A stretch of DNA of 64,000 nucleotides from Eledone cirrhosa (lineage: Eukaryota): contig OZ024742.1 of assembly GCA_964016885.1 (NCBI GenBank), positions 285,820,001 through 285,884,000 of the forward strand, written 5' to 3'. Numbering within the stretch: the stretch's first letter is position 1; the number at the start of each line of letters is the position of its first letter. Below the pieces are notes generated by a model. That model was not told where the DNA came from and searched no databases. It was given only the letters and a program-made list of their open reading frames with translations. Made by a program: the position numbers and the translations under genes. Shown piece by piece: positions 1 to 64,000 of the stretch.

Positions 1-1
1 G

Positions 2-1135
2 GTTATAAGAACATCCCCACTAGAGAGCACTAACAAGTTTGATTTAGAACGTAGCACAATGGAAAGCATCCAGCAGATAGCTAATTCCATTCACCAGAGT
101 ATAACTGTAACTATCGACTTCCCTTCCAAACACCCTAACAATAGACTACCTGTATTAGACACGGAACTCTGGATTAACACTATAGACGAGAGAGCCCAAA
201 TACTCCACTCACACTATGCTAAACCCATGGCCTCCAAATACCTGATACTCAAAAACTCAGCAATGTCCAGTAGTGCTAAGTTTAATATTCTGATCGCAGA
301 TTTGGTATGAGTGATGAAGAATGTGTCCCGCATGTGCGACCCAACAGAAATGGAAAGACACATCCAACACTTCATCAACCGCATGCAGTTCTCTGGCTAC
401 AACCAAAGAGACAGAGTCAGAGTATACGAAGGAGCCATGGAGAAGTATAAGACCCTCACAGAACTGGACATGAAAGGAATTTGCCCATTATACAGGAGCA
501 AATCATGGAATAGCTTAGATAGGGCTAGACATAAGATAGGGAAAGCCACCTCATGGTACGACAACCAGAGATACCAGAGTGTCATGTTTGTGGACACTAC
601 CCCGGGAGGGAAATTAGCTAACCAGTGTAGAAAAGCCCTGAGAAAGACCCACTTAAAGATTAAGGTGGTAGAAAAGCCAGGAACCACCATAACATCCCTG
701 ATCAGCAAAACCTACCCTTTTAAGAAAACCCACTGTACTAATAGGAAATGTATCATATGTAAGGTAAATCCCCGGATAAACTGTAAAACTAGAAACGTAG
801 TCTATAGCATAAGATGTACAGAGGGTACTTGCAGAAACATGACAACAACATACATAGGTGAGACAGCTCGTAGCATAGGTGAAAGGATAGACCAACACTG
901 GGGGGAACTAAAAGGACGAAAAAACGGGTCAGTACTATACGAACATGCCAGACAACAACACGACGGTAACATAGACAACATAGAAATTAGAATAATATCT
1001 AAACATAGAAATGACCCAGCAGATAAGCAAATCAGAGAGGCCAGTGAAATAGAACTTAGAATGCCAAGACTAAACAGAAAGAATGAATGGAATAACAACA
1101 ACACCCAAACAAACACTGACCTAAGAGAAGTATAA
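2..1135 (+). pseudogene. PLE RT/GIY-YIG ORF with one nonsense codon, cut by the window edge
   Basis: ORFs 59..310 and 311..1135 are in frame; ADLV*VMKNVS aligns with [11 protein letters not shown] in the paralog. Confidence 0.85.
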
Positions 1136-1390
1136 ATAAATAAATAAATAAATAAATAGATAAATAAATAAATAAATACATACACAAGCACAATAACAAC
1201 AAACACATATAAACACACACTAGTCACCCAATCACGAACACACATCAAACAAAACACTATACACACACGCAAACGCATGCGCAAAGAAGACAAAATAAAA
1301 TAAACAAAGAAGCAAATAAATAAATAGATATATAGACAGGCTAAATAAAAATGGCGTAGACATACAATGTAACGAGAGGAAACAATAGCA

Positions 1391-1430
1391 CCACTGACGA
1401 TGTTACAGATGTGCAACGAAAGATTTATGA
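1391..1430 (+). ncRNA. Degenerate minimal hammerhead ribozyme motif
   Basis: cca-CTGACGA-t-gttac/gcaac stem II-GAAA-gatt-TA-tga; same position as the better-preserved HHR of the paralog at 13694-13736. Confidence 0.55.
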
Positions 1431-1743
1431 TAAACTATATATATGTGTTTGTGTCTATATTGTATCTGTATTATTTTTGACCGTCGGTCAGTCAATGGCA
1501 ACATTGAGGACCGAATAAATTAGATTACCGATATAAAAGACACAGAAGCGAAAAGCGAAAACCAACCAAACAGTGAGTGTGTTCTGTTATTAATTCTGGC
1601 AATATTACACAAATATGACCCTCCCCAAGTATAACCATATATATATGTGCGTGTGTGTGTGTGTGAGTGTGTGTACATATATATATATATGTATGTATGT
1701 ATATATATATATATGTTTATATGTACATATATATATGTATATA

Positions 1744-1802
<59 letters not shown>

Positions 1803-1953
1803 TAAAATAACAGATTAAAGTTTAAGCAAAGAATCGCTGCTTTCACCCTTAACGGGATCTTGTGCCTTTTATTTCGATAATCCGCGAAAAGCAGACAACA
1901 AGCAGGACAAATTTGGATTTAAAACCTATAATAACCCTCCGTGGAACCCAGCA

Positions 1954-3876
1954 TTGCTACCCTTCGAAAATCATGTCTTGGAACTCATTCGGAGTATCAA
2001 ATTTCGGAATAGGAGCAATTCCTTCCAGCAAGACCTGAAGAATAGAATTCGTTCTATTAAGGATTCGAACGCCGTGCACGTCCATTCCGACAAAACTGGC
2101 AACCTATATCAAGTGGAGCGCAGTACTTACCATCAACTACTACATAATGCTGTAACTAAGGATTACCGTAAAACTAATCGGTGTGTCATCAATGAAATCA
2201 ACGATGCTGGGTTTAAAATCACATCTGATCTCAACATCCTGGACCGGACCGAACCCCTGGACCCTATCTCTCCCCACTTTACCCTGAAGGACCACAAATC
2301 CAATTTTCCGAACAACCCCTCTATTCGGCTTATTAACCCTACGAAGTCCGATTTAGGTAGACTTAGTAAAACGATTCTTGATAGAATTATACTTGAAATT
2401 AGAAATTTGGCCCATCTCGCACTGTGGAACAATTCTTTCGCGGTGATTGATTGGTTCAACGGCATATGTAACAAGGAACATTGCCGTTTTATCCAATTCG
2501 ACATCAACAATTACTACTCCTCCATCACTTTACCACTTCTCCTTAGAGCTATCAATTTCGCTAAAACACTCACAGTGGTTAAGGATTTCGAAGTTGATGT
2601 CATCCTTAATGCCCGAAAGTCGGTGATTAATTTCGACGATTCTATTTGGATTAAAAAATCCAATAGTACCCCATTCGACGTGAGTATGGGCGCCAGTGAC
2701 TCTGCAGAGGTTACTGATCTTATTGGCCTTTTCCTTCTTTTCTCTATCAAGGACGAATTCCCCAACGCGGGCGGTGGTTCGTACCGTGACGATGGCCTTT
2801 TGACCATGACTAAGTGCGGACCTCGTGCTTGCGACAGATTCAGAAAAGAACTCACAGCCTTCTTTAAAGGCTTCAACCTCTCTATACAGGTTGAGGCCAA
2901 TCTCTCGGTCGTTAATTACCTCGACGTTACCCTCAATTTATTGAATGGGTTGCATTACCCGTATAGAAAGCCGAATGATACGCTTAATTACATAAGTAAG
3001 CATTCCAACCATCCTGCCAGCATAACCAAGAACCTGGTAAAAAACGTTTCGTTGAGGCTTTCCCGTCTTTCCACCAACGAGCGCATTTTCAACGACCATT
3101 CCACTTATTACAATGAAGCTCTTGCTCGAAGTGGATTTGTCGATAAGGTAGCATATACAGAGTACGAGAATAGACCTAGAAGAAATAGATCCCGTCGCAT
3201 TTGTTGGTTTAACCCACCATATAATATGGAGGTGGCCACACCATTAGCTAAGATCTTTCTTTCCCTTATTACGAAGCATTTTCCCCCTACACATAAATAT
3301 AGTAACATTTTTAATAGAAACACTATTAAAATTTCTTACTCAATGACTCCTAACCTTGCACATAACATCACAGCTTCAAATTTAGCTAAAATACCTAGCC
3401 GTAGGAACACGTGCAACCCTGTAGTTAGTACTAACTGTAATTGTAGGAATCGGGCTGATTGTCCCCTATCCGGGAAATGCCTCTCTAGTAACATTGTCTA
3501 CAAATGTAAGGTTGTAACACCCACGTCTCGTAGGGCCTACATAGGGTTAACCGCCAATAGTTTCAAGCAGCATCTTTACATGCATACCCATTCTTTTCGT
3601 TACCCTCTAAGAAGGAATATGACGTCACTTTCAGCTTATATCTGGAGTCTAAAAGACAACCACACCCAATATAAGTTACACTGGGAGATCCTAGCTAGGG
3701 CTAGATCGTATAACGGAAATAAAAGACCATGTGACCTCTGCGCCGCTGAGGCCCTGGAAATACTCTACGCCACAGACCACATCTTAAACAAAAAATCTGA
3801 GGCAATTTCGGCTTGTAAACATAAATTGCACAACACTTTCCTGTATTACAGCCCTACGTTATACCCTAACGGATAA
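1954..3876 (+). CDS. PLE reverse transcriptase plus GIY-YIG endonuclease (N-terminally truncated; frame open from ~1861)
   Basis: RT motifs FIQFDINNYYSSI, MGASDS, YRDDGL, YLDVT; CNCR..CPL.G.CL..IVY..YIGLT endonuclease. No native ATG. Confidence 0.88.
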   Translation: MLPFENHVLELIRSIKFRNRSNSFQQDLKNRIRSIKDSNAVHVHSDKTGNLYQVERSTYHQLLHNAVTKDYRKTNRCVINEINDAGFKITSDLNILDRTEPLDPISPHFTLKDHKSNFPNNPSIRLINPTKSDLGRLSKTILDRIILEIRNLAHLALWNNSFAVIDWFNGICNKEHCRFIQFDINNYYSSITLPLLLRAINFAKTLTVVKDFEVDVILNARKSVINFDDSIWIKKSNSTPFDVSMGASDSAEVTDLIGLFLLFSIKDEFPNAGGGSYRDDGLLTMTKCGPRACDRFRKELTAFFKGFNLSIQVEANLSVVNYLDVTLNLLNGLHYPYRKPNDTLNYISKHSNHPASITKNLVKNVSLRLSRLSTNERIFNDHSTYYNEALARSGFVDKVAYTEYENRPRRNRSRRICWFNPPYNMEVATPLAKIFLSLITKHFPPTHKYSNIFNRNTIKISYSMTPNLAHNITASNLAKIPSRRNTCNPVVSTNCNCRNRADCPLSGKCLSSNIVYKCKVVTPTSRRAYIGLTANSFKQHLYMHTHSFRYPLRRNMTSLSAYIWSLKDNHTQYKLHWEILARARSYNGNKRPCDLCAAEALEILYATDHILNKKSEAISACKHKLHNTFLYYSPTLYPNG

Positions 3877-4785
3877 CACGATCTATACGTGGATATTTAC
3901 GTCTTGATGTGGGAGCTAAGTATATGTTTTGTTTATTCCTTTACTTTTTGCATAGGTAAGTATATATTACCCGTATGTTTTGTGAAGGTATGTATACCTT
4001 CTCGTACGTATATTTGACTGTTTTGGCGTATCATTTTTACATATTCTGGTATTTAGGGCTTGGTTATGTGTATATGGGAGTTTTGCGTCTGCGTGAGTAT
4101 GCAGGTTCGTACGTATGGTGGGTGTGTGTATATGTGTACTTCTTGTTTTAGTTGACTTACGTCTCCGAACCTTCATGTATTTATTTGTAGGTATGTGTGT
4201 GCGCTTGTTATATACGTATTTATTTACTTATATACGTTTATATAATTATTTATTTATTTGTACACAAGCATACACACATACACATATTTATATGTGCGTG
4301 GTTTTGTATACCTATGGTAAGGTTTTGCGTATGCTTGTGTATGTACGTATCTGTTTGCGTGTATGTATTTATTTGTTCCTATTACTTCTGTATTGTATTT
4401 ATTTACTTTGTTCTTAACTCTGTAGCGGAGATTCATTCGGTCTCCTAGTTAGAATTTTAGTCTACGACTTCTGCTATACCATTTACGTGGTCTTGTCTTT
4501 GCACGCTATTGTTCTCCACGCTCCACATATCACTTATTATCTTCGTTTTTTCGTTCATTGCCAGAGAACGTCTCTATGCACCACTTAGAGAACTTTAGTC
4601 TACGACCTCTTTTATACCATAAACGTGGTTCTGTCCTTGCACGTAATTGTTTTACATCGCTCCTATTAATGACGTATTATTCGTTTTTTCCCGTTCTTTG
4701 CCAGCGAACGTCACCATGAACCAAAGTATCGTCTTCCTGTCTTCCTCCGGTTGCAACGTTTTTTGAAATATCCAGTTCTGCGTTT

Positions 4786-4861
4786 ACAGATTGACTTTGT
4801 TAGTTTCAGAAGATCCCGTTAAGGGTGAAAGCAGCGATTCTTTGCTTAAACTTTAATCTGT
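4786..4861 (+). ncRNA. Type I hammerhead ribozyme with core mutation U4>A
   Basis: Stem I AGTTT/AAACT extended by ACAGATT/AATCTGT; core CAGAAGA; T-CCC-gttaa-GGG-T; GAAA; stem III AGCA/TGCT; predicted cleavage after 4847. Confidence 0.8.
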
Positions 4862-4958
4862 TATTTTAATAAATATTTGCTCTTCGGTTCTTATATATTT
4901 GATATATATTTTCCTTATCGAGCCCTCTCTGGATTTTAGTCTTCAATTTTATTATTAT

Positions 4959-5004
<46 letters not shown>

Positions 5005-5009
<5 letters not shown>

Positions 5010-5792
5010 ATTTGCAAAGCTGTCTAAACGTATTGTTATTACTCTGGGGTACTATTCCCTATCGAGTGCTAAAACTACATACCGAATTTGCATTCGTTAG
5101 CTTGGCCGCAACCTAAAGCTTCGTTAATGCTGTACTAAAATTTGTATTTTAACTCCTAGAATTAACGATTAACTGATTAATTTAATTAGACAATTCTATT
5201 GATTGGTTAATTGTTTATGTTTGTTTGATAACTTCTGGTTGAGTGCTTAATTCGGTTTGTCTAAGGGAATTTCATTCCTTTGTCTCAAATTTCGAATTCA
5301 CCGCCAAAACGGGGTTACCTCCCTTGGAGAAAACCACGTGTATATAGCGAAATTTACTGCTAGAACATACCCGCAGAGGCTAAAGAACACAAGACTTGTT
5401 GAAGAAGTAAATCCTTTGTTCTGTCGTCAAAGACCACTAACTTGCAGACCCCTGCAAGCGGAATTAGTCAATCTTGGATTTACAGAAACCTAACGTGGAT
5501 GTTGTGTGTTGTATGTGATGTATATCGTATGCTATACGATATGCATTATATGTTGCATTCGGTCTCCGCGCTATGTCTAGGTCAGTCTAAAATCTTTTCC
5601 TGAGTCCAACCATTTTCGTTGCTGTGGCAATGCTGTTGGGATGCCGATCGCTATATTTGATTTGCAAAGCTGTCTAAACGTATTGTTATTACTCTGGGGT
5701 ACTATTCCCTATCGAGTGCTAAAGCTACATACCGAATTTGCATTCGTTAGCTTGGCCGCAACCTAAAGCTTTGTTAATGCTGTACTAAAATT

Positions 5793-5797
<5 letters not shown>
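5005..5797 (+). mobile_element. ORF-less PLE terminal-repeat-like unit (~648-bp period, ~1.2 copies) with degenerate HHR
   Basis: ~5005-5147 repeats at ~5653-5797; flanked by (TA)n. TTGAAGA-GTAAATCC...GGATTTAC-A-GAAA-CCTA...TAGGTC-AGTCT at 5392-5588. Confidence 0.6.
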
Positions 5798-5845
<48 letters not shown>

Positions 5846-5952
5846 GTTTTGTAACTTGCTTGAAGCATTGTTCAATAGGAAACACAAATTTAAATAATTT
5901 TGAAAACCAAACAATGCATTAGGAAGAACATTAAATCGCCAAGATAACAGAT

Positions 5953-6140
<188 letters not shown>

Positions 6141-7639
6141 CCCTGAAACTACCTGTTGAAACGGCAAGAGCACAACCGTTAGGTTCCCACTCTTGATAAT
6201 ATATATATATATATATATGTGTACATAAATACGTTATTCCTCCGTCGGCTCCATTCATCCCTGCGAACGTCTATTGTTCGTTTATTCAGTGAAGCCAATG
6301 ATTAAAGAAGTTGTGTAGTTGTTAGAATTATATTAACTAGTCTAATACTGTGGTTGATATAAATGTTCAACCCACAACCCTTCCCTTCACCTACCTAGAC
6401 TTGTGTCTATTTTAGAAAACATTAGTAATATACTCTTGTAATAGAAGTGTGAGCGAATGTGTTTGATCGTTGAATTTGATGCTCAAAATCTACAGGGATC
6501 TACATGTGTGGTAAACTTGATCCATCACACTGTCACCCTGTTTAACATCACCGCTATCATAACCACCACCTGGTCTTTAGGTACATCTCGCAGTGTCTAC
6601 TCTATTGTAAACATTCAAACCAGGTTTCAGAACTGAGGCTACCTTATTTCTTTCCTTCCCCCTCTCCAGTCTAAGAGACATGGAACAGTAAAAAAGAAAG
6701 AAAAAATACTCTGAAAAAACGAATAAAAATAGACCACCTTTTGCAATTTACCGAACAATTAGCTTCAAATACGACTGACAAGATAATATCAAACAACATA
6801 CAAGATGCAAATAACATGTTGGAGAGTAATTACAATATTTCTATAGCGGTGTCATATTCTTAGAATATAAAACGAATCTATGAATAAATGAATAAAAATA
6901 TTTCCTGTGAGCTTTAACTGTTTATAGACGGAGACATTGGATAGTCGGTTCTGTGAAGATATTAGATTGGACTTCGATCTGTATGAAAGAACATTGATGG
7001 ATATGGTTGTGCTTCAAATGATTGAAACATAGAGTAACGTCCTTTGAATATATTAACACCTGAAGGACAATACAATAATTTGAAAAATATGATGGAGGTA
7101 GCTATGTCATGAAATATTCTGTACAAAACATTTTGTCCAGTATAAGTATTGATTATCATTCAATAGGACCAAAGTCATAAAAGCATTCCTATATCATTAA
7201 TATAGAATATTTAGCAATATCTGTGGATCAATATATATTTATCGATTTATAGACTGTCTCGAAATTGAAGGTAGAAATACAGGCTGAGAATTCACAAGTT
7301 TGTGAGAGTGTAGAAGAAAATGACTTGCAATACTTGTTCCAATGTTTTAGGATATGTTTTAGAAATTCCGCCGCTGAAATTAATTTTTCCCTCAACCAAT
7401 AAATAAATAGCCAATCTACGATGGTGAACTGGGTGAGGGGTTCTAAGGCATCCGACCGCATACCTAGTAGAATTGGTACTGACTCTGTACATTCTGGGCT
7501 CAAATCCAGTCTCCTGTCACCGGAAAAATGTGACATAGAATTGGAGCCACTATCATTAAAACAGTTAAGAAAACTCCTGTCATGCAACTTGTACGGGTCA
7601 AATGAAACGTTTGCAGTTTTAGCCTGTAATAGCGATTTC

Positions 7640-7808
7640 TGGTTTAGGCACAATGTCAACAAATTGGGGGAGGGGAAAGTCGATTAAATCGATCCCAGTG
7701 CGTTACTGGTACTTATTTTATCGACCCTGTAAAGATGAGCGGCAACCTAACCTCGGTGGGATTTGATATGCCACAAAACAAATTGTTTGACGCTCTACCG
7801 ATACTGTA
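7640..7808 (-). mobile_element. tRNA-derived SINE
   Basis: Reverse complement of the family core ...GGGTCGATAAAATAAGTACCAGT... seen in many copies in this window. Confidence 0.8.
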
Positions 7809-7884
7809 ACCTGTAATATCGATACCAACAATAATGTGATGTCTGGACTATTCTGTTCTATCTTGCGTTATGTTGGCAAGTGTG

Positions 7885-7951
<67 letters not shown>

Positions 7952-8411
7952 TGATACATATGTCCCTATGAGTGAACCATGCAGCTAAGCATGATGTACT
8001 TTTCCTATAAGAATGTATTTTTCTAAGTTAATATATAACTGACTATTGTAGTCTTTTTCTGAATCCTAATTTATGGAAATTTTCACTTAACTAACAACAC
8101 CAATTTTGTAAACATGTGTACATGTGATTTACTAATCTGTATGTGTATATGTTTATCTGTTAACTAGATGCATATGTATGGCTATGTGTGTGTATTGAAC
8201 GAGATGTGTATTTGTATGGCATATGTGTGCGTCGATGTTTGATTAGAATGTATGGCTGTATGGGTATGTGCGTGCGTATGTGTGTATATGTGTGTGTACG
8301 TCCTGATTGTATTTGACTAGAAGTATGAAAATGTATATTACTTCGTGTGTACATGTTTGTATGTTTGGCTAGATGTGTAAGAATGTGTATGTGTAAGGCT
8401 CTGTGTGTGTA

Positions 8412-8450
<39 letters not shown>

Positions 8451-8772
8451 TGACGCGCATGTGTGTGCTTATCTTGGTGAATTGCATATTAATTCCAAAA
8501 AAATTGGTTCGCTGAATTATTTGTATTTGTATTTCACAGCAAACTCCACCACAGCCACCTGCAACACTATCTACAGCACAGCCACCAACACAACCATCAA
8601 CATCACTACCATCACCTCAACCACAAACACCACCATCATTCCAACCATCAACACCAAACACCAACACGACAACCAATACCACCAACACCACCGCCACCAC
8701 TTTCTCCATAATCTCTTTGTTTCTGTTGATACCATTTTTCATATTTCACTGTTTGATTTTCTCTTTCTGGCT

Positions 8773-9015
<243 letters not shown>

Positions 9016-9024
9016 CTTTATATA

Positions 9025-9067
<43 letters not shown>

Positions 9068-9219
9068 TACACATATATGCATGTGTCCACGCATATGTGT
9101 CCATACATATATATATATATATGTATATATATATGTCTGTGTGTGTGTGTGCGTGGACACATGCATATATGTGTATATATGTATATATATGTACACATAC
9201 ATATATGTAGATGTATATA

Positions 9220-9261
<42 letters not shown>

Positions 9262-9294
9262 ACGCCTACACATATATATATGAGTGTATGTATG

Positions 9295-9367
<73 letters not shown>

Positions 9368-9504
9368 TGTACACATATATATATGTGAATGTATATATAT
9401 ATATATATATATATGAGAATGTATATATATATATGTATATATATATATCTAATGTACCCATGCAGATACATATATATATATATTGTATATATATATATAT
9501 ATAT

Positions 9505-9566
<62 letters not shown>

Positions 9567-10186
9567 AACAAGTAAGACCCCGACGGCTGAGCTCAAGCCG
9601 TTTCGACGGCTAATTCTGGTTCCTTGCCACATTTCCTTCGTTATATATATATATACACACATGTGTGTGTGTCGTACAAATTATCCTCTTTTTTGTCACT
9701 CTCCAACATAGAATAACAAACCTATTCAAACCAGCTTCACGCTTTTCCACATTTCCTTCATTTGTTTTAATCAATTTATATAATTTATTTATTAATATTT
9801 TTATTCATTCATTCAAACATTTATCATTTCATATTTTTCTTCCGTAAGTTAAATAAAATAAAATAAAATGAAATTTAAAAAGAAATGAAATAAAAATGAA
9901 AAAATATATATATATAAAGAAAAATTAAAATAAGAATAAATAAATAAATAAAAAAAAATGAAATATAAATAAAAATAAAATAAAAACAAGTATAAAAATG
10001 AATTCAAGATACAATATAAATTAATATGAAATAGACTCTAATCCAATTTCACCTTATCGACTTTTGCAGTTTACATATTTTCGTTTCATTAATTCTTTTT
10101 TATAATTCCCTTTCCTGGCAATTCCCTTTTTATAATTCCCTTTCCTCGTAATTTTTTTTGTATTTCATTTTCAAAATTCTGACATT

Positions 10187-10224
<38 letters not shown>

Positions 10225-10230
<6 letters not shown>

Positions 10231-10914
10231 GTGAGGTTTTTTTTACAAAATGAAAAATAACCGAGGTGTCCTACACGAGTGGAAGTATAAAGAAAAAGGG
10301 ATGAAATCGAAAATGCAACTGAAGTCTTATTTTTTAAAAAAATATATATATTTATTTGGTTCCTTTACCGGTTTCGCAGTTCTTCTGCTTTTCAAAAGGT
10401 GAGTTGAGATGGAGGGTCTGTGGTTTTTCTCACATCTGGTTGGTCTCTAAATGTTACTTGTTTTATATGGAAAAAGTGGCTCGAAAACCAGGTTTTTCGA
10501 GAAGTAATTTGATTGGTTTGTCAATAATTATAATAAATTTCGCGCCAGTTCGCGTTACAATAGTTCTTCAAATAAGAGAGGGGGGGGGGGGTTGTCACAG
10601 GTTGTTTTTTCATATATGAGTGTTTGAATTTCTTTTTACTTGAAAAAATGAGGCTCACGAAGGCTTTTTTTGGGTTGGTTATAAATGAAATTTGGCTGTC
10701 ACGTGAACAAGTTTTCATTACATTTTTGCGCCCTTATTTGGAAAACTATTCTGTAGTCTTTATAGTGAATGTTATGACAATGGAGAGATAGTGGTCAAGG
10801 GAAAAGGGATTGGAAGAAATGTTCTGGTTCAGTGAATATGGCCAGCTGTCAGAGTTCAGGTGTCAGAGTTCAGATTTTCTATTGAGACTGAAGATATGTG
10901 TTTATTTGTGTGCT

Positions 10915-10947
<33 letters not shown>

Positions 10948-11205
10948 ATGTGTGTATTGGAAGATGATTCTATTAGTAGAGATGGGGGAGGGAGTTGTGT
11001 GTGTGTGTATATGGGTGTTATGTGTGTGTGTGCGAGTATGTTAGATAGAGAGAATATATATTTTGTGTGTGTGTATATATATATGTGTGTAGGAAAGTGG
11101 TTCTATTAGTAGAAATGGGGAGGGTGTTGTAGGTGTGGGGTTTGTTATGTGTGTGTATGGGTGTTATGTGTGTGGGAGTATGGTTAGCATGTTAAGATGA
11201 AGAGA

Positions 11206-11236
<31 letters not shown>

Positions 11237-11906
11237 GTGTGTGTGTATGTGTGTGTGTAGGAAAATGATTCCTTTAGTAGGAATATTTTTGAATGAACAT
11301 ATTTTCCTGACTTTTTCGTGTTTGCTGTTGTATTGCCAGTGCAAACGTATGTTTAAGGTTTATTTAGTTCGGGTTTTTATTTTCTAAAGTAGAAGGTGTT
11401 ATGTGTGTGTGTGTATGTCATATTGTGGTGTTGACATAATGTATATTAAACCTTATTTAATGTTGGTCTATATTTTTGAATAATCATATTTTCCTTATTT
11501 ATTCGCATTTGTTCTGTTGTATTGTTAGCGCAAAGGTAAAATGGGAAGACTTGGAATTTGGGTGTCTTATTACTTGCGCAAATGTCTAGATGTGCACTTA
11601 GTGGTATCTGTCTCGTGGTTGGATCTCGTAATTGTTGGCGATGAACTGTCATTCTGTTTCTGAGTGTGAGTTTAGTTTGTCCTATATAATCTTCATTGCA
11701 TCCTTTACATTTAATGGCATAAATTAGATTTTTTGATGAGCAAGTGAAGTGATTTTTTACAGTAAAATTTTGTCCTGATTTAAATGTATACGTGTTGTCT
11801 TCAATGAGGTGAGTGCAGGTTCCACAATTAGAGCGACCACATTTTTTGATACTTGGTTGTGGGTTTGTGGTAGGTAATTTGGCATTGGTGAGTAATGTTT
11901 TCAGTG

Positions 11907-11910
<4 letters not shown>
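10225..11910 (-). mobile_element. Penelope-like element 3' fragment (GIY-YIG, 3' UTR, HHR); possibly Neptune-like (tentative)
   Basis: ORF 11446..11910: CGRSNCGTC, FTCSSKNLIYAIKCKGC...YIGQT..LRNRMTVH. HHR at 10362-10399. (TA)n flanks. Confidence 0.85.
10362..10399 (-). ncRNA. Minimal type I hammerhead ribozyme, U3-A8 core variant
   Basis: Minus strand: CCTT-TTGAAAA-GCAG aagaa CTGC-GAAA-CCGG-TA-AAGG. Confidence 0.8.
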
Positions 11911-11936
<26 letters not shown>

Positions 11937-11940
<4 letters not shown>

Positions 11941-12492
11941 CAAGGTTTAGCAAATAAGATAAAGTTTCAAAATAAATTTAAAAAAATTAACTGTACTTAC
12001 TATGGTTACCTTTACCGAGTCGGTTTCGATTCTCAAAAATAAACGGAGTCCATACTGCCTTCGTTGCAAAGAAAGAATCTCGTCAGAAGGATCTTTTCAT
12101 TCGGAGAATATAAAATTCTCGAATTCAAATTACGAACTGGCGCTATTCAAAATTGTTCCCGAGATGAGAGTAAATGAAGTGGAATCAATTTTTTCAAGGG
12201 CCGAGTGTAAAGATAAAGGCAGAGGCAGAGAGGTCAGATGGCTACTGCTATAACTAGCAGCAGTCAGAACGACCAAATTTTTCTCAAAATAGAGGAGGAT
12301 AGTAATAATAGGATATGTGTTCCTACACGAACAAGGCGCTAAGGGACACATGTATTGTCCAACCATATGCCAATGTGGTTCAATGGCAGGTTAATAAATT
12401 AACGAGCCAGAACATATATAATCAACGTTTAGCAAATAAGATAAAGTTTCAAGATAAATTTTAAAAAATTAACTGTACTTACTATGGTTACC

Positions 12493-12496
<4 letters not shown>
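11937..12496 (-). mobile_element. ORF-less HHR-bearing unit (482-nt period plus 76-nt terminal redundancy), retrozyme/pLTR-like
   Basis: 11938-12014 repeats at 12420-12496. Related copies at ~16998-17165 and ~54694-54845. (TA)n flanks. Confidence 0.75.
12009..12090 (-). ncRNA. Type I hammerhead ribozyme, canonical core
   Basis: CCTT-CTGACGA-GATTCT...AGAATC-GAAA-CCGACTCGG-TA-AAGG. The first stem II pairs covary with the copy at 54694 (GAG/CTC versus GAT/ATC). Confidence 0.85.
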
Positions 12497-12583
<87 letters not shown>

Positions 12584-12708
12584 GTATATATATATACATA
12601 TATATATATATATACATAATATATATATATAAAAAGAGCGGGGCAAGCGGTTATCAAACAATTTCCTAAATAAATTAAAAAACGATTTAAATAATCACCT
12701 GTTCTATT

Positions 12709-12788
12709 GCTGTTACCGACGGTTTCACCATTCCAAATATTGGAAATCCAGAGAATTTCCAATGGAAAGAAATGGATCTTCAGACAGC
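12709..12788 (-). ncRNA. Type I hammerhead ribozyme (U10.1·U11.1 variant), copy 1
   Basis: GCTGT-CTGAAGA-T-CCATT...AATGG-T-GAAA-CCGTCGG-TA-ACAGC. Confidence 0.85.
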
Positions 12789-13175
12789 TTATTTCCATAC
12801 TATAAGGCTGCCAGCCTTACTGAAAGTAAATATTTCGCTTCCTGTCCAACGCATGCGGTCAAGCCGTTAAAATGACACACACGCAAAATCAGGTCGCAGA
12901 TAATAGCTGTTTATTATAAACGTGTTGATACTGCCACTAAAATTAGTAGCATTATTCAACGTTTTGTTCTCTACATAAGGAGAAAAATTATAAAAGTGGA
13001 TGAATACCTCAACAGGCACTAAGTACTTGTAGAAATATGCAAGGTGTTTATAATATTTGTGGTTCGATGGTACTAATTTGAGATACCAGAACAATATAAA
13101 AAGAGCGGAGCAAGCGGTTATCAAACAATTTCCTAAATAAATTAAAAAACGATTTAAATAATCACCTGTTCTATT

Positions 13176-13255
13176 GCTGTTACCGACGGTTTCACCATTC
13201 CAAATATTGGAAATCCAGAGAATTTCCAATGGAAAGAAATGGATCTTCAGACAGC
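13176..13255 (-). ncRNA. Type I hammerhead ribozyme (U10.1·U11.1 variant), copy 2
   Basis: Same motif as 12709-12788. Confidence 0.85.
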
Positions 13256-13480
13256 TTATTTCCATACTATAAGGTTGCCAGCCTTACAGAAAGTAAATAT
13301 TTCACTTCCTGCCCAACGCATGCTGTCAAGCCGTTAAAATGACACACACGCAAAATCAGGTCGCAGATAATAGCTGTTTATTATAAACGTGTTGATACTG
13401 CCTCTAAAATTAGTAGCATTATTCAACGTTTTGTTCTCTACATAAGGAGAAAAATTATAATATATATGTATATATATATA

Positions 13481-15347
13481 TTTCGTTTCTGAATTTGTTT
13501 AGCAAGATTCTTTATCTGAAAACGTGTGTTGAAACCGATATTGTTATGCTTTGGGAGGGTCATGTTGCCAATAAGAAACACACGCACCAGTTGTTTTCAC
13601 TTCAATTTATTATAAATTAAATTTATAAATTTAGGAATTTATAAATTTTCGGTTGGTTGGTTGGTTCCACAACCAGGCGATTCTTCATATATTGTCAAAG
13701 TTCTTTCGTCACACATTCTGTGACCTCTTCAGTGACTGGGGATTCTTTGCTTTGTTTTTTTTTTTGTGCCTCTCCTGTGTTCTGTCCTACGCCATCTTGT
13801 TTTTGTGTGTGTTGTGTGCTTAGTTTGCGCATGTGTTACATCCGGGTGTCTGAGTGTGTTTATATTTGTTTATTTACATGTTACTGGTTGGTTGTTTGTT
13901 CTATGTGTGTGTGTGTTTTCATTTTGTCCTTAATTGTAAGTTGTGATGTTGCTGTTCCATTCATGTTTTCTATTTAATTTTGGTTGGAGTTCATTTATGT
14001 TTATTGCCTCTGAGATTTGTCTAAACATTGCGTCTTTTTTGTGTGTAGATTCTATTTTTATTTCTATGTTCTCTAATTTACCCTTATGTTCTATTTTAGC
14101 ATGTTGGTGGAGTACAGATGATTCTTTACTATCTTGAAGCTCTCGCCAGTGTTCATTTATCCGTTCCCCTATATTACGAGCTGTCTCACCTATGTACACT
14201 ATATTCTTATCTCTACATTGTCCTTCAGTACATCTTATGCTATATAGTACATTTCTAGTTTTACGGTTAATATGGGGCTTAGTTTACAGATTATACATTT
14301 CTTATCTATACAGGGAGGTCTTTGAAAAGGGTGTGTATTGTTAATAAGTGTTTTTATGGAGGTACCTGGTCTTGCTACTATCTTAATATTGAGTTTATGT
14401 TTATCTAGGGCCCTTCTAAATTTGTAAGCTAATTCACCTCTAGGGGTTGTATCGATGAACATTACACTCTGGTATTTATTGCTATCATACCATGAGTTTA
14501 TTCTATTAACCTCATTCCTAGTTCTTTCTATTCTATTCCAAAATTTGCTCCTTTACAAGGGGCAGGTCCCATTTGTATCATTATTTACCATTTTTTCCCA
14601 TTTGGTTTTCTGATTTTTTTCTCTCTGATTGTAACCAGAGAACTGCATACGGTGGATGAAGTGTTGTATGTGTCTCTCTAGTTCTTTGGGGTTGCACATG
14701 CGGGACACGTTTCTCATCACCCGTACCAAATCCGCAATCAGTATGTTGATTTTCGTATGGTACGAAACAGCTTGGTTTCGGTGGATCAGATATTTGGAAG
14801 TCATGGGTTTGGCATAATGGGAATGGAGGATTTGTTTTTTGTTATTAATGGTATCTAACCAGAGCTCTGTGTCTAGTACAGGTAATCGATGGTTGGGGTG
14901 TTTGCTTGGGTAGTCTATAGTAACTCTAATACTCTGGTGGATGGAGTTAGCTATTTGCTGGATGCTTTCCATGGTGTTTTTCTCTAATTTCTGACTGTTC
15001 TCTCGTGGGGGTGTTTTTACTACGATGTTTATATCATCAACGTAGCGGGAGTACATTATCAGGGTTAAGAGGTTGCTGTCTTCTAATTGTTCTTTAAATT
15101 TAAGTTTAAGTCTATTGTCCCACCATACCTTGAATAGGTTAGCTATGTCACCTGCAATGCTAACACCAATGGCTGCTCCCTCCTCTTGGGCATATGTTTT
15201 TTCATTAAATTTGAACATATGTTCCTTAAGGGTTAATTTTATACTGGCCGCCACCGCATGTGCAATCATGTTCTTTAGTTCATCGCGGTTTTCGGGGGTC
15301 CGTATGGCTCTGGTCCACCCGTTCCATCTATCTGTGTGGGTTTTCTC
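13481..15347 (-). mobile_element. Penelope-like element, 5'-truncated and frameshifted; same family as 1-1637
   Basis: RT motifs QEEGAAIG and YSRYVDD; ORF pieces 14553-15347, 14235-14462 and 13930-14199 (YIGETARNIGERINEH); 3' repeat with HHR. Confidence 0.9.
13694..13736 (-). ncRNA. Minimal type I hammerhead ribozyme motif
   Basis: GTCA-CTGAAGA-g-GTCAC agaatgt GTGAC-GAAA-gaac-TT-TGAC. Confidence 0.75.
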
Positions 15348-15364
15348 TATATATATACATACAT

Positions 15365-15395
<31 letters not shown>

Positions 15396-15398
15396 CAC

Positions 15399-15445
<47 letters not shown>

Positions 15446-15453
15446 TTAGTACA

Positions 15454-15521
<68 letters not shown>

Positions 15522-15522
15522 A

Positions 15523-15602
15523 TATAGAGTGTTCCCAAAAATGTATACACACTTTGATAAGGATGCTGTTGAAGTGTCTATACATCTTTGGGGACACCCT
15601 GT
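15523..15602. mobile_element. ~80-bp MITE with Tc1/mariner-like terminal inverted repeats
   Basis: agagtgttcccaaaaatgtatacacactt pairs with aagtgtctatacatctttggggacaccctg; half copy at ~16075-16115. Confidence 0.6.
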
Positions 15603-15639
15603 CTGTGTGTATATATATATACTGTATATATATATATAA

Positions 15640-15761
<122 letters not shown>

Positions 15762-16110
15762 ATGTGTATATATATACATGTGTGTGTATATGTGTGTTTT
15801 AATCATTTGTACCAAATCAGTTTTGTCGCATATTTTGTAAGTCGCCTATTTAAGAATATTAAGAAATAATTTGAACTCTTCGCTAAAGTACATATTAATA
15901 TAAAGCAAATAAATAAAACACATTAATATCAATTTAATTCGAGATGTTTGATTAATATATTTCAATATCTAATTAGATATTAAAAGCACACATATTTCTA
16001 CATTGTGACACACTCTTCTAGTAATATAAACGTTACGTTTGTCTTACCTGTATCTTCAAACTATATATATATTAGAATGCTGTTGATGTGTGTATACATT
16101 TTTAGGTAAC

Positions 16111-16197
<87 letters not shown>

Positions 16198-16280
16198 GTA
16201 TGTATATATATACTTATATATATATGCATACATATATATATATACATATATATGTATATATGTATATATATATATATATA

Positions 16281-16535
16281 TTGTTATGCTTATGGAGGCC
16301 ATGTTGCCAATAAGAAACACACGCACCAGTTGCTTTCACTCCAATTTATTATAAATTAAATTTATAAATTTAAGAATTTATAAATTTCTGGATGGTTGGT
16401 TGGTTCCACAACCAGACGATTGTTCATATATTGTCAAAGTTCTTTCGTCACACATTCTGTAACCTCTTCAATGACTGGGGATTCTTTTCTTTGTTTTTGT
16501 GCCTCTCCTTTGTTCTGTCCTAAGCCATCTTGTTT
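16281..16535 (-). mobile_element. Solo PLE terminal-repeat fragment with mutated HHR (16433-16475)
   Basis: Highly similar to ~13540-13803; core reads TTGAAGA without a compensating G8A change. Confidence 0.8.
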
Positions 16536-16574
16536 TGAAATATATTAATCAAACACACAAAAACAAGATGACGT

Positions 16575-16850
16575 TTGAACACAGAATGTAAAGGACCATA
16601 AACTCCATGCTGCAAGGCATGTTGTCAGGTGCTCTACCAATTCTACTGTCAAACTACCGCTCTTATAAAAATAATTGTTTCTACTTTTGGCATAAGGCCA
16701 GCAATTCTCGCAGTGTATTACTGGTACTTTATTTTATCGACCCCGTAAGGATGAAAAGCAAAGTTAACCTCGGCGGGATTTGAACTCAGACCATAAAGGA
16801 CCGTAACTCTATGTTGCAAAGCATGGTGTCCGAATCTCTACCAATACTGT
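16575..16850 (-). mobile_element. tRNA-derived SINE (one partial and one complete copy)
   Basis: Reverse complement of B-box GAGTTCAAATCC and of the family core. Confidence 0.8.
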
Positions 16851-16960
16851 TGTCAGTTGTCTGCTAGGAATCATAGGTATTTGTTCGCGATTCCTAGCAG
16901 ACAACTGATGAGGGATATTTCCCTCTTTCGGCCGTAACTTTTATTTTCATTATACTTAAT

Positions 16961-16997
<37 letters not shown>

Positions 16998-17000
<3 letters not shown>

Positions 17001-17163
17001 CAAGGTTTAGCAAATAAGAAAAAGTTTCAAAATAAATTAAAAAAAATTAACTTTACTTACTACGGTTACCTTTACGGCATCCGTTGCAAAGAAAAACTCT
17101 CGTCAGAAGGATCTTTTCAGTCGGAGAATATAAAATTCCCGAGTTCAATTTACGAACTTTACG

Positions 17164-17165
<2 letters not shown>
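16998..17165 (-). mobile_element. Internally deleted copy of the 482-nt HHR unit
   Basis: Matches 11938-12135 with a deletion removing GAAA and stem III. Confidence 0.75.
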
Positions 17166-17230
<65 letters not shown>

Positions 17231-17254
17231 CATACATATATACATAGATACACA

Positions 17255-17326
<72 letters not shown>

Positions 17327-17352
17327 CATAGATACATAGATACATATATATA

Positions 17353-17774
17353 TGGTGGCTGCCAACTCGTTTTCGAGTACGGCCAGTACTTTATATCCAT
17401 GTAGGAGAACCCCTACCGATGTGCTGAACGAGTGTGACTTTTTAGTCCAGCCAGCGACTTGAAAACTCTGGTACAAACACTACACTTGTGACAAGTACTG
17501 ACATTTAGTGCTGGGCTCATGGTACCATGTGACGACAAGTGCAGAGAGATCTCCAGATACAAAGCAATGCCTGTGCCGTGAAGCTTTTATAGTGAGAAAA
17601 GGCACTGCACAAAGCCAGTCCCACTCTCTTAACCAAGATGATATTTACCAAAAAGAAGAACAAGCCAACATCATTGGATACCATCAGGGTTGCAGGTGTT
17701 ATATCAGAGTTTTCCTTCTCCTAGAATTCTGCTTTGACAAAGGCTAAGGGATCATCTCTCCTGGTGATTTTGGA
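17353..17774 (-). mobile_element. Truncated copy of the ~610-bp non-coding element
   Basis: Reverse complement of ~59608-60030. Confidence 0.85.
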
Positions 17775-17810
17775 TATATATATACATACATACATACATA
17801 TATATATAAA

Positions 17811-17898
<88 letters not shown>

Positions 17899-18204
17899 TT
17901 CAAGTGTAACCAATCTTAAAGAGAGAATGGAGATATGAGAGGAGATAGGAGAGGAGAGATTGGTGAATTAGTTAGAAGCCAAAGCGTAAAGGCATGTGCT
18001 CAATGTGCAATATGCAGAGGAAAGCAGCAGGTGGCTAGGTTCATGCAGAAGTTACGCGCGCAGAGCTGGAAGTATTCATTAGTTAAGCAAAACAAGACCA
18101 CAAATTTCACAAGGAAGACATTATTAAAAGATTGTCACCTTATTTTATTTTGATGTGAGGAATGTAGAGAATAATAATAATAATATTAATATTAATAATA
18201 ATAG

Positions 18205-19420
18205 TAATGTCCTAACCTAGCTAGCCACATCGCATTCAGTAACCATCATAAACTGAGACAGTATAACTCCCACACCGCGGTACCCCCACCCCTATCAAAT
18301 ACACCATGCCACTACACCAATACTTACTCTAGTAGCACACCTCCCCCAACTAATCCTTCTAACACTGGCCAACCGCTTAGGTCAAACTACCCTACTCTCA
18401 CTAACCGCAGAAGCAACTGCAACTGCCGTTACCCTAATGAATGCCCACTAAATGGACACTGCCTGACACCCAACATAGTCTATAGGTGCACGGTTAAAAC
18501 TGCTTCGAATACCAGCTCCTATATCGGGTCTACCTCTAACTATTTTAAGGTACGCTATAACGCGCACTCTTTTTCCTTCCGAGACCCTAACAACGGATGT
18601 TCGACATCTCTAGCTAGGCTCATTAAAAACCTTAAATTAACCAATATTGAACACTCACTAACATGGGTGCAACCGTTCAATGGACGAAGAAAATCTTGTG
18701 ATCTCTGTATTACGGAACCATATTACATAACTCTATCACGACCTCTACTGATTAACGATAGAACGGAGGTAACTATTAGCTGTCAACATCGAAGGGCTAA
18801 TTCCTTCGCCAACAGAATATTTGATCCAACATAGTCATCTAGCCCCATTTTTACTCGTAACTAATAAGTTGAAAGCTATAACTAACTTAGATAATTATAA
18901 GTTACCTCCCCTACATTGTCTCTCAGTTAAAAAATTTAAAAAATTAGCACTTAACTATAAACTACCCACAATTTCTAATCTCTCGAGGAGTTACTTTCCC
19001 TGAAACCACCCTCTAATTAGTAAGGTAAATATGTCCATTGGCAGCCATCTTGTTACCCATAGGCAGATCTCACACAATGCAGCCTCGACAGATGAATACT
19101 GCTTGATTATGGCAGACAATTGATACACCCAGGACACCATAGTGAAATACCAATATATGGAATATTACATTATGTAACATTCTTTCCTTATTTTAATTTA
19201 TATTCCTTTGAAGTTCCGATGCAACCAAGACACCATAGTAAAAACCAATATATGGAACATTATATTATGTAACATTATCTCATTATTTTAATTTATATTC
19301 CTTTGAAGTTCCGAAGAGCCGCCTGTCTTTAAATATGTTAATTATTTTCAACTGAACCAGATCAATAATGATCTATAGTCATTTGATCCAGAAATACTAT
19401 ATGGAGTAGCGAAACAATTG
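18205..19420 (+). mobile_element. PLE 3' fragment (GIY-YIG), related to 1795-4962, nested between the inverted arms of another remnant (18072-18162 / 19616-19707)
   Basis: From 18418: CNCRYPNECPLNGHCLTPNIVYRC...YIGSTSNYFKVRYNAH (no start codon, so missing from the ORF track). The 3' boundary is approximate. Confidence 0.8.
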
Positions 19421-19436
19421 TAAACGGACATTATTA

Positions 19437-19615
19437 TGGTGGATTGGCAGTATCGGTAGGGGGTGGGACGTCATTCTTTACAGCAGAGTTACGTCCCTTA
19501 ATGTTCTGAGTTCAAATCCCGCCAAGGTTAACTTTGCTTTTCATCCTTACGGGGTCGATAAAATAAAGTACCAGTAATACACTGGGATAATTGCTGGCTT
19601 TGTGCCAAAAGTAGA
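19437..19615 (+). mobile_element. tRNA-derived SINE
   Basis: A-box-like TGGCAGTATCGG, B-box GAGTTCAAATCC, core GCTTTTCATCCTTACGGGGTCGATAAAAT (resembles the Deu/Nin core, from recollection). Confidence 0.85.
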
Positions 19616-19872
19616 ATTCCTTACATCAAACTAAAATATGTTGACAATCTTTTAATAATGTCTTCCTTGTGAAATTTGTGGTCTTGTTTTGCTTAACTAA
19701 TGAATATATATATATACGGATTGAATCGTTGTAATTTTCTTATCAACTAAAAACTTTTCGAGCTTTCGCAGTTATATCCCTTACACCTCTCGCACTCATT
19801 CTAGTATTGCCTGTGTGAAGTGACCGGTTTTTGCGCATGCGCGTTCGTCCGGTTGTCTTTCCTGTTCCTATA

Positions 19873-19930
19873 ACCATGCCCATTCCGAGCTGAGGATCCG
19901 CTAAGGTGAAACAATTGTTCTCGGTATGGT
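19873..19930 (+). ncRNA. Type I hammerhead ribozyme (U10.1·U11.1 variant) in a ~300-bp PLE-like remnant (19717-20022)
   Basis: ACCAT..CCGAG-CTGAGGA-T-CC gctaa GG-T-GAAA-CAATTG-TT-CTCGG-t-ATGGT; palindromic stem III. Confidence 0.85.
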
Positions 19931-20018
19931 GAACTAACTGTTGTGTAACCACTTCTACCTAACTCGTCCCATGGACTGAGTGCTCTACCACTACGGATAT
20001 TACCTTCCAGTATTCTAC

Positions 20019-20069
<51 letters not shown>

Positions 20070-20072
<3 letters not shown>

Positions 20073-20776
20073 ATAATAATAAAATTGAAGACTAAAATCC
20101 AGAGAGGGCTCGATAAGGAAAATATATATTAAATATATAAGAACCGAAGAGCAAATATTTATTAAAATAACAGATTAAAATTTAAAATTGAAGACTAAAA
20201 TCCAGAGAGGGCTCGATAAGGAAAATATATATTAAATATATAAGAACCGAAGAGCAAATATTTATTAAAATAACAGATTAAAGTTTAAAATTGAAGACTA
20301 AAATCCAGAGAGGGCTCGATAAGGAAAATATATATTAAATATATAAGAACCGAAGAGCAAATATTTATTAAAATAACAGATTAAAGTTTAAAATTGAAGA
20401 CTAAAATCCAGAGAGGGCTCGATAAGGAAAATATATATTAAATATATAAGAACCGAAGAGCAAATATTTATTAAAATAACAGATTAAAATTTAAAATTGA
20501 AGACTAAAATCCAGAGAGGGCTCGATAAGGAAAATATATATTAAATATATAAGAACCGAAGAGCAAATATTTATTAAAATAACAGATTAAAGTTTAAAAT
20601 TGAAGACTAAAATCCAGAGAGGGCTCGATAAGGAAAATATATATTAAATATATAAGAACCGAAGAGCAAATATTTATTAAAATAACAGATTAAAGTTTAA
20701 AATTGAAGACTAAAATCCAGAGAGGGCTCGATAAGGAAAATATATATTAAATATATAAGAACCGAAGAGCAAATAT
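20070..20776 (-). repeat. Tandem array of a 103-bp unit (6 full plus 1 partial) derived from the 3' end of the PLE at 1795-4962
   Basis: Unit starts at 20081, 20184, 20287, 20390, 20493, 20596, 20699; reverse complement of ~4848-4950. Confidence 0.95.
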
Positions 20777-20790
20777 ATATATATATATAT

Positions 20791-21200
20791 ATCAAAGATA
20801 TTAATAAATGGAAACTATATTTATAAAACCATATTTATTCTATCATATATATTTCAAGGGTAGCAAAACTTTGGTATGCCCTCATCAGTTAAAATACAAC
20901 GTTTGTTTTATAAACATTGACATATCCAGGATTAAAACCTTAACGGTTCAAGTTTCACCGTTAAGGTCTCATTCCTGGATATGTCAATATTTATGAAACA
21001 AACTTTGTTTTTTATCTGGTGAGTGCGTATCAAAGTTTTGGTACCCTTGAAATATATATACTAGAATAAATATGGTTATATAAATATAGTTTCTATTTAT
21101 TAATATCATTGATATTATACTCCAGAAAACTGTCGAGTGCTTCGAATCTGTTATAAATATATTTGTTGAATTACCAACAAATTAATATCCCTTTACTTAT
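20791..21200 (+). mobile_element. PLE terminal-repeat remnant: ~160-bp inverted arms plus tail, HHR cores in both arms
   Basis: Arms 20791-20945 and 20957-21115; CTGATGA...GAAA on minus (20852-20888) and CTGGTGA...GAAA on plus (21016-21052). Confidence 0.7.
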
Positions 21201-21347
21201 ATATATATATTATAATTGGAGCTCTGAAATAGCAATATATATATGGATGTATATATAATGTATTTTGCAATACACTTTATGCTTAATTAAAAGCATTTTG
21301 AAGACCGTAAGCTATTGTTTTAAAGTAGTGACAAATTCACTTACTTT

Positions 21348-21442
21348 GATCTCAGCAAACAGGGGAGATAAGCCGACAAGGCCTTGTTTCGCTTTTGTTG
21401 AAGCTTATCAAGGCTAACTACTCCTTCCTGTCTACCGAGATC
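21348..21442 (-). ncRNA. Type I hammerhead ribozyme, U3-A8 core variant, long stem I
   Basis: GATCTCGGTAGACAGG..GGAG..AGCC-TTGATAA-GCTT caacaa AAGC-GAAA-CAAGGCCTTG-TC-GGCT..CTCCCCTGTTTGCTGAGATC; lies between inverted arms ~21240-21300 and ~21530-21590. Confidence 0.88.
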
Positions 21443-21583
21443 ACTGATGTTATATTCTTATAGAATTCTAGTAAATAATTTCTGCCTGACCAACAACCGC
21501 TCTGTATAATCAGTTCCCGATTATTTACAAAATGCTTTTAATTAAGCATAAAGTGTATTGCAAAATACATTATATATACATCC

Positions 21584-21615
<32 letters not shown>

Positions 21616-22116
21616 AAGGTATCTTCTGTGTTCTGATTCGGAGAGAGATGGGTTCTGCCGGGTATAGAATTCCCAAAACATGTGTTTCGCGATACCGTTC
21701 CTATCAGGAGTTAAGGGCTCTTTTCTTTTTCCTTTCTTTCATAAATACACTGTATTCTTGTTCAACTCTATACTTTGATCTTAGCCAAAAGGCCGACAAG
21801 CGATATTATTTCATTGATTGAGAACAGCGGGGAAAACATATATGACCTCAAATATCTCAGACCAAACCTACCCAATATGCTGCCCCAAATCTGTTTTAGT
21901 GGAGAAGCAGCTTCAGTTAGGCATAGGAAAAAATTTAGCCATTTTCTATTCCAGCTGATCTCACATATTTCAAATACTTTCCAAGGAGCACGCTCACACA
22001 CACGTACACACATAATGTATATATATATATATTCGTGTGTATGTTGTGTGTGTATATATATATATGTATTTATATATATATATATGTATATGTATAACTA
22101 AATAAATATATATATC

Positions 22117-22168
<52 letters not shown>

Positions 22169-22171
<3 letters not shown>

Positions 22172-22362
22172 CGAAGGAAATGTGGTAAGGAACCAGGTGG
22201 ACCATAACGCACCAAAGTACTCAATACTTGAGGTAGTAGAGTGGGTAATAGGAACCAGTAAGACCCCGACAGCTGAGCTCAAGCCGTTTCGACGGCTAAT
22301 TCTGGACGTCCAGAATTAGCCGTCGAAACGGCTTGAGCTCAGCTGTCGGGGTCTTACTGGTT

Positions 22363-22365
<3 letters not shown>
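22169..22365 (-). mobile_element. Palindromic PLE terminal-repeat remnant (HHR 3' half, snap-back inversion, tail)
   Basis: Near-perfect inverted repeat centred at ~22308; same family at 9563-9642, 42966-43158 and 62616-62710; diverged relatives at 6138-6198, 29570-29730 and 25631-26374. Confidence 0.75.
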
Positions 22366-22410
<45 letters not shown>

Positions 22411-23064
22411 CCCCAGCATGGCCTCAGCCGGATGGCTGAAACAGGTAAAAGAGTAAAAGAGTAATATATATATATACATATACATATATGTGTATATGTG
22501 TGTATGTGTATGCGCACAGACGCGTGTGTGTATATATATATATATACAGGCAAACGTTAAACAATGTCAGTTGCCTATCTAATTTATACCTAATTCCGGG
22601 TGTATTTATCGTGAGAACGTCAATCCTTGAAACCTGATCCCTATGAATATACGCAAGATGTGGTTTGTTTGTTTGTTTGTTTGTAATTTTGATTTATTTT
22701 TTCCTTCTTAATTTTATTTTTTTGACAAATGAGGTAAAAAGGGCAAACCAGATTTTTGGGATTGGTTTGTCGTAATGCAGGATTCACCGTTGAAAAATTC
22801 TTGGTATTTTATTGAGAATTTCGGAACCGCTTCTTGTCGTTTTGTGGTGTAGAATATCAGTTAACTGGAGCTGATGGGTTTTACCATAAAATGTAGCAAG
22901 GCGAAAATCATCACGTAGTCCATAGTTATAAATAAACATACGTATTTACGCGACAGTAACAGATATATGTAAACATATACTGTATATGGTATGGTCCTGT
23001 AACTTATGGTGAAGTCGTAGGGGTGCAGTAGTCTATTGCAATACGGTCTTTCTTGGGCATTTTA

Positions 23065-23775
23065 AGCCTAGTTGAGCCCATCTCTTCTCCAGGTCTAAAT
23101 ATAGCAGATTTATTCCAGAGACAGAAAGAGAGTGAAAGAATGGATGTGAGATATAGAGGAAGAATCGGCCCCAGTACTAGACTGGGGCATTTTTATCGAC
23201 ATCGAAAAATTGAAAGGCAAAGTAGACCTCAATGAGAAGAGAGCCGAAACAAATACCGCAAAGCATTCTATCTAGCGTTCAAACTATTCTGTCAATTCAT
23301 CACCTTAAACATATGTATGGATCCGTAGCTCTTGGTCAAGTGCTAGTTTAGTATAGCTCTTGGTCAAGTGCTAGTTTAGTATTGAGATCAATATAATCAA
23401 CTTTCCCTTTCCCCAAAATTACTGGCCTTGAGCCAATGTTAGAAAAAAAAATTACTATTAATTAACTCGGTAGATTGGAAGTATCGGTAGATCATCAGAC
23501 ACCATGCCTTGCATCATAGAGTTATGGCCCTTTACGTTCTGAGTTCAAACCCCACCAAAGTTAGCTTTCCCTTTCATCCTTATGGGGTCGATAAAATAAA
23601 GCACCAGTTATGCTCTGGGGTCGATTTAATCGACTTACCCCTTCCCCAAAATTCCTGGCTTTGTGCCTATAGTAGAAATCATTATTTTGTTATTATGATA
23701 CGTACGAGTCCTGTACTGTATCGATTTCATCGACTTTTCCCGTCTTTGATAAAGATTGCTGGCCTTGTTCCTAAA
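23065..23775. mobile_element. Cluster of tRNA-derived SINE copies and fragments (minus ~23065-23305; plus ~23467-23685)
   Basis: Family B-box and core motifs. Confidence 0.75.
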
Positions 23776-24159
23776 TTAGAAACCATAATTTAATTATAAT
23801 TCTGTTATATTTATATAAATATACACTATTTCTTCCTTCTACTATATCTATCAAACACGAAGCCTTACACCCCTTAACCATTCTCACAAGCCTTAACCAG
23901 ACTTTGACAATGATGTCTTTGACACACACATCCTTAGTACCTCGGCTCATCGATTTTCCCCCTAATATTTGCAATCTTTATAACTTCAATATTTTATTTT
24001 CCAATTTTTTCTTAAAATTTTATTTTATCTTATTGCCATAATATTTTTTATCACTTCTTCAATACCATATTTGTGTCTTTTATCCATTCCGAAATATTTA
24101 CATGCATATTTAAATTTATTCTAAATAAAGATGTTTGCTTTATGACTGAGCGTGAAAAT

Positions 24160-24555
24160 GTCGTTCTTTTTCTTTTTCTTCTTCGCCCACTTGTTCCCAA
24201 GAGGGTCGTGGAGGAAGAGTCCCCAAACACTCCTTGCAGCAGATCCTATCAGAAGCAACCGTACCCAACTGATCCGTCTGGATTCTTAAGCGAGACCAGC
24301 CAAGTTCATGGATGTTATCCAACCATCTTGGTTTTTCCCGTAAAATCTGTCTAGCGATTCTTTCCTGAGACATTCTAACCACATACCCATAGTATCAGAG
24401 CTATGATCTCTCAATTCGGAGAAGTAGCAGCTCTACCTGAAGTAACTCTCTGATCTCCTAACTACGCACTCTATCGAGTAACATTACTCCAAAGACCCTT
24501 GTTGACACGATTTCATATAATCATACAGTGTAGTAGTCTCGATCTTTTTGTAAAC
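24160..24555 (-). mobile_element. Decayed RTE-clade LINE 3' end
   Basis: Minus translation VELLLLRIERS*L*YYGYVVRMSQERIARQIL...RWLDNI resembles RTE/Expander C-termini; GAA-rich tail. Confidence 0.6.
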
Positions 24556-24559
24556 TCGT

Positions 24560-25000
24560 GTGGTCAGTAGAGCATCGGACAATATGCTTTGCAGTATACA
24601 GTTATGGCCGTTTACGGCGTTCTGAGTTCAAATCCCGCCGAAGTTAGATTTGCTTTTCATCCTTACGAGGCCGATAAAATATAAAGTAGCAGTGATGTAC
24701 TGGGGTCGATTTAATCGAATTTTTCCTGTCCCCAAAATTGTTGGCCTTGTGCGTAAATCAGAAACCATTATTATCATTGGTAGATTGGCAGTATCGGTAA
24801 AGTGCCGGGCAACATGCTTTGCGGCATAGGGTTACGTCTCTTTACATACTGAGTTCAAATCTGCCGATGTTAGCTTTGCCCTTCATCCTTACGGGGTCGA
24901 TAAAATAAAACGCCAGTTATGCACTGGGGTCGATTTAATCGACTTTCCCCTCCCTTTCAATTGCTGGCCTTGTGCCTAAAGTAGAAACAATTATTATTAT
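24560..25000 (+). mobile_element. Two tandem tRNA-derived SINEs
   Basis: Two sets of A/B-box plus core, each ending in an (ATT)n tail. Confidence 0.85.
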
Positions 25001-25273
25001 TATTTGCAGTTCACGAAAAAATACTTGTCAAGGAGACTGCAATTGAAGGAAAGGATTCAATACTTGAGGTAGATGTGTGTACATGAAATCATTATTTAAT
25101 TATTATTATTATTATATTACAGGTATTTCAATACTTCGATATATTGGTAAAGGAAAATCAATATAAAGGGTTACAGTTTATATACACCGGAGTTAATAAC
25201 CAATTGTTTTATGTGCAGAATAACTAATATAGCAAATCCTAACAACGCTATATTTATGAATTGTGTGTGATTG

Positions 25274-25329
<56 letters not shown>

Positions 25330-25507
25330 AAAGAACACAAGAGCGTCTACAACATCAAAAGATGTTTATTGGCTTACAATGTTTCTTCCTTACGTAACCG
25401 TAGGATTCGTCAGAGCTATAAAAGGGGTTTCATTGGTGTTATGGACTCTACCAACCAAACATTCAAGAACAAAGAGTAAAGAGAGTAAAGAGCAAAAGCA
25501 GAGGACG

Positions 25508-25632
<125 letters not shown>

Positions 25633-26370
25633 ACGGAAGAAATGTAGTAAGGAACGAGCTTTTATGTAGCTTGCACTAGAACTTTTGTATCGTGGCGGCA
25701 CCCTTAGAGATAGTATTAGTATTCTTTTCCGGGACTCTGAATTATTATTTCGTATTAGTTTACCTTTTTGCACTGGGTGGTTGCTGGCCTTGTGCCTGGG
25801 GTAGAAACTTTTATTATTTCGTGGTAGACTCTTTAGTATTTTGGCCCCTCACTTGTTGACCCGTCACCGTAAGATATACTCGGTTTATTTACTTATACCT
25901 CTTAAAAGTGTCTCATTTTAATACCGTCCCACCTAGTATATTTCTTTAGCTTAGCAATAGTGTGAGACTTAGGTCGTTGTAACCAGAAATTTTTTTTTTC
26001 TTTTTACATTTAATTGCTTTTTAACACTCAGTATTTTTCTATATATTTACCCCTCATTGTTCTACTTACTGTTTCGACTTCCTCCTCCCCCTCCGCCTCC
26101 CTAGTATCTTCTTTGACCTCACGCCCAGCTGTAGCCGGCACTATCAACGCATGAATGGGTCTCCTCCACCCCTCTCCCTCTTTCTCCTACTGGCAGGTTT
26201 AGCTACCCCTTCCCTCCACTAATTGCCATCATAGAATAATTATGTCTCAACTAAAAAACTTTTGACCAATCCCTGTGACAATCACTTTGACCATATATGG
26301 AATTTCCCCTTGAGAAGCTCGGCTATTCAAATACCAGGATAAAAATTTTCATTTAGTCCAGAATTATCCG

Positions 26371-26447
<77 letters not shown>

Positions 26448-26452
<5 letters not shown>

Positions 26453-26552
26453 GTTAGAGAATTGGATTCGCAATCGTAAGGTTGTGAGTTCGATTCCTGG
26501 ACCAGGCGATGCGTTATGTCCTTGAGCAAGACACTTTATTTCACGTTGCTCC
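26448..26552 (+). mobile_element. Fragment of a second tRNA-derived SINE family
   Basis: GTGGTTAG...GAGTTCGATTCC followed by TGTCCTTGAGCAAGACACT. Confidence 0.6.
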
Positions 26553-27094
26553 TTCTACCTGGAGTTGCGACCGATAGATAGCATTAGCAATTGGAAAGAC
26601 CAACGGAAACATTGTTCCCTCGGTCCGATTTGACGAAAGTCGATCGTTCCTTATACATATATAAATTTAAAGGGTATATACATATAAATTAGACATAGTC
26701 ATAGATATATATATATGTTTTTGGCAACCATTCACGGTGTGGCTCGATGAAGAATTAATAAAATAATTAATAATCAGAACAATATATAAAAGAGTAAGTC
26801 CAAAGAATCACTAGATATAATATATACAGTATTTCTTCTCCCAATCAGTATAAATCAACCACACAAAAAATCATTTAAACGAGGCTATAAGTTTAAAATG
26901 TACTTATGAAGAAATAATAGGCAAATGATATAACTTCTTATCCGTGAGGTACAGCTATAAAATATTTGCCTAATATTTCTATTAGCCTGTAGAAATTGAC
27001 TAGACATATAGTTAACTACACGTAATTAGGTACAAAATCGAAGTTAGAAGAAAAAATGTACATACACTTTACCAAAATTCTTCATAATCTCTAC

Positions 27095-27430
27095 CACCCG
27101 GCGGTTTCGTTCACTTTTTGGATATATCGTGGTCCCGGTTATTCGCGGATTTTTTTTATAACCTAACTAATACTTGTTCGTGGAAAGCACCGCATATTCG
27201 CGGAATCGTAAATATCTTCCACGAATTTTTAATGGCTTTTTTCGTGACAATAAATAATTTTCACACTTTTTAACGCTAAATTATTAATAATAATATACCG
27301 TATTTGCCGGCCTATATTTCACGTTGTTTTCACATTTATAGGCATTTTTATGGACCACATCCAATATTCGCAGTTTTTCACTCTTTGCGGGTGCTCTAGG
27401 AGCGTAACCCCCGCGAATACCGCGAATATA
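27095..27430. mobile_element. Degenerate Tigger/pogo-like MITE remnant
   Basis: Repeated TTCGCGG motifs and terminal CGTAACCCCCGCGAATA; family assignment from recollection only. Confidence 0.4.
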
Positions 27431-27914
27431 TATATGACGCTAGTACCATGTGTGAAGTCATGTGTGTAGGTAAAATATGTAAAATTGTTTATGAATTGTA
27501 TACATACACATTATATATATATATATATATATATGATATATTTTCTTTAGGTCGTTTTGGAAGCCTCAACAATGCAGATGGGTAATTCTCCGGGTAACAA
27601 GATCCGGTGGGGAAGAGAGAGATGTAAGTGAATGTAAAATGAAATGTATAGTGTGTAGAGGAACGTAGGAAAGAGCGTAAAAAATAAAAATAATAACACG
27701 AGATAGAGTTACCTTGGGAGAGATTTAATTGTCCCTATATATTTCGGATTTACATCCATCAACTGGGGGTTCTTTCCGGGTGGGTGGGGGGGGGGAGGTT
27801 ATCTGTATATATATATACAGTATATATACATGTATATATGTATATGTATATATGTATATATATATATATATATATGTGTGTCTGTGTGTGTATATATATG
27901 TGTGTATATGTATT

Positions 27915-27965
<51 letters not shown>

Positions 27966-28047
27966 GATATACATGTATATATGTATATGTATATATGTAT
28001 ATATATATATATGTGTGTGTATATATATATATGTGTGTATATGTATT

Positions 28048-28107
<60 letters not shown>

Positions 28108-28113
<6 letters not shown>

Positions 28114-28377
28114 ATTAAATAAATGGAAAACTATATTTATAAAACTATATCTATTTCATTATATATATTTCGGGGATATCATATTAACAATATGCTATGC
28201 CTTCATCAGATTGTTAATATGATATCCCCGAAATATATATAATGAAATAGATATGGTTTTATAAATATAGTTTTCCATTTATTTAATATTGTAAATATAC
28301 TCCAAATATTTGTCGAGTGCTTTTATATCAGTTATAAATATTTACTAGTTGTAACCCAACAATTTTAAATATAACTT

Positions 28378-28381
<4 letters not shown>
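28108..28381 (+). mobile_element. PLE terminal-repeat remnant with inversion; related to 20791-21200
   Basis: Inverted arms ~28108-28192 and ~28211-28291; CTGATGA...CCCC-GAAA-TATA-TA on minus; tail with TGTCGAGTGC. Confidence 0.7.
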
Positions 28382-28441
<60 letters not shown>

Positions 28442-28796
28442 CTCATCACCCAGTAATCTTCATATGTTTTACGTTCGTGGTTTTATTTACTTTTATTCCA
28501 TAATACCGTTCTGCCCACACATTTCTTTGCTAATAAAAGATCGCCTCCTGCACAACATAGGAACATATGTCACAATATAGATTATATCAATATCTATACA
28601 GGAGATTGTGTGATGTGGAATCGTGCAGAATAATATGGGATAATAAGGAATAAGTGGACCGTTTGCGTGGGCGGTGTTTTGTATTTGATACCAATGCTGC
28701 TTATATGTTTGTTACGTATTGCTGTTGTTTAGAAACCACCTATTGCTTACTTACAATAATTTTACATAGATTATATAGCTCTTTATCTCGTTTATT

Positions 28797-28866
<70 letters not shown>

Positions 28867-29163
28867 TTATTTATATATCTATTTATCTATTTATCTATAT
28901 ATGTGTATATATATGTGTGTGTATATATATATGTATATATATGTGTGTATATATATATGTATATATATGTATTTATATATATATATGTATATATATATAT
29001 ATGTGTATATATGTATGTATATTTACGTATTTATATATATATATGTATATATATATGTATATACATATATATATATGAATATATATATTTGTATATATAT
29101 GTATATATATATATGTATATATATATATTTGTATATATATATGTATATATATATATATGTATG

Positions 29164-29265
<102 letters not shown>

Positions 29266-29384
29266 CACAGTTCAAGAGTAACCAATCTTAAAGAGAGAGA
29301 TGGAGGTGGTCTTGTTTTACTTAACTAATGAATATATATGTATATATATATATGTGTATATATATGTATATATATATGTGTATA

Positions 29385-29489
<105 letters not shown>

Positions 29490-29727
29490 TTATATATATA
29501 TATATATATTTATATATGTATATATATATATTTATATATATAGAGAGAGAGAGAGTGAGAGAGAGAGGTGTATTAGAAAAAATCAAATCTCGACGGCTGA
29601 GCTCTTGCCGTTTCAACAGCTACTTCCAAGCCACCGAGCCTTTCTAATATAGTCACACTATACTTTCCCAAGTATTGAGTACTCTGTTGAAAAATGGTCA
29701 AACTAGTTTCATACTTGTTTAATCCTG

Positions 29728-29815
<88 letters not shown>

Positions 29816-29893
29816 GGTAAACAAAAATAACAACACAATCGGTACAGTATATGAGATAGATAAGTAGATAGATAGGTATGTATGTGTGTGTGT

Positions 29894-30292
29894 TGCAAGA
29901 ATTCTTATCTAAAAACGTGTGTTGAAACAGATTTTGTTATATTTTAGGGTTATACTGCCAATAAAAACACACGTACCTGGTGGTTCACGCACCTGGTGGT
30001 TCACGTACTAGGTGGTTCACGTACCTGGTGGTTCACGCACCTGTTGGTTTTCACTTCAATTTATTACAAATTTCAAATTGGTTGGTTGAATAACTGGATG
30101 GTTGTTTATTTATTGTCAAAGCTCTATCCTACACCAAACAACATGGTGTAGGATAGAACAAAGGAGAGACACAAAATAACAAATTAGTCACTGAGGATGT
30201 CACAGAATGTGTGACGAAAGCGCTTTAACAATAAATAAACAACCAACTAAAAAGTGTAATAAATTGAAGTGAAAACCAACAGGTGCGCGTGT
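29894..30292. mobile_element. Inverted PLE terminal-repeat remnant (family of 13481-15347) with HHR at 30187-30229 (+)
   Basis: GTCA-CTGAGGA-t-GTCAC agaatgt GTGAC-GAAA-GCGC-TT-TAAC; internal 17-bp repeats (acgtacctggtggttca). Confidence 0.75.
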
Positions 30293-30693
30293 TTACATGG
30301 ATTCCCAGTGTCAATGTTTATTATAGAATGCGGATTATAATTAATTGTAAGTGATATATTATATTTGTTTACAAACACACCGAGCATTATAATAAATGTT
30401 CGGTAAATCCATACGTACATATATATATGTGTGCATGTATATATATATACATACTACTGTACGTCTGTATACATATATGTATGTACGTATACATACTGAT
30501 ATATTATATTATTTGATAATTAATCATTATTTTGGAACTACTATTTGAAGCATATGAAACACTAAGCTGATTCTTCAGTAAGATGTAACTTATACGACCT
30601 TCTAAGAGATTGGCTTGCTCTGAAAAAATTGAGAATTTGATCATTTACACGTTCTTAATTTTCTTTTTCTTTCCTCAATATAACGGGAATCAT

Positions 30694-31360
30694 TGTGGAT
30701 TGGCAGTATTGGTAGAGCGTCAGACGTCATGATTTGCTGCATAGAGTTACGGCCCTTTACGTTCTGAGTTCAAATCTCGCCGAGATTAACTTTGCTTTTC
30801 ATCCTTACGGGTTCGATAAAATAAAGCACCAGTAATGTACTGGAGTAATTGCTGGTATTGTGCCAAAAGTAGAAACAATTATTGTTGGAACGTTTGAGGG
30901 CGGTGGATTGACAGTATCGGTAGAGCGTCGGCCAACATGTTTTGTGGCATAGAGTTACGGCCCTTTGCGGTCTGAGATTAAATCCAGCCGAGGTTAACTT
31001 TGCCTTTCATGCTTACGGGGTCGATAAAATAAAGTACCAATAATGCACAGGGGTCGATTTAATCGACTGTCCCCTCCCCATAATTGCTGGCCTTGTGCCT
31101 ATATAAGAAACCATTATTTTAAATTAAAGACAGTGAATTAGCAGAGTTGTTAGAACGTGGGACAGATTACTTTCTAGTATTTGTTTCGGCTCTCTGCTCT
31201 TTGAGGTCAAATCACGTCGAGGTCAACTTTGCCTTTCATCCATTCGAGGTTGATAAAAAAAAAGTATCAGTATAGTACCGGGTTCGATTCTTCCTCGTTC
31301 CCACTTCGATTCTCTCACTCTCTATCCTGAAATTGGTTGTATTGAGACGTTGAGAGGTGT
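30694..31360 (+). mobile_element. Three tandem tRNA-derived SINEs
   Basis: Repeated A/B-box plus core at ~30694, ~30900 and ~31133. Confidence 0.85.
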
Positions 31361-31483
31361 TCCATTAACACCACAAACACTTCCACCAATACTGCCACCA
31401 AAATAACAACTACCAATACTAACACTATCATCCACCCAATACCACCCTCTAACACCACCGCTACCACCAGCACCACCATGTAT

Positions 31484-34400
31484 CAAACACCACCACCAAA
31501 GCAACACCACCCTCAAACAACCACCATCTACACAACACCAGCACCACCAAAGCAGCACTACCCTCAAACAACCACCATCTACACAACACCACCATAACCA
31601 AAGCAACACCACCCTCAAACAACTACCATCTACACAACACCACCAAGGCAACACCACCCTCAAACAACTACCATCTACACAACACCACCACCACCAAAAC
31701 AGCACTACCCTCAAACAACTACCATCTACACAACACCAGAACCACCAAAGCAACACCACCCTCAAACAACCACCATCTACACAACACCACCACCACCAAA
31801 GCAACACCACCCTCAAACAACTACCATCTACACAACACCAGCACCACCAAAGCAACACCACCCTCAAACAACTACCATCTACACAACACCACCACCACCA
31901 AAGCAACACCACCCTCAAACAACCACCATCTACACAACACCACCACCACCAAAGCAACACCACCCTCGAACAACTACCATCTACACAACACCAGCACCAC
32001 CAAAGCAACACCACCCTCAAACAACTACCATCTACACAACACCACCACCACCAAAGCAACACCACCCTCAAACAACCACCATCTACACAACACCACCACC
32101 ACCAAAGCAACACCACCCTCAAACAACTACCATCAACACAACACCACCACCACCAAAACAGCACCACCCTCAAACAACTACTATCTACACAACACCACCA
32201 CCACCAAAGCAACACCACCCTCAAACAACTACCACCTACACAACACCACCACCACCAAAACAGCACTACCCTCAAACAACCACCATCTACACAACACCAC
32301 CACCACCAAAGCAACACCACCCTCAAACAACTACCACCTACACAACAGCACCACCACCAAAACAGCACTACCCTCAAACAACCACCATCTACACAACACC
32401 ACCACCACCAAAGCAACACCACCCTCAAACAACTACCACCTACACAACACCACCACCACCAAAACAGCACCACCCTCAAACAACTACTATCTACACAACA
32501 CCACCACCACCAAAGCAACACCACCCTCAAACAACTACCACCTACACAACACCACCACCACCAAAACAGCACTACCTTCAAACAACCACCATCTACACAA
32601 CACCACCACCACCAAAGCAACACCACCCTCAAACAACTACCACCTACACAACACCACCACCACCAAAACAGCACCACCCTCAAACAACTACTATCTACAC
32701 AACACCACCACCACCAAAGCAACACCACCCTCAAACAACTACCACCTACACAACACCACCACCACCAAAACAGCACTACCCTCAAACAACCACCATCTAC
32801 ACAACACCACCACCACCAAAGCAACACCACCCTCAAACAACTACCATCTACACAACACCACCACCACCAAAACAGCACTACCCTCAAACAACCACCATCT
32901 ACACAACACCACTACCACCAAAGCAACACCACCCTCAAACAACTACCATCTACACAACACCACCACCACCAAAACAGCACCACCCTCAAACAACCACCAT
33001 CTACACAACACCACCACCACCAAAGCAACACCACCCTCAAACAACTACCATCTACACAACACCACCACCACCAAAACAGCACTACCCTCAAACAACCACC
33101 ATCTACACAACACCACTACCACCAAAGCAACACCACCCTCAAACAACCACCATCTACACAACACCACCACCACCAAAACAACACCACCCTCAAACAACTA
33201 CCATCTACACAACACCACCACCACCAAAGCAACACCACCCTCAAACAACCACCATCTACACAACACCACCACCACCAAAGCAACACCACCCTCAAACAAC
33301 TACCATCTACACAACACCACCACCACCAAAACAGCACTACCCTCAAACAACCACCATCTACACAACACCACTACCACCAAAGCAACACCACCCTCAAACA
33401 ACTACCACCTACACAACACCACCACCACCAAAACAGCACTACCCTCAAACAACTACCATCTACACAACACCACCACCACCAAAGCAACACCACCCTCAAA
33501 CAACCACCATCTACACAACACCACCACCACCAAAGCAACACCACCCTCAAACAACCACCATCTACACAACACCACCACCACCAAAACAGCACTACCCTCA
33601 AACAACTACCATCTACACAACACCACCACCACCAAAGCAACACCACCCTCAAACAACTACCATCTACACAACACCACCAAAGCAACACCACCCTCAAACA
33701 ACTACCATCTACACAACACCTCCCTCAAACAACTACCATCTACACAACACCACCACCACCAAAGCAACACCACCCTCAAACAACTACCATCTACACAACA
33801 CCACCACCACCAAAGCAACACCACCCTCAAACAACTACCATCTACACAACACCACCAAAGCAACACCACCCTCAAACAACCACCATCTACACAACACCAC
33901 CACCACCAAAACAACACCACCCTCAAACAAATACCATCTACACAACACCACCACCACCAAAACAGCACTACCCTCAAACAACTACCATCAACACAACACC
34001 ACCACCACCAAAGCAACACCACCCTCAAACAACTACCATCTACACAACACCACCACCACCACAACAGCACTACCCTCAAACAATTACCATCTACACAACA
34101 CCACCACCACCAAAGCAACACCACCCTCAAACAACCATCATCTACACAACACCACCACCACCAAAGCAACACCACCCTCAAACACCACCATCTACACAAC
34201 ACCACCACCACCAAAGCAACACCACCCTCAAACAACTACCATCTACACAACACCACCACCACCAAAGCAACACCACCCTCAAACAACTACCATCTACACA
34301 ACACCACCACCACCAAAACAGCACTACCCTCAAACAATTACCATCTACACAACACCACCACCACCAAAGCAACACCACCCTCAAACAACCATCATCTACA

Positions 34401-37400
34401 CAACACCACCACCACCAAAGCAACACCACCCTCAAACAACCACCATCTACACAACACCACCACCACCAAAGCAACACCACCCTCAAACAACTACCATCTA
34501 CACAACACCACCACCACCAAAGCAACACCACCCTCAAACAACCACCATCTACACAACACCACCACCACCAAAACAACACCACCCTCAAACAACTACCATC
34601 TACACAACACCACCACCACCAAAGCAACACCACCCTCAAACAACCACCATCTACACAACACCACCACCACCAAAGCAACACCACCCTCAAACAACTACCA
34701 TCTACACAACACCACCATCACCAAAGCAACACCACCCTGAAACAACCACCATCTACACAACACCACCACCACCAAAGCAACACCACCCTCAAACAACTAC
34801 CATCTACACAACACCACCACCACCAAAGCAACACCACCCTCAAACAACTACCATCTACACGACACCACCACCACCAAAGCAACACCACCCTCAAACAACC
34901 ACCATCTACACAACACCACCACCACCAAAGCAACACCACCCTCAAACAACTACCATCTACACAACACCACCACCACCAAAACAACACCACCCTCAAACAA
35001 CTACCATCTACACAACACCACCACCACCAAAACAACACCACCCTCAAACAACTACCATCTACACAACACCACCACCACCAAAACAACACCACCCTCAAAC
35101 AACTACCATCTACACAACACCACCAAAACAGCACCACCCTCAAACAACTACCATCTACACAACACCACCAAAACAACACCACCCTCAAACAACTACCATC
35201 TACACAACACCACCAAAACAACACCACCCTCAAACAACTTCCATCTACACAACACCACCACCACCAAAACAACACCACCCTCAAACAACTACCATCTACA
35301 CAACACCACCACCACCAAAACAACACCACCCTCAAACAACTACCATCTACACAACACCACCACCACCAAAGCAACACCACCCTCAAACAACTACCATCAA
35401 CACAACACCACCACCACCAAAACAGCACCACCCTCAAACAACTACCATCTACACAACACCACCACCACCAAAGCAACACCACCCTCAAACAACTACTATC
35501 TACACAACACCACCACCACCAAAGCAACACCACCCTCAAACAACTACCATCTACACAACACCACCACCACCAAAGCAACACCACCCTCAAACAACTACCA
35601 TCTACACAACACCACCACCACCAAAGCAACACCACCCTCAAACAACTACCATCTACACAACACCACCACCACCAAAGCAACACCACCCTCAAACAACCAC
35701 CATCTACACAACACCACCACCACCAAAACAGCACCACCCTCAAACAACCACCATCTACACAACACCACCACCACCAAAACAGCACTACCCTCAAACAACT
35801 ACCATCTACACAACACCACCACCACCAAAGCAACACCACCCTCAAACAACTACCATCTACACAACACCACCAAAGCAACACCACCCTCAAAGAACTACCA
35901 TCTACACAACACCTCCCTCAAACAACTACCATCTACACAACACCACCACCACCAAAGCAACACCACCCTCAAACAACTACCATCTACACAACACCACCAC
36001 CACCAAAGCAACACCACCCTCAAACAACTACCATCTACACAACACCACCAAAGCAACACCACCCTCAAACAACCACCATCTACACAACACCACCACCACC
36101 AAAGCAACACCACCCTCAAACAAATACCATCTACACAACACCACCACCACCAAAACAGCACTACCCTCAAACAACTACCATCAACACAACACCACCACCA
36201 CCAAAGCAACACCACCCTCAAACAACTACCATCTACACAACACCACCACCACCAAAACAGCACTACCCTCAAACAATTACCATCTACACAACACCACCAC
36301 CACCAAAGCAACACCACCCTCAAACAACCATCATCTACACAACACCACCACCACCAAAGCAACACCACCCTCAAACACCACCATCTACACAACACCACCA
36401 CCACCAAAGCAACACCACCCTCAAACAACTACCATCTACACAACACCACCACCACCAAAGCAACACCACCCTCAAACAACTACCATCTACACAACACCAC
36501 CACCACCAAAACAGCACTACCCTCAAACAATTACCATCTACACAACACCACCACCACCAAAGCAACACCACCCTCAAACAACCATCATCTACACAACACC
36601 ACCACCACCAAAGCAACACCACCCTCAAACAACCACCATCTACACAACACGACCACCACCAAAGCAACACCACCCTCAAACAACTACCATCTACACAACA
36701 CCACCACCACCAAAGCAACACCACCCTCAAACAACCACCATCTACACAACACCACCACCACCAAAACAACACCACCCTCAAACAACTACCATCTACACAA
36801 CACCACCACCACCAAAGCAACACCACCCTCAAACAACCACTATCTACACAACACCACCACCACCAAAGCAACACCACCCTCAAACAACTACCATCTACAC
36901 AGCACCACCATCACCAAAGCAACACCACCCTCAAACAACCACCATCTACACAACACCACCACCACCAAAGCAACACCACCCTCAAACAACTACCATCTAC
37001 ACAACACCACCACCACCAAAGCAACACCACCCTCAAACAACTACCATCTACACAACACCACCACCACCAAAGCAACACCACCCTCAAACAACCACCATCT
37101 ACACAACACCACCACCACCAAAGCAACACCACCCTCAAACAACTACCATCTACACAACACCACCACCACCAAAACAACACCACCCTCAAACAACTACCAT
37201 CTACACAACACCACCACCACCAAAACAACACCACCCTCAAACAACTACCATCTACACAACACCACCACCACCAAAACAACACCACCCTCAAACAACTACC
37301 ATCTACACAACACCACCAAAACAGCACCACCCTCAAACAACTACCATCTACACAACACCACCACCACCAAAACAGCACCACCCTCAAACAACTACCATCT

Positions 37401-40400
37401 ACACAACACCACCACCACCAAAGCAACACCACCCTCAAACAACTACCATCTACACAACACCACCACCACCAAAACAGCACCACCCTCAAACAACTACCAT
37501 CTACACAACACCACCACCACCAAAGCAACACCACCCTCAAACAACTACTATCTACACAACACCACCACCACCAAAGCAACACCACCCTCAAACAACTACC
37601 ATCTACACAACACCACCACCACCAAAGCAACACCACCCTCAAACAACTACCATCTACACAACACCACCACCACCAAAGCAACACCACCCTCAAACAACTA
37701 CCATCTACACAACACCACCACCACCAAAGCAACACCACCCTCAAACAACCACCATCTACACAACACCACCACCACCAAAACAGCACCACCCTCAATCAAC
37801 TACCATCTACACAACACCACCACCACCAAAGCAACACCACCCTCAAACAACTACCATCTACACAACACCACCACCACCAAAACAGCATCACCCTCAAACA
37901 ACTACCATCTACACAACACCACCACCACCAAAGCAACACCACCCTCAAACAACTACTATCTACACAACACCACCACCACCAAAGCAACACCACCCTCAAA
38001 CAACTACCATCTACACAACACCACCACCACCAAAGCAACACCACCCTCAAACAACTACCATCTACACAACACCACCACCACCAAAGCAACACCACCCTCA
38101 AACAACTACCATCTACACAACACCACCACCACCAAAACAGCACCACCCTCAAACAACTACTATCTACACAACACCACCACCACCAAAACAGCACCACCCT
38201 CAAACAACTACCATCTACACAACACCACCACCACCAAAGCAACACCACCCTCAAACAACTACCATCTACACAACACCACCACCACCAAAACAGCACCACC
38301 CTCAAACAACTACCATCTACACAACACCACCACCACCAAAGCAACACCACCCTCAAACAACTACTATCTACACAACACCACCACCACCAAAGCAACACCA
38401 CCCTCAAACAACTACCATCTACACAACACCACCACCACCAAAGCAACACCACCCTCAAACAACTACCATCTACACAACACCACCACCACCAAAACAGCAC
38501 CACCCTCAAACAACTACTATCTACACAACACCACCACCACCAAAGCAACACCACCCTCAAACAACTACCATCTACACAACACCACCACCACCAAAACAGC
38601 ACCACCCTCAAACAACCACCATCTACACAACACCACCACCACCAAAACAGCACCACCCTCAAACAACCACCATCTACACAACACCACCACCACCAAAACA
38701 GCACCACCCTCAAACAACCACCATCTACACAACACCACCACCACCAAAACAGCACCACCCTCAAACAACCACCATCTACACAACACCACCACCACCAAAA
38801 CAGCACCACCCTCAAACAACCACCATCTACACAACACCACCACCACCAAAGCAACACCACCCTCAAACAACTACCATCTACACAACACCACCACCAAAAC
38901 AGCACCACCCTCAAACAACCACCATCTACACAACACCACCACCACCAAAGCAACACCACCCTCAAACAACCACCATCTACACAACACCACCACCACCAAA
39001 ACAGCACCACCCTCAAACAACTACCATCTACACAACACCACCACCACCAAAGCAACACCACCCTCAAACAACCACCATCTACACAACACCACCACCACCA
39101 CCAAAGCAACACCACCCTCAAACAACTACCATCAACACAACACCACCACCACCAAAACAGCACCACCCTCAAACAACTACTATCTACACAACACCACCAC
39201 CACCAAAGCAACACCACCCTCAAACAACCACCATCTACACAACACCACCACCACCAAAACAGCACCACCCTCAAACAACCACCATCTACACAACACCACC
39301 ACCACCAAAGCAACACCACCCTCAAACAACTACCATCTACACAACACCACCACCACCAAAGCAACACCACCCTCAAACAACTACCATCTATACAACACCA
39401 CCACCACCAAAACAGCACCACCCTCAAACAACCACCATCTACACAACACCACCACCACCAAAACAGCACCACCCTCAAACAACTACCATCTACACAACAC
39501 CACCACCACCAAAGCAACACCACCCTCAAACAACTACCATCTACACAACACCACCACCACCAAAACAGCACCACCCTCAAACAACCACCATCTACACAAC
39601 ACCACCACCACCAAAACAGCACCACCCTCAAACAACTACCATCTACACAACACCACCACCACCAAAGCAACACCACCCTCAAACAACCACCATCTACACA
39701 ACACCACCACCACCAAAGCAGCACCACCCTCAAACAACTACCATCTACACAACACCACCACCACCAAAACAGCACCACCCTCAAACAACTACCATCTACA
39801 CAACACCACCACCACCAAAGCAACACCACCCTCAAACAACCACCATCTACACAACACCACCACCACCAAAACAACACCACCCTCAAACAACTACCATCTA
39901 CACAAGACCACCACCACCAAAGCAACACCACCCTCAAACAACTACCATCTACACGACACCACCACCACCAAAACAGCACCACCCTCAAACAACTACCATC
40001 TACACAACACCACCACCACCAAAGCAACACCACCCTCAAACAACCACCATCTACACAACACCACCACCACCAAAACAACACCACCCTCAAACAACTACCA
40101 TCTACACAACACCAGCACCACCAAAGCAGCACCACCCTCAAACAACCACCATCTACACAACACCACCACCACCAAAGCAGCACCACCCTCAAACAACTAC
40201 CATCTACACAACACCACCACCACCAAAGCAGCACCACCCTCAAACAACTACCATCTACACAACACCACCACCACCAAAGCAACACCACCCTCAAACAACT
40301 ACCATCTACACAACACTACCCTCAAACAACTACCATCTACACAACACCACCACCACCAAAGCAACACCACCCTCAAACAACTACCATCTACACAACACCA

Positions 40401-42372
40401 CCACCACCAAAGCAGCACCACCCTCAAACAACTACCATCTACACAACACCACCACCACCAAAGCAACACCACCCTCAAACAACTACCATCTACACAACAC
40501 CACCCTCAAACAACTACCATCTACACAACACCACCACCACCAAAGCAACACCACCCTCAAACAACTACCATCTACACAACACCACCACCACCAAAGCAAC
40601 ACCACCCTCAAACAACTACCATCTACACAACACCACCCTCAAACAACTACCATCTACACAACACCACCCTCAAACAACTACCATCTACACAACACCACCC
40701 TCAAACAACTACCATCTACACAACACCACCACCACCAAAGCAACACCACCCTCAAACAACTACCATCTACACAACACCACCCTCAAACAACTACCATCTA
40801 CACAACACCACCCTCAAACAACTACCATCTACACAACACCACCACCACCAAAGCAACACCACCCTCAAACAACTACCATCTACACAACACCACCCTCAAA
40901 CAACTACCATCTACACAACACCACCCTCAAACAACTACCATCTACACAACACCACCACCACCAAAGCAACACCACCCTCAAACAACCACCATCTACACAA
41001 CACCACCACCACCAAAACAGCACCACCCTCAAACAACTACCATCTACACAACACCACCACCACCAAAGCAACACCACCCTCAAACAACCACCATCTACAC
41101 AACACCACCACCACCAAAACAGCACTACCCTCAAACAACTACCATCTACACAACACCACCACCACCAAAGCAACACCACCCTCAAACAATTACCATCTAC
41201 ACAACACCACCACCACCAAAGCAACACCACCCTCAAACAACTACCATCTACACAACACCACCACCACCAAAACAGCACCACCCTCACACAACTACCATCT
41301 ACACAACACCACCACCACCAAAGCAACACCACCCTCAAACAACCACCATCTACACAACACCACCACCACCAAAGCAACACCACCCTCAAACAACTACCAT
41401 CTACACAACACCACCACCACCAAAACAGCACCACCCTCAAACAACTACCATCTACACAACACCACCACCACCAAAACAGCACCACCCTCGAACAACTACC
41501 ATCTACACAACACCAGCACCACCAAAGCAACACCACCCTCAAACAACCACCATCTACACAACACCACCACCACCAAAGCAACACCACCCTCAAACAACTA
41601 CCATCTACACAACACCACCACCACCAAAACAGCACCACCCTCAAACAACTACCATCTACACAACACCACCACCACCAAAACAGCACCACCCTCAAACAAC
41701 TACCATCTACACAACACCACCACCACCAAAACAGCACCACCCTCAAACAACTACCATCTACACAACACCACCACCACCAAAGCAACACCACCCTCAAACA
41801 ACTACCATCTACACAACACCACCACCACCAAAGCAACACCACCCTCAAACAACTACCATCTACACAACACCACCACCACCAAAGCAACACCACCCTCAAA
41901 CAACCACCATCTACACAACACCACCACCACCAAAACAGCACCACCCTCAAACAACTACCATCTACACAACACCACCACCACCAAAACAGCACCACCCTCA
42001 AACAACCACCATCTACACAACACCACCACCACCAAAGCAACACCACCCTCAAACAACTACCATCTACACAACACCACCACCACCAAAGCAACACCACCCT
42101 CAAACAACTACCATCTACACAACACCACCACCACCAAAGCAACACCACCCTCAAACAACTACCATCTACACAACACCACCACCACCAAAGCAACACCACC
42201 CCCAAACAACCACCATCTACACAACACCACCACCACCAAAGCAACACCACCCTCAAACAACTACTATCTACACAACACCACCACCACCAAAGCAACACCA
42301 CCCTCAAACAACCACCATCTACACAACACCACCACCACCAAAACAGCACCACCCTCAAACAACCACCACCAC
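31484..42372. repeat. ~10.9-kb tandem array of a 51-bp unit (caaacaactaccatctacacaacaccaccaccaccaaagcaacaccaccct), roughly 215-220 units, with 45-, 48- and 31-bp variants
   Basis: Directly visible; embedded in degenerate (ACC/CAC)n sequence on both sides; extreme C/A strand bias. Confidence 0.97.
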
Positions 42373-42807
42373 CACTATTCCTACCACCACCACCACTATC
42401 ACCACCACCAGCACCAGCTATTCCTACCACAACCACCACTATCACCACCAGCACCAGCACCACCACAATAAAAGCTACATAATAGTAAAAGAAAATCATG
42501 TAATTATCATTATGGCTATTAAAATGTTACTAGTGATGACGTCACCAGATAGAGAAAGGGTCCATTGTTGATATTCAATTAGTCTTTCATTAGAGACAAA
42601 TATTATGTCAGCTGCTTATAGATGGATTTCTATAATGTGCCCCCCCCCCCCTCTCTCTCTCTCTCTCACTAGCCTCTTTCTCTCCAGTTCTCTCTCTTTC
42701 CCTGTATACATCTCACTCTCTCTTTCTCCCTTTCTAAACGTCTATCGCTGTCTTTATGCGCACACACTCGCACACATATATACACACACACGCATATATA
42801 TATATAC

Positions 42808-42843
<36 letters not shown>

Positions 42844-42928
42844 ATATATATATGTATATATATATATATGTATATATGCATATATATATGTATATATATA
42901 TGTTTATATATATATATGTATGTATACA

Positions 42929-42965
<37 letters not shown>

Positions 42966-42968
<3 letters not shown>

Positions 42969-43155
42969 AACAAGTAAGACCCCGACGGCTGAGCTCAAGC
43001 CGTTTCGACGGCTAATTCTGTACTGAATTAGCCGTCGAAACGGCTTGAGCTCAGCCGTCGGGGTCTTACTTGTTCCTATTACCCACTCTACTACCCCAAG
43101 TATTGAGTACTTTGGTGCGTTATGGACCACTTGGTTTCTTACCACATTTCCTTCG

Positions 43156-43158
<3 letters not shown>
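42966..43158 (+). mobile_element. Palindromic PLE terminal-repeat remnant (HHR 3' half plus tail)
   Basis: GAATTAGCCGTC-GAAA-CGGCT tgagctc AGCCG-TC-GGGG at 43025-43063, mirrored upstream. Confidence 0.78.
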
Positions 43159-43203
<45 letters not shown>

Positions 43204-43416
43204 ATATATATACGCACATACACGTGAGCACACACACACGAGACTCTGAGAATGTGTGCGCGTGTTAATGTTGGGGTTGTTGACTTATAGAATTATTTAT
43301 AGCAAGACATTTACTGATGGGGGACTCAGTTACTTTACTAATGGATTGACTTTATCTCTATATTTTGCCGCCTTCAGTGGTTAATTCATCCAGTCTGGTG
43401 GGTGAATTTATATATG

Positions 43417-43525
<109 letters not shown>

Positions 43526-43624
43526 CTGTGTGTGTACGTGTGTGTGTAATCCTGATGTATATCGGGAGGTGACCACGGTTGAAAAAGGGGCTCAATGCGT
43601 TATTATAGGCATATTTAATTTATG

Positions 43625-43740
43625 ATAGAAATCACTTCTACAGGACTAGAACTGTTTCATTCGTAAGAAATCATCAGGAAAGTCCTGATGATTTTCTACG
43701 AATGAAACCACTGCTCTAGTCCTATAGAAGTCATTACTAT
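43625..43740. mobile_element. Inverted repeat with back-to-back HHR core motifs
   Basis: CTGATGA-T-TTC ttac GAA-T-GAAA on minus (43655-43677) and a variant on plus (43685-43707); stem I not resolvable. Confidence 0.55.
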
Positions 43741-43765
43741 ATTATATATATCTATATCTAACATA

Positions 43766-45080
43766 GGCTGCTAAATGGTAGAGTCGTTAAGCGTCAGATA
43801 GAGTGTTTTATGGTATTCGTTTTGGCTTTCTGATATTTGGGTTCTAATCCCGTCGTGGTCAACCTTTCATCCTTTCAAGGTCGATAAAAAATGTACCAGT
43901 CTAGTACTGAGGTTGATTCTCTTCCTCTATATCTCTTTCTCACTTTTCTATCCTTCTCTGGAAGAAATCTGCTTATTCAGACCTGGAGAGGGATAGGCTC
44001 CGCCAGGCTTTAAAATGCCCTGGAAATGCCATTACGGTGACCCTACGAATCCATCAGGAGTTACAGGATCATGCATACATATATACCATAGTGTTAACGT
44101 CTATATATATATATATAAATATATATGCAAGGCCCTCTGTAAAGGTGGTTCCTTGTGCATATGTGTGTCTAAAGACCCAGTTCATTTGGTTGGAGTACTG
44201 GAAAGGTTAAAGCATCGGAGGTGATAGCTTGCGGTATCTGTTTCAGCTCTTTATAATTTGCGTATCCTTGCGTTAGTCACTAGTGCTAAACTTGTGGTGC
44301 GGGGAGGGTTAGGGTTAGGGTTTGGTCGGTGGTTTGGGGAGGGGAGTTTTTTATGCATGAGGAACTACTGATCTTTCACAAATGTACATAGTCCATGGCT
44401 TCGGCTTGGAAAGGAACTTTTCATGCGCCAAACGTCGAGGCATAGAGAAACCCTGGTTATCTGAAGTTGTTTCATCTATTTATTATTGTAATGAAGACGG
44501 CTTCATTACTAGTGACTAACGCAAGGATGCGCACATTTTTTAAGTACACCTAGAATGGAAATACTTTGGTTTCATCCATTCGAGGCCCATAAAAATAGTA
44601 CCAGTCTAGTACTAGGATCTATTCTTCCTCAATATCTCACTTCCATTCTCTCACTCTCTATCTCTCCTTCTCTGGAAGAAATCTGGTGTATTCAAACCTG
44701 GAGAGGAGATGGACTCCGCCAGGTTTTAAAATGTTGTAGAAATGCTCCCAATAAGGGTTACGGGACCTACACAAAGCAACAGAGTGAAAATAACAGGATT
44801 TAGGAGGATTTTAATCGCTTGAAATTCAGCTTCATTATTAATAGTTCAAATCCCGCCGAGGTTAACTTTGCCTTTCATCCTTAGGGGGTCGATAAAATAA
44901 AGTACCAGTAATGCACTGGGTAATTGCTGGCCTTGTGCCAAACGTAGAAACAATTATTAATAGTTCAAATCCCGCCGAGGTTAACTTTGCCTTTCATCCT
45001 TACGGGGTCGATAAAATAAAGAACCAGTAATGTACTGAGTAATTACTGGCCTTGTGCCAAAATTAGAAACAATTATTAAT
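43766..45080 (+). mobile_element. SINE cluster, including a copy interrupted by a MITE and a tandem-duplicated 3' half at ~44842-45080
   Basis: Family core motifs at ~43860, ~44570, ~44870 and ~44990. Confidence 0.75.
44255..44537. mobile_element. Unclassified MITE with ~25-30-bp TIRs
   Basis: gcgtatccttgcgttagtcactagt (44260-44284) pairs with actagtgactaacgcaaggatgcgc (44508-44532); internal (TTAGGG)2. Confidence 0.65.
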
Positions 45081-45643
45081 AGTTTACACATAGTTTACTT
45101 GCATCTGTGTGTAAGGTTTATAGGTATATTTATACAATTGTAGGAGCGAGGGCATTTGTCTGTATGTATGTAAGCTTTTTATGTATGTATATACTTACGT
45201 ATATATATAGACACCTACGTACATGTGTCGACAATACCTACGTACAAATGTAGACACGTACGTAAATATATCGATATAAATAAATCAAGCGTTACCACAA
45301 AAGTTCTAGCTCTGTAGAAGCCATTTCTATATTGAATTTTATATATATGTATGTGTGTGTGAGTTTGTGTGTGTGTGTGTGTACTTACGAGCGTATATAT
45401 GTATAATTGCATATGTCTACATACGTACATATGTATGAAACTATGTATATATATGTATCTATGTATCTATGGTCTTATGAGTGATTATATGTAAAATTGT
45501 ATATGCGTACGTACGTACATATGTACGAAAGTTTCTATGGATGTTAGCTTATATGATTATATTTGTGTGTTCATGCATACATCATACATATGAACGCATT
45601 TACGAACGTATGAGCTAATATACGATATATGAATGTATGTATG

Positions 45644-46105
45644 TTATCTCTTTCTCTTAATTTCGAGTATATTTTTTTGACCAGCCACCTTTCTAGTGGC
45701 AAGGTTGTAAAAGAAAAGAAATTGTCATCCCTTGAATCGCTTGAATGTTTTGCAAATTTTGAAGGTGCCAGCTATCGCAACCATTTACAGACTATGAATT
45801 AGGGAGCTGCGCTCTTTGTCCGCAAATCCAATTTCAGTCATACTTTGGTCCAAGCGGGTTGGTATATAACCCGTAGCTCCAATAATGATGGGTATGAAGC
45901 TAAAAGTGTATCTTGGATACTGGATTTGTAAACTCCTCATCAATGGTCCGTAGATGTCCCCCTTCTCCTGTATTTTTCTGACAACGTTTACATCAAGTGG
46001 GCAGCTGATCTCCACAACAGAACACGTTTTCGATGTGTGGTCCCAAATAACAATATCAGGCCGGTTGTGCTTTAATTTGGTGGCAGTTTTTATTTTCAGG
46101 CTCCA
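45644..46105 (-). mobile_element. 5'-truncated copy of the R4/Dong-type LINE (REL domain plus 3' UTR)
   Basis: Highly similar to 55353-55815; HNRPDIVIWD...VVEISCP; flanked by (TATG)n. Confidence 0.9.
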
Positions 46106-46202
46106 TGTATGTATGTATGTATGTATGTATGTATGTATGTATGTATGTATGTATGTATGTATGTATGTATGTATGTATGTATGTATATATTTAAGTATGT
46201 AT

Positions 46203-46795
46203 GTCAGGTCACCAGTTGGTGCTACTGGTAACATGTATCCCAGTACAACCTGTCCCATGGTCGGGTCGTTGGCAACTAAACTGGCAACCCCACCAAGGTT
46301 TCTTGGTGAGGAGGGTGACTTTGGACATCCTGCAGGACTAAAAGCAAAACCTGTCAAAGGGCAAAGGAGCTCTTAAGAGTCAATGGCCATCCAAAATCAC
46401 CGGGAGAGATGATCCCTTAGCCTTTGTCAAGGCAGAATTCTAGGAGAAGGAAAACTCTGATATAACACCTGCAACCCTGATGGTATCCAATGATGTTGAC
46501 TTGTCCTTTTTGGTAAATATCATCTTGGTTAAGAGAGTGGGACTGGCTTTATGCAGTGCCTTTGCTCACTATAAAAGCTTCACGGCACAGGCATTGCTTT
46601 ATATCTGGAGATCTCTCTGCACTTGTCGTCACATGGTACCATGGGCCCAGCACTATGTGTCAATAATTGTCACAAGTGTAGTGTTTGTACCCGAGTTTTC
46701 AAGTCGCTGGCTGGACTAAAAAGTCACACTCGTTCAGCGCATCCTACATGGATATAAAGTAGTGGCCGTACTCGAAAACGAGTTGGCAGTCACCA
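46203..46795 (+). mobile_element. ~600-bp non-coding retroposed element with ~14-16-bp target-site duplication
   Basis: (a)tttaagtatgtatgt immediately before (46189-46204) and after (46795-46810); near-identical to 59422-60030. Orientation is inferred. Confidence 0.85.
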
Positions 46796-46983
46796 TTTAA
46801 GTATGTATGTATGAATGTATGTGTGTGTGTATGTATGTATGAATGTATGTATGTATATATGTTTATATGTATGTATGCATGTGTGTATGCATACACCTAA
46901 GTGTACGTACATATGTGTATACGTAGGTGTACCTCTACAAGTGCGTCCGTATACATGCATGTATGTATGCCTATATGTGTATG

Positions 46984-47039
<56 letters not shown>

Positions 47040-47229
47040 AATTCACGTGCCAATATATTAGTGTATCCCAGTTCATATCATGCACTTTATTCTTTTATCC
47101 AGCGGGTTGATCCGTTTATGAATGCATGGCAAGTTAGAACATCTGTACTTACAAACCGTGATTATATGAATGAGAGTGAAGACAGCAGCGGCTCTGGTGG
47201 CGACTACAACGGGCTGTGGTGGCGGAGGC

Positions 47230-47286
<57 letters not shown>

Positions 47287-47429
47287 GATATATCTTGTGA
47301 TCAGAGCAGGTCACGAGATGTTTAGAATAAGAAGGGAACTGTCATAAAACATATCATGGATGATAAAGTTATTTTCAGGGGCTAATAGATACATTGTTTG
47401 GATGGGCGGGAAAATATAAAAGTAACTGT

Positions 47430-47533
47430 AATGAGAGAGGGAGGGGGGGATTGAGAGAGGGAGACAGAGAGAGAGAAAGAGAGAGAGAAGACCGCTATGA
47501 TGGCGGGGAAGGGGCATAGACAGGCAGAGAGAG

Positions 47534-47617
<84 letters not shown>

Positions 47618-47995
47618 CAAAAGGATAAGAGAGAAGATTGCTATGATGGTGGAGGTGTGGGCATAGAGAGACAGAGAGTGCTTGAGAGAGAGTGAGAGAG
47701 AAAGAAAGAAAGAGAGAGAGAGACAGACAGAGAGAGAAAGGTTAAGAAGGAAGATTGCTATGATGTCGGAGGCATAGATAGAGAGAGAGAGAGAGAGTGA
47801 TTGAGATAGAGTGAGAGGAAAAGAGAGAATATTGCTACCATGTCAGGGTGGGGGCATAGAAAGAGAAAGATAGAGAGAGAAAGAGAGTAAAAGGATAAGA
47901 GAGAAGATTGCTATGATGTTGGGTGGGGGCATAGAGAGCAAAGATCGATTGAGAGAGAGAGAGAAAGAAAGATCGATTGAAAGAGAGAGAGAGAC
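47430..47995. repeat. Degenerate GA-rich minisatellite
   Basis: Recurrent gagaagattgctatgatg...ggcatag motif within (GA)n. Confidence 0.7.
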
Positions 47996-48215
47996 GTATA
48001 TAAAATGTACATACAAACCTACAAGTACATACATGTACTTGGTAAGAGGAAATAAATAAAAAGTATGGCGTCGTAATGAAGATGCATTAAATACATAGAA
48101 AAAACACGCACGATGTGTATATATATATATAAGTGTGTGTGTATGTATATATATATATAAATGTATTTACGTATATATATATATGTGTGTGTGTGTGTAT
48201 TTATATGTATGTATT

Positions 48216-48296
<81 letters not shown>

Positions 48297-48599
48297 CTCT
48301 CTATATATACCCGCGTGTGCATATATATGTATATGAATAAAGGAAAAGAATCACTTCACTTGTATTTGGTATTCTACAACAATTTAATTTTATAATTTTA
48401 CAATTTTATAATTATAGAATTGTAAAATTGCAAATTTTTTAGAACTACAAGTGAAGCCATTCTTTTCCTTTTTTCAAATACACCTAACTGTATCAAGGAT
48501 TTCACACATTTTCCAATATATATATATGAATATGTGTGTTTTATAAATGATAGTTAATTTAAAACTCCACCATATTTGGCTTTCCAAACCATGTTGTAT

Positions 48600-48790
48600 T
48601 AGGTGGATTGGCAGTATCGGTTCAGGGTCGGACGCCATGCTTTCCAGCATAGAGTTATGTTCCTTTGTGGTCTGAGTTCAAATCCTGCCGAGGTTAACTT
48701 TGCCTTTCCTCCTTACAGGGTCGATAAAATAAAGTACCAGTAACATACTGGGATAATTGCTGGCCTTGTGCCAAAAGTAGAAACAATTAA
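48600..48790 (+). mobile_element. tRNA-derived SINE
   Basis: A/B-box and family core. Confidence 0.85.
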
Positions 48791-48874
48791 TGTATATTAG
48801 TCATAATTAAACATGCTAGAGTTATCAAACTTGGAGAATGTAGAAGCTATAACTTGCATCAGAATTATCGATAA

Positions 48875-50646
48875 CACCGTGTAACAAAAAAAGATCTTTT
48901 CTCTATTCCTGGTTTGTAATCACTTTTTTGTGTTGCTTAGGTCCCAAATAAATAAAAAAAAAGTGCTATTAAACAGTTAAAAGTTTGGGTTTGTAAAAAT
49001 TCTAAGCTATTCACTAGAATTATTTGTATGCTGGATTTTACGTTGTATGTAAGTTTAATTTGCTTATGTTAAATCATTTTTTTAATATATGTTTCAGGTT
49101 AAATTAAAATTATAAAATAAAGAGTAATACCTAAAGAAAATTATAAATTAATAAAGTATAAAATTGTTAAAAATTGGATTAAAGAGATTTATTGATACTA
49201 GGGTACCAGAAAAGGTTCCTCACTTCGCAAAACAAAAAGAAGTCAATGACTTGGTCAGGGATATGGGTATGACCAAGTCCAATGCAGAGCTATTCGTCTC
49301 CAGGATGAAGCAGTGGAACTTGGTCAATAAGGAAGTGCAGGTGACAAGTCAGAGAAGTCGACACGAACCTTTCTCAGGCTTTTACACTCTTAGGGATGGC
49401 CTCTGCTTCTGCCATGACGTGCCTGGACTGTTTGACGTTATTGGGGTGCCGTTTGTGCCCAGGGAGTTGCGGCTATTTATAGACAGCTCCACCACCAGTT
49501 TGAAAGCTGTCCTCCTCTACAATGGAAACAAGTTCCCGACACTGCCTGAAGGAAGATTACTACAGTGTGAAAGTCCTCTTGGAAGCTCTGCAATACAACC
49601 AGTACAATTGGGAAATCATTGGAGACTTCAAGATGGTGGCTTTCCTGCTTGGACTCCAAGGAGGCTTTATCAAATTCCAATGCTTCCTTTGCCTTTGGGA
49701 CAGCAGAGCCACCTCTGACCACTACAAAAGAAAGAACTGGGAGCAGCGAACAGAATTTGTAGTTGGGACCCAGAACGTCATGTGGGAGCCACTGATTGAT
49801 CCCAGGATTGTGCTCATGCCGCCACTGCACATTAAGTTGGGGTTGATGAAGCAGTTTGTGAAGGCTCTCAACCAAGAATCAGCCGCTTTTAAGTACCTTC
49901 TTGAGTTCTTCTCCAAGTTATCTGAGGCCAAAATCAAAGGTGGAATTTTTGTTGGACCTCAGATAAGAAGGTGTTTGAGTCTACCGAGTTCTCCAATAAG
50001 CTCAATAGGATTGAGAGAACAGCATGGAACTGTTTCAAGTCAGTTGTTAAGGGCTTCCTGGGCAACTACAGAGCTGAAAACTACCAGCAACTGGTGCAGG
50101 ATCTGATAAGGCTTTTGGCGCCATGGGATGCAGGATGTCGCTTAAACTCCATATGCTGGACGCTCACCTCGAAAATTTCAAGGACAATATGGGCACCTAC
50201 TCAGAAGAACAAGGCGAACGATTCCACCAAGATGTGAAAGAGATAGAGCGGAGGTACCAGGGGCACTACAATGAAAAAGTGATGGGGGACTATATCTGGG
50301 GGCTAGTGCGGGAATGCGACCTGGACTCAACCGCAAATCCAGGAAATCCAGTCATTTCTGACGTGTATAAGTTGCTTTATAAGTGTTATTTGCTTTTACT
50401 TGTTTGCTGTTGATAAGCTTGTGTAATAAAATAAATATATACTCTGTTGATTTAATTATATGAATTGATAAATTTAAAAAAAATGTGCTTTTTCTTGAAA
50501 AATAGGAAATTTTCGAAATATCAAACTCCTGACCACAAACCCAAACTTCTGAATTAAATAATAGTGTTTTTTAAAAATAATAATGGGATATAACAAACCA
50601 TGAAATGACACTTAGAACCGGGGAACAAAAAATATGTTACACGGTG
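48875..50646 (+). mobile_element. Chapaev3-like (CMC superfamily) DNA transposon, internally deleted
   Basis: Perfect 12-bp TIR CACCGTGTAACA/TGTTACACGGTG; TAA duplication at 48872-48874 and 50647-50649; transposase remnants LFIDSS, GDFKMV..LLGLQGGF, PPLHIKLGLMKQFVKAL, SEEQGERFHQD. Confidence 0.8.
49200..50360 (+). pseudogene. Frameshifted Chapaev3-like transposase
   Basis: Four overlapping ORF pieces (49164, 49522, 49971, 50123) are collinear parts of one protein; the N-terminus is missing. Confidence 0.8.
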
Positions 50647-51483
50647 TAATTCCATGGAAAAAGCAATAAAAATGGGCCGAGTTGCAATTTTGTGTTAAAA
50701 TATATTAAATATATGTTAAATATACACCAGTGAAGGCGTGTGGTATAGTAGTTATGGGCGTTCGGTTCTCAGTCGTAATGTTGAAGAATGGCCGAGTTGC
50801 AGTTCTGTTAAATACATCTTAAATATATGTTAAGCATATACCGCTGATGGCGCGTGGGTTAGTGGTTCGGGACATTCGGCTGTCAAGCATAATGTCGTGA
50901 GTTCGCTTCTGGCAACGTGATGTGTATTAATTTACATTGCACCAATCCTTTCAGGTGTAAACAATATGACTTGTATCTGTACTTGAATTAATCAATTTCT
51001 AGTGTCAGGTTTGTCATACGCTGTGTTACACTGAAACTTCTTAAGATGTACCTTATGGATGCACGTGTTTTGGGAATGCTAAGTCACTTATATGTTAATG
51101 TCGCAAGCAGGTGGCGATCCAACAAACAATAACGATATGCCAAATGATGAGTGAATATTGAGGTAACATCTTGTATAGGATGATATTTTTAATGAATTAT
51201 TGTGTTTTTTACAGAGGTGTGTTTATGGGATGATAATTTTAATGAATTTAATGTGTTTTATACAGAGGGAAGTTTGTATGAAATAACCTCACTGTTATTT
51301 CATACACGGTGGTTTTAAAACGTTGTTATTTAGCATAATGTCTATACATGGTTTTAAAATTATTTTACAATGAATTAATTATAGTTATGAATATGTATGT
51401 ATCGAACGATGAAGGTTCGAGCACATCTTCCTCTATTGTGTCTCCCGCGAGTTGGTTCCCACAGGAGAGAGATATATCGATCG

Positions 51484-52020
51484 ATCATCATCATCATCAT
51501 GATCATTGCGACCACAATCAAATATTCTTGACAAAGTCTCTCCAAAATTGATGTTTTCCATTGTTACTGGCAACTGCCCCCTAATAAGGTTTACATAGTC
51601 TGAGAGTTGATCGATGAAGGTTTCAGCAAGTCTTCCTCTACTGTGTCTCCCGTGAGTTGTTACCACAATGGTAGCTTGTTTATAACTTCCTGCTTACTTC
51701 TCTAGCAATGTCCTGCAAATCGTAACCGCCTTTGAGCAATTGTAGTCGTTATCTTTGGCAAGTTTCCTTATACACTTTCATTTGTAATAGGTTGACGCCA
51801 GTTTATGTTTTGTACAACCCTAAACATTTTAGTGTGTGCCCCATCTAGTTTCTTTTCAAGTGCATGTGTTGGGGTCCATGCACCTGATCCATACAACAAT
51901 ACTGACTCAACAGATGTTCTGAAGAATGATATTTTGATTTTTCTGAGTAGATCTGACTTTCATATCCTCTCCATTTTGTCAGGAATGTTCGACTGCGGTC
52001 GCAATGTCGATGATGATGAC
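51484..52020 (-). mobile_element. Decayed RTE-clade LINE 3' end with (GAT)n tail
   Basis: HGRHSRGRLAETFIDQL motif; tail at 51484-51503; inverted copy of the terminus at ~51978-52020. Confidence 0.65.
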
Positions 52021-52024
52021 GAAT

Positions 52025-52350
52025 ATGTAGAATAGGGGAGCCGTAGTGACATACGGCGTTTCTTAAGGCATTTTCAAACCTGGTGGTGTCCATGTCCTCT
52101 CCAGGTCTGAACGCAGCAGATTTATTCCAGAGAAGGATAGTGAGACAATGGAAGAGGGGAAAGAGATATAGAGAAAGAATTGATCACAGTACTAGAGTGA
52201 TATTTTTTTTTTATCGATTTTGAATAGATGAAACGCAAAGTTGATCTCAGCGGAATTTGAACTCAGAGAGCAGTATTCATTCAGAGCCTGAATCAATACT
52301 ACAAAGCATTCTATCTGCCGTTCTAACGACTCTGCCAATTCGCCGCCCTA
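52025..52350 (-). mobile_element. tRNA-derived SINE (long-tail variant)
   Basis: Reverse complement of B-box and core; tail matches 23065-23160 and 43920-44015. Confidence 0.75.
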
Positions 52351-52639
52351 ATTAAAATTATGCTGGAACCAAATGAACTGAACGCCCTATATATAAATTA
52401 AATGTACTGCATAACCTATATTTAACGTATAGACATATTAATATTAATGAGTATGTTTAATATATTTGATATTACATGTAAACAACGTTCATTTTTATTT
52501 AGTTAATACGATAAACAAATGCACCATGCGTCATCATATAAAAGTTTCGTGGTACTGATGACAAACAAAATGACAAATGTATTACACTGAAGAATGGTGA
52601 TAGAAATGCACTGAAAGAACCAGTCCACATCAGGGGGCT

Positions 52640-53270
52640 TGTTCTTAAGGTTATCCATTTTTCCTTTATATTGTCTATTGAAATGCGAAGAACATAGTCT
52701 AAGCAGATATTGAAAAGTAATGGGATTAAAGTATCCCCTTGCAGCAGTACTCCAGCTACTATATTAAAAACGTTTCTATCACTGTTAGGTGAACGTATTA
52801 TGGATTTTGTGTTCACATAAAATACCACAATGGCGTCAACTGTCTCTCTTTGGGGGCGCCATGTGCGAAGAGTGTTTCTTTCATACCTCTGTGGATAGAA
52901 TCTTTTTATGAAATCGACAAAGAGAAGGGCAGCTTTTATGAAGCCAGTGAAGAGATGGGCAGCTTTTGAGAAGTCAACGAAAGGGAGAGGAGCTTTTCAT
53001 AAGTCAACGAAGAGGAGGATGGCTTTTATGAACTCATAGGAGAGAGCAGCTTCTGAGAAGTCAACGAAAAGGAGAGTAGCTTTAGAGAAGTCAACGAAGA
53101 GGAGAGAAGCATTTAGGTTCTTCATTTTTATCTTCTCAATTAATTTTCTCACTGTTTCGTTCGGATGTCGACCTATGTCTGCAAAAACCATTTTGATTTA
53201 AAAAAAAAATATTAAAACCTCTGGTCTTATACAATTGAGTAACATGTCATTGTAGATCTTGCTGCAATGA
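52640..53270 (-). pseudogene. Decayed RTE-clade reverse transcriptase fragment
   Basis: LLFVDFSKA (motif A) and GVLLQGDTLIPLLFNICLDYVLR (motif B). Confidence 0.8.
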
Positions 53271-53571
53271 CGATAGGTTTTGGCTATACAGGCATCCTAT
53301 TTTTGGGGGCATATAGGAAGATTCGGCATTGCCTCCAGAGTTCGATATTGTTTTGATTGATACTATATTGCATAATGTGAGCAGGATCTCGTCAGGCGAG
53401 ATTCGTCAGGTGAGATTCGTCAGGTGAGATTTCGTCTAAATAGCTTAGAAAATCAAGGAAAGACCCATTATAGAAAGGAAAAAAAAGTGACAAACGGTCG
53501 CTATGGAGAATCGAACTTCGTATCTTTCAGCACCCAAATGTATTTACAGTTATTTTTCTGCGGTTGGGTCT

Positions 53572-53624
<53 letters not shown>

Positions 53625-53653
53625 CTCTCTCTCTCTCGCTCTCTCTCGCTCTC

Positions 53654-53687
<34 letters not shown>

Positions 53688-53937
53688 GCTCTCTCTCTCT
53701 CTCTCGCTCTCTCTCTCCTTCGCGCGCGCGTCAGGGGTTAGAAAGTTCACTATGCAACCATATGTTAAAGGATTCAGTCATGCTACGTGTCATGTTAACA
53801 AGTGTTTTTTATATTGTATATACATACATATATGTTATTTTTACAAAATTAATTAATTTATATATACACATACTGTATATATATATAAATTTATATATAA
53901 ATATATATATATATGTGTGTGTGTATATATATATATA

Positions 53938-54093
<156 letters not shown>

Positions 54094-54113
54094 CATACAT
54101 ACATACACACACA

Positions 54114-54154
<41 letters not shown>

Positions 54155-54187
54155 ATACATACGTACATATATACATACATAAATACA

Positions 54188-54223
<36 letters not shown>

Positions 54224-54325
54224 CGTATATATGTGCGTGTGTGTGTATATGTGTGCTAATACATTCACGAATAACATTACTTCGAGGGGCTTTGCGCATC
54301 CATGATACTATATAAGATATATATA

Positions 54326-54417
<92 letters not shown>

Positions 54418-54693
54418 ATATATATATGCAATTCTCTAAAAAGACATTGATGTATATCAGATATATATATCATTAGGTCTTTAGAGACTGTGTCATTCTT
54501 GTCACTTCCCAAATATATTTTACTACTGAGTCTCATAGATACTTTCTTCGCCTATTTCTGTACTTTCTTTTCTCGCGTGTAAAGGTACGCATGTTGTTTT
54601 TTAGGTTATAACACGATATTAGAACATTTACAAATACTATATAGCAAGTGGTAAGCTGCGTTGTTTGGGAAGTTTATACGTATGGGTATGTGT

Positions 54694-54845
54694 TTGACGA
54701 GAGTTTATCTTTTCAATGGAAGCCCGCAAGGACTTTCCATTTATTTTTGAGACTCGAAACCGATTCGGTAAAGGTAACCATAGTAAGTACAGTGAATTTT
54801 TTGAAATTTATTTTGAAACTTTTTCTTATTTGCTAAACCTTGATT
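54694..54845 (+). mobile_element. 5'-truncated copy of the 482-nt HHR unit
   Basis: TGACGA-GAGTTT...AGACTC-GAAA-CCGATTCGG-TA-AAGG followed by the same 3' end as 11938-12012. Confidence 0.8.
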
Positions 54846-55225
54846 ATATATATATTTGGTGATGCCGCATCTTCCTATATGCCCCCCAAAATAGGATCCC
54901 TGTATAGCTGATGAACGAAATCCAACCGTGACCATCCCCACTGAAAGTTTTCGTGAAATAGTCTTTTCAAGACTATACAGAGCATTTGAAGCTGTCCCAA
55001 CTTGAAGGTTGAGTACTTTGTTTTATCATGAGTTAAGGCTCTATTGATTTTTCCCTGGATTTCTCTAAATTCTGTTGGATAAATCTATATCCTGATTCCT
55101 TTTGAATTGAGTCTGAATTATTTTTCCCATATCATATGTTAACTATTTTCCCATGTTGACGCTATAGTCACATATATCTTGTGGAATACTGTTGGCTTCT
55201 CGCTACAACACTTTCTATACTTTTC

Positions 55226-55298
<73 letters not shown>

Positions 55299-55352
55299 TG
55301 TATGTATGTATGTATGTATGTATGTATGTATGTATGTATGTATGTATGTATG

Positions 55353-58300
55353 TTTTCTCTTTCTCTTAATTTCGAGTATATTTTTTTTGACCGGCCACCT
55401 TCCTGGTGGCAAGGTTGTAAAAGAAAAAAAATTGTCATCCCTTGAATCGCAAGAATGTTTTGCATATTTTGAAGGTGCTAGCTATCGCAGCCATTTGTAG
55501 ACTATGAATTAGGGAGCTGCGCTTTTTGTCCGCAAATCCAAGTTCGGTCATACTTTGGTCCAAGCGGGTTGGTATATAACCCGTAGCACCAATAATGATG
55601 GGTATGAAGCTAAAGGTGTATCTTGGATACTGGATTTGTAAGCTCCTCATCAATGGTCCGTAGATGTCCTCCTTCTCCTGTATTTTTCTGACAACGTTTA
55701 CATCAAGTGGGCAGCTGATCTCCACAACAGAACACGTTTTCAATGTGTGGTCCCAAACTACAATATCAGGCCGGTTGTGCTTTAATTTGGTGGCAGTTTT
55801 TATTTTCAGGTTCCACCAGTATTCCTTAGTGCCATCTGTCTCAATATATTCTTCCTCGTTTGTTGTTAATTTTGTTTTCCGAAGTGCGTTCCAGATAGTT
55901 CTAGCTATCCCATCGTGTCTCATGGGGAGGTAGTAGCGAGATGACATTCTTTCGCAGCTGGCAACAATGTGGCTTACATCCTCGATCTTTGTTTTACATA
56001 GCCTACATTTATTGTCAGCTGCTGGCCCTCCTCTTTTGTGCAGCAGATATTTGGTAGGGAGTTCTTGTTCCTGTATTGCATAGAGATATCCCTCAAGGTG
56101 TGATGTCATAAACTTGTCGGAACTCCATGCCAGGCTTTTTGAGTGGTTTATCCCCTCTATGGTCTGTGTTTTACGCCTCAAGTATCCATGCACAACTTTC
56201 TCTGTAAATTGGTCAATTTTTTTTTCTTGTTTGAACATTGAATAGGATCTTCCGATTTCTCTGGGTGAGAGATTTATATCAGGCTTTATTCCATATCTCT
56301 CCTCCAGATCAGTCGCTATTCTAATGATATTTCTTTTTTCATGCTCATAAACCTGAGCAAGATGGTCGCCAACCTTTTTCCTCTGTTGAAGGTGTTGCTT
56401 CAGTGTTACTATCCGGGTCTCATATGTTGTTAATATTGATTTTAGACCCCGGCCACCTTCCTTGCGTGAGAAGTATAGCCTATCCACATCACCATTGATG
56501 TTAAAGTTCCCAGTAACACTGAGAAGTTTTCGAGTTCTAACATCCATCTCACTTAGTTCTTGCAATGACCAGTTCAGTAGGCCAAATGTTGGCGTTAGAA
56601 TTGGCACAGCATAGGTATTGTGGGCAATGTATTTGTTGTATGCTGACAGTTCTGATGACCATATTTTTTTTACTCATCTGAGGTATTCAGTTCTGGTTCT
56701 CTCCTTATTTATGGGTCCATCATATCTGACATTCTCATCCTGTCCAAGATATCTGTAGTTGTCACCTGACTGCAGAGGTTGTATTGTCAGGCCGTTCATA
56801 TCTAGATTTCTAGAGGAGGGCACAGCTCTTCCACGTTTTACTGCCAAATATGCACACTTGGACTCACCAAATTTCATTTTGATGTCGGTTGAAAATTGTG
56901 TAATGAGGTCCAATTGTTTCTTGATGTCATTGATATTTGGCCCATACAACTTCAGGTCATCAACAAAGAAAAGATGGGAGATACTTCTGGGCCCACTTCT
57001 TTGTCCACCTTGTTTCCTGAGTAGGTAAGATAGTGGATTCAGTGAGAGAACGAAGAGTAGTACTGACAAGCTATCACCCTGAAAGATGCCCTTCTGGTAA
57101 TGTATCCTATCAGTCTTAACCTGCTCCTTCTCACCTCTAAGGATCAAATTGGTGTACCAGTTCTTGGTCAGGCGTTCAACAGCAGCTACTAATGGTTGTG
57201 GGACTTTAGCTAACTGTAAAGCCTTAATAATCCACCCATGAGGTACACTATCAAATGCTTTTTGATAGTCCAGCCACACGACAGTCATGTTTCTGCGATT
57301 CTTTGTTGTTTTTTCCTGAATCATTTTGTTAGTTAGTAGGTGATCTATGCAACCCCACACCTCCCTCTTTCCACCAGCTTGCTCAGGTGTTATGATGTTG
57401 TTGGTAGCACAGTGATCCTGTAAGAACAGGTTAAGGCACCCAGTATATAATTTATACATGATGTTTTGGCAGGCAATTGGGCGGTAATTTTTAGCAAGGG
57501 TGGTTTGGCTATTTTTGGGAATGAGGAGAGTAGTGGCAGTTGATAACCATCTGGGCAGTTCTTGTGTGCCCTTAATGGTTTCTGTAAACAGCCGTATGAG
57601 ATCTTGCCGATAGAAAGTGAAATTCTTCAACCAGTATCCTGTAATGAGGTCTGGGCCTGGCGATTTCCTATTCGACATTTTCTGTAGAGCTGTTTCCAGT
57701 ATTGACCCATCTATGTCATATTGTTTTGTCTGGACATGTTGGCAGTAGTCCTGTTCCAGTTGTTTTAGCCAATTAGCTTGTCTGTTGAATCCGTCATCCG
57801 TTTCCCATACAGATCTCCAGTAGTTCTCAACCTGTTCTTTTGAAGGGGTGTCGTTTACAGGGATTGAGCTTTTGCCACCGACGCTGCGATAAACTGATTT
57901 AGGATCTCTGGCAAACAATCTATTTAGCACTTGTCGTTTATGGGCTGTTGACTTATATTTTAGTCTTTCTGTTGTAGCTGTGAGTTGTTGTTTCAACTGG
58001 TGTAATTTGGAGTTCAAAGTTTTAAATTTGGTATCTCCAAATCGTCTCTCTAACTTTTTCTTTAGGTCTTCCTGGTGTCGTGTGAAGTTTCTCTCTATGT
58101 TGCATTTCATAACGACTGCGATGTGTGAGATACTTCGTCTCAGGGACAAAATTTTGGTTTTTAAATTTCGCATCCACGCTGGTTCAGGCTTTCTGTTTGT
58201 ATCTTGATTGCGTGGTTTTAGATGTGTGTTATATGATAGCAATGTGACAGCTGAAACATATAACAAAACATTGAGCGTTTCAAATGTCGTTTCTACACCT

Positions 58301-59360
58301 TTAGATCGTATAGCCTTCAGATAATTGCCAGCTATTTCGTTCACCGCTTCCAATTCCAATTTAGTGGGTTCTTTACTGACTCTAGTGTTGTATGGTCTGT
58401 CACTCACATTAAGGCTGTGTATCTCTTGAAACATATCGTTCCATATCACTTGTAGGGTGCCCACAAGTTTTTGGTGCTCTGTTTGTTCAGTAGAGTCATG
58501 AATTGCAGCCTCGTTGTTGATGTGGTGACAATTACTACTAGAGTCAGCTGACCTTTCTCGCTGTTCTTCAGTGGAAGTGGGATGGATTTCAGCAAAATTG
58601 TTGGTGAGCTGTTCACTGTTAGATTTAGCTGGCCATTCTCTTTGTCTGTCAGTGGAGGTGGGGTGGTTGTCTACAAGGGCTGTATTTGTAGTATCACTCG
58701 ATTCCGTTAGATGTATCAATTTACATCTAATGATACGTTTTGCCTGTTCATTTAGATGCTTTGGAGAAAAGTCTAATTCTGGGTGTTTGGAGTTCCATAA
58801 AGTTTTTAGCCTTTGCATAAAACCGAACTTTTGGGGTTCAGATTGTTTGTATGCTTCATATAATTCTTTGTTAAGCTCGTAGCTCCACTGTATACAACGG
58901 TTGTAATTGCGATTTGGTCGAAGGAGACTTGTACTTTTTGCCATGATGAGTTCGTCTATTCACTAATATTTTGTATTTATTTTTTTTAAATAGTCAGAAT
59001 CAAATTTAAAGTTATTCACAGCTTGGGTAATATTTCTTTTCAGTTAGTTTTTAATTCTACAACTGTGTTTTAAACGTTGTTCTTGAATAGTTTGAATCGA
59101 GAACAAAAAGAACCGTTACTTAGTATATTCCTTTACGAATGTAATATAATATAACAACGCTGTATTTATATGTTAAAGTTTATGTATCATTCATATAAAT
59201 AGGTGTTCTACAACATATTCACAACATTCACAGTTCAAACACTTATATTTTTGTTTCTGAATCGAAAACGTTACTTTTATATTTCTTTATAAATGTAATA
59301 TAACAACGCTGCATTTATATGTTAAAGTATATGTATCGTTCATATATCATAAGTGTATGT
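55353..59360 (-). mobile_element. Near full-length R4/Dong-clade non-LTR retrotransposon (RT, CCHC, REL endonuclease) in a (CATA)n tract
   Basis: Single-ORF layout; KSPGPD, NYRPI, WLDYQKAFDSVPH, GIFQGDSLS, FVDDLKL, CRLC..H....C, RHD, RPDIVV..D, VVEISCP. 5' boundary approximate; ~155-bp direct repeat in the 5' region. Confidence 0.88.
55435..58944 (-). pseudogene. LINE ORF of 1170 codons with one in-frame TGA (56674-56676)
   Basis: Both ORF-track pieces are in frame; the bridge reads EYLR*VKKIWSSELSAYNKYIAHNTYAVP. Confidence 0.88.
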
Positions 59361-59367
59361 ATCGTTC

Positions 59368-59402
<35 letters not shown>

Positions 59403-59421
59403 TGTATGTATGTATATATAT

Positions 59422-60030
59422 GTCAGGTCACCACTTGGTGCTACTGGTAACATGTATCCCAATACAACCTGACACATGGTCGGGTCGTTGGCGACTAAAC
59501 TGGCAACCCCACCAAGGTTTCCTGGTGAGGAGGGTGACTTTGGACATCCTGCAGGACTAAAAACAAAACCTGTCAAAGGGCAAAGGAGCTCTTAAGAGTC
59601 AATGGCCATCCAAAATCACTGGGAGAGATGACCCCTTAGCCTTTGTCAAGGCAGAATTCTAGGAGAAGGAAAACTCTGATATAACACCTGCAACCCTGAT
59701 GGTATCCAATGATGTTGACTTGTTCTTCTTTTTGGTAAATATCATCTTGGTTAAGAGAGTGGGACTGGCTTTGTGCAGTGCCTTTGCTCACTATAAAAGC
59801 TTCACGGCACAGGCATTGCTTTGTATCTGGAGATCTCTCTGCACTTGTCGTCACATGGTACCAAGGGTAAAGCACTACGTGTCATTAATTGTCACAAGTG
59901 TAGTGTTTGTACCAGAGTTTTCAAGTCGCTGGCTGGACTAAAAAGTCACACTCGTTCAGCGCATCGGTAGGGGTTCTCCTACATGGATATAAAGTAGTGG
60001 CCGTACTCGAAAACGAGTTGGCAGCCACCA
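59422..60030 (+). mobile_element. ~610-bp non-coding element, complete copy
   Basis: Four copies in the window, always at TATG/TA tracts in the same polarity. Confidence 0.85.
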
Positions 60031-61087
60031 TGTATGTATGTATGTATGTATGTATGTATGTATGTATGTATGTATATATATTTATATGTGTATATATGTA
60101 TATGTATATATATGTGTATATATGTTTATATGTGTATATATGTATATGTATATATATATGTATGTATGTGTATATATATATATGTATATATATATTTATG
60201 TGTGTATGTATGTATGTGTATGTATGTATATATATTTATGTGTATATATGTATATATATTTATATGTACGTATATGTGTATATGTGTATATATGTGTATA
60301 TGTATATGTATATATGTGTATGTATGTATATGTGTATATATGTATATATATATTTATATGTATGTATATGTATATGTATATGTGTATATGTGTGTATATG
60401 TGTATATATGTATATATATTTATGTATATATATGTGTATATGTGTATATGTTTATATGTATATATGGGTATATATATTTATATGTATGTATATATGTATG
60501 TGTATGTATATGTGTATGTATATGTGTATGTATATATATATTTATATGTATATATATATGTGTATGTATGTGTATGTTTATATGTATATATATATTTATA
60601 TGTAGATATATTTATATGTATATATATATTTATGTGTATATATATATGTATGTATATGTATATTTATATGTATATATATGTATGTATATATATATTTATG
60701 TGTGTATATATGTATGTATGTGTCTGTTTATATGTATATGTAGTGTATGTATATATGTATTTATATGTATATGTGTGTATGTATATATATTTATATGTAT
60801 GTATATGTGTTTATATGTATATATATGTATGTATATGTATATATATATGTATGTATATGTATATATATTTATATGTATGTATATACTTATATGTATGTAT
60901 ATATATATGTATGTATATGTATGTATATATGTTTATATGTATGTATATGTATGTATATATATATGTATGTATAAGTATATATATGTATGTATATATATTT
61001 ATATGTATGTATATGTATATATATATGTATGTATATGTGTATGTATGTATATATATATATGTATGTATGTGTATATATATATGTATG

Positions 61088-61118
<31 letters not shown>

Positions 61119-61415
61119 GTATATATATGTATGTATGTGTATGTATGTGTATGTATATGTATATGTATGTATGCATATATATGTATATATGTATATATGT
61201 ATGTATGTATATGTGTATGTATATATATATATGTATGTATGCATATATATGTATATATGTATATATATGTATATATATATATGTATGTATATATGTATGT
61301 AAATATATATATGTATGTATATATATATGTATGTATATATATGTGTATGTATATGTATATGTATGTATATGTATATGTATGTATATGTATATGTACGTAT
61401 ATATATATGTATGTA

Positions 61416-61451
<36 letters not shown>

Positions 61452-61502
61452 TGTATGTATGTATGTATGTATGTATGTATGTATATATGTATGTATATAT
61501 AT
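60031..61502. repeat. ~1.5-kb degenerate (TATG)n/(TA)n microsatellite
   Basis: Directly visible. Confidence 0.95.
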
Positions 61503-62083
61503 GTCAGGTCACCAGTTGGTGCTACTGGTAACATGTATTCCAGTACAACCTGTCTTATGGTTGGGTCGTTGGCGACTAAACTGGCAACCCTACCAAGGTT
61601 TCTTGGTCAGGAGGGTGACTTTGGACATGCTGCAGGACTAAAAGCAAAACCTGTCAAAGGGCAAAGGAGCTCTTAGAGAGTCAATGGCCATCCAAAATCA
61701 CCGGGAGAGATGACCCCTTAGCCTTTGTCAAGGCAGAATTCTAGGAGAAGGAAAACTCTGATATAACACCTGCAACCCTGTTGGTATCAAATGATGTTGA
61801 CTTGTTCTTCTTTTTGGTAAATATCATCTTAGTTAAGAGAGTGGGACTGGCTTTGTGCAGTGCCTTTGCTCACTATAAAAGCTTCATGGCACAGGCATTG
61901 CTTTATATCTGGAGATCTCTCTGCACTTGTCGTCACATGGTACCAAGGGCCCAGCACTAAGTGTCAATAATTGTCACAAGTGTAGTGTTTGTACCAGAGT
62001 TTTCAAGTCGCTGGCTGGACTAAAAGTCACACTCGTTCAGCGCATCGGTAGGAGTTCTCCTACATGGATATAAAGTAGTGGCC

Positions 62084-62087
<4 letters not shown>
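61503..62087 (+). mobile_element. ~610-bp non-coding element lacking its last ~23 bp
   Basis: Near-identical to 59422-60007. Confidence 0.85.
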
Positions 62088-62170
<83 letters not shown>

Positions 62171-62332
62171 TAGATAAATATACACGGGTGTGTATGATTG
62201 TGTATAGAAGATTATATTAATAAAAGGAATTCCAACTTTGTCTGATTTACTCGTTTTATTTACAATCCTTTTAAATTTATAATGGTATTAGAATGAAATA
62301 GTATGATAGAATATTAAATGTTAAGTGTTCAT

Positions 62333-62371
62333 TGAACAAGTACTTTCATACTTTCGCAATCTTCAGGTTCA
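62333..62371 (-). ncRNA. Minimal type I hammerhead ribozyme (U10.1·U11.1 variant)
   Basis: TGAAC-CTGAAGA-T-TGC gaaa GTA-T-GAAA-GTAC-TT-GTTCA. Confidence 0.82.
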
Positions 62372-62457
62372 TGTGTGGTGACAGTCAAGTTTGCAATTTT
62401 AAACTGTTTATATATATATATATATATATGATTATAGTTACAAGTATATATATATAA

Positions 62458-62615
62458 CTGTTTCTACTTTTGGCACAAGGCCAGCAATTATCCAGTGCAT
62501 TACTGGTACTTTATTTTATCGACCCCGTAAGGATGAAAGGCAAAGTCAACCTCGGCGGGATTTGAACTCAGATCGTAAAGGGACGCAACTATGTTGGAAA
62601 GCATGGCGTCCGAGT
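62458..62615 (-). mobile_element. tRNA-derived SINE
   Basis: Reverse complement of family core and B-box. Confidence 0.8.
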
Positions 62616-62707
62616 GGTAAGGAACCAGGTGGACCATAACATACCAGAGTCCAGAAATAGACGTCGAAACGAGTTGAGCTCTGCCGTCGGGGTCCTGACT
62701 CTTTTCC

Positions 62708-62738
<31 letters not shown>

Positions 62739-62744
62739 ATAATA

Positions 62745-62779
<35 letters not shown>

Positions 62780-62837
62780 AATAGTTATAAGTATATATAT
62801 ATATATATACACATATATATATATATACATATATATA

Positions 62838-62906
<69 letters not shown>

Positions 62907-63007
62907 TTATATATATGTGTTTGTGTATACTTTAATATTATTTCGATACTCATCTTATTTAGTATCCCACATTACAGTCTTTTGTAACTTTCCTTACTTC
63001 CTTGAAG

Positions 63008-63056
<49 letters not shown>

Positions 63057-63265
63057 CATCACCATCACCCCTACTACTACTGCCAATACCAACACCACTA
63101 CTACCATTACTACTGCCATCACTACCACCACCTTTACTACCACTACTGCTGCCATTACTCACACCACTACTACAATTACTACTACTACCATCACCACCAC
63201 CACCACCCCTACTACTCCCGCCACTACCATCACCACCTTCACCACCACCCCTACCATCACTACTT
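63008..63265. repeat. Degenerate (ACT/ACC)n low-complexity tract
   Basis: Directly visible; similar tract at ~8540-8700. Confidence 0.85.
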
Positions 63266-63597
63266 CCTTGCCAACGTACCATCGGTCTATAGTGGCTTTG
63301 ACTGTGTTGTGGTATCAAATACTAAGTCAGATTAGGTGATATGCTAATCTGGTAAGATCAAAGAGGGAATTATGTGTCAAATGTCATCTAAAGCAAACTC
63401 TTTCAGAGGAATGAATTACAAAAATAAATAAATAAATAAATATATAAATACATAAATAAAAATGTCTCTAATCTTAAAAGATCTCACGAGACAATAGTTA
63501 CAGAAACAAAAAATAAATGGAGCAATGTGACAAATTTTAGTGAGAAAAATAAATGAAAAATGTTTCTGAATTTTCAAAACTGTCACGGGTTTTGTTA

Positions 63598-64000
63598 TTA
63601 ACCCTTTTGTACAGTTGCCATACTTCTAACGAAAACCATTGCCTCATCTTTTTTAAACAAATTTGAAAATAATCCAGAATTTGGAGTGGTTTAACTAATT
63701 TATTAAATTGGTGTTTCTGTCTTTATTAAGTTGGTGTCTGGTTCTTACATAAATAACGGAAAAATTTAAAGATAAATATAAATACTTTAACCCCTTCATT
63801 ACCATATTCCCAAGAAAGACACTGCATATATTACTTTCAAGTAATTTTGAAAATAATCCAGAATTTGGAGTGATTTAATAATATAACTAACTTAAGTTGG
63901 TGCCTGGGTCTCACATAAGTGACGGAAGAATTTAAGATAAATATAAGTACTTTAATCCCTTCATTACCATATTTCTAACAAAAGACATTCCTATAATTTT
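63598..64000 (+). repeat. Diverged ~165-190-bp tandem repeat beginning TTAACCC, running off the window
   Basis: Unit starts at 63598, 63787 and 63952; shared ttgaaaataatccagaatttggagtg. Confidence 0.7.

What the first reader, a model, noticed from the sequence alone, without database searches (positions are those of the whole stretch)
12628..13460. Retrozyme-like dimer: 467-nt ORF-less unit bounded by two intact hammerheads
Seen: ~1.8 near-identical head-to-tail units in (TA)n, with intact type I HHRs at 12709-12788 and 13176-13255 on the minus strand and no coding capacity. Established: metazoan non-LTR retrozymes are tandem HHR repeats that yield monomeric and circular RNAs, proposed to be mobilised by PLEs. 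Inference: transcription would release a 467-nt monomer able to circularise. Both insertion ends coincide with internal TATA runs, as expected for a permuted template annealing to (TA)n.
Basis: partly seen in the sequence, partly recalled or inferred. Interest (0 to 1): 0.78.

Follow-up and report, generated by a model that had tools for sequence, protein, structure and literature searches.

The report
Ribozyme repeat copied by Penelope-like retrotransposons
A 467-base repeat carrying a predicted self-cutting hammerhead RNA is scattered through this animal genome's TA microsatellites, and its copies end at the two fixed points that Penelope-like jumping genes leave, so it is likely a 'retrozyme' that borrows their copying enzyme, possibly by way of a small RNA circle.

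Summary
Observation confirmed: 1.79 head-to-tail 467-nt units (98% alike) in (TA)n, with two type I hammerheads. It is one copy of a dispersed family without RT or endonuclease (834-1,929 first-look candidates by query), not a terminal repeat of an ORF-bearing Penelope-like element (PLE). At 50 sites, 69 of 73 arms end 87 or ~192 nt past the ribozyme cut, 66 of those in TA runs. In 18 of 22 inverted insertions each arm uses a different end. This is the PLE 'tail' (two RT start sites), also seen in autonomous Neptune-type PLEs here. Copies run through the cut site (27 of 30) and reach 3.4 units; tandem units mostly share one haplotype, which fits a circular template, but a few are mosaics. A homologous 482-nt sister family sits next door. 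Cleavage, expression and circles are untested; helix III is weak and helix II starts with U-U. No parent PLE was found. Verdict: new member of a known kind (non-LTR retrozyme), with unusually clear genomic evidence of PLE mobilisation. The scan had no look-alike sequence, but noted a similar pattern in another genome.

The parts
12627..13460 (-). Whole insertion, 834 nt = 1.79 units (M188-467, M1-467, M1-87)
12714..13180 (-). 467-nt monomer between the two predicted cut sites; folds well as a line (z -4.6) and as a circle (z -5.3)
13176..13255 (-). Type I hammerhead 1 (long helix II, U-U at 10.1-11.1, self-complementary helix III, GUA cut at 13181|13180)
12709..12788 (-). Type I hammerhead 2, identical to 1; cut at 12714|12713
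12627..12632 (-). 3' end of this insertion = inferred RT start site 1 (M82-87, UUAUAU), joined to (TA)n
   Evidence: 35 of 73 arms end here; M82 reads A in 17 of 35 terminal and 0 of 57 internal copies
13094..13099 (-). Internal copy of start site 1 (M82-87)
12989..13093 (-). 105-nt 'tail' (M88-192) between the two start sites; begins with TGTTCTGG...CCATYGAACCAC, shared with the sister family
12989..12993 (-). Internal copy of start site 2 (M188-192, TTATA)
   Evidence: 34 of 73 arms end here
13456..13460 (-). 5' end of this insertion: truncation on the TATA word of M188-192, joined to a TA run
12497..12626 (.). (TA)n target, left side
13461..13481 (.). TA run, right side; it is the 3' flank of the neighbouring autonomous-type PLE
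12867..13265 (-). 132-codon ATG frame crossing hammerhead 1; no evidence that it is a gene
11939..12496 (-). Neighbouring copy of a homologous sister family (482-nt unit, hammerhead about 12009-12090, ends at cut+74 and cut+190)

Best explanation
This is one copy of a dispersed 467-nt hammerhead repeat family without reverse transcriptase, whose copies end at two fixed internal sites in TA microsatellites; it is likely a non-LTR retrozyme copied in trans by a Neptune-type Penelope-like element, with the RNA predicted to be cut to a monomer and likely closed to a circle that would serve as the template. Steps: (1, inferred, ~0.7) a tandem transcript is cut by the two hammerheads, probably as a double hammerhead, because helix III is weak alone but self-complementary; (2, inferred from other retrozymes) the 467-nt monomer is ligated to a circle, in which the lone ribozyme would cut poorly; (3, inferred, ~0.9) a PLE endonuclease nicks (TA)n, often on both strands; (4, pattern shown, chemistry inferred) the freed TA ends pair with UAUA words 87 and 192 nt past the cut and prime reverse transcription there, one site per strand; (5, shown) copying runs through the cut junction and past one unit, up to 3.4 units, then stops at variable points, giving 5'-truncated tandems and head-to-head inversions. 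The circle as template (about 0.55-0.6) is the weakest link.
For: Family: 1,929 / 1,578 / 1,240 / 834 first-look candidates for four queries, 40 scored each (not copy numbers); 50 distinct sites from 90 loci. Ends: 35 arms at M85-88, 34 at M189-196, 4 elsewhere; 66 of the 69 are followed by TA. Of 22 head-to-head sites, 18 pair one end of each kind, 1 has the same end twice and 3 have an odd end; 18 of 19 is about 4e-5 one-sided, worked by hand. Three further two-arm sites fit. Priming scar: M82 is T in 57 of 57 internal copies, A in 17 of 35 terminal ones. Internal control: an autonomous PLE of this genome (775-aa frames, RT, C-x4-C-x2-C linker, GIY-YIG) also ends in TA at two places, cut+77-89 or cut+139-152 (42 of 47 hammerheads scored, loci partly overlapping). 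In vitro a lizard PLE extends both nicked strands from two internal sites that bound the tail, one 111-118 nt into the ORF with the cut at 26, i.e. 85-92 nt past the cut by my arithmetic (PMC11167929). Cut site crossed by >=20 nt in 27 of 30 hits of a query lying wholly 3' of it; 1 stops within 5 nt. Units of one insertion disagree at 15 of 177 (tandem) and 10 of 92 (inverted) family-polymorphic columns against 39.5% between sites. Five changes seen at one site only are shared by both tandem units, about 0.5 expected. Tandem units differ by 2.4% (2.0-2.8) and inverted arms by 1.9% (1.2-2.6), so tandems are no younger than the insertion. The sister family is homologous over the whole unit (score 257 vs 177+-11, max 204 of 100 shuffles), with different but paired helices I-III.
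Against: No cleavage, expression or circle is shown. In the lizard PLE, ribozyme cutting was not needed and uncut RNA was the main template. Only 1 of 9 frog retrozyme dimers cut in vitro (bioRxiv 10.64898/2026.07.22.740005). U-U at the base of helix II and a weak helix III (p about 0.035 in the circle); cross-pairing of the two helices III in the folded dimer has p 0.001, although the isolated duplex is -11.3 against +0.4 kcal/mol for the hairpin. Some insertions are mosaics of common family haplotypes (L022 4 columns, L080 3, L016; 22 tandem columns discordant for common alleles), which one circle cannot give. Only 8 of 50 sites hold two intact cores in tandem. No autonomous PLE with a related terminal repeat was found among 82 PLE-bearing loci, so the partner is assigned by target and pattern only. 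All samples are best-scoring copies, biased to young ones.
Confidence: 0.55

Rival explanations
1. Same PLE-driven copying from the same two start sites, but the template is an uncut linear tandem transcript (or several RNAs with template switches). The hammerhead is a slow or protein-assisted relic of a PLE terminal repeat, and circles, if made, are by-products.
For: Uncut RNA was the main template for a lizard PLE in vitro and ribozyme mutants inserted normally. Mosaic insertions L022, L080, L016 and single discordant tail columns at six more sites. Weak helix III, U-U in helix II. Crossing of the cut site fits this as well as a circle.
Against: Five site-private changes shared by both tandem units, three of them in L028, are not expected from a source array whose units mutate separately. 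Repeated 5' truncation should shorten linear sources, yet arms reach 3.4 units. The core and stems are kept in two families about 60% alike.
Confidence: 0.33
2. Copies insert as little more than one unit and the tandems arise later by local unequal crossover or gene conversion, the route proposed for vertebrate retrozymes in bioRxiv 10.64898/2026.07.22.740005.
For: Would also give shared private changes between neighbouring units. L016 shows a patchy pattern across its 3.4 units. Most arms are under 1.5 units.
Against: Tandem units are at least as diverged (2.4%) as inverted arms (1.9%), which must date from insertion (intervals overlap). Even a 1.2-unit copy needs a template that crosses the unit junction.
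Confidence: 0.07
3. The unit is the pseudo-LTR of an ORF-bearing PLE that was not sampled, and the dimer is a truncated PLE end.
For: The insertion pattern is exactly that of PLE ends; the window copy lies just downstream of a PLE on the same strand; flanks were read only to 1.5 kb.
Against: 0 of 30 hits of the far 5' part (M196-351) run into an ORF; 26 run into the previous unit. PLE protein hits occur in 5 of 50 flanks; four lie on the 3' side, and the upstream one (this window) ends with its own hammerhead, tail and TA run. The same PLE end flanks L011 in the opposite orientation. Two sister families share the whole closed unit.
Confidence: 0.05

Closest known systems
Metazoan non-LTR retrozymes (Cervera and de la Pena 2020, PMC7229834, parts 2-4 of 6 read; Li, Clavereau and Pollet, bioRxiv 10.64898/2026.07.22.740005, parts 1-4 of 5 read)
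   Same: Tandem units without RT, each with a type I hammerhead; low GC; well-folded predicted circle; PLEs in the same genome. U-U at the base of helix II occurs in axolotl HHR_Amex2, which cuts weakly alone and better as a dimer.
   Different: 467 nt is above the 170-400 nt of the 2020 paper but inside the 51-972 bp of the preprint. Copies are short, dispersed, 5'-truncated and often inverted rather than long arrays. Helix II is 50 nt. Fixed paired 3' ends in (TA)n are not described in the text I read. RNA products are not shown here.
EN+ Penelope-like elements, Neptune/Nematis type (Craig et al. 2021, PMC8557442, passages read) and Poseidon of Anolis (Frangieh et al. 2024, PMC11167929, parts 1-2 of 4 read)
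   Same: Partial tandems, inverted 5'-truncated arm, a tail at one end only, two internal RT start sites, the first about 85-90 nt past the hammerhead cut, (TA)n or AT-rich targets.
   Different: No RT or endonuclease. The tail is 105 nt, not 30-40. The start sites here carry TATA that can pair with the target and leave a scar at M82, whereas the lizard start site was not homologous to the cut DNA.
Non-autonomous PLEs such as MRC1 of Chlamydomonas (passage in PMC8557442)
   Same: ORF-less, multicopy head-to-tail insertions made by PLE machinery.
   Different: Those resemble an autonomous family at the 3' end and mostly lack hammerheads; here no matching autonomous family was found and every unit has a hammerhead.

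Membership tests
non-LTR retrozyme | Type I hammerhead in each repeat unit | tested here: met
   Core and helices I-III in both units; core letters kept in 64-78 of 65-78 family segments; stems differ but pair in the sister family. No Rfam hit.
non-LTR retrozyme | At least two consecutive head-to-tail units with complete hammerheads | tested here: met
   Window locus; 8 of 50 sites; longest arm 3.37 units.
non-LTR retrozyme | No RT or other protein gene in the unit | tested here: met
   A 132-codon frame exists but has no Pfam hit over cut-off, best Atlas score 0.79, synonymous share 7 of 27 shared and 63 of 288 total variants vs 233 of 1188 possible, absent in the sister family.
non-LTR retrozyme | Small, low-GC unit predicted to fold as a self-paired circle | tested here: met
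   467 nt; GC 0.33 for 12001-14000; circular fold -118.7 kcal/mol, z -5.3 against 60 shuffles. Longer than 170-400 nt, inside 51-972 bp.
non-LTR retrozyme | No LTR, primer-binding site or polypurine tract | not tested
   No PBS or PPT search was run; the copy ends are not LTR-like.
non-LTR retrozyme | Self-cleavage of the transcript | not testable with these tools
   Needs in vitro transcription.
non-LTR retrozyme | Monomeric linear and circular RNAs in tissue | not testable with these tools
   No RNA run was available to lay on the unit.
PLE pseudo-LTR (part of an autonomous element) | Unit joined directly to an RT-EN ORF or its 3' UTR | tested here: not met
   0 of 30 hits of M196-351; 5 of 50 flanks hold PLE protein hits, none attached; flanks 1.5 kb only.
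PLE-mobilised element | Two alternative 3' ends bounding a tail, tail at one end of inverted insertions | tested here: met
   69 of 73 arms; 18 of 22 inverted sites.
PLE-mobilised element | Variable 5' truncation, inverted arm, (TA)n target | tested here: met
   27 single-arm 5' ends spread over M19-436; 22 of 50 sites inverted; 66 of 69 standard ends in TA.
PLE-mobilised element | Sequence likeness to the terminal repeat of an autonomous partner | tested here: inconclusive
   No match beyond short AT-rich words in 82 PLE-bearing loci; only a few of the genome's PLE families were sampled.

The most novel reading that the evidence does not exclude
A lineage of 470-540-nt hammerhead RNA circles parasitises Neptune-type PLEs: the PLE enzyme is primed by both nicked (TA)n strands, each pairing with its own UAUA site on the circle, and copies it by rolling-circle reverse transcription. 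The insertions would then be a genomic record of the rolling-circle step long proposed for retrozymes, and a minimal substrate that shows how PLE tandems and tails arise.
Probability: 0.4. Interest if true: 0.68.

Novelty: new member of a known kind. Interest (0 to 1): 0.45.

Why it matters
That PLEs move animal retrozymes is so far argued from co-occurrence, shared hammerheads and terminal-repeat phylogeny; the 2026 preprint says the mechanism remains to be elucidated and proposes local amplification. Here the copies themselves carry the PLE insertion signature, down to which start site each strand used and a priming scar, in a young family with an intact Neptune-type ORF family in the same genome. 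That gives a 467-nt substrate and a candidate enzyme for testing circle against linear template. The kind of element is known, so the surprise is moderate. Seven paper searches showed no paper on this family or on tails in retrozymes; subscription papers and the supplements of the papers read were not seen and may bear on this.

Tried and rejected
Rfam: no hammerhead at gathering score in the window or at E<=10 in 11800-13900. Expression: no RNA holder listed; the three runs of unknown kind from one sample were laid and add nothing independent. Coding role of the 132-codon frame: rejected. Parent PLE: searched through two window endonuclease fragments and Pfam GIY-YIG, 10 long stretches and local BLAST; none matched. 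The youngest autonomous family differs by 0.3% among best hits, younger than these copies (about 1.2% each), so it is not shown to be the partner. A cleaved linear monomer as sole template: rejected, since 5' ends do not pile up at the cut. MAFFT alignment of seven long-helix-II hammerheads did not align the cores, so no pair count was made; stems were compared by eye. Double-hammerhead pairing was not recovered by folding the dimer. Target-site duplications could not be read in TA runs. Rows left out: L059 and L086 and columns M82, M188; L086 and the same columns; L086 (two same-strand arms) is not among the 22 inverted sites. No look-alike among the scan's earlier findings by sequence.

Full report
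Observation. Window 12627-13460 holds 1.79 head-to-tail copies of a 467-nt unit; the overlapping 367 nt differ at 7 places. It sits between TA runs. A motif scan finds identical type I hammerheads on the minus strand at 13176-13255 and 12709-12788, with predicted cuts 467 nt apart. Rfam does not detect them, probably because helix II is 50 nt long (inference). I number the monomer M1-M467 from the cut. The core is nearly invariant across family segments, and U-U at 10.1-11.1 is fixed, so it is no lesion of this copy. An axolotl retrozyme hammerhead has the same U-U and cuts 22% alone, better as a dimer (PMC7229834). Helices I and II are predicted at 0.78-0.92 in the circle, helix III at about 0.035. 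Helix III is self-complementary: -11.3 kcal/mol as a duplex, +0.4 as a hairpin, but folding the dimer does not recover the cross-pairing. The monomer folds better than shuffles, z -4.6 linear and -5.3 circular. A 132-codon frame crosses the hammerhead; 1 of 1000 shuffles matches it, but nothing supports a gene.

Family. The genome is 3.0 Gb; I take it for an octopus-like animal from a SINE motif recalled from memory, which I did not test. Four queries gave 1,929, 1,578, 1,240 and 834 first-look candidates, 40 scored each. The 90 loci of the first three collapse to 50 sites, all best-scoring and so biased to young copies. The unit is closed on itself: of 30 hits of M196-351, 26 run on into the previous unit, 4 stop at a TA run or inversion joint, none enters an ORF. 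PLE protein hits lie in 5 of 50 flanks, none attached; in the window the upstream PLE ends with its own hammerhead, tail and TA run, and the same PLE end flanks L011 the other way round. Eight of 50 sites have two intact cores in tandem; the longest arm is 3.37 units.

Insertion pattern. Of 73 arms, 35 end at M85-88 and 34 at M189-196; 66 of these 69 continue in TA. 5' ends are scattered (M19-436 in 27 single-arm sites; 15 have a TA-like 5' flank). Of 22 head-to-head sites, 18 use one end of each kind, one uses the same end twice and three have an odd end. M82 is T in 57 of 57 internal copies but A in 17 of 35 terminal ones: the target's TA sequence replaces the template there, as expected if the nicked TA strand pairs with UUAUAU and primes. 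The window copy ends at M87; its other end, M188, is a truncation on a TATA word. [quoted passage not shown] This is the PLE tail. A purified lizard PLE extends both nicked strands from two internal sites that bound the tail (PMC11167929); the tail is often at one end only. Differences: the tail is 105 nt instead of 30-40, and the start sites here can pair with the target.

Template. Copies cross the cut: 27 of 30 hits of M1-87 continue 20 nt or more upstream, 1 stops within 5 nt. So the template is a circle or an uncut tandem, not a cut linear monomer. For a circle: units of one insertion agree at family-polymorphic columns (15 of 177 and 10 of 92 discordant, about half of these at the M82 scar, against 39.5% between sites); five site-private changes are shared by both tandem units against about 0.5 expected; tandem units (173 of 7,345, 2.4%) are no less diverged than inverted arms (61 of 3,270, 1.9%), so tandems date from insertion (L059 and L086 left out). 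Against one circle for all: L022, L080 and L016 are mosaics of common haplotypes, mostly in the tail of M192-ended arms; and the lizard enzyme used uncut RNA and did not need the ribozyme. I put the circle at 0.55, the uncut tandem at 0.33.

Relatives. The neighbour at 11939-12496 is a copy of a second family: 482-nt unit, 2,700 candidates, tandems and inversions, ends at cut+74 and cut+190. It aligns with M over the whole unit (257 vs 177+-11), keeps a motif at the start of the tail, and has other but paired helices (helix I CCUU/AAGG, II GAUUCU/AGAAUC, III ACCG/CGGU). A third unit of about 540 nt with the same tail motif lies in L101. So the ORF-less unit is an old lineage, not a one-off. 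No autonomous PLE with a related terminal repeat turned up in 82 PLE-bearing loci.

Comparison. It works like, and meets every testable sequence criterion of, a non-LTR retrozyme; cleavage and circles were not testable. The 2020 paper proposes circle-templated tandem cDNA made by PLE enzymes; the 2026 preprint derives retrozymes from PLE terminal repeats, proposes local amplification, samples no molluscs, and saw cleavage in 1 of 9 dimers. Seven searches gave no paper on this family or on tails in retrozymes; supplements were not read. The scan's notes hold no look-alike sequence but a similar TA-targeted tandem pattern in another genome (unchecked).

Verdict. Real, correctly read, a new member of a known kind. 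Its value is the clear PLE signature and a ready test of the rolling-circle step. Interest 0.45.

Noticed in passing
window 11939-12496 (-); partial copy near 16970-17158: Second hammerhead repeat family, 482-nt unit, homologous to the finding's unit, with a 116-nt tail and a paired 10.1-11.1 position.
   Followed up: partly
window about 10215-11909 (-): 5'-truncated copy of a very young autonomous PLE family (775-aa frames, 0.3% apart among best hits). Its hammerhead core reads UUGAAAA, i.e. U3-A8 in place of C3-G8; UUGAUAA cores occur in other families (L147, L155, L179).
   Followed up: partly
window 13482 to about 16550 (-): Older, broken PLE (RT and GIY-YIG pieces split by TA insertions) with terminal repeats at 13558-13803 and 16297-16536, a hammerhead near 13732 and two 3' ends about 60 nt apart.
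   Followed up: partly
window 10215-16550: Four hammerhead-bearing elements (two PLEs, two retrozyme-like families) are nested in TA runs and all point the same way; one transcript could read through all of them.
   Followed up: no
L101:2434-2547 (-), L060:2945-3058 (+), L150:2948-3061 (-), L147:2579-2692 (-), L059:2394-2507 (-): Further long-helix-II type I hammerheads, each with a palindromic helix III; L101 shows a period of about 540 nt and the shared tail motif.
   Followed up: partly
L022, L080, L009, L040, L046, L056, L059, L065: In arms ending at M192 the terminal tail sometimes carries another subfamily's alleles than the internal unit; possible template switch after priming.
   Followed up: partly
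window 31488-42368: 11-kb array of a 51-nt unit, open in all three plus-strand frames (up to 3,691 codons; e.g. TTTKATPPSNNHHLHN repeats); satellite or mucin-like exon.
   Followed up: no
window 1819-3873 (+) and 56677-58959 (-): Open frames of 685 and 761 codons that look like retroelement proteins by eye; not searched.
   Followed up: no
window 20080-20780: 6.8 copies of a 103-nt unit at 99% identity.
   Followed up: no
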